Of a stretch of 44,426 nt of DNA, positions 1-44,426 are shown piece after piece. Numbering within the stretch: position 1 is the stretch's first letter; every line of letters begins with the position of its first letter. A program made the translations under genes and the position numbers. The stretch is from a virus. The notes under the pieces are model-generated. The model ran no database searches. It had not been told where the DNA came from and saw nothing but the letters and a program-made list of their open reading frames with translations. The stretch is from positions 1 to 44,426 of the IMG/VR virus record IMGVR_UViG_3300043313_000403, one strand, 5' to 3'.

Positions 1-69
1 TCCCGCTTTAATTTACTGCTCATTTCGCTCTCCTGTTTGAATCCCCTAGTTTACCACACCCCGCCCACC
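1..69. repeat. Terminal overlap copy A, identical to 44358-44426
   Basis: All 69 nt (tcccgctttaatttactgct...caccccgcccacc) recur exactly at the other end of the window. This implies a circular assembly or short terminal redundancy. Confidence 0.95.
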
Positions 70-76
70 CTGTCAA
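48..76 (-). promoter_or_regulatory. sigma70-type promoter for the 75-aa junction-spanning gene
   Basis: The reverse complement reads gggggTTGACA-gggtgggcggggtgtgg-TAAACT (17-nt spacer, GTGTGG extended -10). It is followed by an AGGAGAG RBS and the ATG at 21-23 (= 44378-44380). Confidence 0.6.
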
Positions 77-99
77 CCCCCTCCCATGTTCAATGTACG

Positions 100-137
100 A
101 AAAAGCCCGCTGCGCCATTCGGTACAGCGGGCTTTTC
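100..137 (-). terminator. Rho-independent, potentially bidirectional terminator after CDS 151-765
   Basis: Stem aaaagcccgctg (101-112) pairs with cagcgggctttt (125-136) around a 12-nt loop. An A-run lies on one side and a T-run on the other. It sits directly downstream of the stop at 151. Confidence 0.7.
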
Positions 138-150
138 TGTGTCTGGGCCG

Positions 151-765
151 TTATGCCTTGGTCTTGTACTTTTCGATGAATTCAGCCGGGGCCTCACTTT
201 CGCTACCCGTCGGCCATTTGAGAACGCCCGCGTTCGCCACCACCTTCTGCAGCGCAACACGCCCCGTCATGCGGAACCGACCTTCCCACCCTCTGGTTTG
301 GCTGGTCCAGCGCGAATGATCCACACCATTCGCATCCAGCACGTCCTTAAACGCTCCGATGTCGATGCTGTGCTTATCATTCAGGCAGAACGTGGCAAGC
401 TGCTGGCTCAGCCAGTCCCAATTCGATCTCTTGGCTGCCTTGCCCGGAATGCCGTTTGCCCGCGCGTTCTCAATGTACTTCACCTTAAACTTGTCCTTCA
501 CCACCGAAATGCTCTCCTTCGGCTCCTCTTCGGCGGGTTCTTCCTTCTCTTCGGCGTCCAACGGGGCGTTCATCTCTTGGTAGATTTCGCGTGCGATTTC
601 GTGATCCTCTTTGGTGATCTCATCTTCTCTGGGTTCGCGTTCCTCGCCGCTCTGGATCCCCATTTCGGTGGGCATGTCGTAACCCGAATGTTCGCGCGCC
701 AATTCGCGCTCCGAATCGATCGCTGCCCGTTCCGCCTCAGTCTGCTTGCGTGCTCTCTTCGCCAT
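151..765 (-). CDS. Paralog family member 1 (SVV-x3-[FY]-x3-Y ... GW-x-GR-x-RMTGR domain), function unknown
   Basis: ATG at 765 follows a GGAGAAG RBS. The longer track ORF to 846 would start inside the promoter. The C-terminal ~110 aa are about 60% identical by eye to CDS 42974-43459 and clearly related to 3667-4191 and 7653-8081. Confidence 0.7.
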   Translation of the reverse strand: MAKRARKQTEAERAAIDSERELAREHSGYDMPTEMGIQSGEEREPREDEITKEDHEIAREIYQEMNAPLDAEEKEEPAEEEPKESISVVKDKFKVKYIENARANGIPGKAAKRSNWDWLSQQLATFCLNDKHSIDIGAFKDVLDANGVDHSRWTSQTRGWEGRFRMTGRVALQKVVANAGVLKWPTGSESEAPAEFIEKYKTKA

Positions 766-817
766 GTGTCTTCTCCATTCGCTATGCGCGTTGCGCTCCG
801 GTCGACTGACCAACCGT

Positions 818-846
818 ACTGTAACACGACGACAGCGTGCTGTCAA
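818..846 (-). promoter_or_regulatory. sigma70-type promoter for CDS 151-765
   Basis: The reverse complement reads gggggaTTGACA-gcacgctgtcgtcgtgt-TACAGT. It is divergent from the promoter at 888-916. Confidence 0.6.
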
Positions 847-887
847 TCCCCCTTCCTATGTTCCGTTAGCGAATCAATGAAGTATAC

Positions 888-916
888 TTGACAGCAAACG
901 CGCGCCGTGGTACCAT
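888..916 (+). promoter_or_regulatory. sigma70-type promoter, first plus-strand early operon
   Basis: TTGACA-gcaaacgcgcgccgtgg-TACCAT, 17-nt spacer, GTGG extended -10. Confidence 0.6.
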
Positions 917-958
917 GCGCATGGCGCTGCTGAGTGCGCTGAACACGGAGCAAATAAG

Positions 959-1135
959 ATGGAATTTCAAAAGAAGTGCCCGTGCGGTTCGGGCGAATTC
1001 CCCGACGCGCAACACGATGGGTACGGCATCTTCCTGTGCTACACTTGCGACAAGTGTGAGGAAGAGAAGATGAAGCGATACCGCTCAGACATTCACGAGC
1101 GGTACGAGTGCGACGAACCAATCGAGGAGGACTAA
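959..1135 (+). CDS. 58-aa Cys-rich (zinc-binding-like) protein
   Basis: ATG at 959 lies 9 nt after GGAG. Sequence is MEFQKKCPCGSG...LCYTCDKCEEEK...YECDEPIEED, with CxC and CxxCxxC clusters. It is below the 60-aa cutoff of the ORF track. The competing frame 888-1073 is Arg-rich and looks like junk. Confidence 0.5.
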   Translation: MEFQKKCPCGSGEFPDAQHDGYGIFLCYTCDKCEEEKMKRYRSDIHERYECDEPIEED

Positions 1136-1290
1136 TGGTCCGTAGCGCAATACTGCTGTTCTACCCCCTCATCCTTTCAGGCTACCTTCTCGTGCAGGCA
1201 TTCCCGAGTGGGGACGCGCGCAAACTGATGATTACCGGCGCGGCGATGCTGTTCTGGATAGTCGTGGCGATCTGGAGAAACAAGCAATGA
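1135..1290 (+). CDS. 51-aa small membrane protein (two hydrophobic segments)
   Basis: ATG at 1135 overlaps the upstream TAA and follows a GAGGAGGA RBS. Sequence is MVRSAILLFYPLILSGYLLVQAF...AAMLFWIVVAIW. Confidence 0.45.
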   Translation: MVRSAILLFYPLILSGYLLVQAFPSGDARKLMITGAAMLFWIVVAIWRNKQ

Positions 1291-1448
1291 AGCAAAGATA
1301 CAAAACTCCCGTATGCGTTCAATGTGGCCGCGTGTTGAAGGGTCACGTTCCGATCCTAGTGGAAGTGATCTGCTACTTCTGCTCTAACCCACCCTTCGAT
1401 GACAACGGTGATGAGAACACCGCGCTGAAATACGAGGACAAACAATGA
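1287..1448 (+). CDS. 53-aa zinc-ribbon-like protein
   Basis: ATGA overlap with the upstream stop. It has a CxxC (CVQC) and a second CxxC (CYFC) pair. Below the track cutoff. Confidence 0.4.
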   Translation: MKQRYKTPVCVQCGRVLKGHVPILVEVICYFCSNPPFDDNGDENTALKYEDKQ

Positions 1449-1696
1449 AATTCAAGACACGGTGCTGGAACTGCGGCGCTGAACACGACATGGTGGAAGA
1501 TGTTGGGCAGGCCCCTGATAACGGTGACATTTCGTTCTGCTTCGACTGCGGCGCGTTTGCCATTTTTGATGACACGTTCCCCGATGCGATACGAAAGCCA
1601 ACCCCGTCGGAGAAATTCAAGATCAATCACGATGAAGAACTGGCCCGCGTGTTAATAGCGTGGCAAAACGTGATGAGAAGGAAACAAAAGCGTTGA
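1445..1696 (+). CDS. 83-aa zinc-ribbon-like protein
   Basis: ATGA overlap with the upstream gene. CWNC ... CFDC pairs spaced like a zinc ribbon. Confidence 0.55.
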   Translation: MKFKTRCWNCGAEHDMVEDVGQAPDNGDISFCFDCGAFAIFDDTFPDAIRKPTPSEKFKINHDEELARVLIAWQNVMRRKQKR

Positions 1697-1735
1697 GTTT
1701 GGTAGGCTACGTTCCGCTCCGTTCGTAGCTTATCG

Positions 1736-1800
1736 CCCCGGAGAGGACCAAAGGGTTGTGCACCATTTCGCTTAGCACACCTTCTCTCCGGGGTACCTTT
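1736..1800 (+). terminator. Structured hairpin / putative terminator ending the first early operon
   Basis: ccccggagag (1736-1745) pairs with ctctccgggg (1784-1793). The 38-nt interior has its own small stem. It is followed by tacctttattt and lies just upstream of the next promoter. Confidence 0.4.
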
Positions 1801-1815
1801 ATTTGGGAAAAGATA

Positions 1816-1844
1816 TTGACGGGGCGTCGATAGTATGCTTTAAT
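1816..1844 (+). promoter_or_regulatory. sigma70-type promoter
   Basis: TTGACG-gggcgtcgatagtatgc-TTTAAT, 17-nt spacer, TGC extended -10. Confidence 0.5.
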
Positions 1845-1877
1845 ACGTGCGCTGGATGGTCCAGCGAGGAGCAACAC

Positions 1878-2870
1878 ATGAACATGCGAGTGAACGACGT
1901 CACTTTTGACCCCGCGACCGACGCGGTGATCGAAAAGGTGCGAAAGCTGTTGGCGCTGGCCAAGAACAACGACAATGAGCACCAAGCGGAGGCAGCGGCG
2001 AATAAAGCACGCGAACTGCTCGAGGCTTATAACCTTGATTTGGCCCACGTGAACAAGGAGACCAACTCGTTCGCGCCGCGCGACAAGCAGAACCTGCGCG
2101 GCGGGCTTTATAGCTGGCAGCGCGACTTATGGCATCAGACGGCGCAGCTGAACTTTTGCAAGTACTGGTTCATCAAAGGCCTTAAGGCAGGCCAACAGTA
2201 CGAGCACGAACTGCTGGGTTCCAAGGTGAACGTCATTTCGACGACCATCATGGCGCAATACCTGCAGGACGCAGTCGAGCGTTTAGCCCGCGATTGGGTC
2301 AAGGAAAACCGCCCCGGCAATTCGATCTTCATCAAGGAGGCGATCGCCTACCGAGAAGGCGTGACGTCGCGGCTGGTGTCCAGAATGTGGACGCTGCGCG
2401 AACAGCGCCTCCGCGAGGAAGAAGCCAAAGTGAAGGCCACGCGGGAAACCAACGCGGCGCAGGGCATTTACACCGAGAACGCGCTGGTCCTTTCGGACGT
2501 GATCTCCACTGAGGAAGACCTCAATAACGATCACCTTTGGGGCTGGGCGATGGGCACTTCCGCCCAGAAGCGCAAGGAGCGGGAGGCACGCCAAGCCGCA
2601 GCCGATAAGGCAGCCGCCGAAGCGCTGGCCGAACAGAACGAATACGACGCGGCCCACCCCGAGGAAGCCGCCGCCCGCAAGGCCAAAGAAAAGGCCGACC
2701 AAGACGCGGCGTGGGAACGCTACAAGGCCAAGGCAGGCAAGCAGCGCACCAAGAAAGCCACCCCCGAGGAGGAACGCCGCAAGCTGGGTTCTTATTACCA
2801 AGGCTACGAAGATGGGGATGACATTTCGCTGGAGCGCCAAATCGACGCTGATAAAAGGAGACTGACCTGA
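1878..2870 (+). CDS. DUF2786-like protein with Lys/Glu/Ala-rich C-terminus
   Basis: ATG at 1878 follows a GAGGAG RBS; the track start at 1803 is a TTG inside the promoter. The N-terminus VIEKVRKLLALAKNNDNEHQAEAAANKARELLEAYNL matches my recollection of the DUF2786 helix pair. Confidence 0.7.
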   Translation: MNMRVNDVTFDPATDAVIEKVRKLLALAKNNDNEHQAEAAANKARELLEAYNLDLAHVNKETNSFAPRDKQNLRGGLYSWQRDLWHQTAQLNFCKYWFIKGLKAGQQYEHELLGSKVNVISTTIMAQYLQDAVERLARDWVKENRPGNSIFIKEAIAYREGVTSRLVSRMWTLREQRLREEEAKVKATRETNAAQGIYTENALVLSDVISTEEDLNNDHLWGWAMGTSAQKRKEREARQAAADKAAAEALAEQNEYDAAHPEEAAARKAKEKADQDAAWERYKAKAGKQRTKKATPEEERRKLGSYYQGYEDGDDISLERQIDADKRRLT

Positions 2871-3031
2871 ACAAACTCCTAGAAGTCTACGTAGTCACCA
2901 AGAACGACTACCCCGTCGCCGCCTTTCGTTCACAAGCAAAGGCGGCGACATTCAAGCTGGGGTGCCCAAAGAAAGATGACTCTGGGCACTTCATCTATTG
3001 GACTATCCACAAGCTGAAATTGGAGGACTAA
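2867..3031 (+). CDS. Possible 54-aa ORF with no canonical start (only a CTG after the AAAGGAG RBS)
   Basis: The open frame ...NKLLEVYVVTKNDYPVAAFRSQAKAATFKLGCPKKDDSGHFIYWTIHKLKLED fills the gap between two genes and looks protein-like. The only in-frame start candidate is CTG at 2867. Confidence 0.25.
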   Translation: MNKLLEVYVVTKNDYPVAAFRSQAKAATFKLGCPKKDDSGHFIYWTIHKLKLED

Positions 3032-3619
3032 ATGGACGAACTAACACAAGCGATGCGGGCGCTAGAAGCTGCCGTCGAGGCGAGCAAGGCTGCGAACAGC
3101 AAGTTCGAGGCCAAACTGACTTTCGCTAGGCGGTGCGAAATTCTTGCATTACACCGCATGGGTTGCACGCGCGAGGCATTGGCCGAACTGTACGGGGTGG
3201 ATAGGAGAACAATCACCCATATTCACAACCCAAAATCACCACGGTACAAGAACGTGCGCGAGGAAGAGTTACGCCTAGGTAAGGAGAATTTTCTAAAGGA
3301 GTACTTGGACACAGACATGTTGAATGCCGCCGCGTCCAAGGTAACTTCCAAAATAGGGGTCAAGGAGGAAAACAACAAGAAATCCAACCGAATGGCCGGT
3401 GTCCACACCATGCGCAATGAGTTCTGCGACTATGATCACCGCGTCATAATCAAATGGTTGGACGCGGACCCCAACCTGAATGCTGCTGTTTCGGGTTGGT
3501 ACTACCAAGATTTGGACAGCGAATGGCCAACTGACTGGTTCCACGGCGATGCTGAATCCCTCAGAACCAGCCAAAACTGTTTCAACCACGCCAAGATGGA
3601 CATCAGTGATAAGCTATAG
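3032..3619 (+). CDS. Putative HTH DNA-binding / transcription regulator
   Basis: GGAGGA RBS. The segment RRCEILALHRMGCTREALAELYGVDRRTITHI looks like a helix-turn-helix. Confidence 0.6.
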   Translation: MDELTQAMRALEAAVEASKAANSKFEAKLTFARRCEILALHRMGCTREALAELYGVDRRTITHIHNPKSPRYKNVREEELRLGKENFLKEYLDTDMLNAAASKVTSKIGVKEENNKKSNRMAGVHTMRNEFCDYDHRVIIKWLDADPNLNAAVSGWYYQDLDSEWPTDWFHGDAESLRTSQNCFNHAKMDISDKL

Positions 3620-3648
3620 TTGACAGGCCGGGGGTGATGTGCTAAAAT
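3620..3648 (+). promoter_or_regulatory. sigma70-type promoter for paralog member 2
   Basis: TTGACA-ggccgggggtgatgtgc-TAAAAT, starting immediately after the upstream stop codon. A GGGAGA RBS and the ATG at 3667 follow. Confidence 0.65.
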
Positions 3649-3666
3649 ACCACAGGGAGATCAACC

Positions 3667-4191
3667 ATGGATAGAATCAACGGAATACCAACAGACGGTA
3701 CAATCGCGTACAAAGAGGGCTGGTTCGCAGGGGACTGCCCTTATTTGGATCAAGACCCTGAATTCGGCAGGTGGAACGACGAATGGGACGCCGCCGCCGA
3801 TTACAACGAAGAACACCCAAAGCCCAGAGTAGGGTCGGTGGTGACGAATCGATATCGTGCCCTGTATTCGGAGTCGGGGCACGCAACCCACTGCGGGGAT
3901 GCACTTGCCCTCCTCCTCAATTCGGTGTGCGTCAACAAGGCGGGCACGAACCTCGAGATATTCGAGGCGATCTGCGCGGCGAACGGAGTCGACCTGTCCA
4001 AATACAACCGCACGAATAAGGGTTGGCAGGGTCGGCTACGAATGACGGGACGGAACTTACTCGCCAAGCGCGTCTTGGCTAACAACGGCAAGTTGATTAT
4101 GCCGGAAGGGATGGGTGACGACTACCAATTAGACTACGACTGGATTACCACCACCGCAAACAAATACAAACCGAAAACGGAGCATGCATGA
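3667..4191 (+). CDS. Paralog family member 2, function unknown
   Basis: Shares SVVTNRYRALY ... ANGVD ... GWQGRLRMTGRNLLAKRV with the other three members. Confidence 0.7.
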   Translation: MDRINGIPTDGTIAYKEGWFAGDCPYLDQDPEFGRWNDEWDAAADYNEEHPKPRVGSVVTNRYRALYSESGHATHCGDALALLLNSVCVNKAGTNLEIFEAICAANGVDLSKYNRTNKGWQGRLRMTGRNLLAKRVLANNGKLIMPEGMGDDYQLDYDWITTTANKYKPKTEHA

Positions 4192-4532
4192 CAGACGAAG
4201 ATGTAACTCAATACGTAGATTCCCTCATGGTTATCATGAAGGATCAGGGTGCCGAACAAGTGTCTGTAGATTCGCTGGACGCCATATTTCGGCCATACAT
4301 GCATTGGATCAACGATGCGCAATCCAGTAAGGTCCACCCCGACTTGGCCCGTAACACGCTGGTGAATTTGATCAGCTTGATGATCATGGAAATGGCCAGC
4401 CGAATGTCGGGCAGAGAAGATGACGGCAGCAAAGCACCCATCGAAGTGTGGCTCGGTGAGTTCATGGTTTCAATGCGCGACGAGTTGATCCACGACTTGG
4501 AACTAAACCGTGAGAATATCCGATCCCACTAG
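4188..4532 (+). CDS. Hypothetical protein (114 aa)
   Basis: ATGA overlap with the upstream gene. Protein-like composition, no recognisable motif. Confidence 0.6.
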   Translation: MTDEDVTQYVDSLMVIMKDQGAEQVSVDSLDAIFRPYMHWINDAQSSKVHPDLARNTLVNLISLMIMEMASRMSGREDDGSKAPIEVWLGEFMVSMRDELIHDLELNRENIRSH

Positions 4533-4553
4533 GCCCTACGCGGGCGCGGGGTG

Positions 4554-4668
4554 CCTGCCCACGCTGGGGCAGGTACGCCTGACCCCGGCGTACGGTACCG
4601 GTGCGGCCAGCGCCGCAGCCGGTCCTTAACGACCTGCCAGCTACACCCACACGGCGTACCGTACGCCG
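4554..4668 (+). promoter_or_regulatory. GC-rich structured intergenic element (function unknown)
   Basis: Hairpin cctgccc (4554-4560) / gggcagg (4567-4573). There is also a perfect 13-nt long-range inverted repeat, cggcgtacggtac (4586-4598) / gtaccgtacgccg (4656-4668). No ORF and no promoter motif. Confidence 0.4.
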
Positions 4669-4685
4669 CCACACAGGAGAGAACC

Positions 4686-4892
4686 ATGGTAAGAAGAAAA
4701 TCAATATCAAGCGTCAGTGGTATAAACACAAACAAAGAAGATAGAGATGCTATTATAACTTTGTTGCTAAAGAGACACTGTTCATTTGAAGAAGCAGCCG
4801 ACTATCTGTTGAGCGCGATACTCGAACAAACTAAGGACGACATACTGGGCGAGTTAGCCCAGTGGGAGGCAAGTAAAAAGAGAACACCCTGA
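4686..4892 (+). CDS. Hypothetical protein (68 aa), markedly AT-rich gene
   Basis: ATG at 4686 follows a CAGGAGAG RBS. The upstream part of track ORF 4551-4892 lies in the structured GC-rich spacer. Confidence 0.5.
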   Translation: MVRRKSISSVSGINTNKEDRDAIITLLLKRHCSFEEAADYLLSAILEQTKDDILGELAQWEASKKRTP

Positions 4893-4907
4893 ACGTTTGT
4901 TAAAACA

Positions 4908-4936
4908 TTGACGGGCGCTGCGGCCTGTGGTATACT
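4908..4936 (+). promoter_or_regulatory. sigma70-type promoter for the primase-helicase gene
   Basis: TTGACG-ggcgctgcggcctgtgg-TATACT. It is followed by a structured leader (gccgcgac ... gtcgcggc). Confidence 0.6.
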
Positions 4937-5011
4937 CCTCGCTGCACTAAATCCCCCTGTGCACAAGCCGCGACTAGGGTAAAGGCTGGCCAGCCTCCTT
5001 GTCGCGGCTCC

Positions 5012-7570
5012 TTGGGGGACAATGGGGATAGCATGGAACAAATCAAGGGCGGCTTCGCGTTCAACAACGCGGACGAACTGCTCATCAATCAACAACGATC
5101 TATTACTGCCCAGATAAACAATAACTTCATCCAAGTCGGCGCGACCTTCTTGCAGATGTCAGGCAAGAATCCGTTCGCAACCGACTGGTATAAGCGAAAA
5201 TTCAGAGACACGAACCTGCAGGATTGGATAGACAATTCCAATATGCGCGTGCTGAATTTGGGCTTCAACCTCCAATTCGGTTGGTTGGACGTCGACATCG
5301 ATGCTGAAGACCCCGCCTACAATCGGTGCATGGTTAGCGCGTTCAAGTTCCTAGGCATCGACACTAGGTTCGCATTTGGGCGTTTGTCGCGCGGTGTTCC
5401 GAGCCACATGATGGTCCAACTCAACGAGACAGACCTGAACAACTATGACCAAATGAAGGAGTTTGAACCCAATGAATTCAAGCTGGGTGGGAAGCGGTAC
5501 AAGTGCGAATTACGCTCGATGGGGCCTTTGGCATCCGACTCACCTAACACCATCAAAGAATCACGACAGACCGTTATGCCCGGTTCCATCTACATCCATA
5601 AGTCCAAGCAGGGCGAACACGACGTGTCGGTTTGGTATACCGCGGAAGGCAAAGTTGCCCTCACGGTGGGCGAAATCGCAGCGACCACCTCCCGCAAAAC
5701 TAGCTTCGAATCCCTTATCACGGGCATTGCTTTTGGAACGTTTTTATACATTATCCAACCGCACTGGATCGAAGGTGGGCGACAACAACTGGCTACTAAG
5801 GTCGCTGGCTGGCTTGCGCGCCTCGTCCGAGAATCTCAAGGAATAAACAACAACGAGGGGATAAGCAACGGGACGTTCTGCCCGATTGGGTCGCCAGAAA
5901 CAGCCGAATCCATGCTAGATTTCGTGTGCGGCGAGCTAGGCGACAAAGAACCTTTCATGAGAAAGCGAGTGTTCCGTGACGCCATCAAGAAGCTCGAGAA
6001 TAATCCAGATGCTAAGATCCCCGGATGGCCAGCTTTGGAAGGAGACATTGGAACCGAATCCATCATGGCCCTGCGAACAGTGTTTATGCCAGGGGTTGAC
6101 GTGTCTCCACTTACCCAAATGGCGGATCGTTACATATACGACGAAACCGACGACCATTACATCGACAGGGAGCGATTCTACACAACCTCCGGGTTCGTCC
6201 ACGACGGGGCCGCTTTAGATCGACGACACCGAAATGACCTGATGGAAGTTGCGGGCAAGATGAAGCCTGTGTTCAGGCTGTTTGAGACTAGCCCACTTCG
6301 ACGCCGCGTCGGCGGCAGGGACTTATTCCCCGATTTCAGCCCCGGCTCTATATTTCGCTTAAGTCGATCTGGTGACGTCATTTCGGACGACGAGGATAAC
6401 GCCCCCGGCACGCTAACTATGTTCAACACGTGGCGCGGCTGGCCAATTCTCCCGGCCAAGAACATTGATCCAGTTCTTATAGCGAAATGCCACTCGATGA
6501 TGGAGCGGCTATTCGGCTACCTGTCCCAAGACAACACGACCCAAATAGAGTGGTTGAAGCAATGGATAGCATGGACTGTACAACATCCGGGGCAAAAGCA
6601 GCAGGTTTCTCCAGTATTTGTGGGTGGGCAGGGTGTCGGCAAGTCCTTTTTTGGAAATATTTTCCTAGAGCAACTGTTTCAGAACCAGTGGGGTTCCGCG
6701 TCACCAAAGATATTGGAAGGCACGTTCTCTGTCGAGCCTTTCATCAACAAGATGATTGTGTTTATCGACGAGGCCAAATTCCACAGCGAAGCGGCGACAG
6801 ACGAAATCAAGAAGTTGATCCGGTCGGACAGGATGGGTGGTGCGGAGAAGTTCCAGTCTGCGCGGACTTATCGTATTTTTGCACGGGTTGTGTTTGCCAG
6901 TAACCGATGGGACATGAACATAGGCCAAGCGAACACGCAGGATCGTGCATTATTCTACATGAAGACCTACGACAAAGACTACAAGAAGATGACGGAAAAT
7001 GAATTTAGATCATGGACAGTTACTCTCAAGCCATTCTTTGATGAGTTCAACAGCTTTATCCGTCGTATGGATGTCAAGGAGCACTTCATGCACATCTTCG
7101 ACACTATGGAAGTTAGTCGCCACAATATCGAGAACGTCACCCACTCAAGCGGAGCAGATAGCCAGATCGTTGAATCCAATATGGCCTATCCTCGCAGGGT
7201 TGCAAAACACATCGTGGAGGAAGGACGCATTTGGGAAGATCTCGATATAAGCGCACCGTTCACCATGGTGGAATTCAATAAGCGGGTGGCTGATATCTGC
7301 GATTCGGCCCGCATTCGCTATGTCCAGCCCCGCCACGTATTCGATGAGTTCGTCAGCGCTGGCGTCATCGAAAAGTGGGCTAAGGACGGGGCCAAATTCT
7401 ACAGGTTCAAGTACAAGATTGGCACCCTAACCGAAATGATGAGCCTAGCAATAGGCGTACCGCTGGAATCCAGGTTCTCCTTTGATGAGAGTGATTTTGG
7501 CATCAACGAATCCGAATTACTAGGAGCAAAGCAATGGCGCGGCAGCATAAACAGCCGTTTCCGTATGTGA
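5012..7570 (+). CDS. Bifunctional AEP primase-polymerase / SF3 (D5-like) helicase
   Basis: The N-terminal region has a DxD motif (WLDVDIDAED) typical of the archaeo-eukaryotic primase fold. The C-terminal region has Walker A (VGGQGVGKSFF) and Walker B (MIVFIDEA). The start could instead be the ATG at 5033. Confidence 0.88.
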   Translation: MGDNGDSMEQIKGGFAFNNADELLINQQRSITAQINNNFIQVGATFLQMSGKNPFATDWYKRKFRDTNLQDWIDNSNMRVLNLGFNLQFGWLDVDIDAEDPAYNRCMVSAFKFLGIDTRFAFGRLSRGVPSHMMVQLNETDLNNYDQMKEFEPNEFKLGGKRYKCELRSMGPLASDSPNTIKESRQTVMPGSIYIHKSKQGEHDVSVWYTAEGKVALTVGEIAATTSRKTSFESLITGIAFGTFLYIIQPHWIEGGRQQLATKVAGWLARLVRESQGINNNEGISNGTFCPIGSPETAESMLDFVCGELGDKEPFMRKRVFRDAIKKLENNPDAKIPGWPALEGDIGTESIMALRTVFMPGVDVSPLTQMADRYIYDETDDHYIDRERFYTTSGFVHDGAALDRRHRNDLMEVAGKMKPVFRLFETSPLRRRVGGRDLFPDFSPGSIFRLSRSGDVISDDEDNAPGTLTMFNTWRGWPILPAKNIDPVLIAKCHSMMERLFGYLSQDNTTQIEWLKQWIAWTVQHPGQKQQVSPVFVGGQGVGKSFFGNIFLEQLFQNQWGSASPKILEGTFSVEPFINKMIVFIDEAKFHSEAATDEIKKLIRSDRMGGAEKFQSARTYRIFARVVFASNRWDMNIGQANTQDRALFYMKTYDKDYKKMTENEFRSWTVTLKPFFDEFNSFIRRMDVKEHFMHIFDTMEVSRHNIENVTHSSGADSQIVESNMAYPRRVAKHIVEEGRIWEDLDISAPFTMVEFNKRVADICDSARIRYVQPRHVFDEFVSAGVIEKWAKDGAKFYRFKYKIGTLTEMMSLAIGVPLESRFSFDESDFGINESELLGAKQWRGSINSRFRM

Positions 7571-7585
7571 TATATTCAAGCTAGG

Positions 7586-7614
7586 TTGACAGCCAGCCGT
7601 CGCTGTGGTAGGAT
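7586..7614 (+). promoter_or_regulatory. sigma70-type promoter for paralog member 3
   Basis: TTGACA-gccagccgtcgctgtgg-TAGGAT. An AGAGGTGA RBS and the ATG at 7653 follow. Confidence 0.65.
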
Positions 7615-7652
7615 CAGTCATCGGGATCAACCCGCTAACCAAGAGGTGACTA

Positions 7653-8081
7653 ATGACTGACGAAGTGCAGACGACCGAGGAAGTGAAAAAGACGAAGTCG
7701 ATCGTGCCGTCCAAGTACAGTGGCCGGTACAAGAACGGCGGCGAAGATCCGCTTGCCAAGTTCATCAAGGAACAGTGCGTCGTTGAGGGTAACTTCAGCT
7801 TCGACAAGTTCTTTGAACTGACCGCCAGCAATGGCGTTCCGCAGGAGAAGGTCGACCACTACAAGGCACAGGTTGGCGAGAAGCGCCACGGTGCCGAAGG
7901 ACGTGCACGAATGACGCTCCGCAACATGCTGGCGACCATCGTGCGCAAAAACGGCAAGGCCACCGGCCTCGACGGAAGTGAAGTTGCCATCGACCTGCCG
8001 AAGCCAGCCCTTACGGGTGCGGCTAAGGCGGCTCAGGAAGCGACCTCCACAGGTAGTCAAGCTGAACCTGCCGCTGCCTAA
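7653..8081 (+). CDS. Paralog family member 3 (most divergent), function unknown
   Basis: SIVPSKYSGRY ... SNGVPQEKV ... GAEGRARMTLRNMLATIV aligns with the family motifs. Confidence 0.65.
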   Translation: MTDEVQTTEEVKKTKSIVPSKYSGRYKNGGEDPLAKFIKEQCVVEGNFSFDKFFELTASNGVPQEKVDHYKAQVGEKRHGAEGRARMTLRNMLATIVRKNGKATGLDGSEVAIDLPKPALTGAAKAAQEATSTGSQAEPAAA

Positions 8082-8135
8082 TGGTTAAACGCCCGGAAGG
8101 TGTCCCCTAACGGGTTTGAGTTTAATCATTCAGGT

Positions 8136-8181
8136 GTGAACGCCCTGCCGAGATCCCTCTTGGTGGGGCGTTCACGTATTT
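8136..8181 (+). terminator. Putative terminator after paralog member 3
   Basis: gtgaacgccc (8136-8145) pairs with gggcgttcac (8166-8175) around a 20-nt loop, followed by gtatttg. The large loop lowers confidence. Confidence 0.4.
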
Positions 8182-8191
8182 GAAAGGGGGA

Positions 8192-8220
8192 TTGACAGCG
8201 CCCGCGCGGCGTGGTACGAT
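8192..8220 (+). promoter_or_regulatory. sigma70-type promoter for the replication operon
   Basis: gggggaTTGACA-gcgcccgcgcggcgtgg-TACGAT. Confidence 0.65.
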
Positions 8221-8259
8221 CTTGGTACGGGAGCAATAACGCCCCGGCACAACGAGGTA

Positions 8260-8754
8260 ATGATGAAACAATCTACCGAGCTAAACTTGCGTACTGCCTG
8301 CAATCTCCTCACCCAATTCGCTGGGGATGTAAGGGACGAGACAACAGACGCAGTCGAAAGTGGCGACCATATCGAAATAATCCGCCACTATGATAAGCTC
8401 CGCCAGTTGACGGCGCTAATCAAGGAATCCCGCGAGGCCCTCGCCCAAATCGAGGAAAAGCTCTCAAGGGAACAGGTGCCGGAGGTTCTCCGCGCGCACC
8501 AAATCAAGACCATCACCGTGGAAGGCGTCGGCAGGGTGTCCCTTGGGACTCGCTGGTCGGCAAGTATGCCCGACAAGGCGGCTGGTTTTGAGTGGCTCCG
8601 CAAGAACGAGCACGGCGGGGTGATCCAAGAGACAGTGAACGCTCAGACCCTTGGTGCGCTGGCCAAGGAACTGAACGAAGAAGGTACGGAACTACCAGCG
8701 CCAACGTTCACAACGAACATAATGACGTATACCTCGATCACAAAGGTGAAGTAA
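8260..8754 (+). CDS. Hypothetical protein (164 aa), coiled-coil N-terminus
   Basis: ATGATG start after GAGGTAA. No motif I can name. It is translationally coupled to the next gene. Confidence 0.6.
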   Translation: MMKQSTELNLRTACNLLTQFAGDVRDETTDAVESGDHIEIIRHYDKLRQLTALIKESREALAQIEEKLSREQVPEVLRAHQIKTITVEGVGRVSLGTRWSASMPDKAAGFEWLRKNEHGGVIQETVNAQTLGALAKELNEEGTELPAPTFTTNIMTYTSITKVK

Positions 8755-9581
8755 TGAACGACGTGACAACGACTAACAGCGGCATCCCCGCACACTTGGC
8801 ACACTACGCCAAGTCCAAGATCGGTAACGTGGACAGTTCTGATCGTATCATCCCGCGGATCAAGTTGATGCAGGCCATTTCGCCTGAGTTGACTGATTTT
8901 GATGAGGCCAAAGCGGGTCAATTCTGGCACACCATCGCGCAGCAGAACTTGGGACCCACCATCCGAGCAGTTCCCATCGTCATCCGCAAGTCGTTTGTCC
9001 TATGGGCACCGCGCAATGATGATCGGGGTATTCTGGCCCGCGCGATGGACGGAGTACATTGGGACCCCGCCAACGCGGAGTTCACCGTGAAGCCGAAAGG
9101 ATCAGCCACTCCGGTTACGTACAAGACGGCCAACACCGTAGCCGAAAGCAGGCTGGACCAATTCGGCACCAGCATTCCGGGTGACCCAAATTCGGCCCCG
9201 GCGGCGAGCCTCACGTACAACATGTTGTGGCACCTGATCGACTACCCTGAGTTGTCGCCATCTGTGGTGATCAATACACGGTCCAGCGTCAAGCCGATGC
9301 AGCAGTTGCTGTCGCGGATCGACTCCAAGCCGGTGCCTCACTTCTGTCAAGTCTACGACATCAGTTCGGTGCAGCAGAAGGGGGCCGAAGGACCCTACTT
9401 CAATTTCGCCTACACCGGAGCGGGGTTCACCACGGCGGAGCAAGCCAAAATCACCGAAGACATGTACGAGCAGTTCAGCAAGGGTGGTTGGGTTGCGAAC
9501 GACGAGGCAGATGAGGAACAGGTCACCAACGCCAATCCTCGCGCCGTCGACGAACAGATGGCATCATCGGGTAAGTTCTAA
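8754..9581 (+). CDS. Putative ssDNA-binding protein (T7 gp2.5-like architecture)
   Basis: ATG at 8754 overlaps the upstream TAA. The 275-aa protein ends in an acidic tail, NDEADEEQ...DEQMASSGKF, with a terminal Phe as in phage SSBs. The functional call rests only on architecture and position. Confidence 0.45.
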   Translation: MNDVTTTNSGIPAHLAHYAKSKIGNVDSSDRIIPRIKLMQAISPELTDFDEAKAGQFWHTIAQQNLGPTIRAVPIVIRKSFVLWAPRNDDRGILARAMDGVHWDPANAEFTVKPKGSATPVTYKTANTVAESRLDQFGTSIPGDPNSAPAASLTYNMLWHLIDYPELSPSVVINTRSSVKPMQQLLSRIDSKPVPHFCQVYDISSVQQKGAEGPYFNFAYTGAGFTTAEQAKITEDMYEQFSKGGWVANDEADEEQVTNANPRAVDEQMASSGKF

Positions 9582-9652
9582 TCCCGGTCATCCTTGACGG
9601 GACAACTGCGGGGGAGGGCGAAAATGCCTCCCCTGCTTCTTTGGAGAATTGT

Positions 9653-9790
9653 ATGAACATCCACGAAGAGCGCCGCAAGCGATTTGAAGAAGGCAAGAAG
9701 CGATGGGACGAGTTGACTAAAGACTGGTCAGACGAGGACCGGAAATGGGCCGCAGAATTTTGGATGAACGCAGGACAAGCTTGGGGATAG
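9653..9790 (+). CDS. Possible 45-aa protein
   Basis: ATG follows GGAGAA. Sequence is MNIHEERRKRFEEGKKRWDELTKDWSDEDRKWAAEFWMNAGQAWG. Below the track cutoff. Confidence 0.35.
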   Translation: MNIHEERRKRFEEGKKRWDELTKDWSDEDRKWAAEFWMNAGQAWG

Positions 9791-9791
9791 T

Positions 9792-9890
9792 ATGACACCA
9801 GAATTATCCGAAGCGTTAACCGGGCTGGTAACAACTGTAACTTGGCTGATAGTAATAATATTCGCGCTGTGGGTGTCATTTGGGAAATAA
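9792..9890 (+). CDS. Possible 32-aa single-pass membrane peptide
   Basis: MTPELSEALTGLVTTVTWLIVIIFALWVSFGK fills the gap just before the polymerase gene. Confidence 0.3.
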   Translation: MTPELSEALTGLVTTVTWLIVIIFALWVSFGK

Positions 9891-9891
9891 C

Positions 9892-11685
9892 ATGAAGCAA
9901 TGTATTAATCCGGAACTCGCGCTCGACTTGGTGCGGTGCCATTACAAACCTATAGCTTTCGATACCGAAACAACAGGATTGACTGTTCATGATAAGATCT
10001 GCGGTTACGTCATTACCAATGAAGAGTATTCGATATATGTCCCGGTTCGCCACGAAGGAGGTGGCAATATTCCAAATGCGGAAGACTTCGAGCGCGCTCT
10101 CGCTGGTGCTTTTAGAGATCGCAGCCGTCTTCTATTTCGGACTGTTGGTCATAATCTTGGCTTCGATTTACGTATTTGTTTACGGCATGGTATAGAATTA
10201 CTGGGTCCGCTGGAAGATACGATGATCAACGAGGCGATCATCAGTGACATTACCCAAGGATACAGCCTCGACGAATCATGCCTGCGGCGCAAGGTGACGC
10301 CAAAGAAGGGGGACGAACTCTATGCCGAACTCGCTCGCCGATTTGGAGGCCTTCCTGACCGTAAGCAAATGGGAAAGTTCTGGAGACTCGAAGGAGACCA
10401 CCCCCTCATCGTCGATTATGCCACAGGTGACGGTATCTCCACTCTTGAGTTATGGGCCAAGCAACAGCCCATCTTGGACGCTGACGATCTTCGCAAACCA
10501 TGGCAACTCGAATGCGATCTTCTCCCTTACGTTGCACGGATTCACGCCCGAGGACTTAAAATCGACAGCGAATACGCAGGAAGAGTAGGAGGCGAAATTG
10601 AAGAAGCCATCGCAGAAAAAAGCAAAGTCTTTGTCCCCGGCTTCAACGTCCGGTCGCCAAAAACCGTTGAGGCTCTCTATCGCTCAAATGGCTTCACAGA
10701 TACCGAGTTTTCCCGTACCGCTGGAGGGGCGTTCTCCTTCACAGAAAAGTGGCTCGAAACCAACGAAATCGGAGGAGCCATCCTTGCAGTTAGACGGCTC
10801 GAAAAGGCACGGGACAGCTTTATCGCACCCCTTATTGACACACACAATGTCAATGGACGAGTCCACCCCGTTCTTAACCAATCCAAGTCCGACGACTATG
10901 GAGTTGCCGGTGTCAGATTCTCGTGTAGTGAACCTAACTTACAAGCTTTCCCTAAACGGAACATCGACGTTGGACGCGTTGTTAGACGACTGGTGGTCCC
11001 AGATGAGGGCTTCGTTATTGAAGAGGCTGACGCAAAACAGCAAGAACCAAGGCTTTTCACTCACTATTCAGGAGACCCAGCTTTGGTCGATGGATACCGA
11101 AGCGGAACTATGGATATCCACGATAGAGCGTCCGAAGTCCTCGGACTAGACCGCGACACCGCAAAGCGGCTGGGGATGGGGATGCTCACCATGATGTCCC
11201 CGCCGACGCTCGCGGGGCACATGAGGTGGCCAATCGAGCGAGCGCGTGACGCGCACCGCGCGTTCCTCACCGACGCTTTTCCCCACATCAAGACCTTTCA
11301 GGACACGGCAGTTCATGTATTCAAGCGGCGCGGCTATGTTAAAACACTACTTGGACGGCGAGCCTATCTCGATGAGCCAAAATTCGCTTACCGCGCAGTC
11401 TCCCGAATCATACAAAACGGGGGAGGAGAACACCTCAAAATGTGCCTCCTTCGAGCCTGTCAGTACGAAGATGCCTATCCCGACCAAGTCCAGATACTAC
11501 TTACGATTCACGACAGCTTACTCTGGCAACGTAGGCCAGATCACGACGTTCGTGATTTAATTCGGAGTATCGAGCATGTGGCAGAACTTCTCGAGCTTGC
11601 AGTCCCTATTCCTTTCGGTTTGGGGTCCGGCAAGGATTGGGCAATGGCCAGTTACGGAGACAAACTTGACAAATACGAAGAATAA
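9892..11685 (+). CDS. DNA polymerase I family with 3'-5' exonuclease (candidate DpoZ-type polymerase)
   Basis: Exo motifs: IAFDTETTGL, HNLGFDL, YATGDGISTLEL. Pol motifs: RFSCSEPNLQAFPKR, an EADAKQQEPRLF (motif A region), RDTAKRLGMGMLTMM (motif B) and LLTIHDSLL (motif C). I used the ATG at 9892; the track start at 9880 is a TTG. Confidence 0.9.
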   Translation: MKQCINPELALDLVRCHYKPIAFDTETTGLTVHDKICGYVITNEEYSIYVPVRHEGGGNIPNAEDFERALAGAFRDRSRLLFRTVGHNLGFDLRICLRHGIELLGPLEDTMINEAIISDITQGYSLDESCLRRKVTPKKGDELYAELARRFGGLPDRKQMGKFWRLEGDHPLIVDYATGDGISTLELWAKQQPILDADDLRKPWQLECDLLPYVARIHARGLKIDSEYAGRVGGEIEEAIAEKSKVFVPGFNVRSPKTVEALYRSNGFTDTEFSRTAGGAFSFTEKWLETNEIGGAILAVRRLEKARDSFIAPLIDTHNVNGRVHPVLNQSKSDDYGVAGVRFSCSEPNLQAFPKRNIDVGRVVRRLVVPDEGFVIEEADAKQQEPRLFTHYSGDPALVDGYRSGTMDIHDRASEVLGLDRDTAKRLGMGMLTMMSPPTLAGHMRWPIERARDAHRAFLTDAFPHIKTFQDTAVHVFKRRGYVKTLLGRRAYLDEPKFAYRAVSRIIQNGGGEHLKMCLLRACQYEDAYPDQVQILLTIHDSLLWQRRPDHDVRDLIRSIEHVAELLELAVPIPFGLGSGKDWAMASYGDKLDKYEE

Positions 11686-11824
11686 TGAATCAATACCGCA
11701 GGCTGAAGCTGATAGGCTCCTTGACAGAATCAAGGAAATTATGGCCGAAACGGGGGAGCCATTCGGTCCGTGTGTTAACATCTACATCAAAGAAACCTAT
11801 GGCAAGCCCATTGAAAATAACTAG
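11666..11824 (+). CDS. Possible 52-aa acidic helical protein, TTG start overlapping the polymerase 3' end
   Basis: The frame ...ESIPQAEADRLLDRIKEIMAETGEPFGPCVNIYIKETYGKPIENN looks far more protein-like than the alternative frame starting at 11685. TTG at 11666 is preceded by GGAGA. The start is uncertain. Confidence 0.3.
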   Translation: MTNTKNNESIPQAEADRLLDRIKEIMAETGEPFGPCVNIYIKETYGKPIENN

Positions 11825-12149
11825 CCTAGTTTTCGGCGGATCGGCGCTGTTCGCGTTGATGCTTTCCTTCGCGGCACGAAATGACGTGCCTCAAATTGTA
11901 GCTGCAGCCGAAATTGATCAGTTCGACGATAACTGGCGCGATTCCGTAAGGGTGGTCGCGTTGAAGTCAGCTTCCTTGATGGACACCGAACCGAAGTCGA
12001 TCAAAACCGAAATAGTATCCCCTTCGATACCGCCCATTGTTATGGTCGAAGAGGAAAAACCCAAACGTCGCCACCACGTAGAACGCGATATATGCCAACG
12101 TCACGGATTGCGTAAGGTGATCCGTGGTAAAAGATGGAGATGTAAATGA
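11799..12149 (+). CDS. Membrane-anchored protein (116 aa) with basic Cys-containing C-terminus
   Basis: MASPLKITSLVFGGSALFALMLSFAA forms an N-terminal hydrophobic anchor. The upstream part of track ORF 11685-12149 is Arg/Lys/Ser-rich and probably non-coding in this frame. The RBS is weak. Confidence 0.45.
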   Translation: MASPLKITSLVFGGSALFALMLSFAARNDVPQIVAAAEIDQFDDNWRDSVRVVALKSASLMDTEPKSIKTEIVSPSIPPIVMVEEEKPKRRHHVERDICQRHGLRKVIRGKRWRCK

Positions 12150-12349
12150 ATGATGAATTTCGTCTTAAAGTCGATAACGCATACCTTGTCCAACGCATCG
12201 AGCGGCTGGAAGCGGCGCTGCGGGAGATCGAAGACAAAACAGGCATCGCTGCCGCTATCGCCCGCGCCGCCCTCGCCCAGAGTTCACCGCCCGCGCATCA
12301 GGAGAACGACGACGTGTACCCCGGCTTTCGCGGCAACAACGAGGCTTAA
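12146..12349 (+). CDS. Hypothetical protein (67 aa)
   Basis: ATGA overlap with the upstream gene. Helical sequence RIERLEAALREIEDKTG. Confidence 0.5.
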   Translation: MNDEFRLKVDNAYLVQRIERLEAALREIEDKTGIAAAIARAALAQSSPPAHQENDDVYPGFRGNNEA

Positions 12350-12352
12350 TGC

Positions 12353-12451
12353 ATGATCTTTTACATCGCCGGACTTCTGACCCCAGTCGTCATCGCAGTC
12401 GTACTATACATTTGTTTTGGTGATGATGCACCGCCCAAGGCAGGCACATGA
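12353..12451 (+). CDS. Possible 32-aa membrane peptide
   Basis: MIFYIAGLLTPVVIAVVLYICFGDDAPPKAGT. Its stop overlaps the next ATG (ATGA). Confidence 0.3.
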   Translation: MIFYIAGLLTPVVIAVVLYICFGDDAPPKAGT

Positions 12452-12678
12452 CCAAATCCGAATATCACAAACGCTACTACATCGAGACCAACGTGGATGA
12501 CCTGCTTCTCAAAGCCCTTAATCGTGTCAAGGAACTAACCCTTCTAAAGGAGATCAACAGCATAGACGCCAAACTGCGAGTTCTAACCGCCTGCTCCAAG
12601 CTGTATTCACCGCAGAACGCTGCCGACGAGGAGCTTTCTGCGGTGCATTCCGCACCATCCTCTGATCAGGAGAATTAA
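12448..12678 (+). CDS. Hypothetical protein (76 aa)
   Basis: Coupled to its neighbours, no recognisable motif. Confidence 0.5.
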   Translation: MTKSEYHKRYYIETNVDDLLLKALNRVKELTLLKEINSIDAKLRVLTACSKLYSPQNAADEELSAVHSAPSSDQEN

Positions 12679-12680
12679 CT

Positions 12681-13334
12681 ATGAAGAAGCTACTGTTTGC
12701 GACCACTGCCTTAATTGCATTATCGGCCGCACCGGCCAAGGCTGATTTCTACGCCACCAGCTACACCGTCCTCGGCGCGCAGAACGTCACACTACTGACG
12801 CCGAAATTCGAGAACGTACAGGCGGGTGAGATCCGCCTCCAGGGACCGAGCGGCTCGGTCGATGTCTGGTGCCTCGACGTGTTCGACGGCATTAACCTTC
12901 CCTACGACTACACCGTCCAGACCTTCAATGCCGGCGACAGCCGCCCCGGCATCGCGCCGTTAAACTCCGGTCAGGTTCGCCAGATCGCGGCGCTTATGTT
13001 CATCGGTGACCACGTAGCTGGCATCGACAAGGCCGGAATCCAGCTCGCTATCTGGAAGGCGGAATATGGCGCAGCGTTCTCGTCCCTCGCCAGCGGATCT
13101 CTGCTGGCCGACGAAAATCTGTACTTCTCGCAGACCTCGTTCGGCGGTCTTTACGACCGTGCTGACCTGACGCTGACCGTCTACACCGACGCCCCGATCA
13201 ATCCGTCGCAGGCGTTCGGCACTGCTACCGTTGCGGCGGTTCCGGAGCCTGCGACGTGGGCTATGATGATCCTTGGGTTCTTGGGCGTTGGTGGTCTGGC
13301 CATGCGCAAGAAGGGTCAGCTGCGGCTTGCCTGA
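12681..13334 (+). CDS. Secreted protein with PEPxxWA-CTERM (exosortase-type) sorting signal
   Basis: N-terminal signal peptide MKKLLFATTALIALSAAPAKA. The C-terminus VPEPATWAMMILGFLGVGGLAMRKKGQ has the PEP motif, a hydrophobic helix and a basic cluster. GGAGAA RBS. Confidence 0.85.
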   Translation: MKKLLFATTALIALSAAPAKADFYATSYTVLGAQNVTLLTPKFENVQAGEIRLQGPSGSVDVWCLDVFDGINLPYDYTVQTFNAGDSRPGIAPLNSGQVRQIAALMFIGDHVAGIDKAGIQLAIWKAEYGAAFSSLASGSLLADENLYFSQTSFGGLYDRADLTLTVYTDAPINPSQAFGTATVAAVPEPATWAMMILGFLGVGGLAMRKKGQLRLA

Positions 13335-13350
13335 TTGGCTACCAACGATG

Positions 13351-13376
13351 GCGGCGGCGTGCTTGTGCGCCGCCGC
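13351..13376 (+). terminator. GC hairpin after the PEP-CTERM gene (weak terminator candidate)
   Basis: gcggcggcg (13351-13359) pairs with cgccgccgc (13368-13376) around an 8-nt loop. No T-run follows. Confidence 0.35.
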
Positions 13377-13421
13377 TGTCGGCTGGATAATAGCTTATAT
13401 TTTGGATAGCCGAAACGATAC

Positions 13422-13450
13422 TTGACAGCCGATCAGGAGCGTGCTAAAAT
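13422..13450 (+). promoter_or_regulatory. sigma70-type promoter motif overlapping RBS and start codon of the next gene
   Basis: TTGACA-gccgatcaggagcgtgc-TAAAAT. The spacer contains AGGAG, and the last two nt of the -10 are the AT of the ATG at 13449. Confidence 0.5.
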
Positions 13451-13664
13451 GCCATATCGACCGGGAGACCCCGTCTACTATTTCGAGGCTAAGATTGAAG
13501 TGACGACAGCCAAAGCATACCTAGTTATCCCAACGATGGGCAGCGCCAAGGAAGCTTGGTGTCCCAAGTCGCAGATTGTGTCGATGAGCGAACCGGACGA
13601 GAATGGCAACCGAATGTTCGAAGTAACATCGTGGTGGTGGGAAAAATCTGGAATTAAAGAATGA
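13449..13664 (+). CDS. Small conserved phage protein (71 aa)
   Basis: AGGAG lies 9 nt upstream of the ATG. The pattern KAYLV...EAWCPKSQI...FEVTSWWWEKSG is common in small phage proteins. A transcript from the overlapping promoter would miss this ATG. Confidence 0.55.
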   Translation: MPYRPGDPVYYFEAKIEVTTAKAYLVIPTMGSAKEAWCPKSQIVSMSEPDENGNRMFEVTSWWWEKSGIKE

Positions 13665-14056
13665 AAGAGGCTGACGTCAAGCGAAACATGGTCAAGTCGA
13701 TGCAGGAAGGCGGGGGTTACGCGCGCCGCATCGAAGACCAGTATTCGGTGGGCACCTACGATATGATCCTTATCCTCCCCCGGCTGCCAGTGTTTATGGC
13801 CGAAGTGAAGGTGATCCGCGACAACGTGTTTGGCCCAACACCAAGGCAGTTGATAGAACTGCAACGCATCAAATTAGCCGCCGAAGATGGTGGCCACGCA
13901 ATCCCCGTTGTTATTGGGTTCAAGGACGGGGTGTATTACTTTCACAAACCCAAAATGACTATCGACCGCAGGGATTGCTTTTCGGTAACGACGAGCGACG
14001 TCCCGTTCTACAAGCAACTATCCCTATATTATTACGCACAGAAGGACGCAACATGA
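13661..14056 (+). CDS. VRR-NUC / PD-(D/E)xK family nuclease
   Basis: GTYDMILIL...VFMAEVKV...TPRQLIELQRIKLAAEDGGHAIPVV matches the D...E-x-K core and the VRR-NUC Q-containing helix. Confidence 0.7.
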   Translation: MKEADVKRNMVKSMQEGGGYARRIEDQYSVGTYDMILILPRLPVFMAEVKVIRDNVFGPTPRQLIELQRIKLAAEDGGHAIPVVIGFKDGVYYFHKPKMTIDRRDCFSVTTSDVPFYKQLSLYYYAQKDAT

Positions 14057-14433
14057 ATCCGAAGTTACGCGACACCCCGTTGGAAATCGCCGAAGGCACC
14101 TTGCTCGACGCTGGCGATGCTATTCGTGCCCGCCTCAAGGAACACGGCCACACCGAGCGTTCATTCAAAATGGTAGGCGAACTGTGGAGCGTGTACATTT
14201 CGCACGCTTACACCAGCCGCGACCAGTTGCACTTGCAGCCCCACGACATAGCCCAAATGATGACCCTCACCAAAATCGCGCGGGCTGTCTATGGCTATTC
14301 GATGGACAACTTCATTGATGGGGCCGGTTACACTGCCCTCGCGTCGATGCTGACACCGCCCCCTGCGGTGAAGTCGCCGAAAGTGCAGCCGTTGGTGCAG
14401 CCCAAGAAAGAAGAATCCGATGGGACTGTTTAA
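14053..14433 (+). CDS. DUF6378-like protein (nucleotide-metabolism-associated, function unknown)
   Basis: ATG at 14053 in an ATGA overlap. ERSFKMVGELWSVYISH...LQPHDIAQMMTLTKIARAVYG...DNFIDGAGYTALAS resembles my recollection of DUF6378. It overlaps the purZ start by 14 nt. Confidence 0.55.
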   Translation: MNPKLRDTPLEIAEGTLLDAGDAIRARLKEHGHTERSFKMVGELWSVYISHAYTSRDQLHLQPHDIAQMMTLTKIARAVYGYSMDNFIDGAGYTALASMLTPPPAVKSPKVQPLVQPKKEESDGTV

Positions 14434-15472
14434 GTACAACGGCGTTCATTGCGTCGTCGACGGTCAATTTGGCTCAACGGGAAAGGGGGCGCTCAGCGCC
14501 TACCTTGCCGAAATAGCCATCAAGCACGGCCACGCGGGCAAATTCAGCGGCGCGATTTACAGCGGGGGTCCTAACAGCGGGCACACGTTCTACCACGGCG
14601 ACGAGAAGATCGTGCTCAAGCAACTCCCCGTGTTCAGCGTGTATATGCGTTGCGCCGGGATACACGTCCCGGCTTACCTATCGGCGGGGGCGATAATTGA
14701 TCGCGATATCCTGAGGAAAGAGGCGGAGAAATTCCCCAATCTCCAGATTTTCGTGCACCCCAACGCCGCCATCGTAACCAACGAGGACCGTAAACACGAA
14801 GAGGACGGCCCAATAGCGAAAGTGGCAGGAACTCGGAGCGGGACCGGCGAAGCGTTGGTCCGGAAGATACGTCGGATGCCCGAAGCCATCGCTGGCAATT
14901 CGCTGGGCTTGATTGCCCATAACGTATCCATTCTTAACCACCGGATCAAGCCGGAGCGCAACGCCTACTTTATGGAAGTATCACAGGGGTTCAGCCTTGG
15001 CATCAACTCACAGTTTTACCCAAAAGTTACGAGCCGCGAGTGCACCGTAATGCAAGGATTAGCTGATGCTAGAATTCCTCCGCGACATTTATCGCGTACT
15101 TATATGGCAATCCGTACCTTTCCTATTCGGGTGGGGGATGTCGATGGCTATTCTGCTGGCGGTTGGTATCAAGATCAGCATGAGACTAACTGGGATAATC
15201 TAGGGGTCACGGAAGAGAGAACGACGGTGACCAACCGTGTCCGGAGGGTTGCATCATTCTCCATGGAGCAATTCTTCGAGGCTTGCTACGCCAACGATCC
15301 GGACTACGTGTTCGTCAGCCACATGGATTATCTGGACCGCGAAGGACAGATCAGCCTAATGGAGGACCTTAACGCCGCCAAGGGAACAATGAACAAATAC
15401 TTTGATTTCCTCGTGGCGAGGGGACCCAAAGTGAGCGATGTATTAAGAGAGGAAGCAATATATGCAGAATGA
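14420..15472 (+). CDS. purZ: PurZ-type N6-succino-2-amino-2'-deoxyadenylate synthase (short PurA homolog)
   Basis: PurA motifs occur in order: DGQFGSTGKG (P-loop, GDEGKG in PurA), GGPNSGHTF, AGTRSGTGEA, EVSQGFSLGINSQFYPKVTS, RTFPIRVG, TTVTNRVRRV. It is 350 aa (archaeal/PurZ-sized) and lies next to a MazG-like gene in a phage. Confidence 0.75.
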   Translation: MGLFKYNGVHCVVDGQFGSTGKGALSAYLAEIAIKHGHAGKFSGAIYSGGPNSGHTFYHGDEKIVLKQLPVFSVYMRCAGIHVPAYLSAGAIIDRDILRKEAEKFPNLQIFVHPNAAIVTNEDRKHEEDGPIAKVAGTRSGTGEALVRKIRRMPEAIAGNSLGLIAHNVSILNHRIKPERNAYFMEVSQGFSLGINSQFYPKVTSRECTVMQGLADARIPPRHLSRTYMAIRTFPIRVGDVDGYSAGGWYQDQHETNWDNLGVTEERTTVTNRVRRVASFSMEQFFEACYANDPDYVFVSHMDYLDREGQISLMEDLNAAKGTMNKYFDFLVARGPKVSDVLREEAIYAE

Positions 15473-15824
15473 TGAGATTACACTGGACGTTCCTCCGTCG
15501 CTGGAGAAATACACCATCCATTTGGGATTATTCTTCGCTGGCATGATCGAAAAGCTGGACAAGAATTCCCACAAGGATACCCCAACGATTGCCACTATCC
15601 CCAAAATCCTGAGCCTGTTGCAGGGAGAAGTAGAGGAATTTAAGGATCAGTTCTATGAGGATAGGAACAACGAAAATACATTGATCGAACTGATGGACGT
15701 GGCCAACTTCGCATTTTTGGCCTACATCGCATTGAGGCTGCAAGGGGTGGAGCATGCGAATAAAAATAAGAAAATCGGATCAACGGTGGTTCAAGAAGAA
15801 ATACGGAAAGGACTGGAAAAATAG
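15462..15824 (+). CDS. mazZ: MazG-like all-alpha NTP pyrophosphohydrolase (MazZ candidate)
   Basis: Metal-binding motifs GEVEEFKDQ and ELMDVANFAFL. It is 120 aa and overlaps the purZ stop by 11 nt. Confidence 0.7.
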   Translation: MQNDEITLDVPPSLEKYTIHLGLFFAGMIEKLDKNSHKDTPTIATIPKILSLLQGEVEEFKDQFYEDRNNENTLIELMDVANFAFLAYIALRLQGVEHANKNKKIGSTVVQEEIRKGLEK

Positions 15825-15883
15825 ACTAACGCAGCATATTCACAACGAAGTTTGGGCACGAAAGAACAGGGCAGGCTGGCATT

Positions 15884-17275
15884 ATGAGCCAACTTTTGGA
15901 AGTACAAGCGAAGGCGCTGACAAGCGCGCATGACCGCCCCGGATTCGCTTACTACATGGAAATGGGGCTGGGGAAGACACTTACGGCGTTAACCGAATTT
16001 CAGATTCTAGTGGAGGCCAAACAAGCTACCCGATTGGTTGTGGTGTGCCCCAATTCGTTCAAGGCGGGATGGGCGGATGAAATCAAGAAGCACGACATGA
16101 ACTTCCGCGTCCACCTGTTCGAATCCGGTAACGATTGGGTCAACGACATGTTCCTCCGGGAGCAGTTCGACAAACCCCCGGTGCTCGTCATAAACTACGA
16201 GGCGATCCGCAAGGATGACACGTTCAATTATATCCGAAGATTTGTGGCTGGTCGCGCCGCAATGATTGTGCTGGACGAATCGGTGCAGATCAAGACATAC
16301 AACAGCCAGCAGACCAAGGCCGCGCTCGCGTTGGCTCAATATTTCGTATATAAGCGCATTTTGTCCGGCAAGCCTGTAACCCAAGGCCCACACGACCTTT
16401 GGGCACAGATGAAGTTCATCGGAGCGATCAGCGAAAAATACTTTCCGTTCAAGACCACCTTCTGCAAGATGGGCGGTTTCAAAGCCAAGAAGGTAGTGGG
16501 CACCCAAAATGAAGAGTTACTTGCGGCTAAGATTGAGAAATTCATATTTCGGGCCTCCAAGAAGGACTGGACCGATCTGCCACCGAAGATGTATACCTCG
16601 CGGCAATACCAACTTCCAGCTAAGCTTGCAGCACAGTATAAGAGCATGGAAGATGATTTTGTACTTTGGCTTGACGAAAGTCAGAACGTGGCTGTCGACG
16701 CGTTCATCACGAAATACATAAAGCTAGCCCAGATACAGTCCGGATTCATCATCAAGGAAGACGGCTCGGTAGAGGAACTAGTCGCCCCGGAGGACAACCC
16801 CCGGTTCAACTTGGTCCGCGACATTATCGAAGAGACAGACGGTAAGGTGGTGGTCCCGTATATTCACCGGTACACGTCGCACTTGCTGCTGCGGAGCTTG
16901 GAGGACTACTTCCCCGCGATGATCAAGGGTGGTATGTCCCCGGAGGAAATTCAATTCAACAAAGCTAGGTTCAACGATGACGATGCATGCAGGGTTATCC
17001 TGGTACAAACCAGAGCGGGAAAGTACGGTCACACTCTTCTTGGAGGGGAAGGAGCTTTGGATAGATGCTCCACGATGGTGTTTGCCGAGAATTCTTACTC
17101 TCTTGACGACCGGAGCCAAATCGAAGACAGAATCCACCGACATGGGCAAACGGCTAACAGTTGTCTATATGTCGATGTTTGGGGCACTGATTTGGATCGC
17201 CGTGTCACGAGAGCGCTTCAAGTCAAAGAGGACATAGCCCAAGCAGTGTTCTCGTACTTCAAAAAGACCGCCTAA
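15884..17275 (+). CDS. SNF2/SWI2-family helicase
   Basis: Motif I MEMGLGKTLTAL, motif II VLDESVQIK, motif VI QIEDRIHRHGQ. Confidence 0.88.
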   Translation: MSQLLEVQAKALTSAHDRPGFAYYMEMGLGKTLTALTEFQILVEAKQATRLVVVCPNSFKAGWADEIKKHDMNFRVHLFESGNDWVNDMFLREQFDKPPVLVINYEAIRKDDTFNYIRRFVAGRAAMIVLDESVQIKTYNSQQTKAALALAQYFVYKRILSGKPVTQGPHDLWAQMKFIGAISEKYFPFKTTFCKMGGFKAKKVVGTQNEELLAAKIEKFIFRASKKDWTDLPPKMYTSRQYQLPAKLAAQYKSMEDDFVLWLDESQNVAVDAFITKYIKLAQIQSGFIIKEDGSVEELVAPEDNPRFNLVRDIIEETDGKVVVPYIHRYTSHLLLRSLEDYFPAMIKGGMSPEEIQFNKARFNDDDACRVILVQTRAGKYGHTLLGGEGALDRCSTMVFAENSYSLDDRSQIEDRIHRHGQTANSCLYVDVWGTDLDRRVTRALQVKEDIAQAVFSYFKKTA

Positions 17276-17720
17276 ACCCAAGCAGCGCCCTCCAATCCTG
17301 AGGATTGGTCATTTCGCCACGCGCGCTGAAATCACCCGCCGACGTTGGCAGCGTAACACCCATGTTAACGCGGGGTTGTGGACCGAATTGCTCCACCGAA
17401 ATTTCAGGTAGAGGACCGCCGTAACCCTGCGGTTCTGGAGGTTGCACATTCGCTGGGGGTAGCTCTGCTCCTCTAACACCGGCATTCGGTGCAGCGTAAC
17501 TACCGTAGAGATCCGGCTGGATAAGCTTCTGAAATTCTTGCATTCTAAGTATATCTTGCATGCCCAAATTGTCCGCCATAGGTGTAACTGACGGGGGATT
17601 AGTCATAACTCTCCGGAGTGCCTCCATCTTTGCCAGTTCGGTGGGGGTTTGTGGCAGAAATTCTACGTCGCGGCGAAGATTAGCCGTTGGCCACCGTTCA
17701 TTTACGCGATCATCCACCAT
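17259..17720 (-). CDS. Virion-module protein (153 aa), last gene of the late arm
   Basis: TAATG coupling to the upstream gene. It overlaps the convergent SNF2 gene by 17 nt. No motif. Confidence 0.55.
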   Translation of the reverse strand: MVDDRVNERWPTANLRRDVEFLPQTPTELAKMEALRRVMTNPPSVTPMADNLGMQDILRMQEFQKLIQPDLYGSYAAPNAGVRGAELPPANVQPPEPQGYGGPLPEISVEQFGPQPRVNMGVTLPTSAGDFSARGEMTNPQDWRALLGFRRSF

Positions 17721-18856
17721 TATGGATCGTACCCCAAGTCTTCGACGCCCGAATAATCCAGCAGTCCCTTCATCCCCATCAGTCGGAGCTTAGTCTGCTC
17801 CGCAGGCGTAATAGGCGGTACGTATTTCTTAGTCCGCGTCATGGTTCGGCGGAGGTTTTGGAGTGCTTCCTCTGTCCCGCCCGCCGAAATATGCTTAAAT
17901 ATGTTGGCCGCGCCGGAAAACGCGCCGGTAGTTAGAATACCGGCCAAGGGACCAGCAGCCTGATTTGCGCCGATACCAGCCGTAGCGCCGATAATCTTGT
18001 TATCCAAATAGCTACCGATCTTTCGAGTAGCGTTGGTAGCAGGATCGCCTGCGGCAATTTTGTTCAGCAGGGCTATCTCCCCCGGAGACATCATGGGCCG
18101 ATTCTTCCCCGGAGCGACCGTCGTAGCCAGCTTACTGGCAACACCCCTGACAGCCCTCTGCTCAGCCAATGGATCGTCACTTAGTTTAGCTTGTTCTTTC
18201 GCTTGATGGAATTTGGCCTCCACCACTTCTGCCTTGGTGGGATCGCGGCCCTTAGGCAGGACTTTGACGGTCACTGGCGGAACATCATCAATGCCGCGCG
18301 CCCACTTATACCCCTTATTGAGTACATTACCTATCTGGTGCCCAATGGCTGATCCACCGGCTCCCCACATCGTGCCCGTCCCGACGTCCTGATCGTGCGT
18401 CGACGCATCGACGGCACCGTACCCCGCGCCCTCACCCGCCGCAGCCGTCGTCCCGACCACCGTCCGCGCGGCTGGACCACCGCCAGCCCACTTGACGAGT
18501 TTGGGCACCGCCGATGGAATAGCCCGAGCGAATAGCCCCGCATCCAATGCCGTACCAGCCCAACCCATGCTGTCTTTGATGGCTTGGGTCTTCATTCTCT
18601 CTTCGGGGTCGCCGGTATACTTCTCATACGCCTTATCAGCGAGGCCAGCCGTCATGGTATTGAGACCCATTACGCCGACGTCTTTCATGGCCCGAAAAGG
18701 CTTTGCCCATTCGGGGAGTGCATCGCCGGACTTCTGATATTCGTCGCTGATTTGTTGTTGACGCCAAGCATGCCACCCCTTCACCGCTTCTTCGGGGCTA
18801 TTAGCATCAACGTCATACAGTTTGCCATCAGAGCCAGTCACTGGATAGGTTGGCAT
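17720..18856 (-). CDS. Putative internal virion / ejection protein (378 aa, Gly/Ala-rich)
   Basis: GAGGTAA RBS. Gly/Ala-rich hydrophobic stretches. Its position at the distal end of the late arm matches podovirus core proteins. Confidence 0.6.
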   Translation of the reverse strand: MPTYPVTGSDGKLYDVDANSPEEAVKGWHAWRQQQISDEYQKSGDALPEWAKPFRAMKDVGVMGLNTMTAGLADKAYEKYTGDPEERMKTQAIKDSMGWAGTALDAGLFARAIPSAVPKLVKWAGGGPAARTVVGTTAAAGEGAGYGAVDASTHDQDVGTGTMWGAGGSAIGHQIGNVLNKGYKWARGIDDVPPVTVKVLPKGRDPTKAEVVEAKFHQAKEQAKLSDDPLAEQRAVRGVASKLATTVAPGKNRPMMSPGEIALLNKIAAGDPATNATRKIGSYLDNKIIGATAGIGANQAAGPLAGILTTGAFSGAANIFKHISAGGTEEALQNLRRTMTRTKKYVPPITPAEQTKLRLMGMKGLLDYSGVEDLGYDP

Positions 18857-18860
18857 ATCG

Positions 18861-20423
18861 TTACCTCGGTCTAACTTCTACTTTGATGGGGCCTTTTCCG
18901 CTCAGTTCTTTGGCGAGGATCTCATCCGTCCTGCGGTGAAGATCAGCCATGAACTTAGATGTTGCGGCAGCGGGGTCTGTTTTGTTATCATAATCATCCG
19001 TAGCCAGCAATTCCATCGCCGCCTTGATGCGAGCCAAAGTAGGCTTGATATTCTGGCCGCTCTGATAAGTCTCCAAAGGCCCAAACACGCTGGCCAACAT
19101 CTTCTGTTCAAAGTCGGTAACTGCACCAAGGCCGGATGCCCCGGTTTTAGAAGCTTCGCGCAGTCCTTTCAACGTTTCCAACGCTACGTTGGCTTTGAGA
19201 GAACTCAGTTGGGCGTCGATATTGTCTGCCGGTGTTCCGCCAGGCGAAAGTGATCGTGCCCAACGGGAACCGAAACCGGTGGCTCCCGGCTTATCCACCA
19301 ATCCCAAAGCCGTATCGACAGCAGAGCCAATCGCCGTAGAAGTAAGGTTGGCGTGGATTTTGGATTTGAGTTCCTTCTTCTGCTCGTCGGTGAGCTTCTT
19401 AGCTTCCTCTTTGGCCTTATTTGCTGCTTCTTCCTCCGGAGAACCGCCTGGAATTTTGTACAACGTGGGTTTGCCGTCTGGACCAACCTTAACGCTGTTG
19501 TCTTGATTACGTACGTAGTCATAACCCTTTTCCGGAGCCTGATACGGAGCGTTGTCTTTATTGTTGACGGTCACGGATTGGCTGGGGTGCAACATTTTGA
19601 GGAAGTCTTCGGGACTAATGGGGGGCTTACCCTGAGCGACCAGCGCAGCGTTGAACTCATCGAATTGCTGCTTATTGTTGGTGGGCTTCAATCCTACCGG
19701 TGTGGTTATGCCATCGTCGGGTATACGCTTGCTCTTAAGAACCGGCCCATTCGGCCCATCAACGAACTGACCTTCTTCCGGAGTCTCGCCGCCAAGTTCA
19801 GCAAGTTTCTGGCCGGTGCGTTGATTGAACAGTATGGTCTTGCCGGTTTCCTTGTCTTCGACGTGGCCCAACTGTTCGGTGGAATAAGTCTTGATTACGT
19901 CGCCCAAATTCCCGGATGCTTGTAAGGCTGCGGCTTGAGCAGGCGAAAGCTTATACTGCTTGATCAACGCCGGGAGCGCTTGCTGCATAATAAGTTGTTG
20001 CTTCTGCGCGTCAGCCTGCTTTTGGAAATTGATCATGTCGTTGGCCGACAGAGACATTCCGCCGGATCCGCCGTGGCCAGAAGCGCTGATTAGCGCCGCA
20101 CGATTAGTGGGGCTATTCGACAGACCAGCCGCGATAAGATTGAGGCCCGAATCCAGCCGCGCCGCGTTCTGATTTTTCTCCATCAGCGCGACATACATGT
20201 TAGCCAAATCGGAAGGGGACTGCAGGGCTTTCGGTTGAGCAGCGGGCGGTATCGGATTGGTTACCGGTGTCGCTGCGCCTTGAGGCGCAGTCGGCTGCGG
20301 AGGCGGGGGTGCCGCTTGCTGCACGGGCGGAGGCCCCGGAGGTGCCGCACCTTGCGCGCCCATAATTGCAGCGTTCGGATCTTCGCCGCCCACCAACTTC
20401 CGGATGATTTCGCCGATATCCAT
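18861..20423 (-). CDS. Putative internal virion protein (520 aa, Pro-rich N-terminus)
   Basis: N-terminal AAPPGPPPVQQAAPPPPQP followed by helical Lys/Glu-rich regions. No enzymatic motif seen. Confidence 0.6.
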   Translation of the reverse strand: MDIGEIIRKLVGGEDPNAAIMGAQGAAPPGPPPVQQAAPPPPQPTAPQGAATPVTNPIPPAAQPKALQSPSDLANMYVALMEKNQNAARLDSGLNLIAAGLSNSPTNRAALISASGHGGSGGMSLSANDMINFQKQADAQKQQLIMQQALPALIKQYKLSPAQAAALQASGNLGDVIKTYSTEQLGHVEDKETGKTILFNQRTGQKLAELGGETPEEGQFVDGPNGPVLKSKRIPDDGITTPVGLKPTNNKQQFDEFNAALVAQGKPPISPEDFLKMLHPSQSVTVNNKDNAPYQAPEKGYDYVRNQDNSVKVGPDGKPTLYKIPGGSPEEEAANKAKEEAKKLTDEQKKELKSKIHANLTSTAIGSAVDTALGLVDKPGATGFGSRWARSLSPGGTPADNIDAQLSSLKANVALETLKGLREASKTGASGLGAVTDFEQKMLASVFGPLETYQSGQNIKPTLARIKAAMELLATDDYDNKTDPAAATSKFMADLHRRTDEILAKELSGKGPIKVEVRPR

Positions 20424-20426
20424 GAC

Positions 20427-21080
20427 TTATCGTCCTGTCAAAGTAAGGCCACGCTTATTTTGCATCAACGCCGCCATTAGCTGCCCCGCCATCTGGTTGG
20501 GATTGTTGGGTTGTTCAGCGGTCATAACTGGGAACGGGTTAGCGACCGGAGCTTTGGGGCGCATACCCTTGGCAATATCATCCATCCCGGCCAGCATTTT
20601 CTGATAATCGCCACCCTTATCAAACGCCTTAGCTTCCTCGGGAGTTCCGGGTAAACCTACCGTTCCGGCCCAACCCAAAGCAGGATTCTGAGCAGGGGTG
20701 GAAGTAAGCGAAACACCCGGAGGGGCATTAGGAACTGGGTCAGTTCCCTCCACCGGGAAGACACGGGCCGGTGGAGGGGCTGCCCGTGCAACAGATGGGC
20801 TGGGGGCTGTTACTGCTGCAGGAGAAATATCCACAGGAGGCACCAACGGCGGCCTGCCGTGGGGGTACAGGTTGACCGGAGGCGCGGCGGGATCGGTGGC
20901 TGGCCCTCCCGGTGCCCGTATCACATCGGTGCGGATAGACTCGTCCGGAGCAGCGGGCGGAATAACAGGTGGGACAGCGAAGCTCCGGGTTGCTGGGTCC
21001 GGTATAGGAGTAATAGGCGTACCGGTTAGAGTAATTCCTCTGGCTGCCCTGATTTTCGCTGCGAATTCCTCGGGTGTCAT
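20427..21080 (-). CDS. Pro-rich virion-module protein (217 aa)
   Basis: ATGA overlap with the upstream gene. Extreme Pro content. An RG[IL]TLTG motif occurs at both the N- and C-termini. Confidence 0.6.
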   Translation of the reverse strand: MTPEEFAAKIRAARGITLTGTPITPIPDPATRSFAVPPVIPPAAPDESIRTDVIRAPGGPATDPAAPPVNLYPHGRPPLVPPVDISPAAVTAPSPSVARAAPPPARVFPVEGTDPVPNAPPGVSLTSTPAQNPALGWAGTVGLPGTPEEAKAFDKGGDYQKMLAGMDDIAKGMRPKAPVANPFPVMTAEQPNNPNQMAGQLMAALMQNKRGLTLTGR

Positions 21081-22297
21081 TTCAACACCTCCATAAGATT
21101 ATTAATGTCGACAGTCTTGTACCGACCCACCTTCTTGATGGCTTTGGGGTACTTCTTCTCGATGTCTTGCGCCATCGGCCCCACCACTTTCGGGTATGTC
21201 TTTGGGTCGTCCTTGTACCGATAAGAGTACAGCGGGATTTCGCCGTCGGTCAATTTGGTGATGTCGGTCTTAGTATTGCGATCTGACATGGCATACAATG
21301 CCGGGAGTGATTTCAGCACGCCAAGCCCCGTCGTAGCCCAATCCATGGGGGTTTCCGTGGAGGAAGTGCCGGTTCCTGTCGTGGTCTTGCCGTAAGGCGA
21401 CATGCCCAAAGCAGCCAGCCGCATGTTAAGCTGCTCAACGGGGTAATTTTTGGCCTCGTCGAACTTAGCCATTTCGGCATCGATCATCTTCTGACGCTGC
21501 GCTTGATCCTGTTGCCCACCCGACATTAAGTTGGTAATATCCTGTTGGTTGGCTGCAAGCTTAGAGGCTGCGGTGTTCAAATAACCAGCACCTTGCTGTC
21601 CAAGGCCAGCCCCAACAGCCCCGTAACCAGCGGCTTGTTGCCCCATGCCGCTCGTGGTGTTCAACAACCCACCTGCAGCAGCTTGCTTGCCCGATCGATC
21701 GGATATAGCGGTTTGGGTGGCGAAATCAATGCCTGCTTTGCGCAACGCGGCGCTCAAATCGCCGATGTTTTTCGTGCCCTCCGCCTGCGCGACACCTTGC
21801 TGCACCCCAAATCGGGACCCACCGAATGCACCGGCTTTTTCGGCAGCAGACGCATTCCCCGCCATTTGTTGCGTAAGCGACGTGTTGGCGTTACGTATCG
21901 CATTACTCTCTACTTCGCTGGTGTACGGATTTAGATACTTATTGATATCCAAATCACCAGCAGTTCCGCGATAAATACCAGCTGCCTCGCCGAATAACGG
22001 GTTGGCAGCGTCTAACACGCCGCTGGCTTTGCCGTACATTGAACCGGCGGTGTCGTAAGCCCCGGTAGCTTTGTCGATCAAAGGGTTGGCAGCGCCGACG
22101 TTGCCCTTGATAAGGTCGTAACCTTGGGTGGTCATGGCTGAAGGATCAGCGACACGTGTGCCTTGGTACTGAGACAGTGGCCTACCGGACACGTCCTTCG
22201 CCATCTGATAATTAGATTGCGAGGCTTCGTCCACCCAAGCAGGAAGCTCTACTTTTTGCTGCTGCGAAGTATTGGTAGTCGAGGTTGTGCCACCCAT
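21077..22297 (-). CDS. Gly/Ala/Gln-rich protein with C-terminal S74-type intramolecular chaperone domain
   Basis: ATG at 22297 follows an AAGGAG RBS; the track ORF extends further upstream over the neighbour. The C-terminus SDRNTKTDITKL...PLYSYRYKDD...GPMAQDIEKKYPKAI matches the endosialidase-chaperone autoproteolytic domain. Confidence 0.75.
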   Translation of the reverse strand: MGGTTSTTNTSQQQKVELPAWVDEASQSNYQMAKDVSGRPLSQYQGTRVADPSAMTTQGYDLIKGNVGAANPLIDKATGAYDTAGSMYGKASGVLDAANPLFGEAAGIYRGTAGDLDINKYLNPYTSEVESNAIRNANTSLTQQMAGNASAAEKAGAFGGSRFGVQQGVAQAEGTKNIGDLSAALRKAGIDFATQTAISDRSGKQAAAGGLLNTTSGMGQQAAGYGAVGAGLGQQGAGYLNTAASKLAANQQDITNLMSGGQQDQAQRQKMIDAEMAKFDEAKNYPVEQLNMRLAALGMSPYGKTTTGTGTSSTETPMDWATTGLGVLKSLPALYAMSDRNTKTDITKLTDGEIPLYSYRYKDDPKTYPKVVGPMAQDIEKKYPKAIKKVGRYKTVDINNLMEVLK

Positions 22298-22298
22298 C

Positions 22299-22655
22299 TT
22301 ATAGCTCCTTCGCATACATCGTACCGGCCTTCTTCCAACCGGGAGTGCGGAAATCCCACCAGCCGTCGCGTCCAATGGCGGTTATCACATCGGCCCCGAT
22401 TCCTTTGGCCCACGCGTCTATTTTGGCTTCGAGCGCTAGCGAATCTTTCATGTCACCGACAACCACTAGGATGTTGACGGATTTCTTCAGAGGGAATTCG
22501 TGCACCTGAGTAATAGCCCAAGTGTCCCCTACGACGTGGCCTTGCGCTGTGCCCTTTTTCAGCATCGCGGAAATGTCCTGCAGAGTGAACAGATCGCCAG
22601 CTTCTTTCAGCGCCCGCTGCATTTTTCGCATCATCGCCGCGTCGGTGATAATCAT
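22299..22655 (-). CDS. Hypothetical protein (118 aa)
   Basis: ATGA overlap with the upstream gene. No motif. Confidence 0.55.
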   Translation of the reverse strand: MIITDAAMMRKMQRALKEAGDLFTLQDISAMLKKGTAQGHVVGDTWAITQVHEFPLKKSVNILVVVGDMKDSLALEAKIDAWAKGIGADVITAIGRDGWWDFRTPGWKKAGTMYAKEL

Positions 22656-22858
22656 GTCCCGGATACCTTGGTGGCCGTAATAACCCCAGTATCGCTCACT
22701 TTAATTTCAAACACTTTGAGGCTAGGCGAATACAACAGCAGTGATTTGTTGCCAGTGGTGGCTCGCATGTAATCCTTGTCGGTGCGCTCTGATTCTCGCA
22801 GGTATTCGACAAGGAACTTAGTAACCGCAGGGTCTTCGAAATTCGGAACTTTCATCAT
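22652..22858 (-). CDS. Hypothetical protein (68 aa)
   Basis: TAATG-type coupling to the upstream gene. Confidence 0.5.
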   Translation of the reverse strand: MMKVPNFEDPAVTKFLVEYLRESERTDKDYMRATTGNKSLLLYSPSLKVFEIKVSDTGVITATKVSGT

Positions 22859-24366
22859 TATTTGCCACCCCTCGGCTTCATGTCAAAAATAATTGGGCCA
22901 AGGGTACTCCAATTGATGTTCTTTACCATGTCTATACGTAGCCGAAGGTCCCGCGCTGTCTCCCGTAAATCTACCCAACCATGTATGTTCACCGTGCGCT
23001 GCGGCGATTGGGTTTGTTTGGAATACACAGCACGATCATTATTCTTCATCAATGAAAAAGCCAAAGCAGTTTTATCCCCCATAATGTCGGGGAGTATCTT
23101 AGTAATGGTGGTCCATTTCTCGCCGCCCATCACGTTCAAAGTATGGGACTCCAAGTACGGCATAAACAGTGCTTCGGGGTAAGTAAAACCAACTTCGTGC
23201 TTCCATACCCTAAATCCGTCCGACATTAGTGGATTACGGTCGTTGCCGTACGTAATGCCGCACGTCCTGCTGAGAAATCCTGGCATCCATATTTTAGACC
23301 TGTAATCCAGCGCAACGTAACGACTGGTTTGGAGGCCCAAATTGATGTCCACCCAGAACCACCATATTTCGCCCCGGCTCGCGATACTCACCACGGATGC
23401 TTCGCGGATGGTCCTACCGAAATCCATTCTAGCGGATATGGAATCCCAAAGTGGGCATGGGATAATGTCGGCGGTGTTGCCATTCCACAACCAGAACCCC
23501 TCAACCGAAATCCAAATGATACCCTCGGGGATGGATGCCGTAGAAGCGGCAGACATTGGAATAGGCACCTTGCCTACGGGCCGAATACGATACACGTAAG
23601 GCAGCCCTATGTAATCCAATACGTGCGTCATCGCGGGAGTGAACGCTAAAATACCGGCGGAAGATAACCTCGCGGCCACGATAGGCGATAATGGATCCAC
23701 CGTGTAACTGCCAGCCGTATTGGTCGTGCTGGCGAAATTCCAATCAGTGATGTCTTCTTGGCTGCACCAGCCAATGTCACCGAATGCACCAGCCATCCCG
23801 AACAGCATGACGTGGCGTTCCGGAGTAATCAAAAATTGTCGATTTGCTACCGGAGCGCCGGTTACCGCCGTTAATTTCGTACCCGGAGTCGTTGGGGACC
23901 ACTTATACAGATGTCCCTCGTAACTCCACATCACCAGCAGATCTTGACCCCAATTGTCCGCCGACCAAACTAAGGAGAATTTCTGTAAGGTGGACACCGC
24001 GCCGAGAACATCTACACCGTATAAATCTTCGCCGTAGTCCAATTCGCCATAACCAGCGTTATCGCCCGATGGGGCGGGTATCCCAACCGCAGGCGTAATA
24101 TCGGTTAGTGACCCGCCCGATTCCACGTAGCAATGTTGCTCACATACATAAGCAGTCCAAACGATGCCATTAAGGGCTATCCAGCGATGCATGTACCGAA
24201 TGCGGGATGCAAACGTCCCCGTTAGGACTACCTGTTCCCAGCCGCCCACCGGCTTGAGAGTAGTTCCGTCATCCCATCGCACAAGGTTGGCGTCCCGCCA
24301 ATTGGATATCTTGGCAGACCTAGACAGTAAAGTTGTTACCCCCGGAGGGAATTCTACGGGAATCAT
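22858..24366 (-). CDS. Tail structural protein (502 aa; nozzle or tubular type possible)
   Basis: Large beta-rich, Trp-rich protein between the fibre genes and internal proteins. The function is positional inference only. Confidence 0.6.
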   Translation of the reverse strand: MIPVEFPPGVTTLLSRSAKISNWRDANLVRWDDGTTLKPVGGWEQVVLTGTFASRIRYMHRWIALNGIVWTAYVCEQHCYVESGGSLTDITPAVGIPAPSGDNAGYGELDYGEDLYGVDVLGAVSTLQKFSLVWSADNWGQDLLVMWSYEGHLYKWSPTTPGTKLTAVTGAPVANRQFLITPERHVMLFGMAGAFGDIGWCSQEDITDWNFASTTNTAGSYTVDPLSPIVAARLSSAGILAFTPAMTHVLDYIGLPYVYRIRPVGKVPIPMSAASTASIPEGIIWISVEGFWLWNGNTADIIPCPLWDSISARMDFGRTIREASVVSIASRGEIWWFWVDINLGLQTSRYVALDYRSKIWMPGFLSRTCGITYGNDRNPLMSDGFRVWKHEVGFTYPEALFMPYLESHTLNVMGGEKWTTITKILPDIMGDKTALAFSLMKNNDRAVYSKQTQSPQRTVNIHGWVDLRETARDLRLRIDMVKNINWSTLGPIIFDMKPRGGK

Positions 24367-24373
24367 CGCTGCC

Positions 24374-25411
24374 TCAAGTCTTGATACACGTTAGAACCGT
24401 AGCCGAATACGGCCTAACTTCATTGCCGTCCGCCGATCCGCCTTGCGAATTGAAGTTTAGATTAATCGGGTGTAAATGATCAATGGACCGATCCCAAAAG
24501 CCAGTAGTTGCCGGCAAATTGTGTGTATGATTGATATCGGTAAGGCCGGTATTGGCCGCTCGAATAGCTTTTTCGTTATGGGAATCAAACCAACGGACTC
24601 CTACAGGGTTATCGTAGGCTTCGTTATAAGGATGCGAGTGTGGGTTACTTTGGTTCATTCCCCCCGTGGTGCCACCTAAGGCATGAGCATGATTTAAATC
24701 GCGATCTGACGCCCCCGTTCGAGAATCGTTGAGATATATTTGATGGTAATGAGATAGGTTGCACGGATTTTGTAATGTGCCCACGACGCTCGCCAATGTT
24801 GAATTATCTCGGTGCCGTCTGTAACGTGACAAGAAATTTGGTACATTGAAAGTAGTACTTCCATCGCCGCCGCCCCAAGTGACTCCGATGGTACCGAACA
24901 AAGCTGCGTAAGTAGTGCGCGACACTGCTTGACCATCACACGTAAGCCAACCAGGGGGAGGACTAGGCATCGCAAAATCCATAACGGCACCGGCAGGAAC
25001 CGTACCGTCGCCAACTAAACGACCAGCAACGGCAAATTGCTTGGGCGAAGTACTAAAGTTAGCGCCATAGAAACCGATATCGGGAGCATTGGCGAAAGAT
25101 ATAGATGGAGCAGACCCATTCCCGGTTGCAGCTAAAAGAACTCCAGGAAGTGACACATTGCCGGTTTGCCGGTTTATGTTGATTGGGTCATCAATCCGTA
25201 ACCCATCATTACCAAACCTAGTGATAAGAAACGGACCACTCGTACTAACTGGATTATCATCACCCGTCGTGATGGTCCATTGGCCAGACTGTCGCACCAT
25301 CTTGGCTTCAATGATGTCCCAATTGCCGTTGGTCTTGGTGCCCCACGTATTGTTGGACGCGCCGACTTCAGGCTTGATCATCCCCAGTTTGGGTGTAGTT
25401 GTGTCGGCCAT
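24374..25411 (-). CDS. Tail fibre protein with phage tail-collar domain
   Basis: PAGAVMDFAMPSPPPGWLTCDGQAVSRTTYAALFGTIGVTWGGGDGSTTFNVPNF is a textbook tail-collar motif. The N-terminus TPKLGMIKPEVGASNNTWGTKTNGNWDII resembles that of the 563-aa fibre. The C-terminus has His-rich repeats. Confidence 0.85.
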   Translation of the reverse strand: MADTTTPKLGMIKPEVGASNNTWGTKTNGNWDIIEAKMVRQSGQWTITTGDDNPVSTSGPFLITRFGNDGLRIDDPININRQTGNVSLPGVLLAATGNGSAPSISFANAPDIGFYGANFSTSPKQFAVAGRLVGDGTVPAGAVMDFAMPSPPPGWLTCDGQAVSRTTYAALFGTIGVTWGGGDGSTTFNVPNFLSRYRRHRDNSTLASVVGTLQNPCNLSHYHQIYLNDSRTGASDRDLNHAHALGGTTGGMNQSNPHSHPYNEAYDNPVGVRWFDSHNEKAIRAANTGLTDINHTHNLPATTGFWDRSIDHLHPINLNFNSQGGSADGNEVRPYSATVLTCIKT

Positions 25412-25423
25412 ATTACCCTCGCA

Positions 25424-25591
25424 TCACTTGATGCAGCGTTCAAGAATTTTATCGCGGCGCTCGACGGCTTCGCTTACTTGTGTCAAAGTAAGCGCGAACC
25501 CTATCAACACAAACGTGTTAATCAACAGCACCGCCAACAGAAACGGCGTCTGTTTAAAATCCCTGACGATTGTTTCAACAATCTGGTTCAT
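25424..25591 (-). CDS. 55-aa single-pass membrane protein
   Basis: MNQIVETIVRDFKQTPFLLAVLLINTFVLIGFALTLTQVSEAVERRDKILERCIK. Its ATG overlaps the stop of the remnant ORF. Below the track cutoff. Confidence 0.4.
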   Translation of the reverse strand: MNQIVETIVRDFKQTPFLLAVLLINTFVLIGFALTLTQVSEAVERRDKILERCIK

Positions 25592-25620
25592 TTGATTTTG
25601 GTGAGTTGATAGTCGGACAT
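25588..25620 (-). pseudogene. 10-codon remnant (MSDYQLTKIK*) of the fibre-associated gene seen intact at 27061-27363
   Basis: The first 7 codons and the upstream junction are nucleotide-identical to the start of CDS 27061-27363 (MSDYQLT...). The frame then stops. Confidence 0.55.
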
Positions 25621-25634
25621 GTCAGAGCCTCGCG
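25600..25634. repeat. 35-bp direct repeat copy 1 (fibre stop / downstream gene start junction)
   Basis: ggtgagttgatagtcggacatgtcagagcctcgcg is identical to 27343-27377. Confidence 0.95.
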
Positions 25635-27061
25635 TCGAATAGAGCACCGCCTTGCGTAGTGAAAGCATTGCCAGTAGCTAACCCACCCGCAAAGGTCATA
25701 TTTATGCCGACCTGGTTGTTGTCGATGGTGTTGATCGCCATGCTTGTTGCTTCCACCCAAGCAGCACCGTTATAGAAGGACCACCTTCCATTCGTGACAC
25801 CATTCGCCCCGCGATAAAAAGTCACGGCTGGGTTGCTTCTCATCGGCCTAAAGAATTGTTTAAGGACAGTAATGGCGGTGGACGAAACAACATTCCCAAT
25901 ATGTTGAGCGCCCGTTATGCCGTCACTTACAGCCCCTTCAGGATTAAACCCGATCTTTTGTAGATACCTCTGGCACGTAACCAGTTCCTGATCGTAAGGC
26001 CGCATGATCAACGGCGAGCGCGCGGCGGATGGCGCTTCGATGCCGGGGAGGACGATCAGGCCAGAAATACGAAAAACATCTGAGGTAGCGGCAACGGCAT
26101 TCACTTGACCGGGCGCGGCCTGATAGCCTGTCGAGAGCCACGTATTAGCCGTTGGCGCGGTCAAAGCAGCGCCACTAGCCATCGGGAAGGCTAAAACAAT
26201 ACCAATGCCGTTAGTCGTGAGCCAAGTACCATCTGTGCATCCGGGGATGGTAACAATGTTGTATTGAGAAACATCAGCCACGGCTTGTGTGTAAGCAGCG
26301 CAGTAACTGCGGTTGCCCGCGCCATTGCTTGCCGTAATCGAGTAAACGCCTGTCCGGTGGTGCGCCGTCCAGAAACCTATCGTTATCGGCAGGGCATTCG
26401 CCGTCCCCCACGCCAGACGCGCCACGCGATAGCCTTCTATGCGATGATGTAAAATAGAATAATCCGAAGCACCAAGCGATGGTTGAGCGGTTGAGACTGC
26501 CGAGTAGAGCACCGCAGGGAGACCGGGGGCCAAGGGGGCAGACAAAGCCATTCCTGACGACACGACCATCGTACCCGTTTTTAGGTAGGTCCAATTGTCG
26601 CAAATGACACTGCCGGATGACGAACTCGTATTTCCTACGCCAAGCTCCTGATTTATCTCCATCCCGCCGTTGATCTGCATGCCGCTGTAGGCCATCGCAT
26701 CGAACGGTGCGGCGTAGATGTTCTGGCGCGATGTTACAACGTTAGCGACGTCGCTCAGATTAGCTGTTTTTAAGAGCCTAAGAGCATCTTGGGTATCGAC
26801 GTAACTTTGAGAAACGGTACCAGCTACCGCCGTATCGACGTAATCCTTGCGCACCGCATTCGCTGCTGCTGGCGTTGTCGGCAACGTCAAATGGCCCGTC
26901 ATCGTGTCGCCAGCTACATCTACATAGCGAAGATCAGCATCGGCCTGAGTAATACCGCCGCCAGCCGCAGTCGGCGTGATACCCCACTTCTCACCGTCCC
27001 AAGTATACTTATCGTACACTGTTCCGGGGGTAGGCGAAACTGGGAAGTCAAGCGCGGCCAT
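25622..27061 (-). CDS. Tail fibre protein 2 (479 aa), paralog of the C-terminal two-thirds of the 563-aa fibre
   Basis: Shares NIYAAPFDAMAYSGMQING, IEGYRVARL.WG.ANA.P.T.GFW.AH, VTIPGC.DG.W, VLPGIEAP.AAR and RP.DQELVTC.RY with CDS 27365-29056. The N-terminus FPVSPTPGTVYDKYTWDGEKW is typical of fibres. Confidence 0.8.
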   Translation of the reverse strand: MAALDFPVSPTPGTVYDKYTWDGEKWGITPTAAGGGITQADADLRYVDVAGDTMTGHLTLPTTPAAANAVRKDYVDTAVAGTVSQSYVDTQDALRLLKTANLSDVANVVTSRQNIYAAPFDAMAYSGMQINGGMEINQELGVGNTSSSSGSVICDNWTYLKTGTMVVSSGMALSAPLAPGLPAVLYSAVSTAQPSLGASDYSILHHRIEGYRVARLAWGTANALPITIGFWTAHHRTGVYSITASNGAGNRSYCAAYTQAVADVSQYNIVTIPGCTDGTWLTTNGIGIVLAFPMASGAALTAPTANTWLSTGYQAAPGQVNAVAATSDVFRISGLIVLPGIEAPSAARSPLIMRPYDQELVTCQRYLQKIGFNPEGAVSDGITGAQHIGNVVSSTAITVLKQFFRPMRSNPAVTFYRGANGVTNGRWSFYNGAAWVEATSMAINTIDNNQVGINMTFAGGLATGNAFTTQGGALFDARL

Positions 27062-27363
27062 TATTCGCCCTTCATCTTCTGTACGAAATCAGCTATCGAT
27101 AGCGGTGGCTCGCCTTCTATCTCTCGCAGCCGGTTCTCATGATCGTACATTATTAATTGCGCATCACTTGGTGTCGGCGGAACTGGCTCGGGTGGAACAT
27201 ACGGATCAGGGGTATTACCGCCTTCCTTCCACTGGATATAACCGGGACTGAAGGCATCGCCGTTATAGTCGCGGTTCGCCATGTCGGGCGGAATGCATGC
27301 GCCATCGAGGTTTCTGATGACGCTGCAGGGTTCTTCGGTTGCGGTGAGTTGATAGTCGGACAT
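27061..27363 (-). CDS. Fibre-associated protein (100 aa; possible assembly factor)
   Basis: It starts 1 nt after the fibre stop and has TAATG coupling to the next fibre gene. Pro-rich middle. The function is inferred from position only. Confidence 0.55.
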   Translation of the reverse strand: MSDYQLTATEEPCSVIRNLDGACIPPDMANRDYNGDAFSPGYIQWKEGGNTPDPYVPPEPVPPTPSDAQLIMYDHENRLREIEGEPPLSIADFVQKMKGE

Positions 27364-27377
27364 GTCAGAGCCTCGCG
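27343..27377. repeat. 35-bp direct repeat copy 2
   Basis: Identical to 25600-25634. Confidence 0.95.
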
Positions 27378-29056
27378 CTTGCGGTCCAGTGTAACGTAAG
27401 GTTATATTGATTTGCGGCGGCAGAATTGGCGAGCCAGCGAAATCCGCGTTCGCCTATCATGTCTGTTGTTACGGCCACATCCCCAGTAAAAGCATCCTGT
27501 GCTTTATTTGCCGCGCCGGTATTCGGAGAATAGCCGATCACTGACGGTGCGGCCCGCATCGAAATACCAAACGAGACGACATGCCCTCCAGCCGGCAGTC
27601 CGCTCAAACCCGTCAGATAAAATGCCGCAACGCCCGCCGAGTTAACCGTCCCCGGCCGCACTGAATAATCGTAGCTCTTTTGCCAATATCTCCTGCACGT
27701 CACCAACTCCTGATCGAACGGTCTCATGATGAATGCTGCCCGCGCGGCGGTTGGCGCTTCGATGCCGGGGAGGACGACGACGCCGGAAAAGTTGAGCGAC
27801 GCGCCGGCTGTTCCAGCATTCACCTGTCCCGGCGCGGCAACATAAATCGTGCTGTACCAGGTATTTGCCGCAGGGCTGATCAAATTGGCCGCAGTCCCTA
27901 TGCAAAAACTCAAACTAATGCCAACGCCGTTGGTCTTATTCCACACTCCGTCTATGCAGCCGGGAATGGTTACAGTCTTGTACTCCTGCGCATTGCTCAC
28001 ATTTTGTGTATAGGTTGCTGTGTAGCAGCGGCTGCCATCAAAGTTGTTTACGGCAATAGAGTAAATTCCGGTTAGGCTGTGGGCGACCCAAAAACCCAAG
28101 GTCAACGGTTGCGCGTTTGCACTTCCCCAATTCAAGCGCGCGACGCGATAGCCTTCGATGAGTTGATATAATTGCGCACGTTGGCTGCTGCCAAACGTCA
28201 GCGACGTGCCGAACGTGAGTTGCACATAGTTGGGAATGCCGGGAAACCCATTAGAACCATAAACGGTCCCATACATACTCCCAGTTGCATTGTTAAATAT
28301 GGCCCAGCCGTCGCAGGCGTAAGTGGTGGCAGTGGCATCGGAAATAACGGGCGTCGTGATTGGATATTGCTGACTGACCTCCATCGACCCGTTGATCTGC
28401 ATGCCGCTGTACGCCATCGCGTCGAAGGGCGCGGCGTAGATGTTCTTGCGCGCGGTTGTTTGTTGCGCTTCGGTTATAACCTGCGCAGTATCATAGCGAA
28501 CAGCCTTGGTAGCTATCTCCGTAGTAACAGCGGTGGTAGAAGCCTTCGAAGTGTCGCTGGGATGAACATGATCGCCCCGCGCAAAAAATGCCGAAACACC
28601 GGGGGCAGCAATGCTATCCATTAATGGAGCAGCGTCCCAAGGCGCGTTACCTCCATTTGATAACGTGGTAAGCGCTACCCAATACGAATTAGGCGTAGGA
28701 TCAGTGTAATAAATATACAGAATACCGGTATCATTTTCAAACCACAGATTACCCGCCACGGGAGAATCAGGCGGGGTAAGCGAAATCGTAACAGAAGCTC
28801 CGCCGCCACTTCCGCCGCCACCTGACGAAGCGATGGTAAGCGTATCCGCAGTATCATCGTATGTAAGGGTTACGTTAGGTCCGGCCCGCAACAACGAAGC
28901 CACACGATCGTCGATTATTTCGCCGAGTTCGCTTACTGGAGTAATGCTAGCATCAAGTATATCAAAATTTACGTTTAATTTATTGCCCCAAGTGTCATCG
29001 GAAGCTCCGACGTCGGGCTTTGTTAGCGCGAGTTTTGGTGTATATTCGTCAGACAT
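27365..29056 (-). CDS. Tail fibre protein 1 (563 aa)
   Basis: N-terminal anchor-like motif TPKLALTKPDVGASDDTWGNKLNVNFDILD and a Gly run (SSGGGGSGGGAS). The C-terminal region is paralogous to CDS 25622-27061. Confidence 0.8.
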   Translation of the reverse strand: MSDEYTPKLALTKPDVGASDDTWGNKLNVNFDILDASITPVSELGEIIDDRVASLLRAGPNVTLTYDDTADTLTIASSGGGGSGGGASVTISLTPPDSPVAGNLWFENDTGILYIYYTDPTPNSYWVALTTLSNGGNAPWDAAPLMDSIAAPGVSAFFARGDHVHPSDTSKASTTAVTTEIATKAVRYDTAQVITEAQQTTARKNIYAAPFDAMAYSGMQINGSMEVSQQYPITTPVISDATATTYACDGWAIFNNATGSMYGTVYGSNGFPGIPNYVQLTFGTSLTFGSSQRAQLYQLIEGYRVARLNWGSANAQPLTLGFWVAHSLTGIYSIAVNNFDGSRCYTATYTQNVSNAQEYKTVTIPGCIDGVWNKTNGVGISLSFCIGTAANLISPAANTWYSTIYVAAPGQVNAGTAGASLNFSGVVVLPGIEAPTAARAAFIMRPFDQELVTCRRYWQKSYDYSVRPGTVNSAGVAAFYLTGLSGLPAGGHVVSFGISMRAAPSVIGYSPNTGAANKAQDAFTGDVAVTTDMIGERGFRWLANSAAANQYNLTLHWTASARL

Positions 29057-29264
29057 TTAACACCGGTTTGGTAACTGGTAGCCATATTTCGGCGGCGCTG
29101 CAGCTAAACGGTGGATTAGTGGATCCCCAACCATCAGGGGGAAGTCCTGACACCGGAACCCAAGCGCTGGTGGGCGGCTCCGATGGAATAGGCTGCCACA
29201 AAAGCCAAAAATCGTAGCTATATCTACCGTAAGCAAGCCTACCATATTTGCGCCCATCAGCCAA
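29049..29264 (-). CDS. Possible small virion-module protein (71 aa)
   Basis: It overlaps both neighbours by 8 nt. The N-terminus KYGRLAYGRYSYD resembles the YG-repeat beginnings of some tail proteins. Confidence 0.4.
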   Translation of the reverse strand: MADGRKYGRLAYGRYSYDFWLLWQPIPSEPPTSAWVPVSGLPPDGWGSTNPPFSCSAAEIWLPVTKPVLNV

Positions 29265-29889
29265 ACGACTTCTTCCTTGTCGGCATCAACACAGAACCGC
29301 TCGCCATGTCGATCTTATGTTGTGCGTTCATCCCGTTGACCATCCGGACCACTTCCTTATCCCAAATTTCTACCCGCTGGTCTTCGATTGCGTACAACGC
29401 GGCGGTGTGCAGAATTTTGAGAGTGTAGACGGTCTGGTGGTAGCAGTTCGCCCAGTTGTTAACATCATTCGTGAGTGGCGGAATGCTCTGATAATACGCC
29501 AGTTCGACATCCACGTTGTCATTCGGCTCGTTGATAATCAAATAGTTGCCGAGGATGGTGTAACGACTGGTTCGAGTGTCGAACGGCGGTGCGGGGTCAT
29601 CCGGAAATTCCGGGTTGTAAAACGTGTCGGGGGTCTGATAACGACAAACGCCGCCTGTATCCAAGCGACGGACCAGCCGAATTTCCTGCCAATCCAGTGG
29701 CAACGCCATTCGCTCGGTGATCACCGGAGCGGTGTCGATCTGAACCATATGCTTGACGCGAAGAGCAGTTGAAAGATATTCCTCAGCCATGCGAATCCAG
29801 CCGGTGACAACTGGGTCCGGATAAACATCCTCGCCTATCGCCAACCAGTTACGGATTTCGACGCATTTGTCGGTGAGAAATGTGCCCAT
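29257..29889 (-). CDS. Putative head-tail adaptor / tail tubular A-type protein (210 aa)
   Basis: Size and position only. TAATG coupling to the upstream gene. Confidence 0.5.
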   Translation of the reverse strand: MGTFLTDKCVEIRNWLAIGEDVYPDPVVTGWIRMAEEYLSTALRVKHMVQIDTAPVITERMALPLDWQEIRLVRRLDTGGVCRYQTPDTFYNPEFPDDPAPPFDTRTSRYTILGNYLIINEPNDNVDVELAYYQSIPPLTNDVNNWANCYHQTVYTLKILHTAALYAIEDQRVEIWDKEVVRMVNGMNAQHKIDMASGSVLMPTRKKSFG

Positions 29890-30197
29890 TATTTACCAAC
29901 CCTGCCGCGCCAAATTCGGAATGCCGCATTATCTGGGTCGTCGAGCCAACGCGCCCAGTCTTTGCTGTCCCAACCTTCGAGAATGGATTTCTCGTAGACT
30001 GCGACGGGCACCCCTCGTGCCACCAACTTATTAGTGGAGCGTCTAGGGTGGAGTTCCCTCATTATCTTATTATTTTCGAGGGCCTGCGTTAGGTCTTGTT
30101 CGGTATAGACACGGACCGTTTCAGGTTCATCGTCTTCCCACACCATCGTGCGCTTCACAGCGCCGTCGTTTTGATACACATGCTTTCGTTCGGTCAT
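29889..30197 (-). CDS. Hypothetical protein (102 aa)
   Basis: I used the ATG at 30197. The track start at 30224 is the TTG of the promoter -35 box. This ATG overlaps the -10 hexamer, so the start is uncertain. Confidence 0.5.
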   Translation of the reverse strand: MTERKHVYQNDGAVKRTMVWEDDEPETVRVYTEQDLTQALENNKIMRELHPRRSTNKLVARGVPVAVYEKSILEGWDSKDWARWLDDPDNAAFRIWRGRVGK

Positions 30198-30224
30198 ACT
30201 AGCACGGCCTGAGTTCGCTGTCAA
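30196..30224 (-). promoter_or_regulatory. sigma70-type internal late promoter (tail and fibre genes)
   Basis: The reverse complement reads TTGACA-gcgaactcaggccgtgc-TAGTAT in the short gap after CDS 30243-30668. Confidence 0.55.
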
Positions 30225-30242
30225 GTTACTTAGGAATATGGC

Positions 30243-30668
30243 CTACTGAAGTTGAAGTACGCCGTTAGTCGCATCAAAGTCGACGGTGAAGTTTTGCCCC
30301 GATGTAAGGCTGACTGGCGTAGTGTTATCCCACCACCCAATTAACTGAACGCCTGCCGCCGCCGTCGAGTTATACAACACCACGTATTGAAATGCCGCAG
30401 CAGTTCCGGTCGCCGCGATTACAAGATCAGTTGCATTTAGTTTGTAAATACCGCCGGATTGTGCAGACGTAACGCCAGTCAACGTGCGCGCCGCGAGATT
30501 AGACAGACCCGTATAAGCAATTTCCACCACGTTCGCCAACGTGGTAAACGACGCCAACTGCGGCGTAGCCGACAGCGCAATCACCAGTGCATCGCTCTGA
30601 AGGTTGTGGCCCTTTTCCGCAAGCGACTCTACGAACGTGTTATACTTATTGAATGGTTGAGTCGGCAT
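30243..30668 (-). CDS. Virion structural protein (141 aa), function unknown
   Basis: Strong AGGAGA RBS. Beta-rich, Ala/Thr-rich composition. Confidence 0.6.
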   Translation of the reverse strand: MPTQPFNKYNTFVESLAEKGHNLQSDALVIALSATPQLASFTTLANVVEIAYTGLSNLAARTLTGVTSAQSGGIYKLNATDLVIAATGTAAAFQYVVLYNSTAAAGVQLIGWWDNTTPVSLTSGQNFTVDFDATNGVLQLQ

Positions 30669-30677
30669 ATAAATCTC

Positions 30678-33098
30678 CTATGAATGGTTAATCGCGACCA
30701 TCGCGTCCCACGAAGCGAGCGACGGCGTGTATTCGTCACCCTCAAATGTCGCCCACTGGTTCGGGCCGGGCAGCAGCAACCACGTCCAAGTCGCTGACTT
30801 CGACTGCGCCATGAATTGTGCGTATTGATCGGTCACGATCTGGCCGAATATCGGATCGTGCTTGAAGGCCATCAACATCTTGGCGACACGGCCGGTTTCA
30901 TTGTCGTACTTGCTTGCGATGCAGGTCTGTGTCCCCGTCCCTGCTCCGGTGAAATTAATTATTGTACCGCCCACTGGCGCAGTTGAAACATCGAACGCAT
31001 TGGCCGTCGCATTGGCGATGTAGTAGTGACCACGATCCCCAGCACCCGCGTAATCGTACCACCATATGTCAGACGGCACGGTATTGCCGGGCGCAGTGAA
31101 GCCAATCGATGCGCCATTTGGAAATCCGTGCGCCGTCCAGTTCACCGCTGGATGCGATCCGACATTGAACGTTACCGTGTGCGATACACTTACACCCAGC
31201 ACGATAGACGTTTGCAACTCGCGGAAATAATACGCCTCGAAGCCGCCTTCGTAACACTCGATGGTGCGATTAGTGTATTGCGCACAAATTGTATTCCACG
31301 GCGGATAAATATTGTCGTTCAGGGATTTCAGAGTTTCGCCGCCAGCCGTCCCGCTTGAGGCCCAGTGACCGTCGCGAATATCCGCATTGAGAAAATTGAA
31401 CGCCGACGTAATTCCCGCACCACCAGCAGCGTAATTGTCCGCAGCTGTAATCAAACCAGCGACATTGGCTGCGCCAAGCGACTTGTAGTTTTCATCGAAG
31501 TTAGTCAATTGCGCGCCTGAGAAATACGTCGCGTAAGCCAGCACTTCGCACTTATCGATTGGTCGGTTAGGAGCCGTCCGATAGTTTGCCCCTGCACCGC
31601 CGCCCGTATAAGCGATGTAGTCCGCATCACCCGTCCCGCCGAGCGCGACCGAAGCCAGATCACTGCCCTTGATTCGATACAGATCAGTTCCGGTTGGCGA
31701 GCCAAACGCCTTGAAAGCCAGCACGCGCTTCATCTGCGTCGTCGTGCGTGGCGACCACGCCGATTCAATCAACCCGAACATTTCACGGCAGCGCAGTGCG
31801 TACCAGCCGAACGTCGCGCGCTCATCGGCATCGGCAGCGTCGAACCCCAGCTTGATGCCACGCTGACGCGCCACGTTAGTATGGTAATATCCCGGAGAGT
31901 TGTTCCACACTTCGTTAGCATACTCAAAATAGGCATTAAGGTTTGAGTTGAGCCGCGTCCGCACCAGAGCGGTCAGCGCCGTAACCGATGCGTCGTTGAA
32001 TAGAAATGGAATATTCATCCAGAAGTGTGCGTTGATCCGGTTGGCAAAGCCGATCTGCAACTCATACGGCATTATCGCCGTCTGCGCCGGAATATCATTC
32101 ATAAGCCACACGTCAAGAACATCGTCATAAATCAACGTCGCCAACTGACCAGCGGCGATAGCGTTTTGCGGTGTTGGAAACTTGTTGTAGATCGGCTTGG
32201 GGCCACGACCATTTGAATTGAGCGTCAAGCTACCCGGAGCGCTGGATGCATTAGTGAATTGCAGCTGGATCATCTCACCACGAACATAAACGCCGGTCGC
32301 GTCTGGCTGTGGGCCGCAAGTGTATGCGTTGGTACTTGATCCCGTCGTCCCTGCCCACGCTCCCGGTGCCCAACTGACAGTGGTTCTATCAAGTGAAGTC
32401 TGCCAGTTCGGCACATAGCGCAACTGACTGACGTTGGCCCCTTCGTTCGGGTTGGTCCACCCCATCGGGCGGATCACCTTCGGATTAAGCGCATCATAGA
32501 TGGCGACGTATTCATCAATGAACATATCTTCCGGCGTCGTCGCCGAGAGCACCGCAGCCTCGTCCGACAACCGGCACAGGATCAAATTCGCGATGTTGGT
32601 GAAGGTTGATCCCGGTTGGAATACAAGATTGAGGCCCTGTACCAAATCCAGGACTGGACCATTGAACGTGAATGTTATTCTGCCATCAGTGCCACTCACA
32701 TTGAGATTGAAGGCGGTACTACCAACGACAAACGATGCACCAGATACAACGGCAAACCCCGGCGCACTACGCAATAGCTGTATAGCTCCTGTAGCGTTGG
32801 TCGCTGTGCCAGTCCATCGCAATACCATGACGGTCGATGCGGTGATGAACGATGGAAATTTGATCTTGCGTGCAATGTTGCCAGCGAGTGGTGATGCTGA
32901 ATTTTTCGGATAGCCATCGGCATTCATGTCCGCCGGATAAGCGTAGCCAGCCACGCCTGTAAACAAGTCAGAATTATTCTGGGCAAAATTTTTGAAAATA
33001 CCGAACGCCATCGGAAATCCGATCTGGCTCTTGCCAGTGACGCCCGAGATGTCTGGCGGCGGCGCATCGGAAGGTTTGTTCCAGCGGAGAAATCCCAT
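30678..33098 (-). CDS. Large virion protein (806 aa) with clan GH-A-like glycosidase core (putative depolymerase/tailspike)
   Basis: AYFEYANEVWN (Asn-Glu acid/base-like motif) and TIECYEGGFE (nucleophile-like Glu) are spaced about 215 aa apart, as in (beta/alpha)8 glycosidases. The assignment rests on motifs only. Confidence 0.5.
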   Translation of the reverse strand: MGFLRWNKPSDAPPPDISGVTGKSQIGFPMAFGIFKNFAQNNSDLFTGVAGYAYPADMNADGYPKNSASPLAGNIARKIKFPSFITASTVMVLRWTGTATNATGAIQLLRSAPGFAVVSGASFVVGSTAFNLNVSGTDGRITFTFNGPVLDLVQGLNLVFQPGSTFTNIANLILCRLSDEAAVLSATTPEDMFIDEYVAIYDALNPKVIRPMGWTNPNEGANVSQLRYVPNWQTSLDRTTVSWAPGAWAGTTGSSTNAYTCGPQPDATGVYVRGEMIQLQFTNASSAPGSLTLNSNGRGPKPIYNKFPTPQNAIAAGQLATLIYDDVLDVWLMNDIPAQTAIMPYELQIGFANRINAHFWMNIPFLFNDASVTALTALVRTRLNSNLNAYFEYANEVWNNSPGYYHTNVARQRGIKLGFDAADADERATFGWYALRCREMFGLIESAWSPRTTTQMKRVLAFKAFGSPTGTDLYRIKGSDLASVALGGTGDADYIAYTGGGAGANYRTAPNRPIDKCEVLAYATYFSGAQLTNFDENYKSLGAANVAGLITAADNYAAGGAGITSAFNFLNADIRDGHWASSGTAGGETLKSLNDNIYPPWNTICAQYTNRTIECYEGGFEAYYFRELQTSIVLGVSVSHTVTFNVGSHPAVNWTAHGFPNGASIGFTAPGNTVPSDIWWYDYAGAGDRGHYYIANATANAFDVSTAPVGGTIINFTGAGTGTQTCIASKYDNETGRVAKMLMAFKHDPIFGQIVTDQYAQFMAQSKSATWTWLLLPGPNQWATFEGDEYTPSLASWDAMVAINHS

Positions 33099-33103
33099 TT
33101 ACG

Positions 33104-34087
33104 TCACCAAATTGAGAAGCCAGCAGGAAGTGCAGCAGGAGCGGTAAACGCCGACGCACCGAAGTTAGCCGTCCATTTATAGCCGCCGCCACCCGGCCCG
33201 ATGAACATCGCCGGGTACCATGGACCAGAGCCGCTCAGTGTGATCGTCAAGCCGCCCGTGTTTGTGCCGGGGTCGTGCCCAGCCGTGTTGTTCCACAAGC
33301 CACCCGCCCCGCCCGCTGGCGAAGTTCGTATCCAGACTTTTTTGGCGGTAAGATCGATGGCAAATTCGCCAACATCACCTGCGTTGACGAACGGCGGATA
33401 GGTGGTGCCTGACGGGGAGCCACCGAAATAAATAGTACCGCCGCCAATAGCCATGCACACGTCGGTATTGGTTACGTCAAACAGGTCCATCGGTGACGAA
33501 GCATTGACGATGCCAAACCACAAGCTAGCATGCTCAACAAGTTTAACCGCCGTGAAGTATCGTTTACCGGAAGATTGCCCTCTGGCGGCCCGCGAGCCGT
33601 CAGCGTTACCGCCGTCCGACCCGGTCTTCTCCAGCGTCAGGTTGCCGTTCGACAAAACGCATATCGTAGAGACTTTCGCCGGGTCGAACGTTGTCGGAAG
33701 CGATCCTGCAGGCGGCGTCAGGTTTGTCGGCCCCGGCGACGTAACAGTGAATGCCCCACTCCCCACTGGCATCGCGAACGACACGATTGGTGTCATACCA
33801 TCCCCGGTGAGGAGGAACGATCCCGTTCCAGCTTTAAGTGTAAACGGATCAGCTATTTCTACCACACGCGTACTAGAAGACCCCACACCTCTTCTACGAA
33901 TTATGTTGGGAATATGGAAATTGTGGTGACGTGCCCGTATTATCTCATCATCATCTTTTTTGGGCGGTTGAGAAAATTTAGACTTGCCGTCGTCATAAAC
34001 AACAGGCCGTGTCGGCTGGGCCAATTGACGATACACCTTACCGGCGTCCAATAATCCAATCAATCCGGGGGGCTTATACTTTGCCAT
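33104..34087 (-). CDS. SPRY-domain virion-module protein (327 aa)
   Basis: The C-terminal ~190 aa follow the SPRY pattern: LSNGNLTLEK, SSGKRYFTAVKL, WFGIV, AGDVGEFAIDLTAKKVWIRTS, WYPAMF, ANFGASAFTAPAALPAGFSIW. Confidence 0.65.
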   Translation of the reverse strand: MAKYKPPGLIGLLDAGKVYRQLAQPTRPVVYDDGKSKFSQPPKKDDDEIIRARHHNFHIPNIIRRRGVGSSSTRVVEIADPFTLKAGTGSFLLTGDGMTPIVSFAMPVGSGAFTVTSPGPTNLTPPAGSLPTTFDPAKVSTICVLSNGNLTLEKTGSDGGNADGSRAARGQSSGKRYFTAVKLVEHASLWFGIVNASSPMDLFDVTNTDVCMAIGGGTIYFGGSPSGTTYPPFVNAGDVGEFAIDLTAKKVWIRTSPAGGAGGLWNNTAGHDPGTNTGGLTITLSGSGPWYPAMFIGPGGGGYKWTANFGASAFTAPAALPAGFSIW

Positions 34088-34239
34088 TATTTTTTCTTAG
34101 GCCGAATCTTGCCCGTCCCCTTATCAGCCCTGTTAAATTCCTTGGCCACTTTGACCGGAATGTTTACCTTCTTTGCAAATTTCGGTGAATGAGCAGCCGC
34201 AGCCATCGTGCGAGCCTGCTTAGCAGATTTGCTCGGCAT
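34087..34239 (-). CDS. Small basic protein (50 aa), DUF3008-like
   Basis: ATG at 34239 follows an AGGAGGAGAA RBS. MPSKSAKQARTMAAAAH...AKEFNRADKG resembles the MPxKSxKQxRxM family as I recall it. Confidence 0.5.
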   Translation of the reverse strand: MPSKSAKQARTMAAAAHSPKFAKKVNIPVKVAKEFNRADKGTGKIRPKKK

Positions 34240-34299
34240 ATTCTCCTCCTGTGAATGGGAACCTCCCCCAATTAAGGGGGAGGGCAAATCAAAGAAGGA

Positions 34300-35367
34300 T
34301 TACTTGCGATCGTTGGTCAGCATTTCAGTCGAATGCGGCTTGGTAGCTGCTTCGATCATATTCGGGCTAACCAGCGTCGTGATTACCGCACCCTGCTTCA
34401 CACCGTTGAACATGATGTGGCCGAGCGGGTTGCGCATTTCGACGCCCCACTCGCACAGGATCATGCGGGTTTCGGCATCGCCCATCTTGGCGAGGGGCAC
34501 CGTCTTGAAGTTCCGGTAGAACGCGGTAGCAAGGAAATCCGCGTCAAAGATGAACGAAACGTCAGCCGGGACCCAACGCGACGGGAGGACCTTGATGCGA
34601 CCGAAATCGGTAGCGATAATGTCCACCGTTGCGACCACTTCGGTCTTGCCGACGAGAATCTGCGAACCGTTACGGCCGTCAAAGGTAGAGACAGTACGCT
34701 TGATCGCCGGGGGAACAACCATGTTGTCGGGCGAAGCGCCGTTGGTGTATGCCTTCTGCATCGCGTCACCGACCATAACTTCGGTGAAAGCGACCTGAGA
34801 AGCACCCGCGACGGCAGCGAAAGCATCAGTAGCCAGAGTCGGAAGACCAGCGGTAACGCCAATAACAGCACCGGCAGCCGCCCCTAGCTTGTCCTTTGCG
34901 CGACCAAGCCAATGTGCGATGGCTTCGGTCTTGCGGGGAAGGGTAGTTGCATCGCCATCATCACGGGCTTGACGCGAGCACATGATGGTTTCCATATCCG
35001 ACTTGAGGATCTTGGAAGCCATGGCCATCTGGTGACCAAGCTCGGAACCCTTACCTGCAGCGTCGGCAGCTTCCTGCGAACCAGAAACGGTCGCATCGCG
35101 CTTCGAAATCTGCGCGACGTTGGTCAAACGAACAGTCGGGGTGGACGCCGAATTGACGTTCACGAATCCTTCGAGCTGCGCGTTGTTCGGATCAACGACG
35201 GGGAGATTCTCGGTCTGCCAATCGAAGGTCCGATTCTTCGCGTTGCGGCGGCGAGACATCGACATAACTGGCGTATCAAAAGGGTCAATGTTATAAATCG
35301 AGTTACTTAGGTCCTCCCGGTTCCCCTTAGCCCCGTAGGTAGTAAAAGCGCCTGTGGTTACTGGCAT
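34300..35367 (-). CDS. Major capsid protein (SU10-type)
   Basis: The N-terminus GAKGNREDLSNSIYNIDPFDTPVMSMS...FDWQTENL is characteristic of this capsid family. 355 aa, AGGAGA RBS, located after the scaffold gene. Confidence 0.85.
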   Translation of the reverse strand: MPVTTGAFTTYGAKGNREDLSNSIYNIDPFDTPVMSMSRRRNAKNRTFDWQTENLPVVDPNNAQLEGFVNVNSASTPTVRLTNVAQISKRDATVSGSQEAADAAGKGSELGHQMAMASKILKSDMETIMCSRQARDDGDATTLPRKTEAIAHWLGRAKDKLGAAAGAVIGVTAGLPTLATDAFAAVAGASQVAFTEVMVGDAMQKAYTNGASPDNMVVPPAIKRTVSTFDGRNGSQILVGKTEVVATVDIIATDFGRIKVLPSRWVPADVSFIFDADFLATAFYRNFKTVPLAKMGDAETRMILCEWGVEMRNPLGHIMFNGVKQGAVITTLVSPNMIEAATKPHSTEMLTNDRK

Positions 35368-35368
35368 T

Positions 35369-35872
35369 TCAGATCTCCTGTTCTATGGTGATGGAGGACC
35401 ACGTGTCCTCAGGTTCCTTGTCACTTTTAGCACTATTTTCAGCGCTGGTAATGACACGAAGATTCCATGGAACGTGGAGACCGCAACTATTTCTACCATT
35501 AACTGGCCAATAGTGGTCTACAACGTGTGGGATGCCCGTCTCTTCGGTGAGTCTCCGAGCTTCCCGGTAGAATTCTTCTGTCTGGGGTAAGTACATGCGG
35601 GCGATGGGAATATCAAGTCCTTTCTCGCGCGCTCTTACCCTAGCTATTCGACGAGGCATCAACTCCTTTTTGTTTGCCTCGTACCATTCTTTCTGCCACT
35701 TTTTAAGATAAACTAGATGTTTATCTTTGTGTTTTTCTCTGGATCGCCTGCGTTCTTCAGTAACTTTTTCAGGCTCTGCAGCTACTCGTCGTGCTCTAGC
35801 TTCGCGCTGTGTTTTCTTAAACGCCTCGGCGTTTTCCGCGCTACGCTTATGCCACGGCACAAAACCGCTCAA
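35369..35872 (-). CDS. HNH endonuclease
   Basis: HVVDHYWPVNGRNSCGLHVPWNLRVITSAENSAKSDK forms the H-N-H core. It has a TTG start in a TTGA overlap with the scaffold stop, preceded by GAGGGGAAG. Confidence 0.8.
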   Translation of the reverse strand: MSGFVPWHKRSAENAEAFKKTQREARARRVAAEPEKVTEERRRSREKHKDKHLVYLKKWQKEWYEANKKELMPRRIARVRAREKGLDIPIARMYLPQTEEFYREARRLTEETGIPHVVDHYWPVNGRNSCGLHVPWNLRVITSAENSAKSDKEPEDTWSSITIEQEI

Positions 35873-36936
35873 CTTCCCCTCGCAATCAACTGATCAAACA
35901 CAACGGCAGCATCATTCAAACTGCCAGTGCGGTTCAATCGTTTCATCGCCGAACTAACCCCCTTCTGAGCGGTGCGTTGTTTTGCGCTTCCTGCTCCCGG
36001 AGAAATAGGTTTACCCTGCGGCTTCGGTATAACCGGCTTTGGTTTAGCCGCCATCATTCGATCGTATTTACTTGCCTTAAGAAGCACCTGCAACATGCGC
36101 GAATCGTACACTTGCGACAATTCTTCTTCTGTGAACCCGGACGAAAGACCGGTCTTCCTCATCGAAACTAGGTCCTTTGCCTTCTTCTTAGGGTCCGACC
36201 AATTTTTACGGTTCGAAGCTTCGAACTTGGCAGATTCTTCCTCAGCAAAAGCCGCCAGCTGGGCTTGATTTGATTGCTCCATTTTCTTCTGAGCTTCGGA
36301 CATCTGCGCGTTCAACTGTGCGCGGAAGCCGTTGGCCTTCTCGTGATAACGCTGTAGTTCCCGCGCCTTGGCGGGGTCTTTGGCAAATTCCTCGTCCCAA
36401 TTGGGTTCAGCCGGAATCATCGCCTTCATATGCTCTTGCATCTGCTTGGCGACACTCATCGAGTATTCGTAGTTCTGAACGGCATCGGCAGCGGCGCGGC
36501 GAACGATCTTTTTCGCCTCGTCCAGCTGGTTCATTCGCTGATGGAAAGTCTGGGTCCGAACGTAACCCTCGAGGGCTTCCTTGACGGATACCTTTACAGG
36601 TTCCCCGTCCACGGTGACTTCGACTTCCCTTGCGAGAATGGCGGCTTCCTCTTGATCTTCCCCTTCTTCTGCTCTATCGTCGTCATCCCCGTCGTCGGAC
36701 TCGTCCTCTCCTGCCTCCCCGTCATCATCGTCGCCGTCGCTATCTGGTCCATCTTCTTCGCTAGGATCCCTTGGATCGGCCTTACTATCTTTGCCATAGA
36801 TCTTTACCTCCGGATCGGGTTCATCATCGCCGCCGCCCTTAGCGGGGCTTTCGTCATCGACTTCGATTCCCGCTCCAACGTTGGGGAACATGGATTCCAC
36901 GGCGACCGGGGTGGCTGCAGAAGGTTCATCGGCCAT
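35869..36936 (-). CDS. Scaffolding protein (acidic N-terminal half, helical C-terminal half)
   Basis: Asp/Glu runs (DGPDSDGDDDDGEAGEDESDDGDDDD). It lies between the portal and capsid genes. Confidence 0.65.
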   Translation of the reverse strand: MADEPSAATPVAVESMFPNVGAGIEVDDESPAKGGGDDEPDPEVKIYGKDSKADPRDPSEEDGPDSDGDDDDGEAGEDESDDGDDDDRAEEGEDQEEAAILAREVEVTVDGEPVKVSVKEALEGYVRTQTFHQRMNQLDEAKKIVRRAAADAVQNYEYSMSVAKQMQEHMKAMIPAEPNWDEEFAKDPAKARELQRYHEKANGFRAQLNAQMSEAQKKMEQSNQAQLAAFAEEESAKFEASNRKNWSDPKKKAKDLVSMRKTGLSSGFTEEELSQVYDSRMLQVLLKASKYDRMMAAKPKPVIPKPQGKPISPGAGSAKQRTAQKGVSSAMKRLNRTGSLNDAAVVFDQLIARGS

Positions 36937-37211
36937 TATTTATCCCCTTTGTTGTACTTCTGCCTTACCTTATGGTCGGCGATGTACTGTTCTAACTGAG
37001 CTTTGAGTTCAGTGATGGCCTTGAGCATAGCATGGGCCTGCCCCGCTGTCAAGCTACCGACATCTCCACTTATCAGTGTTCCCAGTGCTCTGGAATATAT
37101 ATCGTCGATCGCCGATTTGAACACAGGACTATTTAATAGTCCTTCCGCCGCCGCCGCCTTCTCCTCAACCTCGAAGTTACTGAGGCGGGATTTCTGGTCC
37201 TGCGCTTCCAT
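36936..37211 (-). CDS. Hypothetical protein (91 aa) between portal and scaffold
   Basis: It overlaps the portal 3' end by 35 nt and has TAATG coupling to the scaffold gene. It contains an embedded promoter motif. Confidence 0.5.
   Translation of the reverse strand: MEAQDQKSRLSNFEVEEKAAAAEGLLNSPVFKSAIDDIYSRALGTLISGDVGSLTAGQAHAMLKAITELKAQLEQYIADHKVRQKYNKGDK
37024..37052 (-). promoter_or_regulatory. sigma70-type promoter motif embedded in CDS 36936-37211
   Basis: The reverse complement reads TTGACA-gcggggcaggcccatgc-TATGCT, with the same TGCTATGCT -10 as the late promoter at 42625-42653. It would drive scaffold, HNH and capsid genes. Confidence 0.5.
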
Positions 37212-39375
37212 CTGGTACTCCCATCATTGCTCGCGCTTGATCAGGGATCTGAAGAGGCGCTGGCGCGGGTTGTGGCACTTCATCGGGTGTGTTCTGACTC
37301 TCAAATTCCGCTTCGTTGACGTCAACGGCGAATTGAGCCTCTATCTTAGCCGCGTCGAGCAGTCCCTTGACGATCATGTCGTCGCGGCGGAAGTCGTCGT
37401 CTACTCGGAGCTTCCTATCGGCGAAGTTGGACTTGCTGATTTCCGTCGCCATCTTGACGCGGTTCTTTTCCATCTCGCTCTGTGCAAGGAGCGTGGCCGC
37501 ATCGGGTTCCTTCGGTGTCGCTGCGATGGCTTTAACTTGCTCTTCGCTGACTTCACGGTAATAACGATCAACATTCTTGACATTCGCTATGGCGAGGATA
37601 TCCGTGAGGGTATTGCGGAATTCTTGAACGCCGCAGATTGGATTCTCCACGCCGAATTGGGTCATGATGGCAGTTTGTGTGGCCTTCACTTCTTGGAGGA
37701 CCATCAGCCGCGTCATGTCCGAACCCTTGCCAAGGGTGGGGTTGACGCTTACCCGCATGGTGGGGTCAAACGTGGAAGGATTGATGTCCACCCACTTGCC
37801 GCGCAATTGCACCGTTCGCATCTGGTTGGGGTTATTGACGATCTCGCGGAGAAGCCCCTTGAACAGTTGCTTCATCCCGGTTTCGGCAAGAATGCGGGCA
37901 CACAGTTCGATGCGCTCTTGAGCACCCTGAACAATCGCGTCGATGCCGGTTACGTTCGTGCTCTGCAACGCGCGAGGATCAACGCCCTTCGACGCATCCG
38001 AAATGCCGGTGCGGGATTGACGCAGCTGCTCCATGATGCCAAACATCTTGAAGACAGGCTCGCCCACGAAGTTGTGATTGATCGACATCACCGCCGAATT
38101 TGGGTCACCCATCGTACGTATGGGAGCGCCGATCTCATCGTTCAACACGTCGTCGGTGTTGGTGATGGTCTGGTTGAACACCGTCCTAGGCCAAATGGAC
38201 TGTGCAAGGGAGTCCAGAGAACCCCGGAGCATATTCGTCTTGATGGTCTGGATATCCTTGACCAGATCAGCCGGGGTGTCGCCGACAAGGGTGTGGGGTT
38301 CGGGATCGGGGCACCACACAGCGAAATTGGTGTACTGGACCACTTCGTCGTACAAGATATTGTGGTCGTCTCCGATGGTGTGGATTTCGCGCAGTTCCGC
38401 GATGCCGTCGCCGTCCTTGTCAATCCGAATGTAATAGCAGCCGTATCGAACGTCCCACTGGTCCGAAAGATCGCCTTCGTCCAGCCCCGAATTTCTAAAC
38501 AAGCGGTCGGTAGAATAATTATCCGACGTCTGGTTCATAAAATCGGCTATTTCTTCCAGTTCGTACCCCTGCTTGACCAGTTCGGATATGTTGATAATCT
38601 GGTCGTGCCCGATCAGCGGCGAATCATCTACATCCTTCGCCTTCCGGGATATCCGGAACTCATCGAGCGGCACCGACACGATCTTTGTCATTGGTTTCGA
38701 CTTGACGAACCTAATCCGAAGGGACTCAAGGGTACCCGGAGCGGTTTGAGAGGGCTGAGCGTCAATCACTTGAACGGTCGGATTCTCGTGGACCAAGAAC
38801 TGGAACTGCTCTTGGGTTATTCCCTGGAATTCCTGCTCGGTTACTTCTTCGTCGTTTTCGGTCCACCAACGCACGACGCCCGTCTTGCAGCGCAGAGCGT
38901 CCTTGCAGATGTCGTGGATGATCAGGAACCCCGGATTGTCTTCCCATAGCACGTAATTCAAATAATCCGTGCACTGTCTCGCGATGTCTTCCTGCCCTTT
39001 GTGGTTCGGCTTGCAGTTTACAACATTCTCGGTAGAAGTAAAAATACGCATGAGGCTAGGAAGAATAGCCATAACAGTATCCCGAAAATCAGTGCTAACA
39101 GCACTCGATTTTCCGTCACCTTCCTGCTCAGGCAGTTCACCATAGAAGTACCGCAGATTTTCCTCACGGGCTGGTCCCAACGTGCTTTCTTCATACGAAA
39201 TGGAATCGTCGATCAGCGCGCGAACCGTCGCGGCGTACACGGTATCTTCGTCGTCGGTATTGTCCACCGAAGGGGCACCAGCATATTCCCCTATAACCCC
39301 GTTGTTGAACAGGCGCTCCAAGGGCTGCCCGTTGATGGTGTTGTTTCCGCTCTGAACCGGCGTAATGACGTTCAT
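37177..39375 (-). CDS. Portal protein
   Basis: 732 aa, immediately after the large terminase with an ATGA overlap. Acidic C-terminus. The call rests on size, position and composition. Confidence 0.8.
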   Translation of the reverse strand: MNVITPVQSGNNTINGQPLERLFNNGVIGEYAGAPSVDNTDDEDTVYAATVRALIDDSISYEESTLGPAREENLRYFYGELPEQEGDGKSSAVSTDFRDTVMAILPSLMRIFTSTENVVNCKPNHKGQEDIARQCTDYLNYVLWEDNPGFLIIHDICKDALRCKTGVVRWWTENDEEVTEQEFQGITQEQFQFLVHENPTVQVIDAQPSQTAPGTLESLRIRFVKSKPMTKIVSVPLDEFRISRKAKDVDDSPLIGHDQIINISELVKQGYELEEIADFMNQTSDNYSTDRLFRNSGLDEGDLSDQWDVRYGCYYIRIDKDGDGIAELREIHTIGDDHNILYDEVVQYTNFAVWCPDPEPHTLVGDTPADLVKDIQTIKTNMLRGSLDSLAQSIWPRTVFNQTITNTDDVLNDEIGAPIRTMGDPNSAVMSINHNFVGEPVFKMFGIMEQLRQSRTGISDASKGVDPRALQSTNVTGIDAIVQGAQERIELCARILAETGMKQLFKGLLREIVNNPNQMRTVQLRGKWVDINPSTFDPTMRVSVNPTLGKGSDMTRLMVLQEVKATQTAIMTQFGVENPICGVQEFRNTLTDILAIANVKNVDRYYREVSEEQVKAIAATPKEPDAATLLAQSEMEKNRVKMATEISKSNFADRKLRVDDDFRRDDMIVKGLLDAAKIEAQFAVDVNEAEFESQNTPDEVPQPAPAPLQIPDQARAMMGVPDGSAGPEIPPQ

Positions 39376-40700
39376 CGAATACTCCTCGGGCTGTTACCCA
39401 TGCGCTTGAGGTTGCGCTTCAACGCACCGGAATGGAGACTTATGACATTATTGCCGCCAACCATCATGCCAATCATATTAAGCGAAACGCAGCCCACCCG
39501 TATCGCATCGGCAGCGTGGGAAGCCCAGTTGTGGACCGGCTTGCCCGTGGGTCCTTTGTGGTAGTTCCGCAGCGCGGTGTAACCCGGCTCCGTCTTTGCT
39601 TTGTCGAACCACATCATTCGAATGGCAGCTCTAGTTGCTGAAATTCCGTCCTCAACGGTATGATTTGGACAGACAAACACGTTAGGCAGCATGTTGTCAA
39701 GGACTTCTTTTCTTGATACCCCAGTTCCAAGCTCACGAGCCTTGATGTCGTGTGGCAGAACGTGCACACCGTATTGATACGGTTTGCTCTTGATCTGACC
39801 CACATACCATTCGAGACCTTTACCGGAATTGGCGAGATAGTCAATGACATGGAGTTCCTTTCCGCACTTCTGTGCGAACCATATAACCATCTCGTCGTCG
39901 ATGCCCAAATCCCACCACGTCATGACGAGGGCATTCGGGTCATAAGGCACGCCGGTAATCTGGCTCGGCGTCGATGTTTCAATGTCGTTGAGCACGTCGC
40001 CGTAGTAACTACCCTCGATCGGCGCGTCGAAAGAACACATCATTTCGCGGGCGAACTCGTCCGGCGTCATGTCCTTGCGCATTTCCTGCACTTCGTCGGG
40101 GTCCAGCGCGTCGGTTTCGCTCACGGGTATGCTGAACATATCCCAACTGGTTATTTCTTTTTCGGCTCGCTTTTTGAGTTCGTGGAAATGGTCGTCGCCG
40201 TTAGAAGTTCCGCTGATAACTGCCCATCCTTGATAGTCAGCCAAACAGGGACGGATGACGCTGCCCAACATGCTTGGGTTAAGAAGTGGGTACTCATCTG
40301 CGACGACACCATCGAAATATAGTCCTCGCATTCTTTCATAAGCCGCGCTTCCTCCGTATAGGTTGATCATCGCGCCGTTGGGGAGTATAACTTGCAGGTC
40401 TCCTTCTACCACCTTCACGCGGGGGAGGACACCTGTATAATGCTTGTAGTAACCCCAAACGAGATCTTTGGCCTGTGCGAAGCTAGGCCCAATATAGCCA
40501 TAGCGCGGCGGTGGGAATACCCTCTTATTCTCGAGCGCTTTTCGGACGGTGTGGTTGCACAGCGCGACTGTTTTCCCCGCCCTTCGGTGGGCCACGACGA
40601 ACTTCCATCGCTTGAGGGATTCGTGGAGTGGCCGAAAGTGTACCCGAGGAACATACGGGATAGTTATCCTTGGGGCCTGTTCCTCGGGGCTTTCGCTCAT
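39372..40700 (-). CDS. terL: Terminase large subunit
   Basis: Walker A-like AHRRAGKTV and Walker B-like YFDGVVADEYP, followed by a C-terminal nuclease-like region. ATG at 40700 in an ATGA overlap with the upstream gene; the track start at 40730 is a GTG. Confidence 0.88.
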   Translation of the reverse strand: MSESPEEQAPRITIPYVPRVHFRPLHESLKRWKFVVAHRRAGKTVALCNHTVRKALENKRVFPPPRYGYIGPSFAQAKDLVWGYYKHYTGVLPRVKVVEGDLQVILPNGAMINLYGGSAAYERMRGLYFDGVVADEYPLLNPSMLGSVIRPCLADYQGWAVISGTSNGDDHFHELKKRAEKEITSWDMFSIPVSETDALDPDEVQEMRKDMTPDEFAREMMCSFDAPIEGSYYGDVLNDIETSTPSQITGVPYDPNALVMTWWDLGIDDEMVIWFAQKCGKELHVIDYLANSGKGLEWYVGQIKSKPYQYGVHVLPHDIKARELGTGVSRKEVLDNMLPNVFVCPNHTVEDGISATRAAIRMMWFDKAKTEPGYTALRNYHKGPTGKPVHNWASHAADAIRVGCVSLNMIGMMVGGNNVISLHSGALKRNLKRMGNSPRSIR

Positions 40701-40939
40701 TTCTGCGTCGTGGCCGCTTTCACGGCCCACATCGCTGCTTCTTCGTAAGCAGTCTGCGCCAGCGAAGCCAAACGCGGGTCCAGGTGCTTCAGGTCTTCGC
40801 AGAGATCAATGAGATCAGCGGTGTAACGCTTGATCTTGTCCACCATGTTGTCTTTGGACGGGTTGAAGCTTTCCCTTACGCGCTGCGCGCCGATGGACAT
40901 GCCTTCTTTGTTACCCTGCGTCACGTTTGAATTCTCCAT
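40697..40939 (-). CDS. Small conserved helical protein (80 aa)
   Basis: GGGGAAG RBS. The C-terminal motif LAQTAYEEAAMWAVKAAT looks like a recurrent small phage protein family I cannot name. Confidence 0.55.
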   Translation of the reverse strand: MENSNVTQGNKEGMSIGAQRVRESFNPSKDNMVDKIKRYTADLIDLCEDLKHLDPRLASLAQTAYEEAAMWAVKAATTQK

Positions 40940-41411
40940 CTATGACTTCCCCTTGGTCCGGCGCTTCCGCTTCCCCGCCGAATGTGCTCCCGTCCGCCCA
41001 TTGGACGACAATAGTTCCACCAGCGGCGTTTTTAATATTGACACCTCCCGAAGCACCAGTTCCCCAGCCACGTCCCTTCCCGATATTCGATAGTACAAAT
41101 CTCGACATCGTGTCGCGACGGCTCGGATCCAGTTCATCAGTGAGTGCATCTTTTACGTTCGATTCTGCTATGTCGACGAGACGGTCTTGCGCCTCGGTCA
41201 TTTCTGCTGATAAATACGGGGACTTCTTTACAAAAGCTCTTAACCGAATGGAGGTGGTTTTTAAGATTTTTGCGGCTTCGGTAATATTGCCCGACGCCAT
41301 CCAAAGCGCAGTTCTACATTCCTCTACATCGAGAGGTAGCTCGTTTGGTCGCTCTGAATACGGCATCGTAGGCAGAGCGACCAAATCGTTTGGTACATGG
41401 TCATCGTCCAT
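40911..41411 (-). CDS. Putative terminase small subunit (HTH-containing)
   Basis: ECRTALWMASGNITEAAKILKTTSIRLRAFVKKSP is HTH-like. It lies two genes upstream of terL. Weak RBS. Confidence 0.45.
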   Translation of the reverse strand: MDDDHVPNDLVALPTMPYSERPNELPLDVEECRTALWMASGNITEAAKILKTTSIRLRAFVKKSPYLSAEMTEAQDRLVDIAESNVKDALTDELDPSRRDTMSRFVLSNIGKGRGWGTGASGGVNIKNAAGGTIVVQWADGSTFGGEAEAPDQGEVIDGEFKRDAG

Positions 41412-41434
41412 GGTAACCGAAAGTTATAGTGAGC

Positions 41435-42037
41435 TTAAGTAGCAACCGGCTGGTTGATTACCGGAGCGCCGACTGGTCCTTTGGGAGTGTCGCCCGGACG
41501 GCTTCCCTCCGGGGGCGGGTTCCGCGCGAGCATTCCGGCGTCCCAAAGGGCGACGGCTGGGTTCATGTATTTCGTGATGGGTGCCCCTGAGGGCGTCACG
41601 ATATCATCGAACACTACCGCCGGATTCCCGTAAACGTCCGCATAAATATCGTCCGGTCCAGGAATTTCTCGAAAGGCTGCCCCGTGGGGTGTCCCTTTCT
41701 CGTCGAGCGAAATGTGACCCAATTCACCCCTGCCGACATCCCCGGCGAGTCCGTGGATTTCGTCGTGGGAGAAGCTTCTCTCTTCAGCGGTTCCGCGAGA
41801 ATCCTGAAGGATTCCGGTTGCGCTGTCGTAAGTCGTCATCGCGCCGCCGACGGTTCCACCACCACGAGTTGATCCTGTAGAAGCGGGGTGAGCGTGGCTT
41901 TTATTCTGCTCGTGCAGCTTCTTCTGCTCGGCGTCGTGCTTCGCCTTAAGCTCAGCGTCGTGCTTCGCCTTTTCTGCTTCTCTCTTTTTCGCTTCATCCG
42001 CAGCGTGCTGCGTCGGATTTTTGGGCTGGTCGACCAT
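41435..42037 (-). CDS. Hypothetical protein (200 aa), Lys/Glu/His-rich N-terminus
   Basis: Repeated AKHDAE units at the N-terminus. No known motif. Confidence 0.55.
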   Translation of the reverse strand: MVDQPKNPTQHAADEAKKREAEKAKHDAELKAKHDAEQKKLHEQNKSHAHPASTGSTRGGGTVGGAMTTYDSATGILQDSRGTAEERSFSHDEIHGLAGDVGRGELGHISLDEKGTPHGAAFREIPGPDDIYADVYGNPAVVFDDIVTPSGAPITKYMNPAVALWDAGMLARNPPPEGSRPGDTPKGPVGAPVINQPVAT

Positions 42038-42038
42038 A

Positions 42039-42593
42039 TTAACGTTCCTTTCTACGGGTGGTGGGCGCTTCAGTGAATGTAAACATAACTGTATTAGATT
42101 GAACGTCGTCGTTTCTTACATACACTGGGAGGCTATCTGGGCCATGCCAAACATCCATGTTCACCCCAGTTTTAACTGAACTGGACGACACCAAAGTGGT
42201 GGGTTCATCCTGATTAGCGAAATTGATAACCGTACTGTTATCGAATCCAGATCCCGCGATCACTAAATCGAAACTTGGGTCCCCAATGGCCGCCGTGGTA
42301 GGCGAAATACTATTTATAACCGGTGTCGAAGTGGGGACTTGATCTCCTACGCGCTTATCCACATTGCTCGTGAGGGGAGGCGAAAGGGATGCTCCCGAAG
42401 AACTGACAAGAACATCCGCGCCGTCGTCAATAGCGTCCTGTTCGTTATGTTTAACGCTACAGGCCTTTGCATTAGGTCCCGGCGGAGGGTTCACGGTTGC
42501 GGGGCCGCTCGGAACACCAAGGTCATCCAATGGGAGCCAGCCAATTTCGCCTGGAGCCAAATCACCTACTTGATCGTCGTAAAGACCGGCCAT
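42039..42593 (-). CDS. IPT/TIG (Ig-like) domain protein, first gene of the late arm
   Basis: ATG at 42593 follows a GGAGGG RBS, downstream of the promoter at 42625-42653. The C-terminus PVINSISPTTAAIGDPSFDLVIAGSGFDNSTVINF...LPVYVRNDDVQSNTVMFTF is IPT/TIG-like. Confidence 0.6.
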   Translation of the reverse strand: MAGLYDDQVGDLAPGEIGWLPLDDLGVPSGPATVNPPPGPNAKACSVKHNEQDAIDDGADVLVSSSGASLSPPLTSNVDKRVGDQVPTSTPVINSISPTTAAIGDPSFDLVIAGSGFDNSTVINFANQDEPTTLVSSSSVKTGVNMDVWHGPDSLPVYVRNDDVQSNTVMFTFTEAPTTRRKER

Positions 42594-42624
42594 AAGCGAA
42601 ACCCTCCGTGTATACGAAGTGGGC

Positions 42625-42653
42625 AGCATAGCACGTGGTATGAAGACTGTCAA
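42625..42653 (-). promoter_or_regulatory. sigma70-type promoter heading the late (structural) arm
   Basis: The reverse complement reads TTGACA-gtcttcataccacgtgc-TATGCT. Confidence 0.6.
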
Positions 42654-42766
42654 GTTAGGAAGGGATGTTCCGGGGGTATTCGGAAGGGAGGATTCAACGA
42701 TTTGCGAATTGTTGGGGGAGCACTGATACGCGCGCCGCAAGCAATTCCACGCCGAAACGGGTCCCG

Positions 42767-42793
42767 CCCCCGACAAACAAAGTTTGTCGGGGG
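42767..42793. promoter_or_regulatory. Perfect 12-bp-stem hairpin/palindrome in the divergent control region
   Basis: cccccgacaaac-aaa-gtttgtcggggg. No T-run on either strand, so it is not a canonical terminator. Confidence 0.4.
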
Positions 42794-42900
42794 TCGGGGG
42801 GAGTTGCAACGAGCCGCGCGTACAACTTGAGTTGCACAACCACACCACCACAACTGGGAGTACTGCGGCAACGTGTCACATTATGCGAGCGTGCTCGTCG

Positions 42901-42909
42901 TGGTACGAT
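42901..42909 (+). promoter_or_regulatory. Extended -10 element (TGGTACGAT) upstream of paralog member 4
   Basis: cgTGGTACGAT is identical to the -10 region of the promoter at 8192-8220, but no TTGACA lies 17 nt upstream. Confidence 0.35.
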
Positions 42910-42973
42910 GCTCGGGCGATGGGGACGAAGGGCGGCCAATCCGGCAGGCCCATCCCACGCGAGGAGAGCCATC

Positions 42974-43459
42974 ATGGCCAAGAAGACACACACGCCCACC
43001 GCTGCCGAAGTCGCAGCCAAGTTCGACGCAGCCATGGCTGTCGTGCACGAACTCCCCACGCTCGCCGATCTGCCGATCGACGCCGAAGTCGCGGAGGAGA
43101 TCGAGAAGAAGGGCTCGGTCGTGAAGAGCACGTACAAGAAGAAGTACGCGGCGCGCGCGGCCGGTGCCGGGCTTGGTAAGACAGCCCAGCGCTCGTGCTG
43201 GGACTGGCTGGCGCAAGAGCTGGCGAGCGAGTGCCTCGACGGCACGAAGATCGACATCGGCCGGTTCCTCGCCACGCTCGAAGCCAACGCCGTGGACCAC
43301 AGCCGATGGACGAACCGCAGCAAGGGCTGGGAAGGACGCCTGCGGATGACAGGCCGCCTCGCACTCCAGAAGGTGGTGGCCGCCCAAGGGCACCTGAAGA
43401 CGGTCGAGGGCGCCGAAATTGCAGCGCCCGCCGAGTGGGTGGCGAAGTTCACGAACTGA
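42974..43459 (+). CDS. Paralog family member 4, function unknown
   Basis: ATG at 42974 follows a GAGGAGAG RBS. SVVKSTYKKKY...CWDWLAQELASECL...IDIGRF...ANAVDHSRWTNRSKGWEGRLRMTGRLALQKVV. It is the closest relative of CDS 151-765. Confidence 0.7.
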   Translation: MAKKTHTPTAAEVAAKFDAAMAVVHELPTLADLPIDAEVAEEIEKKGSVVKSTYKKKYAARAAGAGLGKTAQRSCWDWLAQELASECLDGTKIDIGRFLATLEANAVDHSRWTNRSKGWEGRLRMTGRLALQKVVAAQGHLKTVEGAEIAAPAEWVAKFTN

Positions 43460-43467
43460 GAAGGCAG

Positions 43468-43492
43468 GGGGCGGCGCAAGCCGCCCCTTTCT
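43468..43492 (+). terminator. Rho-independent terminator after paralog member 4
   Basis: ggggcggc (43468-43475), gcaa loop, gccgcccc (43480-43487), then tttct. Confidence 0.75.
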
Positions 43493-43590
43493 CGTCCCAA
43501 GCGCGGCGAAGCGCCTCGTTCAGCGAAAGCTGGGCGGGGCGCATTCGTGTGTCTGAAACTCAGCATCGCGAAGCGTTTCGCAACGCGTGG

Positions 43591-43632
43591 GCCAAAGAAA
43601 AGGGGCGCAGCGGAAGTGGCCCGCCGCGCCCC
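43591..43632 (-). terminator. Rho-independent terminator of the minus-strand early unit
   Basis: On the minus strand, ggggcgcggcgg...ccgctgcgcccc (stems 43602-43613 / 43621-43632) is followed by tttttctttgg. It lies just after the stop at 43647. Confidence 0.7.
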
Positions 43633-43646
43633 CGCCGGAATATGTG

Positions 43647-43838
43647 CTACTTCTCGAGGGGAATGATGAGAAGGCGATCACGCAGAACGCGCAGCAGTTC
43701 CTCGCGGCGCTTAGAAGAGATCTGCTTCGCTGCGAAGGCCTCCCAGACTTCGGCAGCGCCTTGGAAGTGTACGGCGCGCGTATAAAACAGCGCGGTGGCT
43801 GCGGCGGCGTACGGCGAAAGATCGGTCGAAGAGGGCAT
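43647..43838 (-). CDS. Possible 63-aa protein
   Basis: ATG at 43838 follows GGAG. MPSSTDLSPYAAAATALFYTRAVHFQGAAEVWEAFAAKQISSKRREELLRVLRDRLLIIPLEK. It is bracketed by its own promoter motif and terminator. Confidence 0.4.
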   Translation of the reverse strand: MPSSTDLSPYAAAATALFYTRAVHFQGAAEVWEAFAAKQISSKRREELLRVLRDRLLIIPLEK

Positions 43839-43872
43839 AGCGAAAACTCCAGCGGGACCATCCCGCGTGCGT

Positions 43873-43901
43873 ATTAGAGCACAGCGCGCGCACGCCGTCA
43901 A
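43873..43901 (-). promoter_or_regulatory. Weaker sigma70-type promoter motif for the 63-aa gene
   Basis: The reverse complement reads TTGACG-gcgtgcgcgcgctgtgc-TCTAAT, followed by a gcgggatggtcccgc hairpin at the predicted 5' end. Confidence 0.4.
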
Positions 43902-43974
43902 GTACGTTTCGAACAGCGGCGCTGGGAAACCTTTCGCAACGCACAGCGAAATGCCTAGACAGCGTGCGCGCCGC

Positions 43975-44143
43975 TTGTGTGCACCGAGCCCTTACGTGCT
44001 TCCGTTACACAGCGGTCGAGGCACGCCGCAGCCGCCAAACGGTGACACAAACTACCCTCATTGTGCTGTGTCTTTTCCCTGTGTGTGACCACACCACCAG
44101 AAAAAAAAGAAATTAAGGAACGTAGGGAAAGAGGTGCACACAA
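43975..44143. repeat. Nested inverted repeats around an A8 tract in an ORF-poor region
   Basis: ttgtgtgcacc (43975-43985) is the exact reverse complement of ggtgcacacaa (44133-44143). An inner pair is gacaca (44044-44049) / tgtgtc (44067-44072). The A8 tract is at 44101-44108. Confidence 0.6.
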
Positions 44144-44152
44144 CAAACGCCC

Positions 44153-44380
44153 TCATCCTATTTTCGCTTGGAATACATCATAATCGTTGATCTTCGCTAC
44201 GCCATTTCCTATCTCTAGTTTTTCGGCGATTTGTTTCATTGGCGTATATAGAAGACTGGCCGCCCCGCGTAAATCACAGTCTGTTCCATCTTCATGGCCT
44301 CTCCCGTAAATCGTTAAGTGCTGAAACCGAATGTTCAACATATCCCGTTCTGCTTTTTCCCGCTTTAATTTACTGCTCAT
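44153..44380 (-). CDS. Hypothetical protein (75 aa), spans the window junction
   Basis: AGGAGAG RBS. Its first 23 nt are duplicated at 1-23. The promoter is at 48-76 (partly repeated at 44405-44426). Confidence 0.55.
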   Translation of the reverse strand: MSSKLKREKAERDMLNIRFQHLTIYGRGHEDGTDCDLRGAASLLYTPMKQIAEKLEIGNGVAKINDYDVFQAKIG

Positions 44381-44426
44381 TTCGCTCTCCTGTTTGAATC
44401 CCCTAGTTTACCACACCCCGCCCACC
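44358..44426. repeat. Terminal overlap copy B, identical to 1-69
   Basis: Exact 69-nt identity with the window start. Confidence 0.95.

Follow-up and report, generated by a model that had tools for sequence, protein, structure and literature searches.

The window, the whole 44,426-nt stretch of viral DNA analysed here, likely represents a phage with a 2-aminoadenine (Z) genome that lacks DatZ and carries a PurZ whose phosphate donor is probably GTP or dGTP; as the best overall explanation of the comparisons below, this reading is held with good confidence. In the earlier note, a purZ–mazZ pair had been taken as the signature of the PurZ/MazZ pathway. This prediction of a Z genome is supported by the identities of purZ and mazZ-2, together with the position of PurZ within its clade. 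Most likely, some or all of the adenine in the phage DNA is replaced by Z. The window is the complete 44-kb genome, as the exact repeat at its two ends indicates, of an uncultured podovirus-like phage related to the OH/Wolominvirus group. Its relevant features are:

1–69, with an identical copy at 44358–44426, no strand: terminal direct repeat of 69 bp (exact)
5012–7570, + strand: primase-polymerase/VapE-like helicase (Pfam DUF5906 and VapE-like domains; 50% identity to OH gp22)
9880–11685, + strand: family-A DNA polymerase (PolA) with 3'-5' exonuclease, candidate Z-incorporating polymerase (Pfam; best PDB match 7PBK)
13661–14056, + strand: putative nuclease, first gene of an overlapping four-gene string (weak PHROG 93 endonuclease match, E=8e-5; position of OH gp30, "putative nuclease")
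14053–14433, + strand: DUF6378 protein, 126 aa (Pfam PF19905, E=9e-18)
14420–15472, + strand: purZ, predicted N6-succino-2-amino-2'-deoxyadenylate synthase (PurA homologue), 350 aa (PHROG 1211, PDB matches, tree, residue map)
14471–14488, + strand: PurZ P-loop G18-S19-T20-G21-K22-G23, with Ser19 in place of the catalytic PurA Asp13 (Z hallmark)
15317–15328, + strand: PurZ donor-base pocket S300-H301-M302-D303, in the alignment columns of E. coli PurA T330-K331-L332-D333 and S-2L PurZ N305-F306-A307-Q308
15462–15824, + strand: mazZ-2, putative MazG-like all-alpha (d)NTP pyrophosphohydrolase, 120 aa (OH gp33, phiVC8 p26, AF2/Foldseek, acidic residues)
15884–17275, + strand: SNF2-family helicase (Pfam SNF2-rel_dom, E=3.5e-24; 49% identity to OH gp36)

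The closest cultured relative is the Ochrobactrum phage vB_OspP_OH (Wolominvirus OH, NC_070933), a podovirus with short terminal repeats. The two genomes are fully syntenic, with a primase-polymerase, PolA, nuclease, DUF6378 protein, PurZ, MazZ-2 and helicase followed by the structural module on the opposite strand, and protein identity is 53% for PurZ, 62% for PolA and 71% for the major capsid protein. Unlike the window, vB_OspP_OH carries gp34 and DatZ between MazZ-2 and the helicase, has an adenine-type N-F-M-N pocket in its PurZ, and lacks the window's PEP-CTERM gene; there is no nucleotide-level similarity between the two. More generally, when 12 kb of the window was compared with phage genomes as nucleotides, there was no match, and relatives are visible at the protein level only. 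The podovirus-like setting proposed in the earlier note agrees with this synteny, and the alphaproteobacterial host that it suggested is probable, given that relatives of the host-like PEP-CTERM gene are almost exclusively alphaproteobacterial.

Family placement of the purZ product

The purZ reading frame starts with ATG and had been described as encoding a short PurA homologue. All six of the motifs listed for it are present, in the order given, at residues 16, 49, 137, 186, 232 and 268, with the P-loop reading GSTGKG where E. coli PurA has GDEGKG. Pfam returns only the generic adenylosuccinate synthetase family (Adenylsucc_synt, E=4e-19), and the match to PHROG 1211, the PurZ family, is at E=1.7e-54; judged by sequence, the resemblance to this family is far beyond chance. 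In the PDB, the best matches are PurZ of phiVC8 (6FM1, E=5e-41, 144 bits) and of S-2L (7ODX, E=4e-36, 128 bits), followed by PurZ0 (E=2.5e-29, 106 bits), the archaeal PurA of P. horikoshii (E=2e-16, 63 bits) and, marginally, E. coli PurA (E=0.01, 19 bits).

A phylogeny or HMM comparison had been proposed as a check, and in it the protein groups with characterised PurZ, and neither with cellular PurA nor with PurZ0. In a neighbour-joining tree it falls in the PurZ clade, which is split from PurZ0 at 100% bootstrap, and is nested deep inside PurZ with 98–100% bootstrap. Since the representative library had given PurZ-like proteins only, outgroups for this tree were taken from records of phages and of E. 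coli, with one reconstructed from a PDB alignment.

The active-site residues follow the same pattern. Ser19 corresponds to S14 of phiVC8 and S23 of S-2L PurZ; Ser occupies this position in 114/114 sequences with an S-H-x-D donor pocket like that of the window and in 125/127 with the N-F-x-N pocket (the remaining 2 are gapped there), and Asp occupies it in both PurA sequences. In the dGMP pocket and aspartate loop, N52, T138, Q189, V238, R152, T204, R237, T268-T271 and R275 are identical to their S-2L counterparts (N49, T132, Q190, V241, R146, T205, R240, T273-T276 and R280, as listed in PMC8342488), and G54-H55-T56 also match S-2L and phiVC8 PurZ. At T268, the position of S-2L T273, both PurA sequences have Gly. 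Thus the published dGMP, aspartate and triphosphate contacts are all kept, the exception being those to the donor base. By family placement and residue conservation, the ORF is identified as a genuine PurZ. It resembles the phiVC8 and S-2L enzymes in family, clade, length (~350 aa), P-loop Ser, dGMP base pocket, aspartate loop (TTVT...R), triphosphate contacts and a mazZ gene directly after it. It differs from them in overall sequence (33–36% identity) and in its pocket, S-H-M-D against N-F-x-N/Q; moreover, both of these phages encode DatZ beside mazZ, whereas the window does not.

It could also be imagined that the gene is a cellular-type PurA, acquired as an auxiliary metabolic gene that boosts AMP synthesis from IMP, aspartate and GTP, which would explain a GTP-type pocket; the donor pocket is indeed PurA-like, and Pfam names only the generic family. 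Replacement of the catalytic Asp13 by Ser, the deep nesting within PurZ, the distance between the E. coli PurA and phiVC8 PurZ scores (E=0.01 versus 5e-41), the presence of T268 and V238, and an operonic arrangement with MazZ-2 like that of known Z-phages all speak against it. The PDB scores, the tree and the residue map effectively refute this reading, to which we assign a negligible probability.

The donor-base pocket

The adenine-type donor pocket (N305, F306 and Q308 in S-2L; N294, F295 and N297 in phiVC8) is not present in the window PurZ, which has S300, H301 and D303. In ATP-type PurZ, adenine N6 donates hydrogen bonds to side-chain oxygens of N305 and Q308 (PMC8342488), and F295 has been listed as an adenine-stabilising hallmark of PurZ, with phiVC8 Y298 likewise adenine-stabilising (bioRxiv 2025.10.22.683976). 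At this motif, ATP-type PurZ reads NFAQ, NFCN, NFAN or NFMN and P. horikoshii PurA reads TMLD; PurZ0, in alignments made in the present analysis, has SMAD, SFAD or TMLD. Mixed motifs, for example TFCD or GFxD, occur in other PurZ representatives. Work by Tong and colleagues in 2023 is said to have found that PurZ0 uses GTP. PurZ0 is presented as a GTP user in the introduction of bioRxiv 2025.10.22.683976, and one sentence in PMC12884076 on its donor reads to the opposite effect. An Asp333-to-Asn change is reported to shift E. coli PurA from GTP to XTP (Kang et al. 1994).

In terms of residue pattern, S300/H301/D303 corresponds to GTP-using PurA and PurZ0 and not to the adenine-binding N/F/N(Q) set. 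Because of this guanine-type pocket, the phosphate donor of the window PurZ is probably GTP or dGTP rather than ATP or dATP. The adenine-type pocket, in turn, defines an ATP-using subtype of PurZ and not the dGMP chemistry. A point against GTP use is that H301 differs from the Lys or Met found in known GTP users. The earlier note had missed this remodelled pocket, and with it, the assay that the note proposed, with dGMP, aspartate and ATP, may not be the right positive control.

Alternatively, the enzyme may be a standard PurZ with an unchanged donor, in which S-H-x-D binds ATP or dATP, the switch is a neutral or fine-tuning variant and datZ was simply lost. The 6-amino group of adenine could hydrogen-bond to Asp303, allowing ATP use; the oxygens of Ser and Asp could together replace N305 and Q308 as acceptors for adenine N6, and His is able to stack on a purine. 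Y304 (phiVC8 Y298) and G335-P336 are retained, and the TFCD and GFxD motifs show that the position tolerates Asp with Phe retained. However, the three base-reading side chains have switched jointly to the PurA/PurZ0 residue classes, and loss of the Q308/N297 amide removes a feature said to exclude guanine. In addition, S300, H301 and D303 are the only three of 350 positions that discriminate the S-H-x-D clade from its N-F-x-N relatives and are invariant in 110–114 sequences, a constancy among more than 110 diverged sequences that is hard to call neutral. An unchanged donor is accordingly considered unlikely, although clearly more credible than the PurA reading, and GTP or dGTP is retained as the probable donor.

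The history of the pocket can be read from the tree, in which the S-H-x-D clade is nested within N-F-x-N PurZ. This topology rules out ancestral retention of the pocket in a lineage placed between PurZ0 and PurZ. On phylogenetic grounds, the switch had a single origin inside ATP-type PurZ and the window pocket is identified as a secondary reversion within PurZ. PurZ0 phages do share the [S/T]-x-x-D donor motif, as does PurA, and they also lack DatZ (PMC12884076; bioRxiv 2025.10.22.683976). In contrast, PurZ0 forms a separate clade (100% bootstrap), has ~30% identity to the window protein and reads GSEAKG at the P-loop instead of GSTGKG, and its phages use DutZ, DmtZ and DUF5664, none of which was found in the window, rather than MazZ-2. 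The window PurZ thus lies outside the PurZ0 clade, with GSTGKG and with no dUTPase or NDT gene in its genome, and has only the [S/T]xxD motif in common with it.

MazZ-2, DatZ and the polymerase

The successive overlaps between the nuclease, DUF6378, purZ and mazZ-2 genes (4, 14 and 11 nt) suggest translational coupling of the four. A 120-aa MazG-type neighbour overlapping purZ had been described, and its EVEEF and ELMDVANF motifs are found at residues 56 and 76; the mazZ-2 frame starts with ATG and has its own Shine-Dalgarno sequence (GAGAGGAAG). Searched directly, this protein had no significant match in Pfam, PHROGs or the PDB, and placing it took a family profile and a structure model. It matches OH gp33 (phmmer E=4.6e-8) and phiVC8 p26 (hhalign probability 95%, E=3.6e-8), and its AF2 model, with four helices (pLDDT 82.8), aligns in Foldseek with the OH NTP-PPase (gp33) at a TM score of 0.84. 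Against the PDB, the best Foldseek match was AF_0060 (2P06; probability 0.98, TM 0.63–0.69), at E=0.2–0.4, which is not statistically significant, with MazG entries ranked lower; the family profile against 2P06 (E=0.035) was not significant either. These matches are in keeping with an all-alpha MazG/HisE NTP-pyrophosphatase fold. The acidic residues E56, E59, E76 and D79 are invariant in MazZ-2, the name given to the OH homologue by Czernecki et al. (2021), who reported four conserved acidic residues (PMC8342488). Similarity to S-2L MazZ is undetectable (hhalign probability 0.9%), phmmer queries with S-2L MazZ or the Bhz9 DUF5664-DUF550 protein matched nothing in the window or among the related loci scanned, and Pfam PF04447 (DUF550) did not match the protein. 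The MazG-like assignment therefore stands but is refined: the ORF encodes a predicted pyrophosphatase that belongs with MazZ-2 of phiVC8 and OH and not with the MazZ-1 of S-2L. Like phiVC8 p26 and OH gp33, it is a short, putatively all-alpha MazG-like protein directly after purZ with four acidic metal ligands; unlike them, it has a 16-residue C-terminal tail, common only to the nearest relative (L022), and stands without DatZ.

The absence of DatZ, which had also been pointed out, holds for the complete genome: a profile built from three phages and searched against 840 six-frame ORFs gave a best E of 1.5. No HD, YfbR, dUTPase, NDT, DUF550 or DUF5664 domain was detected in any sizeable ORF of the window, which by these searches has no known nucleotide-pool enzyme besides the purZ/mazZ-2 pair. 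The datZ-mazZ-purZ triad of Czernecki et al. (2021) is hence incomplete, datZ being missing, and the helicase gene starts 59 nt after mazZ-2, where relatives carry datZ. A datZ remnant or fusion scar was looked for in the MazZ-2 tail and at the mazZ-2/helicase junction, and none was found.

This setting had been called less usual, but DatZ-less genomes are common in the uncultured S-H-x-D clade. The motif is present in more than 110 protein clusters (90% identity), and a layout with MazZ-2 only and no DatZ occurs in 19 of 25 S-H-x-D lineages compared with 3 of 18 N-F-x-N relatives; most of the related loci extend only ~10 kb to either side of purZ, and a datZ farther away is possible in them but is excluded for the window. 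A strict coupling between S-H-x-D and DatZ loss was rejected: exceptions run both ways (L011, L034 and others; L006, L008 and L010), and the association is a statistical enrichment only, uncorrected for phylogeny.

The DUF6378 gene has its true start at the ATG at 14053, and a protein identical to its product over all 126 aa (100%, P0335) was found. It lies upstream of purZ in 44 of 46 related loci, and is also present in a Brucella phage without PurZ. The possibility that it is a hidden NTP pyrophosphatase, akin to DUF5664 or MazG and replacing DatZ, was rejected as unsupported: hhalign gave probabilities of 0.3% against the DUF5664-DUF550 enzyme and 0.1% against MazZ-2, a profile search of the PDB found nothing, and the AF2 model was mediocre (pLDDT 68) with no credible Foldseek match. 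For the putative nuclease, tblastn detected no similarity to OH gp30.

The presence of an own PolA had likewise been noted and holds. Its best PDB match is 7PBK, which we take to be the phiVC8 DpoZ structure (154 bits, versus 134 for Klenow), with 29.7% identity to DpoZ and 29.3% to Klenow. DpoZ of the phiVC8 type is characterised by three insertions (G349-G353, A442-P448 and P473-K491), extended exonuclease helices E1/E2 and an exonuclease insertion at 117-127 (PMC8599892). The window PolA has the E1/E2 extension, with an FGG..RK.QM signature common with DpoZ, and the first of the insertions, in the palm; insertions 2 and 3 are missing, as is the exonuclease insertion. The proposed parallel to DpoZ thus holds for two of the five structural features and fails for three.

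These observations invite the view that substitution is partial or absent: lacking both DatZ and a dATPase activity linked to PurZ, the phage would leave dATP in place, dZTP would be only a supplement yielding mixed A/Z DNA, or PurZ and MazZ-2 would serve general purine-pool manipulation. DatZ has been described as essential for A exclusion where the polymerase is unselective, and even the full S-2L triad gave only ~4–23% replacement in E. coli (PMC8342488); the window PolA lacks several DpoZ features, and a search for another dATP-removing gene in the window found none. On the other hand, conservation of Ser19 and of the whole dGMP pocket is strict, and the recurrence of the DatZ-less layout in 19 diverged lineages points to an arrangement that is stable and works. 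DatZ is likewise missing from PurZ0 phages, full substitution has been described for Z-phages as a group, and the DUF550 enzyme of SH-Ab 15497, which cleaves both dATP and dGTP, is a precedent for a dual pyrophosphatase. Limited or absent substitution is thus regarded as rather improbable, though less so than the PurA reading, and a Z genome made without DatZ remains preferred.

Proposed pathway and significance

We infer the following route. MazZ-2 would convert dGTP to dGMP, which PurZ would condense with aspartate to N6-succino-2-amino-dAMP; host PurB and host kinases would take this product to dZTP, and the phage PolA would insert dZTP opposite T. Because there is no DatZ, exclusion of dATP must fall to MazZ-2, if it also cleaves dATP, to selectivity of the polymerase, or to both; otherwise substitution would be incomplete. 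For the clade as a whole, it is tentatively proposed, at somewhat below an even chance, that in a large uncultured group of PurZ phages the adenine-type N-F-x-N pocket reverted to the guanine-type S-H-x-D and DatZ was largely dropped. The Z-DNA pathway would then have a third way of operating, with a GTP- or dGTP-driven PurZ, MazZ-2 as the sole pool enzyme and a PolA of its own type, in which dATP would be excluded through a dual-specificity MazZ-2 and/or the polymerase.

The Z-genome pathway is already known, and one more phage with PurZ is not news by itself. A PurZ with a guanine-type donor pocket in a DatZ-less genome, however, is a variant not yet described, and the window, with purZ and mazZ-2 alone, is a complete and minimal representative of a lineage that is very common in the environment. 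It breaks two published generalisations, namely that datZ, mazZ and purZ always occur together and that F295 and N297 are hallmarks of PurZ tied to ATP/dATP use. For the engineering of Z-DNA synthesis, a Z module of two genes that draws on a different energy donor and a three-residue switch open to mutagenesis would be useful, and the DatZ-less state poses a clear and answerable question: how adenine stays out of the DNA. If the donor is GTP or dGTP, the one-way account from archaeal PurA through PurZ0 (GTP) to PurZ (ATP) needs a return step, and so does a second look at the argument that selection favoured ATP/dATP as donors because this helps to deplete dATP become necessary; the donor specificity of PurZ would then have flipped at least twice, from GTP to ATP and back to GTP.

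PurZ identity of the short PurA homolog

The two open reading frames predicted in the earlier note, with their 11-nt overlap, were recovered exactly, and their main features are as follows.

14420-15472, + strand: purZ, 350 aa; Pfam Adenylsucc_synt, E = 4e-19; PHROG 1211 (PurZ family), E = 1.7e-54
15317-15328, + strand: predicted donor-base pocket S300-H301-M302-D303, placed by global alignment
15462-15824, + strand: mazZ-2, 120 aa, overlapping purZ by 11 nt

All six adenylosuccinate-synthetase motifs are present in the order claimed, the P-loop reads GSTGKG versus GDEGKG in E. coli PurA, and the smaller protein carries both EVEEF and ELMDVANF. Against solved structures, the 350-aa protein matched the PurZ of phiVC8 (144 bits) and of S-2L (128 bits), then PurZ0 of Gordonia phage Archimedes (7VF6; 106 bits), with lower matches to P. 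horikoshii PurA (63 bits) and E. coli PurA (19 bits); the identities of structures 7VF6 and 5K7X are taken from PMC12884076. The phylogenetic comparison proposed earlier was made by neighbour-joining on corrected p-distances (100 bootstraps). The 268 aligned sequences comprised the window protein together with 120 close metagenomic relatives, some 135 cluster representatives (50% identity), PurZ and PurZ0 from isolates, and the PurA of P. horikoshii and of E. coli. The protein fell within the PurZ clade, split from PurZ0 at 100% bootstrap, and within a 120-member subclade of PurZ (98% support).

The substrate contacts of S-2L PurZ (PMC8342488) were each mapped onto this protein by alignment. 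The two enzymes agree in every contact of the dGMP pocket, the aspartate loop, and the triphosphate (window residues S19, N52, G54-H55-T56, T138, R152, Q189, T204, R237, V238, T268-T-V-T271, and R275). Because these contacts are kept, the assignment as a PurZ, predicted to act on dGMP and not IMP, is well supported, and a reading as cellular PurA is excluded.

The donor-base pocket

The sole exception among the mapped contacts concerns the side chains that read the phosphate-donor base: N305, F306, and Q308 in S-2L (PMC8342488), and N294, F295, and N297 in phiVC8. F295 was named an adenine-stabilising hallmark of PurZ in a 2025 preprint (bioRxiv 2025.10.22.683976). In the columns of S300-H301-M302-D303, PurZ reads NFAQ in S-2L, NFCN in phiVC8, NFAN in the Acinetobacter phage, NFCN in the Pseudomonas phage, and NFMN in the Ochrobactrum podophage vB_OspP_OH (hereafter OH), while E. 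coli PurA has T330-K331-L332-D333, P. horikoshii PurA TMLD, and four PurZ0 proteins SMAD, SFAD, or TMLD. In PurA, guanine specificity is classically assigned to Asp333, whose replacement by Asn changes the enzyme from GTP to XTP (Kang et al. 1994).

Positions 300, 301, and 303 are invariant in 110 close relatives, and no other position among the 350 separates this clade from its N-F-x-N relatives. In the neighbour-joining trees, whose branches inside the S-H-x-D clade have low support, the S-H-x-D state has one origin, nested inside N-F-x-N PurZ; it is thus a secondary reversion to a guanine-type motif, and ancestral retention is rejected on the same grounds. The pocket could still bind ATP: the Asp and Ser oxygens could accept the hydrogen bonds of the adenine N6 group, and the His differs from both the Lys and the Met of known GTP users. 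We nevertheless infer that donor preference has switched, or at least broadened, towards GTP/dGTP, and GTP or dGTP, not ATP, is somewhat favoured as the donor of the window enzyme.

Tong and colleagues reportedly found in 2023 that PurZ0 uses GTP. The same is given in the introduction of bioRxiv 2025.10.22.683976, and, besides the introduction of PMC12884076, other sources have PurZ using ATP/dATP. One sentence of PMC12884076 gives the preferences of PurZ0 and PurZ as "ATP and GTP, respectively". The reversed order goes against that paper's own introduction and is therefore probably a word-order slip, which could mislead annotators. The literature that could be searched yielded no description of the S-H-x-D pocket, of its having arisen once as a derived state, or of a link between it and a MazZ-2-only layout; the pathway itself, both enzymes (PurZ and MazZ-2), and phages of the OH-like group are already known.

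MazZ-2 and genome content

The 120-aa protein had no match when searched directly against Pfam, PHROG, and the PDB. OH gp33 (E = 5e-8) and phiVC8 p26 (hhalign 95%, E = 3.6e-8) are homologues, S-2L MazZ shows no detectable similarity, and E56, E59, E76, and D79 are invariant in 65 metagenomic homologues. PMC8342488 separates S-2L-like MazZ-1 from phiVC8-like MazZ-2, for which it notes four conserved acidic residues, and names the OH protein MazZ-2. A confident AlphaFold model (pLDDT 82.8) had OH gp33 as top viral match (TM 0.84); its best solved match was AF_0060 2P06 (probability 0.98), with MazG entries lower and none statistically significant. The MazG-type pyrophosphatase proposed earlier stands as MazG-like, with pyrophosphatase activity predicted, and is MazZ-2, not MazZ-1. 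Its 16-residue C-terminal extension (IGSTVVQEEIRKGLEK; 15771-15821), predicted to be helical, is shared only with the nearest relative, locus L022, and a datZ origin for it was rejected.

The same 69 bases occur at both ends of the window, which is therefore a complete phage genome in which gene absences are meaningful; it has no tRNA genes. OH, the closest isolate, shows full genome synteny (identity 53% for PurZ, 62% for PolA, 71% for the major capsid protein), but in OH gp34 and DatZ separate MazZ-2 from the helicase, and in the window the helicase gene begins 59 nt past mazZ-2. The absence of DatZ noted earlier was confirmed: its profile matched no frame of the window, and the mazZ-2/helicase junction holds no datZ remnant. 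When the other sizeable ORFs were searched with Pfam, no HD, dUTPase, NDT, DUF550, or DUF5664 domain turned up either, so PurZ and MazZ-2 are the only nucleotide-pool genes. Two further genes lie nearby.

12681-13334, + strand: PEP-CTERM protein, 217 aa, secreted; sorting signal VPEPATWAMM..., Pfam PF07589, E = 1.4e-5
14053-14433, + strand: DUF6378 gene (true start 14053), overlapping the purZ start

Overlaps of 4, 14, and 11 nt join the nuclease, DUF6378, purZ, and mazZ-2 genes in that order, and in 44 of the 46 related loci a DUF6378 gene stands ahead of purZ. Structural and profile comparison linked DUF6378 to no known enzyme. The gene is found in the non-Z Brucella phage Y17 as well, and the "phosphofructokinase" label that it has in PHROG seems to be a mis-annotation that has been propagated. 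ORFs 160-507 (-), 3667-4191 (+), 7653-8081 (+), and 43187-43456 (+) have in common a domain of unknown function whose relatives in OH are gp04, the gp15 C-terminus, and gp23; they make up a small paralogous family over both genome ends. The 154-aa ORF 11685-12149 (+), which directly follows the polymerase gene, lacks a Pfam match and an OH counterpart.

The PEP-CTERM gene, inside the replication module and absent from OH, is unusual phage cargo and hints at the host. Its best 80 cellular relatives are almost all from Alphaproteobacteria (Sphingomonas, Phenylobacterium, Bradyrhizobium), the remainder coming from MAGs with no finer label than Pseudomonadota/Proteobacteria and from one Frankia record; together with the Ochrobactrum host of the nearest isolate, they support the alphaproteobacterial host guessed earlier.

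Proposed pathway and gene layouts among relatives

9880-11685, + strand: DNA polymerase PolA; best solved relative 7PBK, the phiVC8 DpoZ structure

Of the five structural features that PMC8599892 lists, this polymerase shares only two with DpoZ (palm insertion 1 and the extension of the exonuclease at E1/E2), and it is equidistant from DpoZ and Klenow; the DpoZ assignment is only partial. The PurZ/MazZ interpretation of the earlier note is supported once amended for MazZ-2 type, a partial DpoZ assignment, and a common DatZ-less state. The whole pathway is likely: MazZ-2 would supply dGMP, PurZ would make the succinylated intermediate, dZTP (Z being 2-aminoadenine) would be completed by PurB and kinases of the host, and the phage PolA would incorporate it. 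In S-2L, dATP is removed by DatZ and by a dATPase side-activity of PurZ (PMC8342488). Given its donor pocket, such activity is doubtful for the window PurZ; with DatZ also missing, what would remain is a dual-specificity MazZ-2, for which the DUF550 enzyme is a precedent, polymerase selectivity, or incomplete substitution.

Eight metagenome contigs and 80 IMG/VR loci were scanned with DatZ, MazZ-2, DUF6378, and PurZ profiles. Those with 2.5 kb or more of sequence on the downstream side of purZ were retained and de-duplicated at 97% identity, which left 46 loci, most of them partial genomes.

Gene layouts of the 46 loci by PurZ type
S-H-x-D: 19 MazZ-2 only; 6 MazZ-2 and DatZ
N-F-x-N: 3 MazZ-2 only; 11 both; 4 DatZ only
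Third type (GSEGKG P-loop): 3 MazZ-2 only

The third type, found in more distant loci (L091-L093, L096-L098, and L100), has GSEGKG instead of GSTGKG and the donor motif N-Y-M-N (N-F-M-N in L100), with MazZ-2 present and no DatZ within contig reach. A sub-lineage (L005, L009/L067, L065, L066, and L070) shows the opposite reduction, purZ followed directly by datZ without MazZ-2, which poses the question of its dGMP source.

Loci with the S-H-x-D pocket are enriched for DatZ absence (Fisher p = 1.7e-4, without phylogenetic correction), and parsimony gives one change for the pocket, one for MazZ-2, and about eight for DatZ. Because the DatZ-less layout prevails among S-H-x-D loci, the window is typical of a large group without DatZ and not a defective one-off; the setting called less usual does lack DatZ, but this is common in its clade. 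According to PMC8342488, datZ, mazZ, and purZ are co-conserved in every case, a claim already softened to "mostly" in PMC12884076; it does not hold in this lineage.

Follow-up and report, generated by a model that had tools for sequence, protein, structure and literature searches.

Four copies of one module on a 44-kb phage genome

We analysed a 44,426-nt stretch of viral DNA (hereafter the window) in which an initial annotation had noted four open reading frames with a common C-terminal module. All four, designated m1 to m4, were present with the coordinates and strands listed in Table 1, and the shared module was found in each. An exact direct repeat at the two ends of the window defines a unit genome of 44,357 bp, and on the circular map the m4 and m1 stop codons face each other across 1,048 nt, in agreement with the convergent arrangement across about 1 kb that had been described. 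The two tiny genes reported between them were also found; both lie on the minus strand and are poorly conserved, with one weak counterpart each among relatives. This interval had further been called a repeat region, but it contained no significant direct, inverted or tandem repeats, iterons, tRNAs or Rfam families.

No phage record matched the window at the DNA level, and by protein the only clear isolate relative was Ochrobactrum phage vB_OspP_OH (phage OH). The neighbours of m2 and m3 are replication genes (the primase gene, the Pam3 gp33/gp34-like genes and the DNA polymerase gene), with m3 lying directly 3' of the primase-helicase gene. No phage RNA polymerase was found among the approximately 30 window ORFs scanned. 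The protein encoded at 3032-3619 gave a sub-threshold HTH match.

Table 1 Positions of genes, sequence signals and predicted structural elements in the window
Feature	Position	Strand	Details
Terminal direct repeat	1-69 and 44358-44426		69 nt, exact
m1 terminator (predicted)	100-137	-	hairpin + U5 directly 3' of stop; -27.8 kcal/mol, z = -5.2
m1 (type A-)	151-765	-	204 aa; N-terminal extension 86 aa
m1 module	154-507	-	residues 87-204
m1 promoter (predicted)	818-846	-	TTGACAG-N16-TACAGT, extended -10; 52 nt upstream of start codon
m2 promoter (predicted)	3620-3648	+	TTGACAG-N16-TAAAAT; 18 nt upstream of start codon
m2 (type B)	3667-4191	+	174 aa
m2 N-terminus		+	residues 1-45; G-x-P-x-D-G-x2-A-Y-x-E-G-x4-D-C-P-Y...W-x3-W-D-x-A-A
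m2 module	3835-4188	+	starts at S57
Primase-helicase	5012-7570	+	
m3 promoter (predicted)	7586-7614	+	TTGACAG-N16-TAGGAT; 38 nt upstream of start codon
m3 (type C)	7653-8081	+	142 aa; Ala/Gln-rich C-terminal tail
m3 module	7698 onward	+	starts at S16
Pam3 gp33/gp34-like proteins; family-A DNA polymerase; helicase		+	
PurZ-type adenylosuccinate synthetase	14420-15472	+	phrog_1211, E 2e-54
Structural and packaging genes	17259 to ~42590	-	
m4 promoter region (predicted)	42864-42909	+	extended -10 only (GTGGTACGAT, 42900-42909); no -35 hexamer
m4 palindrome	42864-42880		TGCGGCAACGTGTCACA; imperfect, 17 bp; at -35 position, about -44
m4 (type A+)	42974-43459	+	161 aa; ORF and translation
m4 acidic N-terminal part		+	residues 1-47
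m4 module	43115-43456	+	residues 48-161
m4 signature GWEGRLRMTGR	43325-43357	+	residues 118-128
m4 predicted elements (AlphaFold2)			H53-64 (low confidence); H78-87; short beta; H95-104; 14-residue loop with NGVD; H119-138; beta-hairpin 140-150; H153-160
m4 terminator (predicted)	43467-43495	+	terminator-like hairpin + UUUCUC tail directly 3' of stop; -26.1 kcal/mol, z = -3.5
Small ORF between m4 and m1	43647-43838	-	63 aa
Small ORF between m4 and m1	44153-44380	-	75 aa

The proposed paralogy was borne out by pairwise BLASTP, in which all six comparisons were significant. The closest pair was m4 and m1 (57.9% identity over 114 amino acids, E 3e-43), in line with the figure of about 60% previously judged by eye; m2 matched m1 at E 2e-17 and m4 at E 2e-16, and m3 matched m4 and m2 each at E 3e-10 and m1 at E 4e-5. 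Alignment of m1 to m4 left 22 columns invariant across all four copies, including S-[IV]-V, Y, D-x-L, C, F, N-x-V-D and G-x-x-G-R-x-R-M-T-x-R-x-x-L. The motifs quoted for the family in the initial annotation held for m1, m2 and m4 and did not hold for m3, the most divergent copy, in which HGAEGRARMTLR replaces GW[EQ]GR[LF]RMTGR (giving the signature GAEGRARMTLR) and an insertion lies within the NGVD loop.

The four proteins matched the family HMM at E 1e-67 to 1e-30, an HMM whose alignment itself included m1 to m4, and m1 was 100% identical to a protein (P0001) encoded on a public 44,498-bp contig. Orthologues of the four copies on other contigs showed 76-100% identity, and in a comparison across phages m1, m2 and m4 were 76-88% identical to their orthologues, compared with 25-58% between paralogues within the genome; since the orthologues elsewhere are closer than the paralogues in the same genome, m1 to m4 are real, conserved genes. 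Chance similarity and non-coding ORFs are ruled out by the E-values together with the conserved orthologues. On sequence grounds, m1 to m4 are true paralogues of one uncharacterised protein family.

An acidic N-terminal extension precedes a basic, predominantly helical module

Each copy consists of a variable acidic N-terminal extension followed by a basic C-terminal module of approximately 115 residues. The net charges of the N-terminal part and of the module are -4 and +7 in m4 (module pI 9.7), -15 and +7 in m1 (pI 9.7), -8 and +4 in m2 (pI 9.05), and -1 and +3 in m3 (pI 9.04). The same polarity runs through the family: in 252 members the module averaged a net charge of +6.1 and was positive in 97%, and the N-terminus averaged -10.5 and was negative in 97%. 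Between 16 and 17 invariant or near-invariant columns were kept across family alignments of 63 and 150 sequences, with a near-invariant signature of SVV..Y, D-x-L, NGVD and GW-x-GR-x-RMT-x-R-x-x-L.

AlphaFold2 modelling of m4 from the 63-sequence alignment gave pLDDT block means of 85-96 for the core. The module was predicted to be mostly alpha-helical and the N-terminal extension to be poorly ordered, with the elements in the order helix, helix, short beta, helix, 14-residue loop, Arg-rich helix, beta-hairpin and helix (Table 1). The Arg-rich helix spans 20 residues in the m4 model and opens with the GW-x-GR-x-RMT-x-R segment.

The module has no characterised relative by sequence or structure

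The initial annotation could assign the module to no named family, and HMM, profile and fold searches all bore this out. Scans of the Pfam, PHROGs, NCBIfam and PADLOC libraries with m1 to m4, with long-form relatives and with 150 diverse family members one by one returned no family for the module and no recurrent matches among the 150, and in particular no HTH, winged-helix or other nucleic-acid-binding HMM. Profiles built from the 63 and 150 sequences found only noise among PDB sequences (e.g. the VSV L polymerase, E 0.2-0.4). Foldseek searches of the PDB with two AlphaFold2 models, full-length m4 and the module alone, matched no solved structure (best E 3.7 and 5.4, TM at most 0.23), and in BFVD the sole relatives were the three paralogues of phage OH (E 8e-9, 1e-4 and 1e-2). 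We rejected as noise the BFVD rows for ProQ/FinO (E ~5, TM 0.29) and weak fold rows for DnaA-C and replisome organisers (E > 5). Known anti-defence, sponge or DNA-mimic proteins showed no resemblance by PADLOC or by Foldseek against the PDB or BFVD. With no characterised domain family or solved structure matched, the module is new at the level of protein family and fold.

Partial likenesses to three known systems were weighed. The predicted order of elements resembles the H-beta-H-H-beta-hairpin of a winged helix, and the module is likewise basic with an Arg-rich third helix, but in the model a 14-residue loop takes the place of the H2-H3 turn. Winged helices are abundant in the PDB, and because neither an HMM nor a fold match was obtained we do not file the module as one. 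The N-terminus of B-type proteins weakly resembles Rmf/CrpP (PF04957, NF041886) through the short motif G-x3-G...C-P-[YF]...W-x3-W-x2-A, in a region that lies outside the shared module and has no equivalent in A and C. Pfam RMF was sub-threshold in four of 150 members (best E 0.0027) and the best member reached 14.3 bits against the 28-bit cut-off of NCBIfam Rmf_CrpP, in register; these matches were confined to other family members, and m2 itself had no RMF match. hhalign placed CPY...W..W on E. coli RMF with a probability of 6%, and a motif profile run against PDB sequences retrieved no RMF chain. We rejected an Rmf/CrpP identity for the m2 N-terminus, which was sub-threshold in every test. 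Finally, CDS_0067 of Burkholderia phage Bm1 (PP183292, phrog_8941) gave a borderline match of 23 bits to the module centre, over the stretch HCGD...G[IV]D..KY...G.Q.RM..GN.LR, and also lies in a replication-gene neighbourhood. The Bm1 protein differs in having no GR-x-R, in carrying the module N-terminally before a long Lys/Ala/Glu-rich tail, and in belonging to a different, 67-kb type of phage. Homology to CDS_0067 is not established, and Bm1 was discarded as a bridge to an annotated family, given the borderline score, the absence of an assigned function for phrog_8941 and the mere two relatives of the Bm1 protein in the databases.

A syntenic gene set of PurZ-encoding podophage-like contigs

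One search recovered at least 1,131 family proteins at E ≤ 1e-3, and a second gave 743 clusters at 50% identity, 469 at E ≤ 1e-10. All 120 of the matches listed were unnamed or named only as hypothetical, and among the 150 best representatives the module was C-terminal with few exceptions. The family was absent from 72,556 plasmids, and a pattern-limited scan of 185,579 species-representative genomes gave one match, a frameshifted remnant adjoining an integrase in an alphaproteobacterial MAG. IMG/VR held 72 loci, mostly on contigs of approximately 40-45 kb. The search of phage and plasmid databases that the initial annotation had called for thus came back blank for plasmids, and when 50,697 phage records were searched by tBLASTN with m4 and m2, phage OH and the weak match in Bm1 were all that emerged. 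The family is essentially confined to podophage-like contigs of approximately 40-45 kb, many PurZ-encoding and mostly metagenomic. At least 17 of 24 near-complete module-bearing contigs encode PurZ (a lower bound taken from top-80 PurZ lists), as do phage OH and the window; this co-occurrence is inseparable from shared ancestry.

An HMM scan of ORFs in 74 related loci found two to four copies in 53, in the fixed order A(+), A(-), B, C. An A copy heads the early region, B lies upstream of the primase gene and C directly downstream of it, an arrangement into which m1 to m4 fit. In the related loci B and C are 4-5 kb apart with the primase gene between them, and in one subclade a second, inverted A copy lies 1-3 kb from the first, across an interval that varies among relatives. 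B copies often occur as a long form in which an 'IHH' domain is added at the N-terminus, and for this domain no PDB or Pfam match was found.

The cultured relative shares most of this organization. Phage OH (MT028492, genus Wolominvirus; 41 kb, linear, with 55-bp terminal repeats) carries the module in p04, p15 and p23 (HMM E 1e-42, 7e-38 and 6e-24) and has the A, B, C synteny around the primase gene. Like the window it encodes an adenylosuccinate synthetase (PurZ-like); unlike the window it lacks the inverted duplicate, its one A copy running in the direction of the early operon. Its B copy, at 335 amino acids, is of the long type that includes the 'IHH' domain. Phage OH was published as virulent, with p04, p15 and p23 annotated as hypothetical only and not discussed in the describing paper (PMC7139368). 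Literature searches on Wolominvirus, on PurZ with Ochrobactrum phage and on diaminopurine with transcription found nothing relevant.

Because orthologues are closer than paralogues, and because single-A phages, phage OH among them, lie about as far from m4 as from m1, we conclude that the A, B and C groups are ancient and that the split between A+ and A- is specific to the subclade of the window. The four copies are therefore not a recent four-fold expansion in one genome; they comprise three ancient groups and one A duplication, and the convergent m4/m1 pair follows from the inverted A copy added in this subclade. m4 is also a compositional outlier (GC 66%, GC3 85%) against a GC3 of 42-71% in nine other compared genes and a whole-genome GC of 54%, and it may have arrived by exchange with a higher-GC relative rather than by duplication in place.

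Each copy has a predicted promoter or promoter region of its own

A sigma-70-like pattern with an extended -10, TTGACAG-N16-TAnnnT, occurs ten times in the window against 0.09 expected, and candidate promoters of this type precede m1, m2 and m3 (Table 1). The m1-type promoter is conserved upstream of m1 orthologues. Among relatives, 89 of 151 module genes (59%) have a consensus promoter within 700 nt upstream of the module start, compared with approximately 15% expected from the locus-wide site density; since promoters are dense throughout the early region, such proximity is weakly specific to the module genes.

The m4 promoter region differs in lacking a -35 hexamer and carrying an imperfect palindrome at that position. 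Aligned with 11 relatives, the palindrome has the clade consensus TGCGACA-N3-TGTCGCA; of 23 m4-type genes, 17 have it upstream, where 0.05 would be expected, and it also precedes p04, the A gene of phage OH. The window genome has it only once. This pattern fits control by a dimeric DNA-binding protein, possibly an A protein itself. m1 and m4 each adjoin a divergent promoter region. A conserved hairpin region lies at 42757-42806. m1 is a predicted monocistronic unit because a strong terminator follows directly after its stop codon, and m4, with its own predicted terminator, also reads as one. These promoter and terminator signals are established at the level of sequence consensus.

Discussion

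We tentatively favour the reading, to which we give somewhat less than an even chance, that the paralogues are early nucleic-acid-binding adaptor proteins. Their expression timing, ligand and roles are what we infer: the proteins would be made early and probably in abundance, from transcripts that host RNA polymerase starts at consensus promoters of the phage; through its invariant Arg-rich helix the module would bind a single polyanion common to all copies, nucleic acid (DNA) being the likeliest; and the divergent acidic N-termini would engage a different partner for each paralogue or serve a self-inhibiting role. For A this would mean a part in early takeover or in transcription, and for B and C one alongside the replication module. 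Nucleic-acid binding, suggested in the initial annotation, is plausible and would agree with the basic charge that the module shows throughout the family. An analogy may be drawn with T7 gp2.5, T4 gp32 and HMGB1, in which an acidic tail accompanies a basic binding domain and mediates partner binding or self-inhibition, although these proteins have an OB or HMG box where ours would have a helical orphan domain, and the tail here is N-terminal; no homology to them was found. Different sequence specificities are disfavoured because the helix proposed to bind is kept invariant in all three groups, A, B and C. Against the adaptor reading stand the lack of a recognisable DNA-binding fold, the single palindrome and the absence of iterons, and the invariant polar residues (S, Y, D, N, D, T) could equally mark a pocket that takes up a small ligand or a conserved host protein. 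A far more specific version, which we regard as very unlikely, would make the module a new nucleic-acid-binding fold serving as a common anchor on Z-substituted (2-aminoadenine) DNA in PurZ podophages, from which three or four paralogous adaptors couple host machines, A to RNA polymerase at the uniformly extended -10 promoters of the phage and B and C to the primase/replisome, with the palindrome the operator of a self-wired early switch through which m1 controls m4.

The module might instead dock on one conserved host protein (RNA polymerase, a nucleoid protein or a defence component), so that the paralogues would effect host takeover or anti-defence by protein contact with their acidic tails as DNA mimics or effector arms. 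We consider this possible, if doubtful. The genes head the early region and have strong predicted promoters, the N-termini are very acidic, as in DNA-mimic proteins, with m1 exceeding the family mean, and the polar residues invariant in all paralogue groups would suit a single fixed target. The near-absence of the family from cellular genomes and plasmids points the same way, as does the variable interval between the A copies, which resembles an accessory-gene hotspot. However, neither PADLOC nor Foldseek against the PDB matched an anti-defence protein, and three copies keep their positions throughout a deep clade, with B and C inside the replication module; anti-defence genes are usually patchy. 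The palindrome, for its part, raises the less probable idea that the paralogues are sequence-specific regulators with an atypical winged-helix-like fold, the A proteins binding TGCGACA-N3-TGTCGCA in autoregulation or with m1 switching on m4, and B and C controlling other units. Its position near -44 at a promoter without a -35 hexamer, its recurrence upstream of m4-type genes and p04, the predicted secondary-structure order and the placement of m1 and m4 at divergent promoter regions would all accord with this. Regulation of this kind is nevertheless unlikely, given that one site in the genome leaves B and C without candidate targets, that the candidate recognition helix is invariant among the paralogues and that no HTH HMM or fold was matched; the protein encoded at 3032-3619, with its sub-threshold HTH match, or a host factor could equally bind the palindrome.

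Still less likely than the model built on Z-substituted DNA is that the proteins bind a small molecule or nucleotide, as a sponge or small enzyme possibly tied to 2-aminoadenine (Z) DNA metabolism. The invariant S, Y, D, N, D, R, R, T and R resemble a ligand pocket and the module co-occurs with PurZ, but that co-occurrence is confounded by shared ancestry, and among the 50,697 phage records, with or without PurZ, the module appeared only in phage OH and weakly in Bm1. Known sponges and enzymes gave no fold match either, and a sponge would have no obvious need for three or four paralogues that differ in their tails. We rate lowest of all the readings an RNA- or ribosome-directed role, in which the module binds RNA and the Rmf/CrpP-like N-terminus of the B type targets the ribosome, biasing translation. 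Several long B-type members do give sub-threshold Rmf matches on the same motif, which hhalign pairs with E. coli RMF, and the module is basic and Arg-rich. Yet all of these matches fall below cut-off, the hhalign probability is very low and the PDB profile search found no RMF chain; the motif is missing from A and C, and the ProQ/FinO rows in BFVD are noise.

The novelty so far lies in the protein family and its fold and not in a mechanism, which makes the family of moderate practical importance. Phages commonly carry orphan early genes. This family merits attention as a target for its multi-copy synteny across a large PurZ-encoding clade, its confident predicted fold with no match, and a cultured relative: phage vB_OspP_OH with its host POC9 makes knock-outs and biochemistry feasible. 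The conserved gene set amounts to approximately 4.6% of the genome and defines a widespread PurZ-encoding clade known almost wholly from metagenomes. If the module is a new nucleic-acid- or host-factor-binding fold, that gene set would gain a function, which may help explain how early transcription and replication proceed on modified DNA without a phage RNA polymerase.

Promoters and conserved non-coding elements

Ten near-identical sigma-70-like promoters (TTGACAG-N16-TAnnnT) were found in the window, against a chance expectation of 0.09, each with an extended -10 in which TG lies two bases ahead of TA. An eleventh site, a close variant, precedes the primase gene. The early (+) arm and the structural (-) arm are both served by the ten consensus promoters, so there is no sign of a distinct late class.

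Coordinates of promoters, conserved elements and annotated genes in the window
Feature	Position	Strand	Motif or match
Consensus promoter	48-76	-	TTGACAG-N16-TAnnnT
Consensus promoter	818-846	-	TTGACAG-N16-TAnnnT
Consensus promoter	888-916	+	TTGACAG-N16-TAnnnT
Consensus promoter	3620-3648	+	TTGACAG-N16-TAnnnT
Consensus promoter	7586-7614	+	TTGACAG-N16-TAnnnT
Consensus promoter	8192-8220	+	TTGACAG-N16-TAnnnT
Consensus promoter	13422-13450	+	TTGACAG-N16-TAnnnT
Consensus promoter	30196-30224	-	TTGACAG-N16-TAnnnT
Consensus promoter	37024-37052	-	TTGACAG-N16-TAnnnT
Consensus promoter	42625-42653	-	TTGACAG-N16-TAnnnT
Variant promoter, ahead of primase gene	4908-4936	+	TTGACG
Conserved non-coding element upstream of m4	42757-42806	+	
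17-bp palindrome at -35 position of m4 promoter	42864-42880	+	Clade consensus TGCGACA-N3-TGTCGCA
PurZ-type adenylosuccinate synthetase	14420-15472	+	phrog_1211 '2-aminooxy adenylosuccinate synthetase', E 2e-54
IPT/TIG (Ig-like) domain protein	42039-42590	-	Pfam TIG, E 1e-5

The non-coding element that precedes m4, an A-type gene of the orphan-module family, was found in 11 relatives and comprises, in this order, an invariant ACGGGTCCCG, a hairpin and a conserved GGGTCGGGGGGAG (80-100% per position). The hairpin stem varies by compensatory changes, at 10 of its 15 pairs, and the element had no match in Rfam. The cultured relative, phage OH, has a related ACGGGTCCCC...GGGGGGAG about 200 bp from its right genome end. 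The element may serve as a signal for packaging or for the terminus, as an origin, or as a structured RNA. The palindrome is present as a single copy in the genome and is kept upstream of A-type genes throughout the clade. A GC-rich island (42750-43900; 61-68% GC versus 54% for the genome) spans m4 (GC3 85%), its terminator and a 63-aa ORF, which suggests either recent exchange with a higher-GC relative or strong codon bias.

Paralogue architecture and a cellular remnant

The N-terminus of the B-type paralogue m2 (3667-3801, +) weakly resembles Rmf/CrpP, with the motif G..DG..AY.EG....DCPY...W...WD.AA, which is common to the B-type proteins of relatives. Many of those relatives' proteins also carry a further N-terminal domain of about 110 aa ('M-x-IHH..KKAEK.G') that had no match in Pfam or PDB. 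The sole match to the module in cellular genomes was a frameshifted A-type gene remnant (9917-10496 of locus L075, MAG CAWBRU010000002.1) from an uncultured alphaproteobacterium, adjoining tyrosine-integrase-like and excisionase-like ORFs.

Structural-arm genes

The structural (-) arm holds a second paralogue pair, the adjoining ORFs 25622-27061 (479 aa) and 27365-29056 (563 aa). DNA segments of 25591-27061 and 27334-29056 (-) share 79-91% identity, and the offset between them stays constant at 1,722-1,743 nt. The IPT/TIG protein gene is the first past the 42625-42653 (-) promoter; the mechanical ORF call there was 42039-42851 (-; 270 aa), whose true start is probably the internal ATG at 42590.

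Genome ends and a predicted Z-genome

The window ends in an exact 69-nt direct repeat (1-69 = 44358-44426). A 75-aa ORF (44153-44380, -) has its start codon and ribosome-binding site within this repeat, which for that reason most probably reflects overlap in a circular assembly and not the physical terminal repeat.

The homologue of the window's PurZ-type enzyme in phage OH is annotated simply as adenylosuccinate synthetase. As judged from sequence, the presence of this enzyme suggests that the phage and its clade may carry 2-aminoadenine in place of adenine (a Z-genome).
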